A stretch of DNA of 64,000 nt, taken from contig OX597814.1 of assembly GCA_951406725.2 (NCBI GenBank), forward strand, positions 76,198,001 through 76,262,000, given 5' to 3'. A model generated the notes under the pieces. That model was given only the letters and a program-made list of their open reading frames with translations. It was not told the origin of the DNA and searched no databases. This stretch comes from Octopus vulgaris (lineage: Eukaryota). Each line of letters starts with the position of its first letter. Within the stretch, counting starts at the first letter, position 1. Position numbers and translations under genes: made by a program. Positions 1 through 64,000 of the stretch are shown here, piece by piece.

Positions 1-327
1 CCAATAATTCTGTATAAATATAAATCCTTTTGTATGCCATGTCCAAGGAAGGACAACTGCTTTACTGATATCTATTGAAGCAAAAATGTATCTCTTAATT
101 GTTCACCCCAGACTATTCTTGTAAATTTTAAATTCCACTTTGGAACTAATTTCAATAGCCACTAAAGTTTTAACTTCACTGGAAGCACAACGATAAACCA
201 AGAATTTCTCATATTTATCTTTGAGCTTCATGCCACTCATAATCTTTAAACTAGGTCATTCATTTTTATTCTTCACTATTCTCAGTACTGGTGGAGACCC
301 TCTCCTTCCAGCTTTCACATCCTAGAC

Positions 328-500
328 CAGTGGTTCCCAACCATTCTTTCCCTATGGACTCCTTTGATTCCTATTTAACTTGGGTGGACTCTTCATAACT
401 ATTTGACTTTTTTCAAATTAAATGTTATTAGGAATTGTACCAAAAAAAAAAAAAATTCTGTGTATTGTAGAAAGTTGAGAATCAATTCTAGACATTGTTG
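328..500 (+). mobile_element. hAT (Charlie-like) MITE 5' end
   Basis: tcctagac|CAGTGGTTCCCAACC start; similar to the element at 13453-13647; right end not found. Confidence 0.45.
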
Positions 501-1632
501 GGTCACTGAAGAGCAGACAGTTGCCTATGTGCTTGGAATACAAAGGTACATAAAATATTATCCTCAATCCAAAGCAAAAAGTATACATGCCTGTATTTTA
601 TACCTTTGATAAAATACCAAGACAGCCGGAGATGATCATCAAAAAGTTTTGAGTGTCCATGAGGCTTACCCCCAGTCTGGGTCTCACTAAAGAGAACCAT
701 CTTTGGGAGCCAGTTACCTGGCATCTGAATCACATGGCCAACCCAGCAGAGAAAGTAACAAAGGATGCAGGCCTCAAGAGATACTTCCAAAATAGCAGAA
801 CGAATACACCTATGGTAGTGGAGCATCATCATTAAGGATGGGCTGAGTACAGAAATTAAGTTTTTCACATGTTATGCACTGTCCCACTCAACTGGTTGTT
901 AATCAGAAGGCATGAAAGTCCATGTGTGATGCTGGAGTGGAGAGCACTTTGAAACTCAACACAGAAGACTACATAAGATGTTACCAATCCACTGTGGCTG
1001 TTACAGAATCTTGCCAGTCACATCCACTCCCATGAAAAAAGATGTACTGAAGGATGAATATCCTGGATCAATGCTGTCATAAATTTACACACCAGAACAC
1101 TTCAAAATGTTAAAACTATCTTATCTGTAGCAACAGATTTTCTCTGAGAAACAATGCTTATTAGAATTCTATTACACACAATTCATTTGTTTCCCTGGTT
1201 TTATTTCTGAACTTTCTCACCACTAGTTTTTAATGTAGAGAGAAGACTTTACGCAAGAATTCAGACATCAGCTAAGTAATCATGTTACATACATGGATGC
1301 AGGTCAGAGTAATTTGTTTACATATGTGGGTTTCCACATACTTGTACACCACAGGTATAAAATTCTGTATCGTTTTTCATATTACTTCCCTGGAACACTT
1401 GAGCTTCGTGAAACCCACTTTCTAAATATTCGTGCTGCCTCAACAATTAGTTATAAACTAGGCATATACATGTACACAAACACCAGTTGCTAAAGAAATG
1501 TAACCTTTGTGCATGTGCATCAAGGGTCATGAAAGTGTTTGGGCCAGTTTATAGCAAAAGAGGAATCTATGTATTTATGGAAACCTTCATATACATCTAA
1601 ACATTGCTGTTTTGCATTGATTACATAAGTAT

Positions 1633-3090
1633 CACTGTGCAGCACTCAAAAAAGTACGAGAGATCTGTGGCCATTTTTATATGCAAAATGACATGGGAAA
1701 TCAATTTCTGGCCTTCTTTTTGTTGAATTAGGCATGGTTTCTACAGAATTGTCACTGTATACCCTTTTTGTCATTATTATTAAATAAAATTCTCTATTAC
1801 ATTGTAAAATGGTTTTCAACCCAGGCCAATCTTAGTAACACCTACAATGTGATTCGAAGCTTGTGTTTAATGTTATTTTTTATCTTTCAGATCTTATTTG
1901 TTTTCAACAAGGAGTGCAAAAATGATCCAGATTCTATTATATCTGTGGGGAATTGACTTTTGCAAAAGAAAGTGTAGTGCTCAATGCCATATCAAGAAAA
2001 TATACAAGGCATACTTCGATTGTTACTTAGGAGACCAGATAAGTCATGGGCTCCTCATGTGTGAAAGCATTGAGTGCCTGGTATGCAGGAAAAATGTTCA
2101 CATTAAGTTTGGTGTGCCAATGATTTGGCATGAGCAGAAAGATCACTCTAACGATAGCTATTTCTGTTACCATGACTTGTGCAGGGATCTCTAATGAAAG
2201 AGAAAAGTGACTGGCATCAAGAACGTAATCTTGAGAAAGGAGTGAAAATAACACTGTACAGAAAATGTACAGAGGATCTGCTTGCATTATTCACCATGAA
2301 GGATTACTTAGGCTTTTGTAATGACATCGCTGAACTTTTTGAGCAACTGAAAATACCATATGATAAAACCAACTGACGACTTTTCATAAATGCATCCAAG
2401 CTGTTCTACTACACAATAGTAACACTCTGCCTTCTGTTCCCATAGCTTATAGAACAATTATGAAAGTATCATATGAAAATCTGAAAGCAATTCTATCATA
2501 CAGTATGATGACCATACCAGGCATATTTGTGCAGATTTTAAGGTTGTGGCCATGCTTACTGGCCTTCAGCTTAGCTATATATTTTGCTGCTTCCTTATGA
2601 AATTCCAGAGCAAGAGCTGAATATTATGTACGCAAGGATTGGCCGATCCAAGATGAAATTGAGCAAGGAAAACACATGAACAAACTACTTGTGAAAAGTG
2701 ATAGAATTTTTTTTTACTACCTTTGCATATTAAATTTGGTTTGTTTAAGGAATTTGTGAAAGCCTTCGACAAGGAATCCTCTGCATTTGCATATCTTGCA
2801 AAAAAGTTCCCTTCCCTGAGTCAAGCTAAAATTAAAGGTTTCTTCATAGGTCCCCAAATTCGAAAAATTGTACTTGATGAAACCTTCATCACACATCTCA
2901 AGAGAAAAGAGAAGCTTGCCTTTAAGTCATTCAAGAAAGTTTGTGATAACTTCCTGGGCAATCATCGTTCAGAAGACTATGTTGTGAATGATCTGCTGAG
3001 TCATTATTATACGGGATGTAATATGTCTCTAAAAGTTCATGTGGTTCACTACCATTTGGATTTTTAGCGAAAAATCTTTTTGTTGCAGTG
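1633..3090 (+). mobile_element. Decayed Chapaev3-like (CMC) DNA transposon with frameshifted transposase
   Basis: Termini CACTG...CAGTG with 3-bp TSD TAT; fragments FGVPMIWHEQKDHSNDSYFC and LHIKFGLFKEFVKA...KFPSLSQAKIK...GPQIRK...MSLKVHVVHYHLDF resemble Chapaev3 transposases. Confidence 0.75.
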
Positions 3091-6000
3091 TATTCTGCCT
3101 TTTTGTGTACACATCTAAACATTGCTGTTTTGCATTGATTACATGAGTATTCAGCCTTTTTTGTGTATCAAGGACTGCATTATTTAATGTAATACACTTT
3201 ATTGAAGACAGATGCTATTCTAGCAGATCAAACTTTATTTTTGTCCCTTCAGTATGAATGAGTGTATGTTTAATGTATGTAGTATATACACTTGTATGCA
3301 AGAAATAATTTTGAAAATATGGAAGAATTTAGTAAACTAATTTGTCTGATGTTTGGAATAAGTTAACATGAAATCCTGATTATAAAACAATTTGTTCCAC
3401 AAAACCAATGGTAGTTTGGTATCAAAAAAAGTTTAAAAAAAAAAAACTTTTTAATCTGGTCATCAAATACATAACTGAATTTAACAGCAGAGTCAACTAT
3501 TTGCTATTTTTATTCACAGAACACAGACATTACAAAGGTTAGGTAATATTTCAAATCTCCTAAACCACAACTTTCTGCCAACAACCATACCTTCAATTAA
3601 CTGATGTTTACAATGATAATAGACTCAGAGTTATACTCCAAGATCATTGTAGATTTACAATTTTTTGTGTTAGCCATAAACCCCAGTAGCCTGTTTTGTT
3701 ATAAAAGTGAAGGAAACTAAAACACACACAAGTGTCCCAATTGTCACTTCAAGGGGTAATGTTAAGTAGAGTTACATGGTTTCCCTTGTCGCATGTTGAA
3801 TGTAGACAACAGGCAAATGGATTGACCGAATGAAATTCTGTTATAATTTCAAACAATTTATGACCCTGTCCAACTTCAGCCATGCTTATCCTCTATTTAG
3901 ACATCACATACAATTATATCTTATTCATGAAAAAAGTCATCTAGAAATTTAACAGCTATTTCTAGCAGAGAAATTGCACAAGGTTCTTACAGAACAGGGT
4001 GGTTTCCATAAGAAACAGAACTCTACCATTGGATTTCATGAAGTCAAACTCTGGAAAAACTTTGGCATGATTTCACTGTCCCACTGACAGACTTGATTTT
4101 GCAGAACCATTAAAAAAAAAATTACTTTCACATAGTATCCTGATTGTACCAATGTATATGGTTAATCTAGGTTTCAAAGCAGCTGATCATATTTTGAGTG
4201 AACTTTCGTTTAATTACATAACATTTACATAAGTTCCTTAAGAGATCTTGGTACATAAAATACAATGTCTTCATAGCACCGTAAGCAGGACACCTGCAGA
4301 GAAAATTTCCAACAAGAGTCTCTGGAATCGTTCCCTGTTACCATATCACCAGTATATGCACAACTACAGGAGCAAAAGCACCTTCACTTCAAATCAAGAT
4401 CACCAGCCCCAACAATATCATTCACTCTGAAATGATTCTTGATGCATGTTAATGTTTAAGTTATCAGTATCAATGTTTGGAGACCTTCAAAGAAATGCAA
4501 CTTTTGTGCATGTGCATCAAGGGCCATGAAATGTTAGTAACCACCTTAATCCGTTTTCCACTATGCCTTGCTATAGCTCTGCTTTACTATAATTACCATG
4601 TTGTTGTTTGTACAAGTGAAAACAGTCTATTTTTCATTTTATTGGATGCTTCCCACCAGATTGCACAATGCACTGTTCCCAAGGATTAATACCCAGCTAC
4701 TGTATATGAACTGCTCACAATTATGAAACATATATTAATGCCTTAAGAACTCTTGCAATTTTTCCAAATAATGATCATTCTTATGTACATGATAACGCTA
4801 TTCCTAGCAAATATTATTCATATTTAGCTTAGACACATCAGGTCAACTCTGCACTGTTTCCATGGACAGTGACACTAAAAACATACCTTAATGTGATAGC
4901 ATTAAGTTCACAACCAGAAAATACATAGCCCTTGATTAGCTAAAGTAAAGATCAATGATGAAATACTTTTCACGTCAATGTGTGCATGACTGCTGCCACA
5001 TTTTATATCTTTGAGAGAATTAAGTATATCTCACCAGGAGAATTGGGAATGATCATGAACAATGCACCTTATTTGAGACTAATCTGCCTCATCAATGAGT
5101 ATTATATTGCTCACACAATACCTATACCTGATAAATGGTAATCAAATTGATTCATAATTGGTTGCTATCTTTCCGTATTTAGTTTCATGACCATGAGTGA
5201 ATGAAGGTTGCAGTAGAACAGGATTTCATATCTCCCATTCCCAAAAGACTCCTTTGATCAAAATTTTCATGGAAATTGAGTTTTAGGTGATATACTCAAA
5301 ACGAAGCTTTGTCACACACTTTGCTATTGCAAATATGTCAGAAGTACATAGAGTCAGTATATAACTAAGGAGACAACAAAAGATAATAATGGAAAATTCA
5401 TTGAGTGCTATAATATAAGGGCTGTGTAAACCAAGAAAACTGGTAGGTCTGACATTGGACCAGCACTTACTTTATCATTCACTTTTGTCACCACATACAA
5501 CCTAATCCTATTCACAAAGCAGTCAACCTGAATCCACAGTTAAGGCACTGCATAATGACAATGAGCTCAAAACCACTTAATAGAAGAAAGTTTAATTACC
5601 TGTAGTCACCTGCAGTACATCTAAAGAAACAAATATTTGCAGTTATCAGATGACAAAGAGAAAATAGAAAAAAATTAAACAGATCAATACTCTCGTAAAA
5701 ATCAACATCCTATAACTACTGAAAAGTTATCTCCCTTAAAACCATTATGCCATCCCAAATTACTGCCAGTAAAGTTTTTGTAATCTGACCTAAAAGCATT
5801 CAAATCAAAAACTAACCCCACTGCCAAATTGGTTATCAGGTTCAAGAAAATTATCCATTACTATCAACAAATTTTAACGTTTTCAAACACTTCAATACTA
5901 GGATTTCTTCTAAATCTTTTTACCAAATATTGCCAAGTCTTGTTTTTCTTAGCAGGTTACAACTTTTAATTTCAGTCACCTTTATCGAAGGTAATTGTCA

Positions 6001-6117
6001 CTAATTATAAACTACTACCAACCTCCCCTCCCCCCGTCCATTGGACGGTTTGTATAGGTGAAGAGGGTTAACCTGGACGTTGTTAAAGAAGTTTTAATCA
6101 TCTGATGGACAGGCTAT

Positions 6118-6965
6118 AAGGATTACAAAAACAGCCATTCTCACTTTGAAACTGTCAATTTTGAAAATATTTTAAGATTATAGAACATGCCCACTCTATC
6201 CATGTTTAAAATTTCAGCACCATCAGATGAACAATGCTCAAGTTATAAGCACACAAATGACAGACCGAACAGTATTTATATATTAGATGAGCCGATGAAC
6301 GAGACCTCTACATGATAGCAAGACCTGGTAGAAATAACAGCCAAATCTCCCTCAAATCACACCTTACTGTTTATGCATATTTATTTATGAGCCAATGAGG
6401 GAGACCTCTACATGGTAACTATACCTGGTAAAAATAGTAGCCAAACCTTCAAAACACCCTACTGTTATCAGTTCTTTTACATTTGACTTGCTTCAAGTTA
6501 GATAAGCGTATTGAGCCCTCTGCATATAGAGAAAGGAAAGAAGACAGATAGCATAGCTACGGTTTTGGCTGACTGTCATCTTGTACTCACCTTGTTGCAA
6601 GCAAAATGGTATGTACCAGCTGTCTGAGCAACTCCTTGCTTTTAATGAACAGCATGGAAAAAATAGGACAAAAAGATTACAGAAATAGCGATTCTCTCTT
6701 TGAAACTGACAATTTTGAAAATCTTTTTAGATTATGGAATGCCCCACTCTCTCGTGTATCCATGTTTAAAATTTCAGTGCAATTGGATGAACAATACTCG
6801 CTATGTTCTGAGTTCAAATTCCGCCGAGATTGACTTTGCCTTTCAGGGTTAATGTAATCGACTTAATCCCTTTGTCTGTCCTATGTTTAGCCCCTTGTGG
6901 GCAATAAAGAAATAAATACTCGAATTAAGCGCACAAACAGAGAGAACAGGATTTATATATCAGAT
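6118..6965 (-). repeat. Two diverged copies (6118-6288; 6672-6965) of a Helentron/DINE-like fragment, the second interrupted by a SINE
   Basis: Shared gattaca.aaa.agc.attctc.ctttgaaactg.caattttgaaaat...tatccatgtttaaaatttcag...tttatatat.agat. Confidence 0.55.
6801..6914 (+). mobile_element. Truncated SINE with 8-bp TSD (aatactcg)
   Basis: B-box-like gagttcaaattcc and tail gggcaataaagaaata; aatactcg at 6793-6800 and 6915-6922. Confidence 0.7.
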
Positions 6966-8659
6966 TTTAAATTTTAGAGTTATTTCCCTTACACTAATTT
7001 TCTCGCACAGCAGGAATAACTTTTAATCCATTACCAACTAGATTGTCAAATGTAACGCCTATTCATTACTAGTTTTGAATTAATCATGCATTACCGTTTT
7101 TGGTTTGAGATTCCGATAATGTACTTGTTTATGAGACTGAATATGGCAAGTCTGCACATAAAATAGGTATATTTGGACTGATATTGTCAGTTTAAATGCT
7201 AAAGGGTTAACCCCAAATTATCCATAGTTAATTTCCTTCAAGTCATATTTAAAAAATGACTTGATAAATCATGATGAAATTATTTTCAAATCCCATACTC
7301 TTGCACAATACAATCAGTGAGAACTGAGATACGACACAGTGGCATGCAAATTCATGAGCAAGAAAACTACTACGCCAAATGAAATGTATGGTAACCTCTA
7401 AGATATAAACTTACTACTGCAGTTATTACTTATAGCTAGATGCCCTCCTGACACCATGTATTACTTTTTTAAAAATTTAACCTCATTAGTCTTTTAACTA
7501 AAACTAGTTCTTTTTATCTATTTTATTCTGACTTGTCAGTTTCAACGGCAAATAGCAGAATACACTTTTTCAGGACATCAAACTGTATGTGTTTTTAAAA
7601 CAAATTAACGTTTATGTTGCCAGTAGCTCATTATCAAGCTACATACATGTTACTTTGTTGCAAACAATAAGAATATTATTGACCAAATTTAAGAACATGC
7701 TAGAACCAACCTAAGCAAAAATTTCCATTTTGGGATACCCTACCCCATTGATTACTGAAATTTTGCCATACTTTCCATGAAAGTGATATAGCAATTCCAT
7801 TATAAGTGTTGCATTAATTTTTTTTCCCAAATTTACATCTAGCTATATTTAACTTTATTTTAGTTACATGCTCTTGGTTCAATGTTCCTGAGCTGAAGTG
7901 AATTTAACTAACTAATGGCAGTACTTAACAGGTACTGGGACTTTTATCAGCCCAATGAAAAATAGATCCTGCCAGTGACAGCTGCTGTACAAAATCACAA
8001 CTCCAAAAGACAAGTGAAACATATCGATGAAATGGTTAACTCCGTTGCCCCCCCCCCTATTTTAATTTGGTACATCACTTTTCCCATTTGATAACAAACC
8101 ACCCCAACACTAATCTAAATGAACGCTCTTAGACTGTTCCAAAGACTCATACTTTCATCAATTATATATTCCTTTTATCAAATAGAATTAAAATATTCAA
8201 CAATATATAACTCAATATTTTTGTCTAACTCCAAATATTTGAGGGTTCAACTCACTTAAAAATACCAAAATTATTTTCAAGGTTAATTTACTTTTACCTT
8301 CCAAATATCAAACTTTTATTCAAGCTACCTTGTAAATACCATAAGAGTTAAACAGTGAAGTGTTTGTATCAAAAATTCAAGCTGAATACTTTAGATGGAG
8401 ACACAGCAAAGCATCTAGCCAATTAGTTACCTATCATTCAGGCCAAAAAGATAAAAACCTGCAGTGCAAAAAGCAAAAAATTCTCAACTACACTAAATTG
8501 CACATGATAACCAACCAGTTAAATGAGAAACAAGATACCAGGCTAATTAAGCATATATCTATCTGCAGTATAAGGAAGATAAATTGTTTTAAACTAAAGA
8601 CTAGTACTTCTAAATGGCTAAATGCGTTATTCATATAAATTATAAAATAGTACTTTTAA

Positions 8660-9156
8660 CCCTTTAGCATTTAGATTACTGCCAAATGTATTTTTGTTCA
8701 CAAATGTCAACAATTTTTATAAGTAACTTTTAACATGAGGATTTATATACATATGTATTGGTTTTATTGTTTGGCTGTGATATTGTGAATAGTACTCTGA
8801 AGTTCATCCATTTCACTATAAAAATACCCTGTCATTAGTTGAAAATTCAAAAACATCTATATCCGATTCAGCCCAAGTCATTTTACATTTCTTTCTACCA
8901 AAATTTTTCAAATCTTCAGTTATTACAAAAATACCAAGCTCATCAAATCTTGTGCTGCTTAAAATAAAGCATTATTTACAATCATATTTAGGTAGAAATG
9001 GTTTGATCCCTACAATCATATTTAAGTAGAAATGGTTTGATATATTTTTTTTTAGAGATTGCAGGTTAGGTGCACGAGGTCAAGCCTGGCCAGTTTGAAC
9101 ACACAAACAGAGTATTTGAAGCAGGTACAAGTATAGCTTATTTAAATGCTAAAGGG
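8660..9156. mobile_element. piggyBac-type MITE (related degenerate copies at ~7020-7210 and ~14067-14285)
   Basis: TTAA|CCCTTTAGCATTTA ... TAAATGCTAAAGGG|TTAA: TIR plus TTAA TSD. Confidence 0.8.
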
Positions 9157-12100
9157 TTAAAATGAAACGTACACTCACCACGTTACACAAGCTGCTAAGT
9201 ATAACAATATACCAAAAGCAAATTTATGCTACTCTTAGTCTATCAATTTACCAGAGTGAACAGAAAATCATTAACTTTCAATTGCTTAAACCCCACTATC
9301 AATTTACAAAAAAAAAAAAAAAAAAAAAAGGCACTGTAGAAGAGTATCATGCTAAAATGTAAAGCAGAGACTTTGCAGCCAAGAACAGGATCCTACCTTT
9401 ACAGACAAATAAGCCTGGCAGTTGTAGAAGGAAACAGCTAAGCACATATTGAAAAAGCAGTTAACATGAAAAAATCTGCAGAGCAGTGGTCACACTGGGA
9501 TATAACGAGTGGATACCTACTAAGCAAAAACTGCCTGAAGTTTTTTTTTTTTATAAAATAAAAATGTGATTGTAAGATCATATCTAAAAGCAGAGAGCTT
9601 CAAATGTAATGCAAACACGAAACAGTAATGCCAAAATTATGTAGAAAATATCAAAAACCAGTCAACTGGTTTCAATACGAGGCCAGAATATCTAAGTAAA
9701 GCCTGTAGGAAAAAGAAAAACCTAGATATGCTTTTAGAATCCCCAAACCTTAAGTGAGTTTCAATAATTCCCATAATTTCACATTGACTGTATGGACACA
9801 AATGTTGATTACACTTACTTTTACACAACTAAGACTGAAAACTAACAAAACATTTAAAAAAAAGAAGAACCTTTTTATTTCTGCCATAATACAGCAATTA
9901 GCTGAAACGAAGAAACACTAAAAGACCATTACCTTTATTACCTCCAGTGCTTCAAGTGTTCATCAAGCCTGAACAGCAAGGGAATAAATCAGTGTCAACA
10001 TCCCCAAGATTTGCTAGTGCTTAACAAGTAGCAACATTGCTTAAAATATTACTATTAAGTTGACAAATAGTGGCTTACTTTCATATGAAAATGTGTGTAA
10101 AGAAAGTATAACTGTTCTTTAAAACATTAAGCAATCAATGGAAATAAATTCTATTTGCACATACAATTGAAAGATTTGACAACAAATCACCTTAGGCCAT
10201 TTGAAACTTCACACACAATACAGAACATTTCAATTTATAATAAAGCTTACAAAGCTGTGTCTAATATATGGTTACTGAATACTTGAGCTTACAACATTAA
10301 TTTGTAAATAACTGTTGTAACTTAGAATCCAAAATGACCGCTATAGTATACACTGCATGATGCAGAGAAACACCACTACTTACCTTCTTTCTTAAATTTG
10401 ATTGTTAATTTTCAAACAGATTTTCCTATCAAAGCCAAATCTTCTTCAATGACATTGTACATTTTCCATACGAGAAATATTCAGCAGGACAGTAATTTCA
10501 ATTTAAACTTTTCAGCCAACTTCAGTATTTTATGGTAAGCTTTCTAGCGGAGGTGTTTGAAGTATGAACCTCCAAGTTAAAAGACATTGCTTCTAACAAA
10601 TCCAATTCAAAGCAAGTTTCCAGCAGATTAGTGTAACTCAAGATTATAAATATCAACTATCAATCTCAAATTTAGTTGAGTCAAGTCAACATTCAGCAAA
10701 CAACCTATTTTATGTCTAGATTGCCAAGATTTAGAGTTAATCAAAGAACTGGGTATATATATATGTCTATGTATATATATATACACACACTAAACAGAAA
10801 TTTCATATTTATACTGACCAATTTTCACTTCTATGTAGAATTTGCCCCATTCAAAAATTTATGTACTTCTTTGATAAGCTTCATTAGAGTATGTAAATTA
10901 AGTACTGCCATCTCCTTCATTCTTAACATAACAGTCAGCTTTGTATCCAAAGTGTCGTGATATGTAATGTAATGAGGTGATGTTCTGTTCACAAGGAGAA
11001 AGACAGCTCTAAGGAGTGGTAACAATAGTGATGGGTCTTCGTTAACAAATAGTTCTTCATCATTAAGTTTCATACTTGCTGCTGCAAAAAGATCACAGGC
11101 AATATAATTCGAATGTGATAAAAAAAAATTGTCTTGGCTCTTACTGAGTTAAATTTTGAGCTGAAGTTATTGTGGGAGTAAAATTTTAGATTGAAATAGA
11201 AAATGTAATGTGCTCAAATCTAAAGTTAGATCTTGTCTTTTGTAATGAAGAAATGACTAAATATAAGGCAACAAATTACCTTAATTTTAGATGGTTATTA
11301 TCTTTATCTTTAACGTATAATGTTTGACAAATTATGAAAAGAAAACAAGTCTTGCCCTAAACAAGCAAACAAGTAACCATATAAAAGCAGAAATTAAAAA
11401 AAAAAAAAATTGAAGTTTCAGTGCTATTATAGTAAGAAAGTTTTCACCTTAAGATGCATCACTTTCATTTCAAGCAATATTGCCAAGTTCACTCATCTAT
11501 TATATTCCATTTCATGTAAGGCACACACCCATTTCCACTATAATTCTCTGTAATGGGAGGTAAATCCATACGCAAAGAACAAAACCTACAGAACCTAACA
11601 TTTTCTCTTCTCAACTAAGGATCCAGTCGAAATTTTACTAGAGCAGGGAATACTAATAGATCAATCTAATTTTGCAAGTGTCAATGTCAAATTGGTGTGA
11701 ATAATAACCACCAGATCCTTTTAATAAGTTTATTAAAACCAGAAAGTATTACACAGTCTTGCTAAACAGCAAAACCACAGGTTTTCTCAGCTTAAAAGAA
11801 CTATGAAGTTAAGAAAAAAGACAAAATTTCAGTGAACTTGAAAAGATTAAAAAAAAAATAAGAAAAAGTGCCCATATCTATAATATTTGAATTAAGAACT
11901 GATAAGTTAAAAGAATGGGAATGTTTTTAAATTTACAGAAATGGTACCACCACACCTCAATGTAACTTACATCTGATAAAGACCCCAGAAACTTTTTTTA
12001 TAAAATGAAGGTGATATAACATTATAAAGTTTAAAAGCCTAAATTTAGAAATTAGCAACTTGTGTTTTAACAAAACAAGACAAGCAAGAATATCCTATGT

Positions 12101-12158
12101 CAGTTCAGTCTAAAATAGTCAGCAGTCAGCTAAATCAAAATTGGAATAAAAATGTTAC

Positions 12159-12442
12159 CCATCTGCTCGATTCCAAGCGATCTTCTGGCTTCTTTACACA
12201 GCTAAAGACTTCTATCTTGGCATATCAAACCCATTTTCTCATTCCCACTTCTTAATTCACCAACTCATTATCTTCATATTTTTTTTATTATTTTATAAAT
12301 TATTTTTCTCATTTTTCTTAGCTTCCATGATTTTCATTCAGCCTATTCAGATTTTTCTTCTCAGTTCATTCTTTCTTCACGTTCAATCCCCTGATTTCAG
12401 AGTTCTTTCTTCACCAGCCCATTTCATTTCTTTCTTCATAAC
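12159..12442 (-). other. Candidate AGAA-rich alternative (poison-type) exon of tra2, 3' of the terminal exon
   Basis: tataaag|GTTATGAAGAAAGAA ... GATGG|gtaaca; 284 nt; three TGAAGAAAGAA copies; about 15 AGAA by hand count; in-frame stop at 12411-12413 when joined to exon 9. Confidence 0.65.
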
Positions 12443-12539
12443 CTTTATACAATACAAGAATAAGTAACATTAATTTTTGGGGACAAAAAGTCTGCAGTCT
12501 ACTTTTTTTTTTTTAACTCTTCATTTGATCCTGGCTTCA

Positions 12540-12589
12540 TAAAACAACAAAAAATGCTATAGATTAAGACACTCCCATTGATCTTTATT
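12540..12589 (-). terminator. Putative tra2 poly(A) signal AATAAA (12584-12589) with downstream U/GU-rich element; second AATAAA at 12767-12772
   Basis: Minus strand reads AATAAA followed about 30 nt later by ttttttgttgtttt, downstream of the exon 10 stop. Confidence 0.5.
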
Positions 12590-12818
12590 GAAAGTTGTTA
12601 ACAGTATAGCAGGGAAATAGACAGCACAAAAAAGAACTACAGCTACATATTTGGTTCTGGCTATAGAGGGAAAGATATGATAAATTGTGGAAGATGCATT
12701 TCTGCCTTAGAATTGCTCGGAATTTCCTCACAGGCACAAATATTGACTACACCATAATTATGTACATTTATTGAAGAGCTGCTTTTTACTGTAGGCTCAT
12801 CGCATAGGACAAAACATC

Positions 12819-12829
12819 TCAATAGTGAC
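12819..12829 (-). CDS. tra2: tra2 terminal coding exon 10 (R-H-Y-stop)
   Basis: tttgtttccctttttcctcag|GT CAC TAT TGA; strong acceptor; mirrors the vertebrate ...SPRRY* ending. Confidence 0.85.
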
Positions 12830-13052
12830 CTGAGGAAAAAGGGAAACAAAGAGAATCATGTAATAACACTGAAGCAACATAAAAGAAGGAGATGGACAGG
12901 CTGGGTTAAAATTTTTACATAAGGGAATTAAAGCCAATTACATATTTAGTAAAATGTACTGAATTTCTAAAATAACATTAGAAAAGAATTTTATAAAGTG
13001 CTTTAGTTTGGAACTTCAGTAAATCACAATGGATTTCTGAAACCAGTTACTC

Positions 13053-13091
<39 letters not shown>

Positions 13092-16000
13092 TACTGAAGG
13101 AAGCTTTTTCTTTACATTTAGAAAAAAAATAACCAAACTGATTTTTAAAAAAAACATGCAATTCCTTAAACTAGAGAGGGAATGCCTGTTTTTAATGGAT
13201 AGTTAATTGCACATTTTTGAAAACTCAGAAGATATCAAAATCCTAGACCTCTTTAGCAGAATATATAATTTAATGCAAATTATTTACACAATAAGGACAA
13301 AGAAAAGCAAGGCACTATTTACATGCAGATTAAAACAAATATTTTAGATCTAAATCAGTAAGATAGACCTGCAAGAAATATTTAGATAACATTCAATTGT
13401 GTGTAACAATTACACTTAGGTGCTTTTTAAGTAAAATGTTGACCACTTAAATCAGTGTTTCTCAACCAGTCTCTGGACGCCATAGTGATTCAATGCTTAA
13501 ATAAAATCCTGTATTTTCATAATTGAATATATTACAAATTGTATTTAAAAAATAGTTTTAATGTTTTGTGTATTGTAGAAGTTATAACCAATTTTATTGC
13601 ACATAAATTTAAGCAAAATCTTATATGGAGTCCAGTTGAGAACCACGAATTTAAATAGATAAGCTGAAAATGAAGATCCAACAAAATTGTTAGTAAGCAG
13701 AGTATAAGAAAATTTTTCACTTTGTAACTGCAGATATATACAATTACAATCATTTTACCTTCATGAATACTTTTAATACTGATATTTCTAATGAGTGAAG
13801 AAACTGAATTCATCTAAATATTAAAAATTAGTTTTAAATCATGACAAATTTGAATACATGGTCTAAATGTTGGGGTGAAGAAAAATTATCCTACAGTTAA
13901 TAAGTGCTTTTAATTGGGATTTACTGTTTATTCATACATTAGCAAAACCCAGAAAGATAGAGGGGGAAAAAAAAAAAAGAAAGAAAACTAGGACCATTCT
14001 CAGCAGTTGCACATTTGCAAATTTTAGATTTTAAGAAACCAAAATTCAGCCTTTGCACAAGGTTAATTAGCCTTTAGCATTCAGATTACTTTGTCAAATG
14101 CAATGCTTGTTTATTCACATTGTTTTGAATTGATAATGCACTACCTCATAGCTTTGCAATTTTGATGTGATTATTTTTAAAATGAAGTTGTAAAGTATGT
14201 GTGAAAGGCCAGATCTAGCTGGTTTGAAGATAAAAGAGGTAGAATATTTTGGCTAGATACAACTGGTTTAAATGCTAATGGGTTAGTACAAAAAACAAAG
14301 CTGAGCAGCAGAATAAAAGAAAATTAAGAGCACAGGTAAATCATAAATTACACAAAAAAATGTATCTTGATTAGAAAGGCAAAGAATATTGGTTTTGACA
14401 CTGCACAAGAAAATGCATGTGATAATATGAAAGCTGTTGACAAGTACTTTTGATTACTCCTTTCATCACTAATTTGCTATATAACATAATTACCTACATA
14501 TATTTAAATTTTGTTAGTGGAAGTGACTTTATACAACATTTCCATGACAAATTTATGGTCTCTAAATTTCAAGGGATATTTTCCCATATTTTAGTCTTTT
14601 TAGAAATGAAGCAAAAGATCCCAGCAATTACAAATCAGAAGAATAACAATGAAAAATTTTAACAAGCATAAATGCTTCATTTCATTTTCCAATTATCTTT
14701 TTCTGAATTTTTCAGTAGAAACCAAGCCCAGACTTTCTGATGCTTTTGAAGTATATGCAGCCTAAGACAGACTTCTTATTAGGAGATTATGTCCTATAAC
14801 ACACCTTGATGAGATTCAAGTATTTGTTTTTTAATATACATAATAGACATTTGGAAGGTGCTCAGGAGAACAAACTTATTGGAGCACAGATGACTCGTAC
14901 AACAAATCCTCATATTTTCAGTATTATGGATTAGACCATGGATTTTAAATTATTGGCATGAACACCAGCAGTACATCTTGACCTCTCTTAGATGCTCTAT
15001 CACTAACCAAGAAAAAACTGTCCATTTATGAAAGGACAGTGGGATAGAAAAATTAGGTATACTTCCAGCCACACACACTAAGAGCAAACTTACAATATGG
15101 GGTATCAAAGAATGAAAGATTTAGTTCAACTTGTCCTAATCTAAATTTTTAAAAATCTGTTTTAGTTAGAAACCTGTCAAATTTTTCAAACTAAAACAGC
15201 CTATAGAAGATTTTAAAATCTACTTGCATAGAAACCAAAACCTCCACTCTTTGCAAAACTTTGTACATTGATAAATATACACATAACACTGAATCTTTCA
15301 GGTTGTCTACACAGCATTTATTTCGTGATCTTGACATCTAAAATATAAGCTTTAATCATTAGAAACCCAAACAGAAATTATTAAAAACCCTTTTGTTACC
15401 AAAATGCAGGTGCCAAGTTTAATATTAATGCATTAAAAATAAATGGAGCATTACCAAGCTTAGAAAGCAAAAAACTATGTTAAAACTGCTAACATAATGG
15501 TTACTGACTATGATGTGCAGGAACTGAACTTATTTCAATAAAACTTTTGTTTTTAATATACAATTGAAATATTAAGCCAGAGAGCTCATATACTTCAATT
15601 TGGCAAGTTCTAAATGTTCAGATGTCACTTTTACTAACAGCATATATTTTAAAATTTGGCAAAATTTTACTCATCCAAACATTTAGCTTTTACTTTGGTT
15701 TAACTATACAGAGCAGCATGTCATTTCATATACCAAATTATTGGACTGAACAATTACACTGGATAAAAATTCTAAATTGTGAAATGACTTTTGCAGTTTT
15801 AATCCAAAAAACTAAATAAGGGTTAGTAATAGTAAAATCAAGACTATACAAGAATACCGTAGCACATCAAGTTAAAGCTTATATGGTAACAATAGAGTTT
15901 AAAATAATGGGTCTATTGTACTTCACATTGATAAGCAATTCCAAAAGTATTTCCATATGGAACATTCAAGTGGAGTTGTCATGCGAATTTAAGGAAAACA

Positions 16001-19000
16001 AAACTTACGGGGAGAAAATGATCTGGAACGGGACCTAGAGTAACGACTTCCACTGCGTCGATAGTAAGGAGATGGAGAACGTTTACCTCTGCCTTCTCTG
16101 AAACATTAAATTGGAACCAAGTGAAGCAACATAAAAACAAACTTGTAAAACTAATGCTGAAAAATCAAGCAAAACAATGTATTAAAGGTTTAGGTGTAAG
16201 AAGATACTTACGAAGTTGGTTTCCCTAAGTAAATACCAGGTGTTGGAGTATGAGCTCTTTCTGTAATGGAATAGTCAACTCTAATTCTTCGACCATCAAC
16301 TTCTATTCCGTTGCACCTATCTTTCGCCTGAAATAAAATACAAAAAAAAACCTAAGTATGAGCCTATATACATGTATAGGAGCTTTTAACAATTAACATA
16401 GATACACCTAAAGTATAAACAGAAACTAAATGCATTTAAACATGCTAGAAGTAAACAGTCTCCATAACCATCCTCAACTGAAAAATTCATTGTAGATATG
16501 AGAATCATCACATGATCAGGTCGCATATCAGTCAAAAATGTATAAATGAAGGTTGTCATATGAAAGTTATATAAAATTACAGCAATATAGACAATACCAA
16601 ATGAAATTTTTAGAATAAACTGCTAACTGGTTTTGATTATAGAGTTCATGAATTATGACTTACCTCCATGGCATTGTGTGTGGCTCTAAAATACACAAAG
16701 GCAAAGCCTCGTGATCTGCCAGACTACAAAAAAAATGAATACATAATATTCTTAAAATTATTTCAGACATCATTCATTGCGCACACAAAATTTCTAGCTT
16801 AAAGGTTTCGTTTTAAAAATTTGAATTTAAGCATGATAGTGAACACTATAATGCCAAGTCCTACTACCAACTAAAAATATTTTCTATTGATAAAGGTTTG
16901 ACATGCCTTTATCCACATCAGGTAAGCCCACAAGGGTGGTAAGATATTGCTGGGGTTTTAATGTTTATCTAGTGCAAGTAAGTTCAATGAAAGTTACACC
17001 AGATATAGCAGGCCAGACATTAACCCTTTCGTTACTATATTTCTGACCAAAATATACTCCTCATGAGTTTCAATTAAATTCTAAAATAATCATGAATTTA
17101 GGCTTGTTTCATTAAATAACTGTAACTTTTTTACTTAACATTTTGATAAAGCAGAATTGTGCACATCACTAGATCATCAGTTGAATTTAATGCACAACAG
17201 AACAGGTGTACCATAAAGGTGGAATGAACTGAAATATTGGAATCCACCTAAATCCACAGCAAGTTTGACCGAACTAAAGAAATCGGTCAAAAAATAATAT
17301 ACGGCCCTGGTTATGGTAGTGATAAATTCCAGACCACATCGTTCCCTAGGTCATTATTTTCCCTGTATAAAAACTAGATCCACAGCAGTACCCAGTATTT
17401 TGCTTCACAAATTTTCCAAACTTTGATTCCCCATTTCGTGTTTTTTTACATTCTGCGAAATAGTTTGTTTCCGAAGTGATCGCTTCAAACAAGCATACTG
17501 AAAGAAAAGTCTAATGGTTTCGCTTCCTAAGAAAGACTATAGATAAACTATCCATCTTCTCAGAAAAATTGCTAATAAAAATATTTTTTTAATTTTTATT
17601 TCATTCCGATGTAAAATCGTCTTTGCTGTCGCTATCACCGCTTTGTTTCTTTGGAATCGCTGCTTTTAGAAAAAGAAATATCCTATTCATTATTGTACAC
17701 CACGTACTTTTGTACCTCATTCATTCTTTTTCTCGATATCTCCCTATTTTCCATTGAAAAAGCTTTAAATTTGGAATCAATGCTTGATGACATGAAACTC
17801 CTATCTATTTTCAAAGTTGAAGAAAAATCGATGCCGAAAAAAATCTCCCAAAATTCACTGAGTTGAGATATCACGTCAAGCAATGTCGGATACTATAACC
17901 CAACTATTTACAAAGTGAAATCACGTGTTTTAATGAATGTACCAACGAGATCTGAGTTCAAATTTACATTTAAATAACAATAGGTTCTCTCAGCCAGCTT
18001 GGTATTATGAACCAAAAATTTTTTCGGCCGGGTTAGTAACGAAAGGGTTAAGGGGCACTATAATACAAATTTTTTTTTCTAACAATATACCAAATTGTGA
18101 AGGGCTAAAAATCAATGTGACCATCTAGTCCCAAGCAGATACAATACAGTTGAGAGCAAGGATACCCATCTCATTTTAGCAGTTATAACAACAACAATAC
18201 TCAAAAGCCACCAATTTTAAGTAGAAGGGCTTGTACTGACCACAGTACCTGACTGGCACTTTATTTTATCAACACCAAAGGATTGAAAGGCCAAGTGTCA
18301 GAGAAAATACTGTTAGGGATATTTTCCAACACTAATGATTTTACTAAGTCACTTGTATAATAGTTTCTAATTCAGGCACAAGGTCTGCAATTTTCGAGTG
18401 GAAGGTGTTAATTACAAATAGTCACAAATGATCCCCAAGAGATTTGAACTGAGAATGTAAAAGAACAAATTAAAGCATTTCCCCAATAATACTAACAATT
18501 CTGTTAAATAATAATAATCAAAAAGTGTCAAGAATTTTGTATATCAGTGAATTGAAACAACAATCTAACATGTTTAGCAAGATTACATAATGTAGAGGGG
18601 AAAGCTTTACAAAATTCTTTTTTAAATTCCTTCTGAAATGAATTATTTTCATCTACCGATACATCTGAACTAGTGTCTTCACCTAAATTGTTAGTGTTTC
18701 AGCTACGTATGCAGTCATATTTGCACCTTCAAGCTTTCTAGTACCTTTTATATTCAACATTGTTCTCAGAATTTTAAGCTGAAACTTTCATCATTTTAGA
18801 ATTTACTTTATACAAACTGGAAATGTATTTTAAGCTAGAAATATACAAACAAAAAACTTAAATATGAACCCAATTGCAAAGAACTATTGTTTTTTACAAT
18901 TTACAATAAAAAACATACTAGGGAAGGTAAAAAATTATCTGCACTTTTGCCAAAACTCTTAGGTCAGCCACAATACCTTCCGTACCTACAAAATAAAAAG

Positions 19001-21993
19001 GTGGTTATCTAACCAAGATTTGACTGCAATTGCTTTGTTTTCTTACTTGTATTGCAGAGTGGACAATCTGCTGAGAGTGTGCACCAAGGAAGAACAGAGA
19101 TCAGTGATCCGATTTCCTCTAGTCTGAAGATGTTTACATATGCTGAAATTCATCACAGGCTTTCAATACAATATGAGAACAGAGCTCTAATATGCAGAAG
19201 TGTGTAAGAGTGAATTAGGAAATTTTGAAATGACTGGACAAGTGGTGCAACCAGCTGAAAAACTTTTCCAGTGGAATAAACAAGCATCAAAAAGCAAGGA
19301 GCCTATGTAGAAAAATTATGTAACTGTTTAACCCGTTTTTGTTCAAATTAATTACAGAAACAAGAGTGTGTATAATTTTTGATTTAACCACATTTTCCTA
19401 TCATAAACTGGAGAAGAGAAAAATATAAAATATTACCTGTCTGTCATAGACAACCTGAACATCTTCGACTGGACCATATCGAGTAAAAACCTCTCTGAGA
19501 TCTCTTTCTTGTGTATACAAACTGAGACCAAAAACACCGAGACACCGTGAAGGCTCAGGGTTGTCCTGAAAGGAAAAATAGTGAAGAAACTAAACTGCCC
19601 ATGAAAATATTTGAGGTATGTTCTCAACTATGAAAAACATTGTAAACCACTTGTTAAAATGGAAATATCATCCAATGAGCCATACTGCATGAAGATGTAT
19701 AAAATGGTGTAAGTATACAATAAAGATTACTTACATAATATGGCTTTACACTTGAGTAGAACAACAATTGTGGTTATATTAATTAGTTGTAGTTCTTGAT
19801 ACAAATTTTGTTAACTACCAAACCAAATTTTTTTTTATATAAAAAAGACTTTTTTCCAATAGCCAAATCATGAATGAATTTATCATTCAAATATCCTAAT
19901 GCTGAAGAGACTAAGCCCTTTTTAAAATATTCCGTAAAAATTCTTACGACTGAAATCAACCATAAGTGTACCAGTCACACACACAAACACACAATTAAAA
20001 AAAAAAAGTTGCTAATGCCATAAGATGTAGTTAGTGTAACAGTTTACCTCAATGCATTACTACTTAAAACATTAAGAGCACATCAGTGGATTGCACTTGA
20101 TGCATACTCACGAATCAGGATCAATGCTTCAAAGAGCATAGGCCCTATAATTCTTTGAAATTCTAAAGCCATGGATATTTGTAAGTGTTCCAAGAAGGAT
20201 CCCCCATAACCTTGTTTTCTTCAATTTCACTTCCATACTCTGAAGTATGTTGACACCATTTTTCATTATTCACAAGTTGTTTTGAAAATATTGTTCCAAT
20301 AAACTGGAAGTGAAACCAATCATATTCTTCTAAAATCTTCACTATATTCTCAGTTCCAATTATTTTCGCTAATCATGTCCGCTTCAGCCATATTTGATGC
20401 ACACATGAAAAAAAACGGTCATATTTATTAAAATTTGTGTTGTGACAAAATTTTATGGGTACTAAGTTAGGGTTTACTCTTTTAGCATACTTAACTGAGT
20501 AGTTAAGATAGCTAATGGTGAGTCACTAATTATCATTTAAAAGCCAAACAACATAAATAACAAAGAAATAAGAATTTTCCTAAAATCCAGTATCATTGAT
20601 GTTAAGACAAAGTAAACAAATACACCTAATCATAGTTTTTTTTTTGTTTTCTTTTTTTTACATAATCCAGAATATTTAGTGCTGTGTACATATTCAACAA
20701 TCAAAGCCAAATACATTGAAACTGAATTCAAAAGTATGATTGCAGCATTGTTTGCACTAATATACATGAGGATCTTATATTTAAGATGTGTGGCATCTTA
20801 AAACTAAGATGACATAAAAGGTAAGTTCACATATCTCTAAGGAAGTAAACTTAGATTTTTTTTTTTTTAATTCTACACAGGTTAAAATGAAAACCAACAG
20901 CTCACAGCAGCTGCTAAACTGAAAATAAGATTAGTCCTGCTGGAATATCCTACCAAGGATATCTTGTTAGGTTTTTTTTTTTTTTTTTTTTTTTTAAAGG
21001 AATGGGAGAAAAGGAAAAGTAAAAATAAAAAAATCATGTACCTCACTTACTCGGCTCCCACCAAGCCTGCGACGACTAGACATTGGAGATCTGCAATGGG
21101 TGCGATAATAACCACGTCTTCTGTCATTGTATCCATCTCTGTAATAGTAGGGGGAGTAGCGTCCACGACTGTAAGAACGACTGCAAGGAGCAAGGAGCAA
21201 AAGGTACATACATATCGAGATCTACTTAAAGACACAAATCAATTGAATCTATCTAACATGTTTGATTTGTGTTTAATTAAAACAATAACAATATATCTTT
21301 AAAAATTACACAAAATTAAAACTAGCTTTGCCTACTCTGGGGTGGGTGGGAGGGTTAAAACAAAGTAGCTTACCTCCTGCTTCTTGAGCTGTAAGAAATA
21401 AAGTATTCAGGTCATTATTATTAAGTAAAAACCAAATTTCTTTTAAATATAAATTATCAACTGACAACAAAATAAGATTAATTAAAATACTTACTATCTA
21501 CGTCTCTGTGAGTAAGGAGTTCGTGACCGAGAACGAGAACAGTACCGTCTGCTTCGACTTCTTGATCTATTACAAAAAGTTGATAATTGTAAATTTCAAC
21601 TTTATTACCAACCTATCTGACATAAACTACTCATATTTAAATGAAAATATCAACAGATTTCATTACTGCATTAGTGATAACAATTTCACAAGATTAACAT
21701 ACAAGTAAAAATGCTGTCATCCATAAATACAGGCTTGTCCTTTACAGGTGCTGGCGCCACGTAAAATGCACTCATGCTGGTGCCATGTAATAAGCACCCT
21801 GCACACTGTAAAGTGATAGGCATCAGGAAAAGCATCCAGCCATAGAAACCATGCCACAACAGACAATTGGAGTCTAGACAGCTCCCTGACGGGCAGCCCC
21901 AGTCAAACCATCCAACCCATGCCAGCAAGGAAAACAGACAATCCATTTTTATCTAACCAAATTATACGTTTTGTCATGTTCAAAAGCTAGTTT

Positions 21994-22030
<37 letters not shown>

Positions 22031-25000
22031 ATATAGATAGATAGATAGGTTAATAAATAACTGATTCATGGAAACCATAAGTTTTTGATTCAGAATGCAA
22101 TTGAAACAGGTGGGGAAGGAGCATATGACAATCTATTTTTAGTGCAACAGTTCAAAAAGTAAAATTTGCCAAAAATTTAAGAGAAAATTTATTTGTTGAA
22201 TGTGATGATGCCATTTTACATATTACAGTAGAGAGTGAATGCTTTGGCCCAGTACTGGGAGTGGTCAATGAGTTATGTTAATTTGGAGACCTTTGGAAAT
22301 TGGATTGCACATGAAATTGAGAACAATTTACCAACTTGTGTTCAGAATTCCATTGTTATATTTATTCTTTATTGAAGTACAATTTTCAAGAATAACATAT
22401 GTTCTTTGATAATCATATAATTATACATAAACTTGGTTTAAGTATTTTTCAACCACCAGTATGTTTTTTGAATTTTCTACATTGATGCTGATGAAAACCA
22501 TTTTCAAGAAAATGTCAGCAATGGAGGCTCCGGATTGGCTAAAATCACACAACTTTATTAACTTCTAGAGAAAAAGTCCATTTTTGTCATCAGCGGTGTA
22601 GAAAAGTCTTCAAATTTTACTTTCAATTGGATTCCATTTTAAACTGGATCACTATATTTTAGAAATATAAAAAAATGCTAAATCATAGAACTAAGCAAGC
22701 ATTATTTGAAAAAACTAGCATATGGTAAGATTTACCTTGATCTGCTGTATGATCTCCTATGTCTATGCTTTGATCGAGATCTTGATCTAGATCTGGAACG
22801 AGATGGTGAACGTGACTGGGATCTTGATCGAGAACGAGATCGGGAGGCAGATCTCTGAGAACGAGCAGATTTTGGAGTTGGAGACCTTGAATAGGAGCGA
22901 GAGGCTTCCGACTTATGAGAACCAGATTGGTGAGATTTTTCAGATATTTTTGATTCTCTGGAGGCTGAACGGCTCCTCTGTAACAAAATAAGACAATAAA
23001 AAAAAGTGAGACAAGCAACAACATAAAACAGTGGCAAGAACCTCTCAGGAGAGCTGAACAGCAGGTCTTAGAGAAGAAACCCAACTAAGGTAAGTGTTTC
23101 GGCCCTTAACTTCTTATGTGCTAATACAACTACAAAAGGAAATCGAGACTCATTCTAACTTTAAACAGTTTCGATATTAAGTTTTGTTGACGCCAGAACT
23201 TAAAAACTTCCAAGACAATTTTATTGAAACAATGGATCTCGAAGTACATGAAGCTATGAATAATAGCATGTAAAGCTGAAAAACTAGGATTTTAAAAAAG
23301 AAATTGAAAAGTGCCCATGGGACTGACAGCCTTCTGCATTTTCCCGTCCAAAAGGGTTTTTGAACCAAATATCTGTTTACATTTTACTATTCATAGCTTA
23401 ATGTTTACAAGTACACCTTAATTTTTTCAGTGGATCCTTGTTTTCAATGACAGAGACCCTAAGTATGCCAAAATCCATGTTTTCAAAATTTTCAGTTCCT
23501 CCCTCTCCACCCAAAATTCTAAAATTTTAACTTTTTCCGAATATTTTTTTTTCAATCTACATGGAAAAGCATGGAGATTAGGAATATGGAAAAAAAGAAA
23601 ATTAATCTCAATGAGGAAACTCCAAAACTGATTCATACACCCCTTGTCACTCCATCCCGCTAACTAAAATTGAAAATGAACAGCTTGCAAATATGAAAGG
23701 CTACTAAATGTGAGAGAGCTGCCCTAATGTGAACGTGAGGGTCCAACCATTCTTCTGGGAAGCTGTTAAGAATATGAAGACTGAAAGTCCCTTGTCCATC
23801 AGGAATTATTTATAAGTGCATAAATATGTGGCGGGGGGGAATTTCGGAAAATTCACCGGAGTCCACTTCAATTCGTCTTAACTTTCAAGAAAATGGATGT
23901 TATTAATGAAATTCTATACAAATATGGACTTGTTCGGAAACACCCGCAAGTGGGGAACGGTTCTCAAAAATAACCCCCAAAATTCCAGTCCTCGGAATCT
24001 ACATAGTCCGAAGTATATTTGTAGATAATTTCATTAAAAAATATTCATTTTCTTGAAAGTTAAGACGAACTGAAGTGGACTACGATGAATTTTCTGAAAT
24101 TCGCAACCCTAAAACATTTTCCCCCAAAATTTTGTATATTTGGGAATCTACATGATATAAAACATATTCGTAGAAAATTCCATAAAGAAATATCCTTTTT
24201 TCTGAAAGTATGATCATCCAAAATCCGGGGGGGGGGCAGAAACCTGTTATGCCCAAGTAATATATCAAAATTTCATAAAACACGTTTGATATTTCATGGG
24301 GATCTTTGTATGTGGGTCAACGATTCACTCAATTTTTTTTTTTTATCCAAACATTCATACTCAGACAATAGAAGGGCGATGGATGTTCAAGAAGGTGATA
24401 TTGTGGAGTTACTCCTTTACTTGCTTCAGTCACTTAACTGCGGCTATGCTAAAGCACCGCCTTGAAGGACTTTAATCAAACGAAACGACCCCTTATTTTT
24501 GAAGCCTAGTACTTATTCTACTATTGCCTTTTTTTCCGAACTACTAGATTATGGGGATGTATACACCGGAACATTAGCCACTCCTTCGATATAACTCGAT
24601 AAAATCAGAACATTTCACTTCGGGTATTTCCGTGGTTTGTGGAGTATAGATATAACGAAATTATGCCAACAATGTCTCATTTAAAAAAAAAAAAGCCTTG
24701 AATATTTGTTCTTACCTGTTTCATTTGGTTATGTAAAATCTGAAAATTTCCAAGCAGAAAACAGAATCGAACTGTCATTTGCTTCCACGGAAATACTCGA
24801 AGTGAAATGTTTTGATTTTGTCGAGTTATATCGAAAGAATGCCCAACATTAGTCCAAGGGTTGGGTTCAAAATTCCACCAGAACACATGAAGGCTGGAGA
24901 GTACATCAGCCGAAACTTTGTGATAACAACAAACACGATGAGCATACTTATCTCTCCATTGCAAATAATGTACAGCAACAGCAGTTATAAGCAGTGACGA

Positions 25001-26006
25001 GGTGTCAAACAAAGATACACACTTAGACACATACATATATAGGCCGACATCGGAGTTAGGAAGCATTAACAAGTTGGAGTTTCTCCGTTTTGAGATTTTT
25101 CAGATTTCTTTTCACGGTGCCCTTGGAAATGATCTGGAGCATGTTTTACAAAAAAGCTCATCTTCCCTTCTCTGGAATGATTGTCGTCAATTTTGTGGGC
25201 ACCATGCACTTAAAATTCAGGCATGGCTAGATTTCGGACCCACCGACTTTGGATGATCATAACTTTAAAAAAAATGGATATTTTTTATTGAAATTTTCTA
25301 CGAATGTGTTATATCATGTAGATTCCGAATATATTTGCGAAAATGCAAAACTGACGTATACGACATGTAAAACATATTTCAGTGTATTTTCTCTGTTCAT
25401 TCGCACGCGTATACAAGCCGTTCATTTTCACTTATAGACAACGGGATGGGGTGGCGAGGGTGTATGAATCCATTTTGGAGTTTCCGCACAGAAAATTTGA
25501 AATTAATTTTCTTTTTTCCATATTCTTAATCTCCATATTTTCCCACTTAGATTGAAAAAAATAAAAAGTTAAAATTTTAAAATGTGGGGTGTGGAGAGGG
25601 GGATTGAAAATTTTGAAAACAAGGATTTTGGCATATTCAGAATCTCCGTCATCGACAAAATCGAAGGAAAAAAAAAGTCGATTTTTTTCGTGTCGGTGTA
25701 CTTGTAAACATGAATTTTGATGGTTATCCCCACCCAAACGAAATCGTCGTGATGACTACACAAACCGCAAATGCCACATATCCTCTATCATCAAATATTC
25801 AAATGACTTTCTTGACCAAGAAATTTACCGAATCAACTCTACATTGAAAATTTTGGTTAATGTTTACATCTTTTATTTCCAACATATTTACATAACGTAA
25901 ATTAATCATTCAAAGCCTCCTCTGCTGGTCATCCAGTTTTGATGTCTTATTTGACACGAAAGTAACTACGGTTAAGAGTATATTTATATTTAATTCTAAT
26001 TACGCT

Positions 26007-26048
<42 letters not shown>

Positions 26049-29000
26049 CGTGATTAAAATTAAATTTTATGACAATCTGTATTTAGAATACCATGTGCAT
26101 TATTATGTTAGTACTTAATTTTTTTAAACTTACTTTATAGTAATAAAATTATCTCCCTTCGTTTCGAGTGAAAGGGGGAGTTCAAGCGAAACTCAATAGT
26201 AGTACTTTCACTTTAGAAAGTGCTGCTTGGAACAAGCCAATAATAATTTAACAATTACATTTCAATTTTACATTTAAAAAGATGTTTATTAATACTCAAA
26301 ATATAAGCATATCTAAAAATAGAAATTCAATCCTGTGTCACCTTCATCGAAACTAAAATCCAAAACAATTGATGGTTTCAGCACAGAAGAGTTTATGGAA
26401 AAATTCAGGGCTTAAATCCTTAAGTTCAAGAAATTTAGGCGAGCTTTCAGAGAAAGTCTATCAAAACTCGCCTAAATTTAGTGCATAGAATTTTCAAAAC
26501 AAAACTAAAAGGCATTTTCTTTTCCTTTTATAAAACAAAACCGTGGCAAACAACTTTTTTGATCGCAGTATCAAATATAAGAGCTAAAACCGATTACGTA
26601 ATATAAACAAATTCGAATGAATAAAAAATATGGCATAGTTTCGCCAATATGGCATAGTTTCGGTTGTAGTAGCACAGATTTCCGTCGATTTCCGTAAAAA
26701 ACTTTTATTTTTTTACATAAGTAATGAGAGCGAAAGAGACTAAGAGGAAGCGATTTTGTGACGAGAAGGTTTCACTTTGAAGTCGGCCTGTGTGTGTTTG
26801 ATGGGGTGTGGGAGACAGACAGTATGTTGTGTAAGTGAAGTGCTTCTGTTAGTGTGTGCGAAGAGACAGACATACATATACACATACACCGAGTACATAC
26901 ATACATACACACACACACACACATAGATACATACACACACACATACATACACACACACATACTTATATACACACACATAGATACATACACACACACACAT
27001 ACATGCAGACATACATATACACATACACCGAGTAAAAAATTACACTGAATCGACCATACATACATACACACATATACATACACACACACACATACATAGA
27101 TACATACACACATACATACATACACATACACACATACATAGATACATACACACACACACATACATGCAGACATACATATACACATACACCGAGTAAAAAA
27201 TTACGATGAATCGGCCATACATACATACATATACACACACATACTTACACACACACACATACATAGATACATGCATACATACATATACACATACATGCAT
27301 ACATACATATACACATACACCGAGTAAAAAATCAGTTATCTCTCTCTTTCACACATTACTCTCTCTGTCTCTTCACACACACTAACAGAAGCACTTCACT
27401 TACACAACATACTGTCTGTCTCCCACACCCCATCAAACACACACAGGCCGATTTCAAAGTGAAACCTTCTCGTCATAAAATCGCTTCCTCTTAGTCTCTT
27501 TCGCTCTCATTACTTATGTAAAAAAATAAAAGTTTTTTACGGAAATCGACGGAAATCTGCGCTACGACATGCGAAACTTCGCCAAAAATATTTATGAACT
27601 GACATGTATAGACTTGCGATGCACAAGTCAAAACGTGTAAATGATATATTTCAAATGCATCAATAACCTAACTAGCTCAACCACAAAAATTTCAGCGATT
27701 GATTGATTATACAGGTAACTGTTGATTATTAGTTGAGATCATTTTTGCACACACATACATTCTGAACATATAAATTATAATTCATAAACTAAATAAAAAG
27801 TACAAGATATATTTAGTCTCAACACAATTATATCAACTGTAAAATATACGAAAATTGTAAATATTCATTACACGAACCCAAATATAAACAATAAAGCGAT
27901 ATTATTTTAACAAAACAATACAGGCTTGAACATTGAACACACGTAAGATACATGTTCAGTTATTCAATGGATTGTTTAAACGCACTCCATCTCCTCCCTT
28001 AAAGATGCGTCTATATTAGATTCAAAAATTTAGGATTTCGACGCTTAAATTTTTGCAACCGTTATATTAAAATATTTGTATATATGAACCAAAATAAGAG
28101 GAACAAAAAACAAAATATTTTTAATAAAATATAGCATTAAATAAAAACAATTGAACACAATAAGCCTCTTCCTTAGCGACTGACATCAAATAATTAAAAA
28201 CACCTATATAGAAAAAGCATGGCCTTTCAACTTTCCAACCATTTTCTTTATTTTAACCATTACAGCATAGTATTTATTTGTCGGCCGTTAAAAGTTAAAT
28301 TCACTTTTATCTTGTTAAAATATGCATCCAAGTATTTCTATCGTATGATGATCTGGACACTTATACTTCATACAAATGCTGATCGTACATTCAAGAGGAT
28401 GGATACTTTATATTTTACTTACACTGCTGTAATAGAAAATGTAACAAATGGAACATGTTTTCAACCATTATTATAAATTGGTTCACTTTCTATACACGAT
28501 CTCAGATCAAGACACAATTTCTCCAATTCAGTCATATTATTCTTAACCCTTTTAAGTCATCCCTGCACATGTACATTTTCTTTGCCGCCATAGAAACTAA
28601 TGCAGGAAGCTTTGTTAGCAGAATCTTAAATCTATTACTGCTAACTGCAGATTTACTAGTTTAATTTTATATATTTTTTACATCTAAGTTAAAAATTTAC
28701 TTTTGGTGAAAATGATTACCTATATATAAATTTAATGGAACAAGTACGTATATTGTACACAAAACGAATATTTCTGAATGATATCGAATGCCTATATATC
28801 TTTAAATCCCTAAAATGTGCCATTATCAATCATATCAAGTCATGTAACATTAGAGGGACGAACGAAACAGACCTACATGAAAATGCTAATATTTATTCTA
28901 AGAGCTTTATGATAAAATTTCACGATTCGCATTATTGTATGTCACACTAATGACAAAACTGTTTATTTAATCCTTTTATTGTCAGATAAAAAAAAGTCAA

Positions 29001-29706
29001 TATAATACATGCTAAGATTATTTTTAATATTGAATAACTTAGCAAAAAATTAGCAAGGCTTGAGAACTGAGAGAACTTAAACCGACACGCGGTGGATGCT
29101 CCTTTAAAACACCGAAGCAATAAGTATGTTTGTTGTAACGCTAGAAATGGCGGTCAAGCGCCAACAAGTTGAGATAGCTCACCTAGCTTATCGCCTGGTT
29201 TGAAGCTATCATTACATTACAAATAGAAGATAAAATCTTGGATGAAATAATTCAGTACGGAAAAATAGTTAATGTTTGTAGCAAAACTATGTACTAATCA
29301 GCTATCAATAAATGGAGAAAATGTAGAGTGAGTGAACATGCAAGATAACACTAAAAACAAGACACTGGGTATTTATTTACGGTACTATTTATTTACTAAA
29401 TGCATAAGAATTCTATAAACCGAACGAAAGGAAAAAAAAACCTTAGATCGTTTATAATTAATTTCTCAGTAGTGAAAAGACTAAATATAACATTTTCGAC
29501 AGGGTTCCATCCGTAAATTGATGCGATGTATTTAATGGCCTATACGATTCTTTTAAAAAGCAAATATATACATCTTCCTTTACAAGTGATAATTATATGA
29601 AATAAGATAACTACATTTATCATAAATAAAAATCTTTTTTTTGTATAAAACCAAAATATAGATAAATTTGTTATAGTTAACTTACCTCGTTTTCCTTGTC
29701 ACTCAT
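12819..29706 (-). CDS. tra2: Transformer-2 homolog (SR-like splicing regulator), 10 coding exons: 29706-29686, 22977-22736, 21566-21495, 21388-21374, 21180-21051, 19565-19437, 16723-16664, 16327-16212, 16097-16009, 12829-12819; 294 aa
   Basis: All exons are bounded by GT-AG with consistent phases, totalling 885 nt. Translation gives MSDKENE, an RS domain, SPMSSRRR, an RRM ([20 protein letters not shown] ... [10 protein letters not shown] ... [12 protein letters not shown]), the Tra2-diagnostic linker [15 protein letters not shown], then RSPSPYY...[12 protein letters not shown], matching the TRA2A/TRA2B family. Confidence 0.95.
13453..13647. mobile_element. hAT (Charlie-like) MITE in tra2 intron 9
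   Basis: CAGTGTTTCTCAAC ... GTTGAGAACCAC termini. Confidence 0.6.
16009..16097 (-). CDS. tra2: tra2 exon 9 (RS2: [29 protein letters not shown])
   Basis: gtttcag|AGAAGG...TCCCC|gtaagt; 89 nt, phase 2 to 1. Confidence 0.94.
16212..16327 (-). CDS. tra2: tra2 exon 8 ([38 protein letters not shown])
   Basis: atttcag|GCGAAA...ACTTC|gtaagt; 116 nt; Tra2 linker motif. Confidence 0.96.
16664..16723 (-). CDS. tra2: tra2 exon 7 (RNP1: [20 protein letters not shown])
   Basis: tttgtag|TCTGGC...ATGGAG|gtaagt; 60 nt; [11 protein letters not shown]1 octamer. Confidence 0.96.
17024..18047 (-). mobile_element. Non-autonomous piggyBac-like element in tra2 intron 6
   Basis: Perfect 14-bp TIR CCCTTTCGTTACTA / TAGTAACGAAAGGG with TTAA on both sides; decayed acidic/Ser-rich N-terminal ORF remnant on the minus strand ([10 protein letters not shown]...). 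Confidence 0.88.
18918..19393 (+). mobile_element. Internally deleted mariner fossil in tra2 intron 6
   Basis: TA|ctagggaaggtaaaaaattatctgcac ... gtgtataatttttgatt degenerate TIRs; translation [12 protein letters not shown]...[11 protein letters not shown]...RSV*E*IRKF (mariner N-terminal HTH) joined to C-terminal ...KQGAYVEK. Confidence 0.75.
19437..19565 (-). CDS. tra2: tra2 exon 6 (RRM N-half, RNP2: [43 protein letters not shown])
   Basis: cctttcag|GACAAC...GACAG|gtaata; 129 nt; very close to the Tra2 RRM consensus. Confidence 0.96.
20112..20381 (-). other. Candidate stop-containing cassette exon in tra2 intron 5
   Basis: GATTC|gtgagt donor at 20106-20111; GAA-rich body; first AG after a ~78-nt AG-free zone containing a U-tract; reads CGG ACA TGA in phase 0. 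Confidence 0.4.
21051..21180 (-). CDS. tra2: tra2 exon 5 ([13 protein letters not shown]...[13 protein letters not shown])
   Basis: ccttgcag|TCGTTCT...AGCCGA|gtaagt; 130 nt, phase 2 to 0; conserved SPMSxRRR motif. Confidence 0.93.
21374..21388 (-). CDS. tra2: tra2 exon 4, 15-nt microexon (YSRSRS across junctions)
   Basis: tttcttacag|CTCAAGAAGCAGGAG|gtaagc; strong splice sites, phase 2-2, RS-coding in frame. Confidence 0.8.
21495..21566 (-). CDS. tra2: tra2 exon 3 ([24 protein letters not shown])
   Basis: taatag|ATCAAGA...AGATA|gtaagt; 72 nt, symmetric phase 2-2, RS-coding. Confidence 0.88.
21730..21945 (+). mobile_element. RTE LINE 3'-end fragment in tra2 intron 2
   Basis: gcatccagc..tagaaaccatgcca...tcaaaccatccaacccatgccagca, the same tail as the RTE copies at 48000-48180 and 34860-35020. 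Confidence 0.75.
22736..22977 (-). CDS. tra2: tra2 exon 2 (RS1: [10 protein letters not shown]...RRSYSRS)
   Basis: tttgttacag|AGGAGCCGT...TCAAG|gtaaat; 242 nt, phase 0 to 2; lies within ORF 22732..23037. Confidence 0.93.
23401..25711. repeat. Nested inverted-repeat (fold-back) DNA-transposon-like complex in tra2 intron 1
   Basis: Arm pairs: 23401-23659/25442-25711; 24136-24228/25244-25337; 23838-23930/24015-24102; 24584-24635/24785-24837. Confidence 0.8.
24410..24570 (-). mobile_element. Degenerate 3' half of the tRNA-derived octopus-type SINE
   Basis: tttacttgcttcagtca...gcggctatgctaaagcaccgcc...tagtacttattcta, like 33062-33230. Confidence 0.65.
26632..27583. mobile_element. MITE with ~220-bp TIRs, 8-bp TSD (aaaaatat) and a CA-rich minisatellite core; Merlin-like termini
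   Basis: Arms ~26651-26870 and ~27364-27583 are near-perfect reverse complements; GGC...GCC termini; aaaaatat at 26624-26631 and 27584-27591; interior of repeated catacaccgagta units. Confidence 0.85.
29686..29706 (-). CDS. tra2: tra2 exon 1 coding part (MSDKENE)
   Basis: aaaaATGAGTGACAAGGAAAACGAG|gtaag; a short MSD- first exon in phase 0, as in vertebrate TRA2 genes, in frame with exon 2. Confidence 0.85.
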
Positions 29707-30330
29707 TTTTGTTTTTTACTTTTGCTTAATGTTGATAAGATGTAAAACTATATTCAAATAAAAATTACTCTGCTACTAATGCGCAAAGTAGAAAAAAAAA
29801 GCAGAAACTTTCCCCAACGCTCTAATAACGAGCTGAGGTGACGGATAAGTTTGTTGTTTTTTTTTTCTTCTCTAAATGCGTAGAGTCAGAAAAGAATCTC
29901 AACTACAACCATACGAGAGCATGTGTGTAGAGAGAGAAAATATGGCGTAGAATAATCCTGTTCCCTCACTGTCTTACCTCTTACCTTCACTCACTCATTA
30001 AAACTCCTCCTTCTTTCACCTCGTTTTGGGTTGGGTTTTTTTTTTCTAGAATCTCTCTCACTTCTTTAATCCCTCTTCCCGCTCCTCACATATACACGTC
30101 ACATTTACAATATTACAAAAAGTATATACACAGAGAGAAGCTATACGCCTAAACAAATTTATACCGACATATACATGCACATGTGTGTGTATATGTAGTG
30201 ATAAAGGAGGTTCATCTACGCGCCTTCTACAGAGGGAGAAGAGAAACATGTACGCGTTTTTATTAAATGTTGTTTCTATTGTTCAGAGTTACCGGAATTT
30301 ACCGAATTTTGCCGATCGTTTTTGTATTCA
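29707..30330 (-). promoter_or_regulatory. Probable tra2 5' UTR and promoter region
   Basis: Directly upstream of the ATG, repeat-free and relatively CpG-rich; YY1-like aaaatatggcg at ~29937-29947 and ETS-like accggaa at ~30291; TSS not determinable. Confidence 0.45.
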
Positions 30331-32379
30331 TGCACACACGCTTACACACAGCATTTATGTTTAATTAATAAACTAAGTAGGTATAGTTAATTTCTTAAGA
30401 AAATTACACGATATCGCAACTGCTGCATTTTAAAACCAGTTTATTTTACTAACTTAGATATTGAACTTAGGTAATATTAGTGTTTCGCGCCGAATCTGGA
30501 TAAGGGCCAATAAATTTGTTAGATGTTTTCTCGGCCAGAAGGTACAAAGACGAATTTGAAATAGCTAAGATTTGAACTTAAAAATAGAACCTCGAAAAAC
30601 TAAGACAATACATATACTCTGACGTTCAACCGATTATGCTAATTTCATTCAGTTTGTGGAAAGGAAAAGAAATTTTGACCCTTCGTTTTATAATTTGAAA
30701 TGATACGAAATCATTTTTTAATTCAAACTGGATATTCATTTAGTTTATTTTTAGACATTAAAGTATATTTTTTTTTATTCGATATCAAACTTCACTTGAT
30801 AACTATCAATTACACAGCATTAAAAGTCATTCAAATATAATCACACGTATTAATTTTAACACTAACAGCAAATGCATGTAAAGAGATAAATATATTTACA
30901 TTGACACTAAATTTGAAATGTGCGTAGGAGGAGAGTTAATTGTGTTTACTTTGAAAATAGTCATAAGCTTTCAGATAACTACGGTGGTTCAATTTCTCAT
31001 AGAAATTATTTGGAAAACCATGTAGAGATTATACTTGGCCTGAAATAACTCATTGGAAAGACCATTTGTTAATAACTTTCGGCATCAAAGTTATTAACTG
31101 TATGTATATATATATATATATATATATGATCCTATATGGATCTTTTCATTTTTGAAGCCAGGACCACAGCTCTTTCTACTTAACTAAATAATTAGAATTG
31201 AAAAGATCCTATTATATATATATATATATATATATATTATATGGACCTAATTGCTGTTCACCTTTTTAGGGCTTTAACGAAGTGAAGAGAAATGTCATAA
31301 GGATCGATATTGAATGATTGATGTACATATAGTAACATCCTACCGTCTCAAAAAGAGAAGGACACGTTTAATAATGGTCTTAAATATCCCTTTTAAAAAT
31401 AGCGAGATAGTCACGGAGGTCTAATAAATGTTCATTTAAGACAGAAACTGTCAATTTAGTTCAGCTAAGAATTTGGTACAAAGAAACTTTTCTGAGACAT
31501 TGTGCTTGATGGAAAATATGTTCGAAATCATTTAGGTTAACAGCGATTTTCTGACAGATTTTATAGCAATTTGAGTCTGCAAAAGGGAAGTTTATTGGGT
31601 TTAGGACAAACTGAACTGTATTGTTGCTTCTTAAAGAATGGTTAAATTGGCTTAAGAATCAAAACAAAAATAAATATAAGCAAGATAACTGCTACATTAT
31701 ATAGTTAGTGCTTCTAAGTAATTTCACTTGAAGGTTGTTAGTTATTTAAGTGGAAGTTGCCTCCATATACCAAAGAAATTTTAACTGAATTAAAGGGAAA
31801 TGTCCTTTATAAATATTCAAGTTTCCCCCCACCCCAACATTTTTCTTGACATGTATTCTCTGTACAAATACGTCTTTTTAATAAATTATATTTATGCTCA
31901 GTAATTGCGCTTCATTTTTCAGCTCCCATTTAAATGAATTCATTTGAGAAATTATGCAACTCTATACACAGTCATGTACACACACTCACTAATCCTTAAG
32001 GCGTAATATACGACCTAAAAGCAGCCAGATTACATTTAAAGGATATATGTTTATATTTCAAATTAAATTATTTTTTTATTCTTGTCAATTTAGAAATGAA
32101 AATTAAATATTAATCAACATTCGATTACATAACTCTCTTGTACATTAACAAATAAAAATCATTTCGGACAAAACTCAACGATTATCTTGCAACTGTAAGG
32201 TAATTCATTTACTATCAGTTTTTTCCCCCTTTGGTAACCAATACTGAAGGTATGCTACGCATGTGCTTTATGAATGTAAGAGAAGCGATGAACTTTTCTC
32301 CATTTTCATCTTTTCTGGCTGATTATTTTAAAGAATGAATATATATATTTTTCTCACTTCTATATTTTTTATACCTTTC

Positions 32380-33030
32380 TTTTCCTTTTTCTCACGTTTT
32401 TCCATTTCTGTGAAAGAGTGGTGGTGTCTGTAGAAACACTGTTCCCTTTTGCTGTTGAGAGAGAGGGTCTGCCTAATATGTCACTAGGTTTTTGATACCA
32501 TCATCAAGTATTTATTTGCTTTTAGCATTTCCCTCTGTTGACATCAATCGGATCAAACCCTCTCAATTCCACTTTAACAGTCTCTGTATGCCCTTCGTTT
32601 GAGCTCTGTTGCTTTATGTCAGTTAAATTTTTTCATTGAATCTCGTGAGCCTCAAACCAGTGGGCGATGCTGTTATAAGCTGTCCCCTCAGCTCATAGCG
32701 TACAGTTTTCTATATCTCAGCATGTTACAGGATTTGTGAGGCATATTCCATATCATTGACTTCCAATTGGGCTATCCGCAGGAACTGACGTAACTTATAA
32801 ATCTTTCCATCAAAAATACTCTCTGGAAAATCAGCACATTGAAAAAGGCAAATAAAAAAAAAATCGACCAAACTACTAACATTTTTTTTATCCATAGGCT
32901 CGTGAACAGCCCCTAATATTTTTGGGCAGCAATAAAAACTCTGAACATCCTCTTGTAAATCGTCGTTGCGAAAATGAACAAGCATAGAAACATTTTTTGA
33001 CTGATTTCAAACATTACTTTTCCATTATAG
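32380..33030 (-). mobile_element. Very old LINE C-terminal remnant (RTE-like)
   Basis: Decayed reading frame (ORF 32725..32985 and downstream) weakly resembling the post-RT region of RTE ORFs. Confidence 0.3.
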
Positions 33031-33061
33031 GATTTATCTGACTTCGATGTACAAATATATT

Positions 33062-33469
33062 TACTCTTTTACTTGTTTCAGTCATTTGACTGTGGCCATG
33101 CTGGAGCACCGCCTTTAGTCGAGCAAATCGCCCCAGGACTTATTCTTTGTAAGCCTAATACTTATTCTATCGGTCTATTTTGCCGAACCGCTATGTTACG
33201 GGGACGTAAACACACCAGCATCGGTTGGCAAGCGATGTTGGGGGGGGGAACAAACACAGACACACAAACATATACACACATACATACATATATATACATA
33301 TATACGACGGGCTTCTTTCAGTTTCCGTCTACCAAATCCACTCACAAGGCTTTGGTCGGCCCGAGGATATAATAGAAGACACTTGCCCAAGGTGCTACGC
33401 AGTGGGACTGAACCCAGAACCATGTGGTTCATAAGCAAGCTACTTTACCACACAGCCACTCCTACACCT
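33062..33469 (-). mobile_element. Near-full-length tRNA-derived SINE (octopus OK/OR-type)
   Basis: Reverse complement of 51422-51820: A/B boxes, accttgggcaagtgtc core, internal (TA/TG)n, gactgaaacaagtaaaaga tail. Confidence 0.9.
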
Positions 33470-33879
33470 ATTATTATTGTATCTGTGTTTGTTTTGATAT
33501 TAAGACAGAAAAATATCAACCTTCTTTGTAAAAGATTTTGGACCGAAACAAATTTTGTTTCCACAAGTTTTTATCTCACTATCATGTCTAAGATCAAAAA
33601 CTTCGGTCAAACTTTGATCCTCTTCTCCACTTACTAACACTCAAATTTCATATGTCTTATTCATCTCTGAGACTGATTTCTCACCAACTATTTCTAAAAA
33701 CCACTTTCCCTTTTATCCTTGATATCAAAAATAAAAATATCTAATTATTTTGGCTCAAAATCTCCCTTCACCTAAATTCATCTTCTGTCTCTTCCACTCA
33801 CTGACCTGCAGATAATGCAATCACGTTTGCTGCCTGCTTTACTTCCAGCTCTACACAGTTCACAAAACAGGACTCCTTA

Positions 33880-35020
33880 TAAACTATATTCCAGGCGTGG
33901 AAGCAAAATCTAGAATCTTAAAGTTAACTTAGCAAAGACTAAGGTCCTAGTAAGCAAGAAGACTGAAAGGACCCTAATCCCCTCAGGTAGGTGACCCTTT
34001 TCAATTTTTAGGAAAGGTGTAGGTAGGAATTCCATTTAGTACTTAGTGTAAGCTATGGACACACGAGATGCAGTGGATTAATAGGAAGGTTATCAGAGAA
34101 GATGGTTTTCATGTGTGGCAGATGCACAGGATCCATAAAAATTTTGGAAACCCAGTAAATTGATTCTCTCAAATGCCCTGGTGGCTCATTGGAGGTAGTA
34201 GATAATTTCTACCACCTAGGAGACCAAATTAGTAATGGGAGAGGATGCATGGAGATTATGATAGCTAGAATAAAATTAGGATGGAGCAAATTCAGAGAGC
34301 AGTTTCCTCTATTGGCCTGGCCATGAAAGGTTTCCCTCTATGAGTGAAAGGAAGATTGTATAATGCATGTGTACAGACAACAATTCTACATGGTAGTGAG
34401 ATGTGAGCCCTGAATACAGAGGACATGCAAAGGTTAGAAAGGAATGAGGCTAGTATGATCCACTGGTTGTGTAATATAAGTGTACATGTTTGACAGATTG
34501 CTAATGTTTTGAGAGAGAAGTTAGGCTTAAGAGGAATTGGCTGCTGTGTTGTTTTGGTCATGTGACGCAGATGGATGCCAACAGCATCATAAAGAAGTGC
34601 CAATTTCAAAGTGGATGGAACACATGGAAGTAGGAGACCCAGTTAGACATGGAATGAAGTACTGAAGAACAACCTCAGGAAGCTGAACCTTTCATGCAAT
34701 ATGACAAAAGACCAAAATGCTTGGTGCCTTGCTGTACTCAAGAAGACCTGTACTCTGTAGCAGAAGTGTTAAGACCAGTCCCGCTGGTGGCGAAAAGCAC
34801 TCATGGTAGTTCCACATAAAAGTGCTACGTAAAAGTGTCCATGCAGTGCCATGTAAAAGTACCCAGCACATTCTGTAAAGTGGTTGGTGTTAGGAAGGGT
34901 ACCCAGCTGTAGAAACCATGCCAAATCAGACTGGAGCCTGGTGCAGCTTGCCAGCTCTGGTCAAACCATCCAACCCATGCCAGCATGGACAGCACATTTT
35001 AAATGATGATGATGATGATG
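33880..35020 (+). mobile_element. Degenerate 5'-truncated RTE-clade LINE
   Basis: LKVNLAKTKVL ... RKGVGRNS ... LEVVDNFYHLGDQ ... LERNEASM; 3' UTR and (GAT)n tail. Confidence 0.88.
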
Positions 35021-36019
35021 TTGAGTGCAGAAACTTCTTCAATCACTCCAACTTTAAAAAAAAAAAAACACTGTTGGTCTCCATAGTTTCACTTCCATAA
35101 CTTGCAAACAGTTTTTTGTTTTGTTAAAGCTAGCTGCTTTCCTCACCAAGCTCTTCAATCTTACTTTATAGGAATATACTATAATAACTTATGGAAGAAT
35201 GCAACAAGGAAACCCTAAAAAGACAATAACTTTGACCCTGCCAACTTATCTAAGGCCTACACAACTGAGCATCACAAAAGTGATGGAGAAAATTTGTAAA
35301 CAACCAATTTTTTTTATCACCTCCATGAGTTTTTCTTTTTTTAGTTATCACTAGAATTCCAATAGTCTTTCTTAAGTACATTATCATGCCCTTCTCTGTC
35401 ACTCCCAACAACATACCCCTTGGTAATTCTTCTTGCACAATAACCTCCTGTGTGCATACACACACACACACACATACACACACACACACTCACACACACA
35501 CACATACACACACACACAAACACACACACACACACAGGTGTCTGTTAACCAAAATCAACTATCAAATCTCATCTCAGACTGGTATTGCTCTCTTGTTGTT
35601 GTTGAACATATCAGTGTGATCATTGCAATAGGCTTCTGCTAAAGGATCTATTTCATCTTGACAAGGTCATTACCCGACAGCTTAGCTGCTAGTGATGACA
35701 AGGCAGTACTAATTCACAACCTTGGCTTACCATTTCTTTAGTCTTGTAGGACATTGTACACATACAAGTATTGTTCTGTTTTGTTTTTGTTTTTAAGGGT
35801 TCATACACACATGAATACATAATATTTCAAAACTAGGCTCAGTCATATTTTTATGAAGGGAATAAATAATTATAATAAACCCACTTCTCTATTTTATCAT
35901 CTTTAGAAGGATGAAAAACAAAGTTGACCCTATATGATTTAAACACATAATATGAAATTTGATACTTTATATATTGACTGACAATTATTTCGTATACTTA
36001 TTTTTTTTTATTCTACTGA

Positions 36020-36150
36020 AGGCCTCATGGTTATGGTGTTACATTCATGATCAAAAGATTGTGGATTCAATTCCTGGACTAGGTAGTGCATTGTGTCCTT
36101 GAGCAAGGCATTCCATTTCCTATTGCTCCAGTCTATTTAACTGAAATAAG
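36020..36150 (+). mobile_element. Old tRNA-headed SINE fragment
   Basis: A-box-like ggcctcatggtta, B-box-like ggattcaattcc, then tgtgtccttgagcaagg core. Confidence 0.55.
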
Positions 36151-37098
36151 CAGAGTGTTGATGCACAATTTGGACATTCTACTTGGTGGAAGATGGAAGA
36201 GCTAAGAAGATGTTTATGTCTGCTCACAATTAAATTGATATCCAAAACAATTAAAAAATGCATGGTAAATACCACCAGGTGAGTCCTGGCTATATTCTTT
36301 CAATCCTATACATATTTACCCCTGATTTTTGTTGCATTAAAATATTTATTTTTCATTATAATATTCTTTATTTTTCTTTTTGCTTCTTTTTTAGCTGAAC
36401 AAAAACTCTGGCCTACACTGTTCATAACCTAAGAAACATGTTTATTTTTAGCATATTCTCGGTGTAGATAGTTGCATCAGTCAAATACATGAACATACAC
36501 AAACCAATAAGAGAACCTCTATGATTTCGTTCATCATGTTAGAAATAACAACCAAATTTCTTTCCATTCACACCCTACCATTTTAAAAAATGAAGGGCAC
36601 ACTGAATATTGTCATTTTAGATATGGCATTAATACATGATTAGTATGGTTTTTGAGTATAAGTCATTACGACTGAGAATGAGCTGGAGTTAAACAACAAC
36701 ATAAGCAAACATTAGAACAACTTACTGTATGTCAGTTCTGTTGCAAACAATCGATCCCCCTTCCAGTTGGTCAAAAACCTTAGGTCCTGTTTCTTCTAAT
36801 ACATTTGTTTTCTAAAACAATCATTCTTGTAGCTCAGAATCTATGAAAGTAAGAAAGTTCAATTACATCGATGCATCAAAAAATTAACAAAACAAATTGT
36901 TGAAAAATCATTTTTGTCACTTTTTTTCATGATTTAACTTTTTTACAAGTTATTTGAGATAAAATATACAATCAATCTCCATTTTGATATGTGGTATGCA
37001 GAGTGGGAAATGAAATACGATAAACAAAATGCAGAAAATTAAATACAAAAGATGTAAGTTCAGGCACATATGTATGTAGTAACATTATTTCTTTCAAA

Positions 37099-37218
37099 GT
37101 GAGCTAGCAGAAACGTTAGCACGCCAGATGAAGTGCTTCGCAGTTGTGTACTGGGGTCGATCTAATTGACTGACTCCACTCTCCAAAAATTTTGGGCCTT
37201 GTGCCTTGAGGAGAAAAG
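37099..37218 (+). mobile_element. Internally deleted SINE with 18-bp TSD
   Basis: aacattatttctttcaaa at 37081-37098 and 37219-37236; head gtgagctagcagaaacgttagcacgc. Confidence 0.8.
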
Positions 37219-37809
37219 AACATTATTTCTTTCAAACATTGGCCTAAATAGTCAGTAGTGCAAAACACATTCATAGATTGTCTGCATATGTAAGAAAGAC
37301 TTTTATATTCATTTGTAAAATCATTTTTAATATTAAAGTCAAATATGTATATTTTTTTCTATTATATTACATTAAGGGCTGTTACTAAGTAAAGCCACAC
37401 ACTGGAAAGGGTGTGGCTTTACTTATAGTAACAATCTTAATGTAATAATGTATTTTTAAAAATTATATACTTAGTTTTAATTTTTTTACCTTAATCGGTT
37501 TTACATACTGGCTACTTCATAAAATCTTATATAGATTTTATCCATATATTTAATTGATATCTTTTCTCCTATGTATATAACAAAATGCACATCTAGTCTA
37601 ACATTGTATTTCATATTTTTATATTCATGTAAGTTCACACATTTATATATACACAGTCAGATATATACTGTTAGAATATATATAAATATTAGTTTTTTTT
37701 AAAAGAAGTGTAAGGAAACTGGCAAAAATTTGCCTTAAGACCTTTGTCTGAATGTAAATTTTTATGATGTGCATGAATTTAAGTTCATTCACTCTTAAAT
37801 TGTGCTGTA

Positions 37810-38110
37810 TGTGAAGCATAAGTATGTTTAAATGATATTATCCAAATGTGTTGAGAAAAACTGGGCATGAAAGGAATCAGATGTAGTGTGCAAGGGGGAG
37901 GGCAGCTCTGGTAAGAAGATGTGATGTGTATGGATGAGGCCAGCTGTATAAAGAAGTGCTGATCACTTAATATCGATGGAGTTTGCAGAAGAGAAAGCCA
38001 TGTAATGAAATACTGAAGGTTAATCTCAGGACTTTGAATCTTATGGATGAGATGACAAAGGACCAGCATGACTGTTATTATGCAGTTCTCAAGAAGACTT
38101 GCTAACCTCA
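37810..38110 (+). mobile_element. Old RTE LINE C-terminal fragment
   Basis: ttgagaaaaactgggcatgaaaggaatcagatgtagtgtgcaag...ctcaagaagac is homologous to 47050-47310. Confidence 0.65.
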
Positions 38111-38315
38111 GTGAAACTGAACTCTGGAAGTAGTGTGTGTGTGTGTGCATATGTGTATGTGTGTATACACATATGAGCCCTTCATCCAATTTCTTACTTA
38201 AGACATCTCCAGCACTCATCATCTCTCTAAGTTCACCCTTATACTATCCTCTCCAGCTATATTTTACATTGATCCTCCCACTCTAAGCCACTAATTTATC
38301 TCCACTTCTATATCA

Positions 38316-38361
<46 letters not shown>

Positions 38362-39039
38362 ACTCTCTCTCTCTCTCTCCTGTTTCTTTCTTCTGCTGTC
38401 TGCTGCTTCAACATTACTATTCTGCTATTTTTCACCCCTATGCATCATTGGACATAGCCCCACCTTATCCACCATTCTTCAACACTCATCCCTTAACAGA
38501 TATTGTTTATTCATAATATTCACACATCCATTCACTCATTTCCAAACTCTTGCTTACCCATACACTCTTGCAATCTCTACACACCCACACTTCTGATTCC
38601 TCTGTCTCCACTCACTTCAATTCTCCTCATACTTTGAAGGTTCTCCCAGACACCTTGCCACTATTTTTTTGTCTCTTCTGAACTCCACCCCATCATCCCC
38701 ATCCTCTCTCCTAAAATGTGAGTTACCTTGTAGCTTCCTTAGAACAAGAAACCTGTTGCACCTGAGCCTCTTCCCTCATATTTTAACCCCTAATCTTTTG
38801 GCATAAAGCTGCCTTACTCTTTATCTGATATTAAACTTTTAATACTTTTTGATAGTTATATTTAATATTTAGAAAAAAAATAAATAAATAAATAAAAAAA
38901 TAGATAATAATAATAATAATAATAATATATATATATATATATATATATTTAAAAATTTATAGGTATAAATTATTAATTTAAATAATTTTTTAAAATTTTA
39001 ACTTTAATTTAAATATTTAAAATTTTGAGTTTTATATTT

Positions 39040-39290
39040 TACTCTTTACTCTTTTACTCTTTTACTTGTTTCAGTCATTTGACTGCGGCCATGCTGGAGC
39101 ACCGCCTTTAGTCGAGCAACTCCACCCCGGGACTTATTCTTTGTAAGCCCAGTACTTATTCTATCGGTCTGTTTTGCTGAACCACTAAGTGACGGGGACA
39201 TAAACACACCAGCATCGGTTGTCAAGCAATGCTAGGGGGACAAACACAGATACACACACACGCATATATATATATATACGACGGGCTTCT
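39040..39290 (-). mobile_element. tRNA-SINE 3' half (other partial copies at 48325-48620, 54285-54520, 60255-60470)
   Basis: ttttacttgtttcagtcatttgactgcggccatgctggagcaccgcc..., near-identical to 33066-33320. Confidence 0.85.
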
Positions 39291-40074
39291 TTTATATATT
39301 TTATATATTTATAAATTTTATATATTTTTTATTAATTAATTTTATTTCTATGTATTGGTTTATAATTTTCACTGTTTGATTTGCCTAATAGTGATTTTAT
39401 CTCTAATTTAATATAAAAAAAAAATATATATATATATATGATGATGATGATATATATATGTATATATTTGATGATATATATATGTATATATATATATTTA
39501 TGATGATATCATAATGACCAAATATAATTTTCATAATTTTGAAGAATGTCAGCAAATATATTTTTTATTCTGCTGATTATAACTGCATTTGCTGGGTGGA
39601 TTTGAAAAATTATAATGTATATAGATGGAACATGTGCTGTCTTCAATGTTCTGTGAATATATATTAATTGTAGCACCTGTGCTGAAGAGAACACAGATAG
39701 CAAATTATTTTATTTGTTCATTGATGTTCAAAACCTATTGAAAATGTTTTTATTTTTCATCCCCTTCGAAATTACTCTTAACCGTGGTTTGGGCTTTGAC
39801 TGCTCCTTTTAGCATGCAAGGTGTCCTGTTAGGCTCACCTCTTTTGTGTATAAATGTACACTAATTTTATATGAAAAATATGTTATCTATCGACTCTTTT
39901 ATGCATGCTAGCCACTGATTGAAAGATTCTCTAATTTTCCTACCCTATATATATTTTCTATATATATATATTGGTAAAAACGGTAAGATAACAAAAGAAA
40001 GAAAGAGACCTCAATATTATGTAAATAGAGGAAATGTATCTATAAAATAATATGTTACAATTACTCAATAGTCA

Positions 40075-40137
40075 AGATAAAACTCTGACTTTCAGATGCC
40101 GAAGTGGAAATCCACAACACCATCTCTTCGGTTATCT
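40075..40137 (-). ncRNA. Degenerate hammerhead-ribozyme-like motif (Penelope-like remnant)
   Basis: Minus strand: agataa-CCGAAGA-gatg[..]catc-t-GAAA-gtcagag-tt-ttatct; stems I and II pair, but the core has U to C and stem III is imperfect. Confidence 0.4.
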
Positions 40138-41137
40138 GGCCATCTGAAAAAACGCTATGAAAAAATACCGTTATATAAAGGGAAATTACTGTGTTATAAT
40201 TCTGCTACTTATATAAAATAAGATTAAATTTTCATAGTAAAACACGTAAACATGGCTAGTCATACGCTCACATGTGTACTTGCGGACCCACGTGCGTACT
40301 TATACATCACTATGAAAACGTACACATCTTCACTCGCATTTTTCGCCAAATATATACGCATATATATACAACCTCATACACACACACATGCGTACTGTAA
40401 AAGTTCATACATACATCTATATACGCACAATAATAATACACATTTATATATGATTATGATATCTATATATATATATCAATACAAGAAGATACTACAATGA
40501 TATATTAAGATATATTAAGATATATTAAATACCTTATAGTATGTTTGGCTAGCAATTAAAAACCAACAAGGGTTTAATAAATAAAAGGGTGCAAAATAGC
40601 ACCAGCGATTACTAAAAATAAGAGTCAAAAAAAAAAAAGGCAAGAGAAACAAAACCTTATTGGCTAAATTTTGAAATCATGTGGTAAAGCATCATCCAGC
40701 TATTTCTTTTGTGAGTCCATTTTGTGAGATCATTTTAGTTTGCTGTGCTTGCTCTCCATAAATGTAATTGAGGTTAGCGTCTTTTTGTGGTTCTCAGAGT
40801 TAATTTTTTTACTCTCATTTTTAGCAATCACTGGTGCTATTTTGCACGCTTCATATATATATATATATATATATATATAGGTAGGTCCCGGGTTGAGTCA
40901 GGGTTAACCACAGTAAATAAGGTACTCAATACATAGCAGAGTAAATTAATTTATTTTATAGAAGGAGCTTCTACAGGACTAGAACTGTTTCATTCAAATG
41001 AAATCATGAGGAAGCTTGCTGTCAAAATAAGTTCTGGCATTTTATACATTTAATGGGGTGGTGGTGGGGGACATTTTTTGGGTATGCAGGGCACAAACTG
41101 TCTTTCTTAGGGGAGTGGTCAAAAGAATCAGTGATAA

Positions 41138-41182
41138 TACAGACACACACATACATACATATAAATACACTAGCACATACAT

Positions 41183-41217
<35 letters not shown>

Positions 41218-41908
41218 TACATATATATAAAAATATACACATATATAGATATATATGTATGTATGTATATATGTATATGTGTGTATATGTATATGTGTAT
41301 ATGTGTGTGTGTATGTATTAATGTATGTGTGTGTGTTCACGAATATATATTTATGTGTAGGTATATGCATGTGTATATGTTTATGTATGTGTGTAAATGT
41401 AAATATAAATATATGTATGTATATATTTTTATATATATATAGATATAAATATGGGTATGGATATGAATATGAATATGAATATGGATATGGATATATATAT
41501 ATGTATGTGCTTATGTGCGTGTATCTATGTGTGTGTATGTATGTATGTATGGGTGTATATGTATATATATGTACGCATGTGTATATATATATATATATAT
41601 ATGTATATGTATGTGTATGCGTATGTGTATGTGTAAGTATAGGTATTTGCATGTATATATATTTATTATTTGTGTATGCATGTATGTATATGTGTATATG
41701 TATGTATGCTTGTATGTATTTATGTATATATAGATGCGCATATGTGTGTATGTGTATGCATGTGTATATACATATGTATATGTTTATGTATGCGTATGTG
41801 TATTTGCGTATATATATGTATATATGTGTATTTGTGTATATATATGTATATATATATATACGCTTGGATACTTGTGTGTGGGTGTATGTATGTATATATG
41901 TATATATT

Positions 41909-41945
<37 letters not shown>

Positions 41946-42114
41946 TATATATGTATGTGTATATATATGTATATATATATGTATGTGTATGTGTGTATAT
42001 GTATGGACTTGTAGACTTTTTTATATATGTATATATATATGTGTGTGTGTATGTGTGTAGATATGCGTATATGTATTTGTATGTGCATGTGCTTGTATAT
42101 ATATATGTGTATAT

Positions 42115-42173
<59 letters not shown>

Positions 42174-43204
42174 TGTATGGGTGTAGGTATACATATGTAT
42201 GTATACGTAGGTATATACGTATGTGTGTGTGTGTATGTATACATATATATATATATGGACTTGTAGATTTTTGTATGTGTTTATATGTATGTGTACATGT
42301 GTAGATATGTATATGTATGTACGTGTACGTATGTGCATGTATGTATGTATGTGTGTAGGTATGTATGTGCATGTATGTATTTATGTACACATGTATGCAT
42401 GCATGTGTGCATATATGTATTTATAAGCGTATGGATGCGTATATATGCGAATGTATGTTTATATGCACATATGTTTTTATATGAGCATATGTGTTTACAT
42501 ATGCGGGCAGATATTTATGTGTGTTTATGTGTACTGAAGTACGTTTATATAAGTGTGTTTGTGTGTACATAGTTATGTATACGTTTATGTGAAAGTGGGT
42601 ACATTTATGTATGTATGCATATGTGTACTTGTGTGTGTATATGTATGTGTGTATATATATATATATATATATGTGCATGTAGAGAGAGATATATATACAT
42701 ATGTATAAGTGGATGAGGAGGAAATGAGTGAGAGAACATGTGTGTTTGTGTATGTGTATGAGTGTGCGTGTGAGTGTGTGTGTGAGTATTTGCGTTTGTA
42801 TCCGTGGGTAAAGAGATAGAAAGGAAGGGAAAGGGGAGCGGTAGATGGATTTCATTTAGGCCTGCTGGAACCCTGGGGAGTTCTAGGAACTTTTGGCATT
42901 TGTCTACTCTAGCGCCACTAAATGTGTGTCGGTGGGTAGGTAGGTCATATATTATACCTTTTATGATTTTGAAGACGGTCAAGGGAAAATAAAAATAAAA
43001 ATAAAATAAGGGAGGAAGATGAGGAGAGAAAAAAAAAATATATATATATATATATGTGTGTGTGAGTGTATGGGTGTGTATATTTATATATATATGTGTA
43101 GATATGTGTGCGTGTGTTTGCGTGTTTGCATGTATGTGTATTTGTATATATGTGTGTATGTATATATATGTGTGTGTATGTATGTGTATGTGTATATTTT
43201 TATA

Positions 43205-43245
<41 letters not shown>

Positions 43246-43370
43246 ATGTATATATATATGTATGTGCTAGTGTATTTATATGTATGTATGTGTGTGTCTG
43301 TATGTATATACATGGGCATATGTATATGTATGTGTATGGATATTCGTATGTGTATGTATGTGGGTTTGTA
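41138..43370. repeat. Large compound microsatellite (TA/TG/TATG)
   Basis: Directly visible; produces the many Y/I/M/C/V ORFs in the track. Confidence 0.97.
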
Positions 43371-43647
43371 TGTATATTTATTTTATATGTTCTTTTATGT
43401 AGACTTATCTACTTCTTCCTTCCACTTAATAACAACAACAACAAACTGACTAAAAGTAATAGTCTTCTAATTTACCTAAAACTCTATTCAATTATTCTAT
43501 TTATTCATTTATTTACTTTATCACTGATTCTTTTGACCACTCCCCTAACAAAGACAGTTTGTGCCCTGCTTACCCAAAAAATGTCCCCCACCACCACCCC
43601 ATTAAATCTGCCTAAATGTATAAATGCCAGAACTTATTTTGACAGCA

Positions 43648-43698
43648 AGCTTCCTCATGATTTCATTTGAATGAAACAGTTCTAGTCCTGTAGAAGCT
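43648..43698 (+). ncRNA. Hammerhead-like motif, type I (inverted copy at 40966-41016)
   Basis: agcttc-CTCATGA-tttcatttgaat-GAAA-cag[ttctagtc]ctg-TA-gaagct; core CUGAUGA carries G to C. Confidence 0.55.
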
Positions 43699-43717
43699 CC
43701 TTCTATAAAATAAATAA

Positions 43718-43752
<35 letters not shown>

Positions 43753-43753
<1 letters not shown>

Positions 43754-45270
43754 AAGGCTACAGGAGTTCTGTGATGCAAGCAACCTATTAATCTGCAATA
43801 CCAGGAAGCCAGACAGCCACCTGATAACCTATTAATCAGATGACTCTGCTAGCCAGATTGATTTCATTCTCACCAGATAGCAGGATGCATAGTTGCTCTT
43901 AAATACAAAGACCCTCACTAGTGAAGAATGTACCCCCTAGTATAGACTGGTCATTAGTGACTTTAGACTCAAGGCCAGAAGGATGCCAAGAAGCAGACCA
44001 ATCCAGAAAAAAAGGATTTGGAAGCTAAAGAACCATTCACATGGTCAGAGATTTAGGGACATCCTCATTGAGAAATTTGGTAAGAGGGAGGAGGAGCTAC
44101 AGACTTGTGACATAGAGGGTAACTGGAAATTCCTATGTGACAGCTTACTGAGCACCACAGACCAAACCTACTGCTGGTGCAAAGTCTCTTCTAAACTTAG
44201 GGTAACATGGTGGTGGAATAATATGGTAGACAGGGCCATTAGAGCAATGAAACAGGCCTGGAAAACCTGGAAGAATGGGAGTAGCAGGGAACTGTACAAG
44301 ATAGCCAGAAGGGAGGCTGGGAGACAGGTATATATAGCCAAGGGAGAAGCAGAAAAGAAGTTTGCCAATGTTCAGTGACATGAGGACCAAAACACTGGAG
44401 TATTTCAGATTGCAACACAGTGTGTGAGAGAAAATTGTTATGTTACAGGAGAGAAATGTGTCCGCATGGATGCTGGTGCACTTGCTTTTAATGATTCTAC
44501 AAAGAAAGAGGCTTGGAGATGCCATTATGAAAGGTTGCTGAATATCGAGAATAAATGGTAGAAGGAGAGCCTGCCAAATGTTGACCCAGTTGGGGGACCA
44601 GCTATCCGATTTGATAGAACCTGGTAGATAAAGCAATTAAGGATATGAAGTTAGGAAACCCCCCAGCTCATCAAGAATCACTGCTGAGATGCTTAAAACA
44701 CCTGGTGGTGTGGGTTATGGTCTAGTCACCTGTATTGTAAATCAGGTGGTTCACGAAGGAGTCATACTCAATGATTGGCGTAGCAGCACCATAGTCAACT
44801 GCTACAAAGGTAAAGGTGATGCTTTAGATAGAAATAACTACAGGGGTATCAAACTGCTGGATTGGGTGATGAAGATCATGGAGAGAGTCATAGCCCAATG
44901 GGAGAGAGCCAGCCTAGATGAGATGCAGTTTCATTTTGTGTCAGGTAGAAGCACCACTATATTTCTGGTAAGGCAACTGCAGAAGAAATATCTAGCCAAA
45001 GATAAACCCCCTATACTTGGGTTTTGTTGACTTGGAGAAGGCCTTTGACAGGGTCCTCTGATCCCTTATCTGGTGGGCAATGCAGAAACTAGGGATAGAC
45101 AAGCTGTTAGTAAGAGCTGTACAGGGATGCTGTCAGTAAGATACGGGTCAGCAGCAAGTATAGTGAAGAATTCTGGGTAGAAGTAGGGGGTTCACCAATG
45201 ATCAGTCCTCAGCCCCCTCTTATCAAGTCCTCCAGGTAATAACAGAAGAATTCAAGACAAGCTACCACTG
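43753..45270 (+). mobile_element. Degenerate RTE LINE ORF (end of APE endonuclease to RT)
   Basis: QIDFILTR...YRLVISDF; TWWWNNMV; DWRSSTIVNCYKGKGDALDRNNYRGIKLL; FVDLEKAFDRV; VHQ*SVLSPLL; many stops and frameshifts. Confidence 0.92.
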
Positions 45271-45659
45271 CATGCATTGCCAGAATTAGAATAGATGTGC
45301 AGGTGCTATGGTTTATTTCCCTTGAGTGTTTAAAAAAATTGTGCAGGTGGTATGGGTTATTTCTCTTGGGTTTAAAAAAAAAATTAGATATAAAGATCCC
45401 TTCCAGGGGCCGTATTGTCGATAATTCAACAATCTAAGTATGTCACAAGGTTTCCAGACATGATTTCTATTCATATGTCAAGTTTCATGAAAATCAATAA
45501 AACAATATAGGAAGAGTTAGCTAACAACACCACAAACAAACACACACCGATTTTCCACATATGTAGTAATGACAACATATATATATATATATATTCCTCT
45601 AGTTTCAGCTCAGGGCTGTGGCCATGCTGGGACACTGCCATTTTGCTACACTGTTATTA

Positions 45660-46405
45660 TTGAGAGCCTCCTTTAATATGTGGCATTTGGTGAATAAGGG
45701 AGTTTGATGTTGCTAACTTCATTTGCACCTCTTGCTGCGAGGTAAATTCATCTGGTACTCCCGACAGGAAGAGAGTCCAGTTTTGATTTGAAAACACCTA
45801 CATCCACTTTGTGTAGGTCCTTCAGGCTCTTTGGGAGAATATTAAAAAGCTGTAGGCCCCTGAAACCCAGTAACTGGTTCTGAAGCACTATGGCATTGCT
45901 GGGATCTTTGGCACAGTGCAGTGTCGACCCGTTCTGGCATTGGTGTAGCTTTCAATGTAGCTTTCCTCAGGTGACTGAGGAAGATTGTCCTCCAGAGGAC
46001 CGTCATGGTTTCCTTCTCTCTGGTTCTGAACATTCTCAGGATCCATTCAGCCAGTCATCTGCACTTTGTCACCATCCTGGTAATGTGCACTTTGAAAGAT
46101 GTATCATCACTCATGTCAATACCCAGCTACCTCATTGATTTAGGCTCTGGGATTGTAGTCCACTGTGGGCTAGTCTACCTTGTAAGTTTTATATTCAATT
46201 TTGGATGATGGTACTGCAGAGCTTGGAATTTTTGTGCATTAAACTGCATATTATTATTCTCAGCCCATCTATAAATTGAGTTCAACTCTTGCTTCAAACG
46301 TGCAGCATCGTTTTTTCTGCAAGACTTTCATATCATCTGCGTAGCTAGCAAGAATGGCTATCCCAGCAGTTGAAGGCCACTATGAAAAGCAGTGGTCCCA
46401 AGACA
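45660..46405 (-). mobile_element. CR1/L2-like LINE RT fragment
   Basis: Minus strand: SYADDMKV ... ELNSIYRWAENNNMQFNAQKFQAL ... LGIDMSDDTSFKVHI ... WILRMFRTREKETM. Confidence 0.8.
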
Positions 46406-46410
46406 GGTTG

Positions 46411-48180
<1,770 letters not shown>

Positions 48181-48182
48181 AT

Positions 48183-48267
<85 letters not shown>

Positions 48268-48679
48268 TGTGTGTGTACTAGCAGAGATACCAAACCTTGC
48301 TTGGGATTAAAATGGCATAGTTTTTATTGTTTTACTTGTTTCATTCATGTGACCACGGCCATGCTGGAGCACCACCATTGGTCAAACAAATTGACCACAG
48401 GATTTATTCTTTGTAAGCCTAGTAGTTATTTTATCAGTGTCTTTTACCGAACCTCTAGGTTATGGGAATGTAAGCACAACAACATTGGTTGTCAAGCAAT
48501 GGTAGGGGTACAAACACAGGCACCCCACCACACACAAACATACAAATATAAACGACAGTCTTCTTTCAGTTTCTGCGTATGAAATCTACTCACAAGGCTT
48601 TGATTGGCCTGAGGCTATAATATATATATATATATATATTTATATTCATATATATATATATCTGTATATATATCCATAC

Positions 48680-48906
48680 ATATTACAGAGATATACTTGC
48701 ATAGCAAGTGACTTGATCTGAAATCATGTGCTGGAACGAAAACAATTGCAGCATGGAAGGTGTTTATAAGCCACTTAAGAAACACACAAAACCGTTAGAT
48801 TCACTTCAACATTTAAATTTAATTTGTCAAAATATTTTCGTCTAACGGTTTCTTAAATGGCTTATAAACACCTTCCACGCTGCAATTGTAGCCATATATA
48901 TATATA

Positions 48907-48950
<44 letters not shown>

Positions 48951-50391
48951 TGAGAGAGTTAGTGTGTGAAAGCACGTGGTTGGATGTATAAAAAATAAAA
49001 AAAGAGTGAAAAAAACTGCAGAAGGCTTGTGTGATGAGGTTAAAGAATATATTTAAGTTGTTATGTTAGAAACAAATGTTATAAAATCTCGTGTATAGTA
49101 ACATAGTTTTTGGAGAAATAACCGGTTTCATATAGTCTTTTCAATACATATAGTCTTTTCAGTACAGTAATTCAAGATTTTAAATTTGAGAGTGCTGTAA
49201 AATTAAACATACTTATCTGACCAGGCAACATCAGACAATGTATATCCAATGACCAGTACTTCCGAATTCAAACAGACGAATGAGATCTCGTATTCCTCCT
49301 CATTCACCCATGTGTGCTAGTGAGTAAAATTCCACAGAAAATTGCAGTTTAGTATCAGGAAGAGAATTATATTATGAATAATAATAAAGGGTAAAATTAA
49401 TTAATTAATAAATAATTTATAATTTTACCAAGTAGTTCGGTATGTTAAAAGAACCATTAATGGTAAACTTATGCAAAAATTCTATAATTATGAGTATAAT
49501 TATAATTAGGATTCAGCAAAAATTTGCTTCACCAAGTATGTTTAATTTTTCAGTGCGCTCAAATTTAAAATCTTGAATTACTGTACTGAAGAGGAGAATG
49601 GGAGAGTAGAAATATGATTTTATATTTTTCACATCTCTCTAACTCCAAAACGCATATACAGTTAATCAAAGTCGGGTGGATTCATTATTTTTTTCTCTTT
49701 ACCTGTGGGAGTTGTTGAGTATTGCTCTCTGGGAGATTTTCTTAAAGTAGGGAAATAGTAGTTTAACTCCTATTTCTAAATTTCAGTATGTGGTGAAGCA
49801 AATATTTGCTGAACCCTAATTATAATTATACTCATAATTATAGAAATTTTGTATAAGTTTACCAATAATGGTTCTTGAAACATACCAAACTACTTGGTAA
49901 AATTATTAATTATTAATTAATTAATTAATTTTACCCTTTATTATTATTGATGATATATATATATATGTGTGAAATATTTTATAATTATATACATAATAAT
50001 GACAAGGGGTCAGCTTTCTGCCTCACCATGCACTGTAAGAAATAGACACTATAGTCCTTTTTACTACCTTAAAATCTCCAAGAATAACATATTTTATTGT
50101 AGGCAAGCAAAAGGAAAATAATGAATCATAACCAGCCTTATAAACTCATAATTTTTCTTTTGCTTGCCTCTAATAAAGTGTGTTATTCTGGGATATTTTA
50201 AGGTAGTAAAAAGGACTTTGGCGTCTATTCCTTATGGTGCATGGTGAGACATAAAGCCAAACCCTTGTTATAATTACGTATATAAGTATAAAATATTTCA
50301 TAAAATTTACCTATAAGATTTTTATTTCCACACTGGCTACATGGTAAAATTATTACTGGTTTTATCCTTTATAATTAAAATTTATATATAT

Positions 50392-50400
<9 letters not shown>
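48680..50400. repeat. Cluster of fold-back Penelope-like remnants between (TA)n arrays
   Basis: IR pairs 48742-48799/48841-48889; 49155-49215/49534-49592; 49376-49533/49791-49948; 49970-50126/50145-50300. Confidence 0.8.
49580..49662 (+). ncRNA. Hammerhead-like motif, type I minimal, CpG-decayed
   Basis: actgta-CTGAAGA-ggag[..]ctcc-AAAA-cgca-TA-tacagt; restoring two CpG G residues gives GAAA-CGCG-UA. Confidence 0.6.
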
Positions 50401-50428
<28 letters not shown>

Positions 50429-51016
50429 TATAAAGATGGAACAAAAAATGCAACAGAGGACAATAAAACATTTGGACAGATAGGCGATACAAAGGCAGAC
50501 AAGAGAAACAACAATTAGAAGGACAGGCAAAAAAAAAGATGGGTCATTTGTTGCCTTCTTTCCTCAGTCAAGTATCAGAACTCACGACCATTTCAGGCAG
50601 TTACGCTTGAGATGGTTTGATCTGGTTGCTCCCAAAAAAGTTTAAGCTAAGAGCATTAGACCCCTTTGTTAGAAAGCTAGCAAATGTTTACGGCAACAAA
50701 TACATAGAACGGAGAACATGGTACACAAAAAGACGAAAAACGGAGAACATGGTAGACAATTACAAATGCAAACAACAAGAAAATAACAACAGGTGTCTTT
50801 CGACTGAGAATGAATCCAATTGAGCTGGCGTGTATGAAGTGAAAGCAAAAAGGCAGGAACATAGGAAATGGACATAAGAGGTGTTGGCAGTCGGCACTCG
50901 GGCCAAGAAAGAAAGATCATGGCTGGCTAGACACCAGTCACATGGAAGGAGGAAACATGGGTAGGGGGCAGCAGGATTGAAGGATTAGAAAAAAAAGATA
51001 TACATATACACACACA

Positions 51017-51310
51017 CTCGTGGCCGATGCCAGCACCGCCTCGACTGGCTTCCGTGCCGGTGGCACATAAAATACACCAATCCGACCGTGGACGTTGCCA
51101 GCCTCGCCTGGCACCTGTGCAGGTGGCACGTAAAAAGCACCCACTACACTCACGGAGTGGTTGGCGTTAGGAAGGGCATCCAGCTGTAGAAACATTGCCA
51201 GATTAGACTGGAGCCTGGTGCAGCCTTCTAGCTTCCCAGAACCCCAGTCGAACCGTCCAACCCATGCTAGCATGGAGAACGGATGTTAAACGATGATGAT
51301 GATGATGATG
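51017..51310 (+). mobile_element. RTE 3'-end element with (GAT)n tail (similar at 54000-54263, 55310-55578, 60520-60892)
   Basis: Near-identical to 47890-48180. Confidence 0.9.
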
Positions 51311-51421
51311 ACACACACACACACACACATATATATTTAGACATTGATTTTATAAATTACAATATTACTCCTCTTATAACTTTCTCATACCTCTGTTTAT
51401 ATTTTATTTAATATGAATAAT

Positions 51422-51840
51422 AGGCGCAGGAGTGGCTGTGTGGTAAGTAGCTTGTTTACCAACCACATGGTTCCGGGTTCAGTCCCACTGCGTGGCACCT
51501 TGGGTAAGTGTCTTCTACTATAGCCTCGGGCCGACCAAAGCCTTGTGAGTGGATTTGGTAGACGGAAACTGAAAGAAGCCCGTCGTATGTATGTATATAT
51601 ATATATGCATGTGTGTGTTTGTGTGTCTGTGTTTGTCCCCCTAGCATTGCTTGACAACCGATGCTGGTGTGTTTATGTCCCCGTTACTTAGTGGTTCGGC
51701 AAAAGAGACCGATAGAATAAGTACTGGGCTTACAAAAGAATAAGTCCCGGGGTCGAGTTGCTCGATTAAAGGCGGTGCTCCAGCATGGCCACAGTCAAAT
51801 GACTGAAACTAATAAAAGAAAGAAAGAAAGAAAGAAAGAA
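51422..51840 (+). mobile_element. Full-length tRNA-derived SINE (octopus OK/OR-type)
   Basis: A box TGGCTGTGTGG (51433-51443), B box GGTTCAGTCC (51476-51485), core, internal microsatellite, (AAAG)n tail. Confidence 0.92.
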
Positions 51841-52025
51841 TATAATGCATGTCATAATAATAGTAATAATTGATTCATTTGTATGCATATACATGCAAAT
51901 ATGCATGTACATTTAAGTGTAAGTATATGTATTTATGTATATTTATGTATATGTATGTATATGTAAAAGTATGTATATATGTGTATGTATTTATATTTAT
52001 TACTTCACCTTATGTACTTTCTAAA

Positions 52026-52149
52026 ATCTCTGATGAAGCCTAGAGCAACACCCAAGTATCTCAGTTTCAACTACTAATTACTTCAGTCCACTGGGGAGAT
52101 AAAGGGAGAATGAGGTATTTCTGCCTCTTGGCTGAAGCAGCTGTAAGAT
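52026..52149 (+). ncRNA. Hammerhead-like motif, type I, with palindromic stem III (C-AGCT-G)
   Basis: atct-CTGATGA-agcc(tagagca...tgcctctt)ggct-GAAG-cagctg-TA-agat; only core deviation is GAAA to GAAG. Confidence 0.65.
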
Positions 52150-52367
52150 ATTATCCCAATTTCTATTGCTATATGTTATATATTTCAATAATTACTGATA
52201 TTTTTATATTTTATATATTATATATGTAAAGCATAATATGTTATACATGTATGTATATTGTTATAATTGTCCTTTTAGCAAATAAATAAATAAATTGACA
52301 TAATATAATGTCTAAAAGTTGATGGATACCACCTATTGATCCCCTCCATTTTCTTATTGCTCTACAT

Positions 52368-52419
<52 letters not shown>

Positions 52420-52427
<8 letters not shown>

Positions 52428-52680
52428 CTGAGAATGTGTGTCTGTCTGTGTGTTTCCCTAAAACTTGAGAACTACACAACCAATTTCATTCATATTTTAC
52501 ACATGCCTTACTTAGGGTCCATGTAGTTTCATGGGCAAAAAAAAATGTTCAACTTCTTGCCTAGGGCGAGCCCATAGCAATATCATATCTTCTCCACTAT
52601 TTCAGTATCACGTGTTAAAAGTGAAACAAAAACATTTCTCTATTTTATGTCAGATATTTTCACATTAACAATAAAAATAA
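52420..52680 (+). mobile_element. Helentron/DINE-like element 5' part (inverted copy at 56285-56530)
   Basis: tatataaaaaactgagaatgtgtgtctgtctg...cttacttagggtccatg...gtgaaaca shared by both copies. Confidence 0.6.
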
Positions 52681-53282
52681 TAATAACAATTGAATTATAT
52701 GTAGTAAGTAATAATTAAAATCAAACTAAAGTAACATGACAAAAGTAAAAATAGCAATTGGTATAAAATTGCATCAATGACTTGAACTTGAATAAGTGGT
52801 TTCACATGAATGGGAATAAATTAAAGATAAAATTAGTGTGCAGAAATAGAATAGTCCAGATGGAGCTGTGCACATACCCTTTACCACGGCTTTTACATTA
52901 GATTATCTGCTAATTAGCTAGCATTAAGTATCTATATGAAGTTTGGCTGTATGTAATGTCTGTTTTCTCAAACAGCCGCTTCTACTGAGTACTGCTGTTG
53001 GTTTATTTCTTATACATAAAGGACTATAGCTTCAATTGTGTACTGCTTTTTGATTCACCGTAAAGTTTGTTATTATTATTATTACTGTTTAACTATTGTT
53101 ATCATGTTTGCTGGTTCCTCGTAAGGGAAATGTTGTTGCGTTGCTTTTGTTAAATAATTGTAAACCGTAATCCTCCCCCTTTGGGAGAAGGAACTTTGGT
53201 TATTGTTTAAAAATTGAATTGTTTCCCTCTTTGGGGAAATTGACAATATTTTCACCGTTTATACAGAAGCATTTTTATTAAA

Positions 53283-53800
53283 ATGCCTTCGATAGAAGAA
53301 AGTCCCAAAATGAATTTTGCTGCAGCCGTCAGCGGGCGCGAACTCATTAAAATTAAAATGGAAGAAATACAAACCTATTTTGGATTGATCACCGACAAAG
53401 ACGGTGAATTTAGGATAACACCACGAAATGAAATAAAAGATAAAATTAAAGAAAAGACTATTGTCTATAAAGTATACAATGTAGAGAAAAAAAAGATTTG
53501 AACACCTGGAGGAAAGCACCATCAAAAAGTGTCTTGGTGCGACTATGAAAGATATCAAGTATCTAACCAGAGGCGGTAAATTCGCCACAATAGAAGCAAG
53601 GTTTGAGTCAACGGAGTGTGCAAGGGAGTACTCGCCGCGAACCTTAAAAAGTGGAAATATTTTATTTTTACCTTTTTTATTTGGGATGTAGGACGTCCCG
53701 GATAAAAATTTAAAATGTCCCCCAAGAAGTAGAGGTAGGCTGGATTGTAGCCACACTTCTATACAAGAGGGAGGACAAGATACAATTGATCGAAATTGCA
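53283..53800 (+). pseudogene. Frameshifted LINE ORF1 fragment (Tx1/L1-like)
   Basis: MNFAAAVSG (S/N-Y/F-AAAV-type motif), then in the shifted frame ...IKYLTRGGKFATIEARFESTECAREY...ILFLPFLFG, an RRM-like ORF1 pattern. Confidence 0.5.
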
Positions 53801-53959
53801 AGAGATGGGCCTACAATTCCAGTCTGTTATATATTTTGAGTATTGTTATCACTAGCGATATATCAAGATATAACTTTGTATTTTGTATTTTATGTGTAGA
53901 TGTATATATATAGATGTACATGTAATATGTACACATATATATACACATATATGCATGCA

Positions 53960-53998
53960 CTAGCACGATGACCCGGCAACGACGGGTCATAATGCTAA
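53960..53998 (+). mobile_element. Helitron-type terminal hairpin
   Basis: ATGACCCG-gcaacga-CGGGTCAT followed by aatg-CTAA (CTRR). Confidence 0.55.
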
Positions 53999-54701
53999 CT
54001 GTGTCGGTGGCACATAAAAAAAAAAAAAAACACCATCCGAGCGTGGCCGTTTGCCAGCCTCGTCTGGCACCTGTGTCGGTGGCACATAAAATCACCCACT
54101 ACACTCTCGGAGTGGTTGGTTTTAGGAAGGGCATCCAGCTGTAGAAACACTGCCAGATCTGACTGGCCTGGTGCAGCCTTCGGGCTCCTCAGACCCCAGT
54201 TGAACCGTCCAACCCATGCTAGCATGGAAAGCGGACGTTAAATGATGATGATGATGATGATGATATGTATACACATAAATTACTTTTTTACTCTGTTACT
54301 TGTTTCAGTCATTTGAATGTGACCATACTGGAGTACTACCTTTTTGTTGAAGAAATCCACCCATGGACTTATTCTTTGTAAGCCTGGTGCGTATTCTATC
54401 AATATCTTCCACTGAACTGTTATGTTAGAGGGATGTAAACACATCAACATCGGTTTCTAAGTCATGGTGTGGGAGGGACAAACACAGACACAAATACACA
54501 TACATAAATATATATATATAATGATACTGGAAGTTCTGGAAAAGAATATATCATAGAGCTTGTGTTTCCCAACGGTAGAGTTATTGGATCAGATGATGTA
54601 AAAATAAGAAAAATCTAAAACAGAGGAGTTCTGTACACAAGTCTAATGACAAGGCTTGAAATGGTCTTCCTTCTGAACTGTGTAGGTCAATTCAGGTGGT
54701 T

Positions 54702-54759
<58 letters not shown>

Positions 54760-54904
54760 CTTTTATGGCAATCTGCCTCACAAATCCTTATCATCTATAT
54801 CTTCCTCATCTTTACCACAATTATTATCAACCACTCCTATCATCCTCAATATTAGCTTCATGATTATCATCCCTCATTATTACCATCACCATTATCATCT
54901 ACAT

Positions 54905-55190
54905 CAGTGGTTCCCAAAGTGGGTGGTACTGCCTCTTCTGAGAATAGTGGAAAGAGCCAGGGGGTGCTGAAGAAAAGTGGGGGCAGTAAAGGGGTGGCCA
55001 AAAGAGGACAATGGATGTAAAAACAACAAAATAGTGGGTTAATTAGCTTAAGCTTTATTTGGGAAATACTGCTGTTTTGAACTTGATGCAGAAAGTAGTC
55101 TATGTTTGTGGTGGTAAGTGGGGTGGGGGCGCTAGGAATGTGACCTGGGTGCCAAGGGGATGGCAACCTGAAAATGTTTGGGGACCACTG
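54905..55190. mobile_element. hAT (Charlie-like) MITE
   Basis: CAGTGGTTCCCAAA ... TTTGGGGACCACTG TIRs; flanks atctacat / gtctatgt (NTCTA-type degenerate 8-bp TSD). Confidence 0.8.
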
Positions 55191-55593
55191 GTCTATGTTA
55201 TCTTCATCACCATCAATTTGATTTTATACTCCTGAATGTTTTTTTAAAAATTGGTCTCTGTGACTGAGAGATAAATAAGTGTAAGTCACACTAATTTTAT
55301 ACTTGTGCTTTACTGGCACCTGTGGTGGTGGCATGTGTAAAAGGATTCGAGCGAGGTCATTGCTAGTACCGCCTGACTGGCCCCCGTGCCGGTGGCGCGT
55401 AAAAAGCACCCACTACACTCTCGGAGTGGTTGGCGTTAGGAAGGGCATCCAGCTGTAGAAACTCTGCCAAATCAAGATTGGAGCCTGGTGCAGCCATCTG
55501 GTTCGCCAGCCCTCAGTCAAAATCGTCCAACCCATGCTAGCATGGAAAGCGGATGTTAAATGATGATGATGATGATGATATATAAATATGCAT

Positions 55594-55650
<57 letters not shown>

Positions 55651-55777
55651 TATATATATACATATAGATATACATACATATATGTATATATATGCACATA
55701 CACACACATATATATATATGAATTTATATATATACATACACATATATATATCTATATATACATACACACACACACAA

Positions 55778-55820
<43 letters not shown>

Positions 55821-55993
55821 GCACACACACATATACATACATATGCATATATATATATATACATATATACATACGTATATATACATATATATACATATAT
55901 ATATACATACATATATATATATATACATATATACACACACACACATATATATACACATAAATATACATGTGTAAATATACGTATACATAAATA

Positions 55994-56025
<32 letters not shown>

Positions 56026-56544
56026 ATAGGGTGAAATTAATTAATTTGGAATAATCATTAATTTACATGCCGAAATCTCTCTCTCTCTCTCTCTATATAT
56101 ATATACTTATATATATATGTATATGTCTATATGTATACATATATATATACATACATACATATACATGCATACATATACATAAATATATAATAGGGTAAGT
56201 ATTAGAAATGAAACTAATATATATATGTTCATAGTAAAAGTAGTAATAGTTTCACTATTAAAACTGAAAGTATTATCTCACATTACAATAGAGATGTTAC
56301 TGTTTCACTTTTGACACTTAATACTGAAATAGTGTAAGAGATAAGAGATTGCTCCAGGATCGCATTAGGCAAGGAGTTAAAAATATTTTTTAGCCCATGA
56401 CACTGCATGGACCCTAAGTAAGGTATGTGTAAAATTTGAATGAAATTAGTAGGTGAGTTCTTGAGTTTTAGTGATGCAGACATACAAACAGACAGATAGA
56501 CACACACATTCTCAGTTTTATATATATAGATGATGATATATAGA

Positions 56545-56584
<40 letters not shown>

Positions 56585-57252
56585 ATATATGTATGTATGT
56601 TGTATACATGCACATGCACACACACACACACGCGCATATTTATATATGCATGTATGTATGTTAGTAGGCAGATAGGTATACACACAAATTTGGCTCTTTC
56701 AAGAATATTCTCTCCAGCAGTGCCTGGCAGGAAGTATTAATGCTACCAGCAAATGTTTAGGTTCTTTTGACCCACATTCTAATATATTGTTTCTCTCTCC
56801 CTATTAATCATACAGCTTTTACACACTAATCCCAGAGATACTTAATGTAGTTCAATGATTTAATGATTTAATGTCTCCTTTCAGCATATAGGCAAGAACT
56901 TTTTTCTGTGCCCTTAATTATAATTGTATTTATGATTTCACCTTAATAGGTTTATTTTCTTATATGCTGGCCACTGATAAAATTTTTAACAATTTTATCC
57001 TTTTACGTTATAACTGAATTAATTCCCATTCTCTTCGGGACAGTTTTAGCCACATACATGCTATTCTCGACTGGCTACACATGTGTCAAGGCTTGCTATG
57101 GAATTTGATATAGATATATTTTGGGTACTTATATGCATTCATGACATTGCGTCTGCTTTTCTGTTCTTATGTATAACTATTTCATTTATTTCCTGGTATT
57201 TTCTGATGAGAAAGGAAAAATCTTTGGGTTAATCCAGAAATTGGTCTGATCC

Positions 57253-57317
<65 letters not shown>

Positions 57318-57318
<1 letters not shown>

Positions 57319-57380
57319 TTTATTTAAAGCAGCAGAAAATTCAATAAAACCTGTTGAATTTTCTGCTGCTTTAAATAAAG
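57318..57380. repeat. Perfect 27-bp hairpin with 9-nt loop at the edge of a (TA)n array
   Basis: ctttatttaaagcagcagaaaattcaa / ttgaattttctgctgctttaaataaag. Confidence 0.95.
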
Positions 57381-57475
57381 CATATTACTCTACCACTGGT
57401 ATTTGAGTACTCTTTTTTCCACCTTGTTTCACATTTATGTGTTTACTCCGGTATATGTATATATATATATATACA

Positions 57476-58636
57476 TCATCATCATCATCATTTAGCGTCC
57501 GTTTTCCATGCTAGCATGGGTTGGACGGTTCAACTGGGGTCTGTGAAGCTGGAAGGCTTCATCAGGCCTAGTCAGATCTGGCAGTGTTTCTATGGCTGGA
57601 TGCCCTTCCTAACGCCAACCACTCCGTGAGTGTAGTGGGTGCTTTTTACGTGCCACCTGCATAGGTGCCAGACAGAGCTGGCAAACGACCACGAGCGGAT
57701 GGTGCTTTTACGTGTCACCGGCACGGGGCCAGGCGAGGCTGGCAACGGACACGAACAGATGGTACTTTTACGTGCCACCGACATGGGGGCCAGACAGAGC
57801 TGGCAAACAGCCACAAACGGATGGTGCTTTTACGTGTCACCAGCACGGGGGCCAGGCAAGGCTGGCAACGGACATGAATGGATGGTGCTTTTACGTGCCA
57901 CCGACACAGGGGCCAGACAGAGCTGGCAAACGGCCACGAACGGATGGTGCTTTTACGTGTCACCGGCATGGGGGCCAGGCGAGGCTGACAATGGACACGA
58001 ACGGATGGTGCTTTTACATGCCACCGACACAGGGGCCAGACAGAGCTGGCAAACAGCCACGAACGGATGGTGCTTTTACGTGTCACTGGCACGGAGGCCA
58101 GGCGAGGCTGGCAACGGACACGAACGGATGGTGCTTTTACGTGCCACCGGCATGGAGGCTAGACGGGGCGGCGCTGGCAACGACCATGATCGGATGGTTC
58201 GCTTAACCACAGCTGCAATTCCCACTGATGTTGATCAACCTAAATTTTGGTTCTGCTTTCTGATATATGATTTGATTTGGTTTGATTTTGATTGTTTTCA
58301 CTGGTCTTGCCGGGTCTTCTCAAGCACAGCATACTTCCATAGGTCTCGGTCTCTGGTCATTTCCTTGGTGAGACCTAAAATTCGAAGGTCGTGCTTCACC
58401 ACCTCGTCCCAGGTTTTCCTGGGTCTACCTCTTCCACAGGTCCCCTCAACTGCCAGGGTGTGGCACTTTCGCACACAACTATCTTCAGCCATTCTCGTCA
58501 CATGACCATACCAGCGCAAACGTCTCTCTTGCACACAACAACTGATGCTTCTTAGGTCCAACTTTTCTCTCAAGGTACTTACACTCTGTCGATTATGAAC
58601 ACTGACATTACACATCCATCGGAGCATACTAGCTTC
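57476..58636 (-). mobile_element. 5'-truncated RTE LINE with a 3'-UTR minisatellite, inside (TA)n
   Basis: [14 protein letters not shown]...RRLRWYGHV...EKTRQDQ*; (CAT)n at 57476-57491 on the plus strand. Confidence 0.93.
57637..58200. repeat. Minisatellite of ~61-62-bp units (about 9), alternating A/B as a 123-bp dimer
   Basis: ggtgcttttacgtg recurs every ~61-62 nt; alternating ...ccagacagagctggcaaac... and ...ccaggcgaggctggcaac... Confidence 0.93.
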
Positions 58637-58663
58637 ATTTATATATACATACATACATATATA

Positions 58664-58723
<60 letters not shown>

Positions 58724-58745
58724 CATACATACATACATACATACA

Positions 58746-58777
<32 letters not shown>

Positions 58778-58818
58778 CATACATACATACATACATACAT
58801 GCATACATATATACATAC

Positions 58819-58901
<83 letters not shown>

Positions 58902-59058
58902 AAAATGTCCATTTCCTTGGTTTTGTGTTTATGTTTTCATTTCTCATTGTGTTCAACGGTTTTTTGGGTGTCCTGTACCCATATATGTATGTATATATAC
59001 ATATAGATGTAGGTACGTACATATATGTATATAGGCATATGTTTTATTTATTATTTTG

Positions 59059-59094
<36 letters not shown>

Positions 59095-60890
59095 TTTAGC
59101 TTCCTTTTTTCATTAATTCTTTTAATACTAATGACTAAAAAGGAAATACAACCTCCTTATGAAGAGAGAGTGATGAGATTAACAATCTAAAACACATGAA
59201 CATAGTGTTCTACCAGCCTCTGCATGGTTGTTAGTCTTACTAAAAACAGCAGTCAAATTTTCTTTATCTGGCAATTTGAAAGATGGCATAACATAAAGAA
59301 GAAATGTTATAACTAAAATAACTAAAACATATAAAAAAGAGATTATTATGTTTGGGATGCCTTTTATTAAATATCAGTTTGATCTGAATGACAAAGGATT
59401 AAATAACTCATATCATTTCCATAAAAGGTATCAAATATCGATGTCATTTAACTAGGTTCAAGACCTTTGTTTTAATGAATAATAATGCAATCCAGTGAAA
59501 CCCCTCTAGTTTATTACTGGTACAAATCCTATCTATATTATGGATGGGTGATGAAGATAAAATGCCTCATGTGGGATTTGAAATCTGAGCCTTGAGAACC
59601 AAAACTGAACACTGCAAAGCATTTAATCTCATGTCCTATTATCTATACCAATCTACTGTCTTCTGATGGATCACAAAACAGCTAATCACTATAAAATACA
59701 AAAACACTTTGGTACATATGAGAAGTTAATAATGTTATGATTATAAAGATGCAATCAAAAAATGTTTCATGTGTCAGGATAATAAACAACTGAGAGCCAA
59801 AACAGAATTAATTAGCTTACTCCAAACACACCACACAACTCATATACATATGTTTCTTATATCAACTAACTCTATAATGTAGATTTAGTTAGAGTTCCCT
59901 TTTGACTGCTTGCCTACATCTGTAACGGATTTTATTATATCTCCTAAGTTCTCAGCCAACATCATTTATTAATTGGTTCATTTTAGGCAGACTTTCAAGC
60001 TAATGCCTTAATATTAACAAGATATCAATGTTTCCATCGAGACATGTTAACAAGACTAACTAAACTATTCCAAGATTAACTAAGCTATTTGTTATACTAA
60101 AAAATAAATGTTTCATCATTTAATTTCAATAATAATCTACTTTCACAGTATTTTGTTAAAGTAAAAAATATTCAGGTTAGTCTATCATAAGATGTACTGC
60201 AGAGATAATATGTTAGCAAGCACATGATTTCCTTTATCTACAGAAAATGATATCTTTTATCTTTTACTTGTTTCAGTCATTGAGCTGTGACCATGCTGGG
60301 GTACTGCTTTGAAGGGCTTTTAGTAAAAAAAAATTGGTCCCAGTGCTTATATTTTTAAACCTGGTACTTGATCTCCTTTGCTGAACAGCTAAGTTATGGG
60401 GACAAAAACAAACACCAGCTGTCAAGTGATAGGCAATAGGTACACACATACACACAAACACACATGCACACACACATGTGCATGCACGCATGCACACACA
60501 TATGCACATGCATGCATCTGTGCACAAGCCAGGTGAAATCACAGTCATGGCAGATGCCAATGTCATGTAACTGGCACGTAAAAAGCACCTTTCAAACATT
60601 GGGCCTCATGGAGGCAGTGACAAGTGACCGAGACCGTTGGCAATATACTGTACTTGAGAAGACCTGTCAAACCTAGTGAGATCGCAGTTGTTGTTTCATA
60701 ACTAGCACATAAGAAGCACCCACTACACTCTTGGAGTGATTGGCATTAGGAAGGGCATCCAGCTGTAGAAACTATGCCAAATCAGATTGGAACATGGTAC
60801 AATTCCCCAGCTTACCAGTTTTCAGTCAAACCATCCAACCCATGCCAGCATGGAAAATGGATGTTAAATGATGATGATGATGATGATGAT

Positions 60891-60923
<33 letters not shown>

Positions 60924-61259
60924 CTTCTCCTTGACTTTTGCCCTATGCAGTTTATGACCATCTGCACTTATGGTCACCAAAAATAAATAAATAAATAAAA
61001 AAATCGACTTTTGGATGTTGGGCAGCTGCGCATATGATAACTATGGCAGTATCTGGCAATGCAGGCACCCACTGCCTGCCACAGTCCCTCACTCAGTCAC
61101 TTTCAAGCATCTGTTGTGTTTGAATGAAAATAGTGTTAAAAAATATAAATCCAACATACCACCAGATCAACTTACAACCTGTCAGTTATAATGGAACTCA
61201 GTTGGAATGGAACTCAGTTGTAAGTCAAGAAGGTGTATATATAATTATCATACATACAT

Positions 61260-62420
61260 GGTGCAGCAATATTAGGGGAAGGTTAATAGCGAAACTAGCA
61301 TTTGTATGTGGAAAATGCACAGATACAATAAATGCTGAAAATGGGCAGAAAATAGACTCCATCAACTGCCAGGGGAACAAGCTAGAGGTAGTAGATAGCT
61401 TCCATTATCTAGGTGACCAAGTTAGTAGTGGAGGTGAATGCTCCATGAGCATAACTGTAAGAATAAGATTAGGATGTGCAAAGTTCAGAGAGCCCCTACC
61501 CCTGCTGGCAACAAAGGGCCTCTCTCTCAGAGATTGTTTGATGCCTGTGTGTGAACAACTATGCTGAATGGCAGTGAAACATGGGCTGTGACAGCCAAGG
61601 ACATGTGTAGGCTTGAAAGAAATGAAGCCAGTATGCTTCGCTTGATGTGCAGTGTCGGTGTGCATGTTCGACAGAGTATAAGCATCTTGAGAGAAGAGTT
61701 AAGCATGAGAGGCATCAGATGTGGTGTGCAAGAGAGACAACTGCACTGTATGGTCGTGTGATGCATATGGACGAGTACAGCTGTGTAAAGAAGTCCCGAT
61801 CTCTAACTTTGGAGGGAGTCTGTGATAGTGGTAAACCCAAGAAGGCATGGGACAAGGTGGTGAAGCATGATCTTTGAACTTTGAGCCTCACAGAGGCAAT
61901 GACTAATGACCAAGACCTTTGGACATGTGCTGTGCTTGAGAGGACCCATCAAGCTAAGTGCACCGGTGCTGGTGGCATGTAAAGAACACCTTTCAAGCAT
62001 TCACAGAGGCAAAGTGGCTGAGTTTCTTTCAAGCATTGGGCCTCACGGAGGCAAAGTGGCTGAGTTCCTTCCGAGTGTTGGGCCTCACAGAGGCAATGGC
62101 CAAAACCTATGGCATTATGTCATGCTTGAGAAGTAGATCCATCAAGCTGAGCAAAATCACAGTCATAGCAGATACCAGTGTCACGCATATTGGCACCATG
62201 CCAGTAGCACATAAAAGCACCCCTGTGTAATGCAACTGGCACCCGTGCTGATGGCACATAAAAGTACCTATTACACACTTGGAATGGATGGCACAAGGAA
62301 GGGCATCCACCCATAGAAAACCATGCCAAATCAGACTGGAGTCTGGTGCAGCCCTCCAGCATGCCAGCCTGTCAAACCATCCAATCCATGCCAGCATGGA
62401 CAATGGACATTAAATGATCA
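61260..62420 (+). mobile_element. Older degenerate RTE LINE 3' portion
   Basis: CSNIRGRL..FVCGKC...LEVVDSFHYLGDQ...NGSETWAVTA; 3' UTR motifs. Confidence 0.88.
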
Positions 62421-62901
62421 ATCAAATCCACAAGGCTTTGGTTAGTCTGAGGGTATAGTTGAAGACACTTGCTCAAAGTGCCATGCAGCAGGACAGAATC
62501 CAGAACAAATAGCTTTCAAAGAGTACTGTTATTAATGCATTAAATTTATTGCCGTTTAACCAAAAGTCAACTCTAATTGAGTAGACTAATGACCAAAAGC
62601 ATTCTGGCAATAGACTTGGTGTATCTAGGACTACATTATCCTTGCTGGCTCTGATAAGTGCAGAATATGAGAATATGTTGATTTAGATAAAGACCCCGGT
62701 TTTGATTTCCTGTTAAAATGACTTTCAGAAAACATGAAAATCACAATTTCTCAATTAACTTTATCAATAGTATTCAGACTTAATTTATCACACAATATAG
62801 ATATCTTAAACTTTTATTTAATATACTGGCACCAGTAAATTTTATGCATGTTTTCCCCTAGAAGAAATACCCAGATGTTTGCATATATATATATATATAT
62901 A

Positions 62902-63941
62902 TGTAGAATAACCATGTGAAAAGGAGATGGTGACGAATGAATGACTCCTTTAAAAGCCAAAATACGGATAAATGAATTAAAGTGCCAGAAAGGAATATGA
63001 GAAGATGACACAACCGTAGTATGTAAGAGAAAGTTTTTATTTTAGATGTTAACATGTGGGTAGCAGAGTGTGTGTCTATGTGCTCGACATAAGTATGTAC
63101 ATAATAATATTAATAGACAGGCCGTCATGCATACAGTAATGTGTATGTGTGCTAGCAGAGTGTGTCTGTGTGTGCGCTATAAGGACATATATAATAAGAA
63201 CAATAAGACAGGCTGTCAAGCATACAATAATGTGTAAGTGTGTACAAACAAAGATGTATGCATGTGAGATAAAATACAGAGCAATAGAAAGTCTATAACA
63301 GTACGCTAGAAGTTCAGACACAAGCTGAAGATAATACCAGTTCGTAGTAAGTTGCACAATAGTTGAGTTCTGTACAAGAAGTTGAGGTCACAAGGCAGAG
63401 GCTGGTTGAACACATGTCATGTAGCAGTTGTGGCTTCTATGCTGTGCCGGGTTACTTGGTACAGAAGGATCTCGCAGGTTGAGCTAGCTGTTAACCTTGG
63501 TGAGTATTCACAAATAGCATGAAGTTAAACCTGGGCGAAGTTGCTGTTGGCATCATTATGTTGAAGGCAACGGTGGTGGAGACAACATTAAGATTGAAGG
63601 CGATGTTAAAATTGAAGGCAATGTTAAGATGAAGGCAACAGTGGTGAAGGTCCTGAATACTGCTAGTGTTGGTGTCACAGTCGCTGGATGCTCTGTGGTC
63701 AGAGCTTAGTCCTTAGAAGGACTAGAACCAAAGATGCGCAATTCAATGAATCGCTGGGTTTTATAGCAAATTGTAGGCTCAAACAGAGCTTTAGAAAAAC
63801 AGTGTCACGGGACCTTATCATAAGGTTGCGATTGGTTGGAGCACACATTGGCGTGAAATAAAGCAAGAAACAAACTGCACCAATACCAACCAATCAGAGT
63901 AGTGGACACAACTGGGCCTAAGCGGCCAAAGGTTGGCTACA
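62902..63941 (-). mobile_element. Solo-LTR-like element
   Basis: Minus strand begins TGTAGCCAACC and ends GGTTATTCTACA; CCAAT boxes, TATAAAA at ~63759-63765 and AATAAA at ~63035-63040 in LTR order; no TSD seen. Confidence 0.45.
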
Positions 63942-64000
63942 TCCGTATTTGTGTTATATATGTCAGAGAGAGAGGATTAATTTCATTAAGTTCTGCTACA

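Follow-up and report, generated by a model that had tools for sequence, protein, structure and literature searches.

The window analysed is a stretch of 64,000 nt of Octopus vulgaris DNA. Its minus strand carries the octopus tra2 gene, with exon 1 at 29706 and exon 9 at 16097–16009, followed by exons 10 and 11 (Table 1). The encoded protein has the RS1–RRM–linker–RS2 organization of the Tra2 family and is orthologous to TRA2A/B, and its RRM matches the structure of human TRA2B (PDB 2rra, E = 4e-40). Translation of exons 1–9 followed by exon 10 is identical, letter for letter, to O. sinensis isoform X2 (P0122), and that of exons 1–9 followed by exon 11 is identical in the same way to RefSeq O. 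sinensis isoform X1 (P0124). A search of the octopus genome with P0002 gives 16 matches, comprising four exons of the tra2 locus and 12 RRMs at 22–43% identity. A retrocopy containing spliced tra2 forms was sought in the same genome, and a second tra2-like locus is absent. The identity with the O. sinensis proteins, the match to the TRA2B RRM and the one locus in the genome together uphold the assignment of the gene as tra2 in the original prediction and indicate that it is single copy.

Table 1. Coordinates of tra2 exons and associated features in the window, with the basis of each assignment.
Feature	Position	Strand	Basis
tra2 exon 1, coding part (MSDKENE)	29686–29706	-	gene model
tra2 exon 2 (RS1)	22736–22977	-	matches O. 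sinensis proteins
tra2 exon 3 (RS1)	21495–21566	-	matches O. sinensis proteins
tra2 exon 4, 15-nt microexon in RS1	21374–21388	-	matches O. sinensis proteins
tra2 exon 5, two donors, 21051 and 21042 (21042 adds V-S-E)	21042–21180	-	21042 form an exact match to P0122/P0124
tra2 exon 6 (RRM)	19437–19565	-	gene model, protein match
tra2 exon 7 (RRM, RNP1)	16664–16723	-	contig joint
tra2 exon 8 (RRM end and Tra2 linker)	16212–16327	-	contig joints in 3/4 runs
tra2 exon 9 (RS2), phase-1 donor common to exons 10 and 11	16009–16097	-	sequence and contig joints
tra2 exon 10, productive terminal exon, RHY-stop 12821–12819, AATAAA 12772 and 12589; 3′ end approximate	12560–12829	-	exon 9–10 joint in 3/4 runs; X20 mRNA contig ends 12574
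exon 11, AGAA-rich alternative exon: acceptor 12442, stop 12413–12411, candidate donor 12159 and AATAAA 12289 within the exon; also transcribed as part of a long 3′ UTR	12159–12442	-	sequence, annotated octopod proteins, blind acceptor scan
long 3′ UTR contig, read through from exon 10 over the spacer and exon 11 to past the donor; next AATAAA 11734	11868–12829	-	X11 contig; X20 contig covers 12099–12575
possible distal terminal exon, acceptor-like 6893 inside repeat, AATAAA 3514; strand and tra2 link unproven	3500–6893	-	weak: contig extents and depths

Several further features of the locus may be noted. The donors of exon 5 are 9 nt apart, and use of the distal one adds V-S-E immediately ahead of the RRM. 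This insertion displaces an arginine that is aligned with the arginine preceding the human TRA2B RRM, which we take to be an RNA contact. Insertions at the exon 5/RRM junction are also present in the tra2 relatives L014, L017, L004 and L072. The length of RS1, in which the microexon is located, differs among the annotated octopus isoforms. A third acceptor-like site lies in intron 9 at 13368 on the minus strand (a tract followed by CAG), and would give R-L-S-Y-stop in phase with exon 9; its use was sought in the annotations and in the examined contigs, and is absent from both. Intron 1 contains an inverted duplication of ∼190 nt flanking a compound TG/TATG satellite (26640–27560). Broken reading frames occur at 1600–3200, 43900–47300 and 61100–61600, and by impression these are presumably DNA-transposon-like and LINE-like.

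Exon 11 measures 284 nt; its acceptor is AAG and its donor GG|gtaaca. It begins 376 nt downstream of the normal stop codon, and both of the AATAAA hexamers of exon 10 lie between that stop and the acceptor. It holds 15 AGAA and 30 GAA, with copies of TGAAGAAAGAA at 12428–12438, 12403–12413 and 12369–12379. When joined to exon 9 it reads RYEERNEMGW-stop, with the stop codon 252 nt before the donor. Recounting and translation reproduce what the original prediction had reported of the length, splice sites, three repeated motifs and reading frame, as well as its placement of the segment some 400 nt past the normal stop and beyond an AATAAA. Two further AATAAA were absent from that prediction, one inside exon 11 and the other at 11734.

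The enrichment of AGAA depends upon the baseline. The local composition predicts 1.5 copies in the segment, while fairer baselines give 6.8 (the composition of the segment itself, p = 0.001) and 8.1 (3000 dinucleotide shuffles, p = 0.002), these p values taking the segment as given, without correction for its selection. The 15 copies originally counted are correct and their excess is still significant, but the enrichment is smaller than the 15 versus ∼2 that had been claimed. On both strands of the 64 kb exon 11 is the top 284-nt window for AGAA (15 copies; the next has 9 and the mean is 1.8), and a scan of the tra2 introns found none above 6. A blind scan for a pyrimidine tract, an AG and a jump in GAA density selects exactly 12442, and among the 895 AGs within 16 kb downstream of exon 9 it alone gives an EER/KKE-type tail. 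Exon 11 shares one feature with the Tra2 autoregulatory poison exons, namely clustered AGAA sites in a long exon of tra2 itself.

Exon 11 is single copy. It has one match in the 2.8-Gb octopus genome, which is itself, in a search that skips very common words. No tandem repeat was found within it, and Rfam gave no matches in window positions 3000–30000. An origin as a transposon, which the original prediction had named as a finding that would overturn it, or as a known RNA family is rejected on these results.

RNA from octopus was studied in four of 20 listed runs over window positions 1–17000 (X4, X11, X18 and X20, from four studies, as assembled contigs). The RNA nature of the runs is presumed (14 of the 20 are guessed to be RNA and six are unknown), yet the contigs show exon–exon joints. 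Such contigs reveal spliced joints but carry no strand, ends or levels, and they drop rare forms. The exon 9–10 joint is present in three of the four runs. In X11 a single unbroken contig extends from 11868 to 12829 with a depth of 38, to be compared with 44 for the exon 9–10 joint and 9–17 for intron contigs. In X20, where just 6 of 30 bins are covered, an mRNA contig ends at 12574 and a second contig spans 12099–12575. The contigs of these two studies read straight across 12442 and 12159 as a long 3′ UTR. Over exon 11, X4 and X18 are barely covered or not at all, and such gaps prove nothing. Exon 11 is thus transcribed in continuity with exon 10, across both proposed splice sites, and this read-through is the only direct RNA result in octopus. 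No joint at 12442 or 12159 is found among the best 14 of 30 joints of the four runs. This does not exclude splicing at these sites, because the contigs drop rare forms and NMD targets are rare. All 20 listed runs contain at least 84% of the words of 12100–12900, spacer included, the runs having been chosen by that share. The 962-nt contig of X11 has no differences from the window, compared with ∼3/kb in the other listed contigs of that run (∼3 expected); this was considered too weak to count.

Transcription is also seen further downstream. A weak candidate for an exon to which exon 11 might be spliced would extend from 6893 to ∼3500. Contig ends lie at 3502 in X4, 3445 in X11 and 3624 in X18, close to the AATAAA at 3514. 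X4 is deeper over 3500–6893 (55 versus 14–18), but contig depth cannot rank the parts of a gene. Against this being a tra2 exon, the site lies within a repeat, and X11 lacks a depth step and continues further. The region is, in its own right, a transcribed block of 3.3 kb bounded by a high-copy repeat (6805–6915) and the AATAAA at 3514, and in X4 its depth exceeds that of the flanks. The repeat also carries an AATAAA on the plus strand, so antisense RNA is possible. A neighbouring gene that might own the downstream transcription was sought in the 10 kb before the window start, and just repeat-like ORFs were found (29 ORFs of at least 70 aa).

The tail encoded by exon 11 is present in annotated proteins. 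RYEERNEMGW ends the Tra2 of O. bimaculoides (XP_014774693.1), four of five O. sinensis isoforms and that of Argonauta hians, and O. sinensis X2, like the O. vulgaris entry, ends in RHY. Five of the six RefSeq proteins examined from O. sinensis and O. bimaculoides therefore end in the exon 11 tail. The 16009-to-12442 splice, for which the original prediction had asked that RNA be searched, is annotated in three octopods, the Argonauta model possibly being projected from Octopus; in the RNA contigs themselves the search gave the negative result described above.

Related tails occur widely in invertebrates. Tails were classed from the residues after the last RS2 'SP' in named proteins, by a pattern written after the tails had been seen; ten taxa in which the RS2 end could not be recognised were excluded, and in three of these such tails are visible by eye. 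Of 81 named invertebrate taxa (mostly genera), 38 have EER/KKE-type tails after the last RS exon. In molluscs they are found in cephalopods (3/4), bivalves (5/11), gastropods (2/6) and the chiton (1/1), and elsewhere in Lingula (1/1), chelicerates (7/17), hexapods (18/30) and Trichinella (1/1). The pattern found none in crustaceans (0/5), nemerteans (0/2), annelids (0/2) or Priapulus (0/1); it misses the RLKNG tails of decapods, which may fit a GAAGAA start. Counted by protein, the tails are present in 67 of 204 invertebrate and none of 54 vertebrate entries (five vertebrate rows having been dropped), with a Fisher p of 1e-8 that is overstated, the isoforms and related species being non-independent and the pattern post hoc. 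Insect tails are conserved from damselflies to bees, with a fixed stop, the Hymenoptera representative usually being RFESRGIG; their homology with the mollusc exon rests on 3–4 residues. Cloned shrimp transformer-2c has an equivalent tail (P0327). Two frames are used within bivalves (Sinohyriopsis RFEERN versus Ruditapes RLKKEN) and within chelicerates (spider RHMERR versus tick RAWKKE), and the positions of the stop codons vary. Because the tails fall in two frames within one class, it appears to be the RNA motif (GAAGAAAGAA-like, GAAGAA) and not the peptide that is conserved.

A different kind of tail, ending in RK directly after RS2, recurs across phyla (P0224, P0226, P0242, P0271, P0329; L065, L017). 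In L065 and L017 it arises where the intron preceding the stop exon is retained, which suggests that this intron is removed slowly or under regulation.

Relatives in metagenome contigs were compared at the DNA level, using the best 80 of 281; several of these duplicate one organism and many end soon after the stop codon. Among the 38 of them with at least 400 nt after the stop, eight have significant AGAA clustering, and sense AGAA exceed antisense in 23, with the reverse in 12. An acceptor-plus-GAA score of at least 10 is reached by 5 of 49 on the sense and 0 of 47 on the antisense strand (same best 80). In L053, L007, L066, L074 and L017 a pyrimidine tract and AAG|G are located 290–350 nt after the stop and lead into an AGAA block, with 6–9 AGAA in 200 nt or less after the AAG|G versus 0–2 before it, and the acceptor context of L053 is nearly that of the octopus window. 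In L007, L023, L015 and L074 the blocks end at donor-like sites and are 175, 242, 287 and 321 nt long, respectively, near in size to the 306-nt Tra2a poison exon. The last of these, a genomic contig, carries an RS2 exon, an RRY-stop exon and the 321-nt block, whose donor is GTAAGT, as well as another acceptor-like site (2308). L047 and L079, in which a GAA block comes ∼1 kb past the stop codon, fit less well, and L068, L069 (both genomic) and L029 end too early to judge.

One pair of these contigs is particularly close. L015 and L011 are identical at 848 of 872 aligned bases (97%) as far as a G|GTATGT site that lies 166 nt past the stop codon; beyond this point L011 runs on into the GT, and L015 jumps to a 287-nt block with 13 AGAA. 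This is apparently a spliced 3′ UTR junction of NMD geometry, though the two contigs are perhaps from different alleles or species. The sites homologous to 12442 and 12159 are read through in L007, L023, L053, L066 and L017.

The relatives were placed in a tree of the RRM region with 57 rows, from which Branchiostoma and L074 were left out and in which no named cnidarian or sponge was included. L007 and L015 fall among lophotrochozoans (96/96), L017 and L079 group with Folsomia (98/98), and L066 lies weakly among crustacean-like rows. L053 is on a long branch with nematode rows, and because it could not be placed the claim of conservation is limited to protostomes. As judged from these comparisons, the layout and motif of exon 11 are conserved far beyond cephalopods, across protostome phyla, and the cross-species conservation upon which the original prediction had staked itself is seen both in the related tails and in the similar acceptor and AGAA layout. 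The same tree contains a distinct Tra2 lineage (L054/L055 and L070; 100/97), with AGAA/GAA-rich blocks past the stop that occur twice in L054.

Exon 11 is almost certainly a real, conserved exon, and it is probably controlled by Tra2. It is most simply seen as a Tra2 sensor, because a weak acceptor and ∼15 Tra2-type sites occur together in tra2 itself, and it is likely a negative-feedback element that limits Tra2's own production. At low Tra2, exon 9 would join the strong acceptor of exon 10, a joint that is observed, and the RNA would likely be cut after the AATAAA at 12772 or 12589. At high Tra2, the protein would bind cooperatively to the ∼15 AGAA and so bring into use the weak AAG acceptor (leading to RYEERNEMGW-stop), the 12159 donor, or both. 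Exon 11 would thereby divert transcripts from the productive route of exon 10 and poly(A) into forms predicted to be degraded. The candidate donor is 252 nt after the new stop, and so more than 50 nt; onward splicing from it would leave a junction at that distance, or 660 nt past the normal stop, and NMD is therefore predicted if 12159 is used. Because exon 11 lies beyond the exon 10 poly(A) signals it can act solely on uncleaved RNA, so that cleavage and Tra2-driven splicing would compete. For the complete negative-feedback model with decay, in which we infer Tra2 binding, donor use, NMD and the negative sign, our preference is a modest one. The continuous contigs from exon 10 across both splice sites count against a simple cassette poison exon, and tail-bearing proteins are common in RefSeq and Hymenoptera, which is odd for a rare degraded RNA.

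This abundance of tail-bearing proteins leads to the main alternative, that exon 11 is a regulated alternative last exon. The change from RHY to RYEERNEMGW and the different 3′ UTR would then belong to a stable, translated mRNA, with or without control by Tra2, and 12159 would be little used. The RefSeq octopus proteins fit such an exon as well as they do a rare NMD target, as do the fixed stop of the insect tails and the cloned shrimp isoform. The AATAAA at 12289 and 11734 could terminate exon 11, and the joints seen in the runs include none from the donor. We nevertheless consider this unlikely: tail frame and length vary within bivalves and chelicerates, the AGAA block extends ∼225 nt past the stop and in four other animals ends at a donor-like site, and in L015 the junction attaches the block beyond the normal stop, where the protein cannot change. 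The AGAA block might instead be mainly a platform for Tra2 in a long 3′ UTR, shifting the choice of poly(A) site or causing nuclear retention or decay in the manner of TDP-43 or HuR autoregulation, with the splices being minor. The read-through seen directly in two octopus studies and five metagenome-contig mRNAs, the share of words from 12100–12900 (spacer included) in the runs selected for it, and the break of the X20 contig just past the AATAAA at 12589 are all in keeping with this. The most conserved feature, however, is the acceptor itself, a tract with AAG|G before the block, which is needless for a pure UTR element and is used in frame in annotations across phyla, and the read-through contigs may be incompletely processed RNA. 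This explanation is correspondingly improbable.

Least credible is a chance purine-rich patch or repeat remnant, in which the annotated splice would be noise or an artefact of gene prediction. A-rich, AT-rich DNA is also AGAA-rich, and the splice is known from annotation while the best 14 of 30 joints in the four runs lack it. Yet the segment is single copy (as far as a search skipping very common words can tell), the tail is identical in Octopus and Argonauta, related tails are present in six invertebrate groups and in no vertebrates, and the acceptor context is nearly identical in mRNAs of unrelated animals. This possibility is largely refuted and has very little probability.

If exon 11 is a feedback element, its distribution bears upon the evolution of the gene. 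Tra2 dose governs splicing networks, fertility and insect sex determination, and to our knowledge Tra2 feedback has been worked out solely for the vertebrate 5′ poison exons and a fly germline intron. We raise, tentatively and as somewhat less probable than its negation, the idea that the 3′ AGAA exon is an ancestral protostome (perhaps bilaterian) Tra2 feedback switch that octopus, spiders and bees have kept for >500 million years and whose place in vertebrates has been taken by 5′ poison exons. If this were so, Tra2 dose would be set by poly(A) cleavage versus Tra2-activated splicing, and the alternative-tail tra2 isoforms of shrimp and insects in sex-determination studies would be by-products of the loop. 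A conserved 3′ element would offer a testable autoregulatory mechanism for most invertebrates and would clearly exemplify how a single feedback logic can change its place in a gene during evolution. The tra2 isoforms cloned from aquaculture and pest species would then be seen in a new light, and of the Tra2 proteins entered in databases as 'isoform X1' many may be products of regulation and not the main protein.

The original prediction had also held the arrangement to be undescribed, and this agrees with searches of full-text literature, largely outside subscription journals and supplements, in which neither an AGAA-rich 3′ exon nor 3′ autoregulation of invertebrate tra2 was found; the peptide FESRGIG gave no matches. 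In the accessible text there is no occurrence of 'autoregul' in PMC7363937, of TRA2 in the main text of PMC4379411, or of invertebrate or Drosophila in PMC12632421, and nothing pertinent in the available parts of PMC5560861, PMC13247117, PMC8195531, PMC8298206, PMC8858584 and bioRxiv 10.1101/2022.10.27.514028. The isoforms are already in databases, and the autoregulatory interpretation is the new part.

The closest known system is that of the vertebrate TRA2 genes. From the portions available, Tra2 binds AGAAGA-like sites (the TRA2B CLIP consensus is AGAAGA) and, where many of these sites act cooperatively, switches on long exons, the 306-nt Tra2a poison exon among them (PMC3240583). The TRA2B (Sfrs10) exon 2 and TRA2A poison exons occur in the same gene family as exon 11, and are similarly long (284 versus 306 nt), with many AGAA, an added stop and nucleotide-level conservation (PMC3240583). 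As described there, they lie near the 5′ end, truncate the protein before the RRM and have been shown to be activated by Tra2 (PMC3240583). The octopus exon, unlike these, lies past the last RS exon and the exon 10 poly(A) signals, leaves RRM and RS2 intact and would compete with the terminal exon. A 5′ poison exon was sought at the vertebrate position, in tra2 introns 1–2, and no AGAA block was found (maximum 5 AGAA/284 nt). Exon 11 was rejected as a positional orthologue of the vertebrate exons, as it comes after exon 10 and not upstream of the RRM exons.

Arthropod tra2 genes also have alternatively spliced last exons. By the available text, Cherax CqTra-2A/B/C are three isoforms differing in the last three exons (PMC7363937), and Riptortus Rptra-2-299 has a 1515-bp skip in the last exon (PMC10672195). 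The tails of Penaeus chinensis transformer-2a/b/c, taken from database entries, are of canonical, short RK and AGAA-exon types. The accessible accounts of Cherax and Riptortus treat the isoforms as sex-determination proteins, with no mention there of autoregulation, AGAA sites or NMD. Great age has a parallel in SRSF5, where an unproductive exon is conserved from anemone to human (PMC4379411, in part); this too is an old unproductive event in an SR gene, with a position that is replaceable in evolution, but unlike octopus exon 11 the SRSF5 exon is internal (PMC4379411).

In its position the octopus element is closer to SRSF2/SC35, which autoregulates by unproductive splicing in its 3′ UTR, according to the part of the source available (PMC2831310). 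There, enhancers near the 3′ end of the gene are bound by its own SR protein, and a weak acceptor past the stop is activated, as predicted for octopus Tra2 (PMC2831310). The protein and motif are different, and octopus exon 11, unlike the SRSF2 element as far as it is described there, can also replace the stop-codon exon. TDP-43 reportedly has its own binding region in the 3′ UTR, where splicing and the choice of poly(A) site compete. It differs in being an hnRNP-type protein with a cryptic intron, lacking an alternative C-terminal exon like octopus exon 11. By analogy, exon 11 resembles the vertebrate TRA2 poison exons and the SRSF2 3′ UTR loop in its logic, and is likely autoregulatory.
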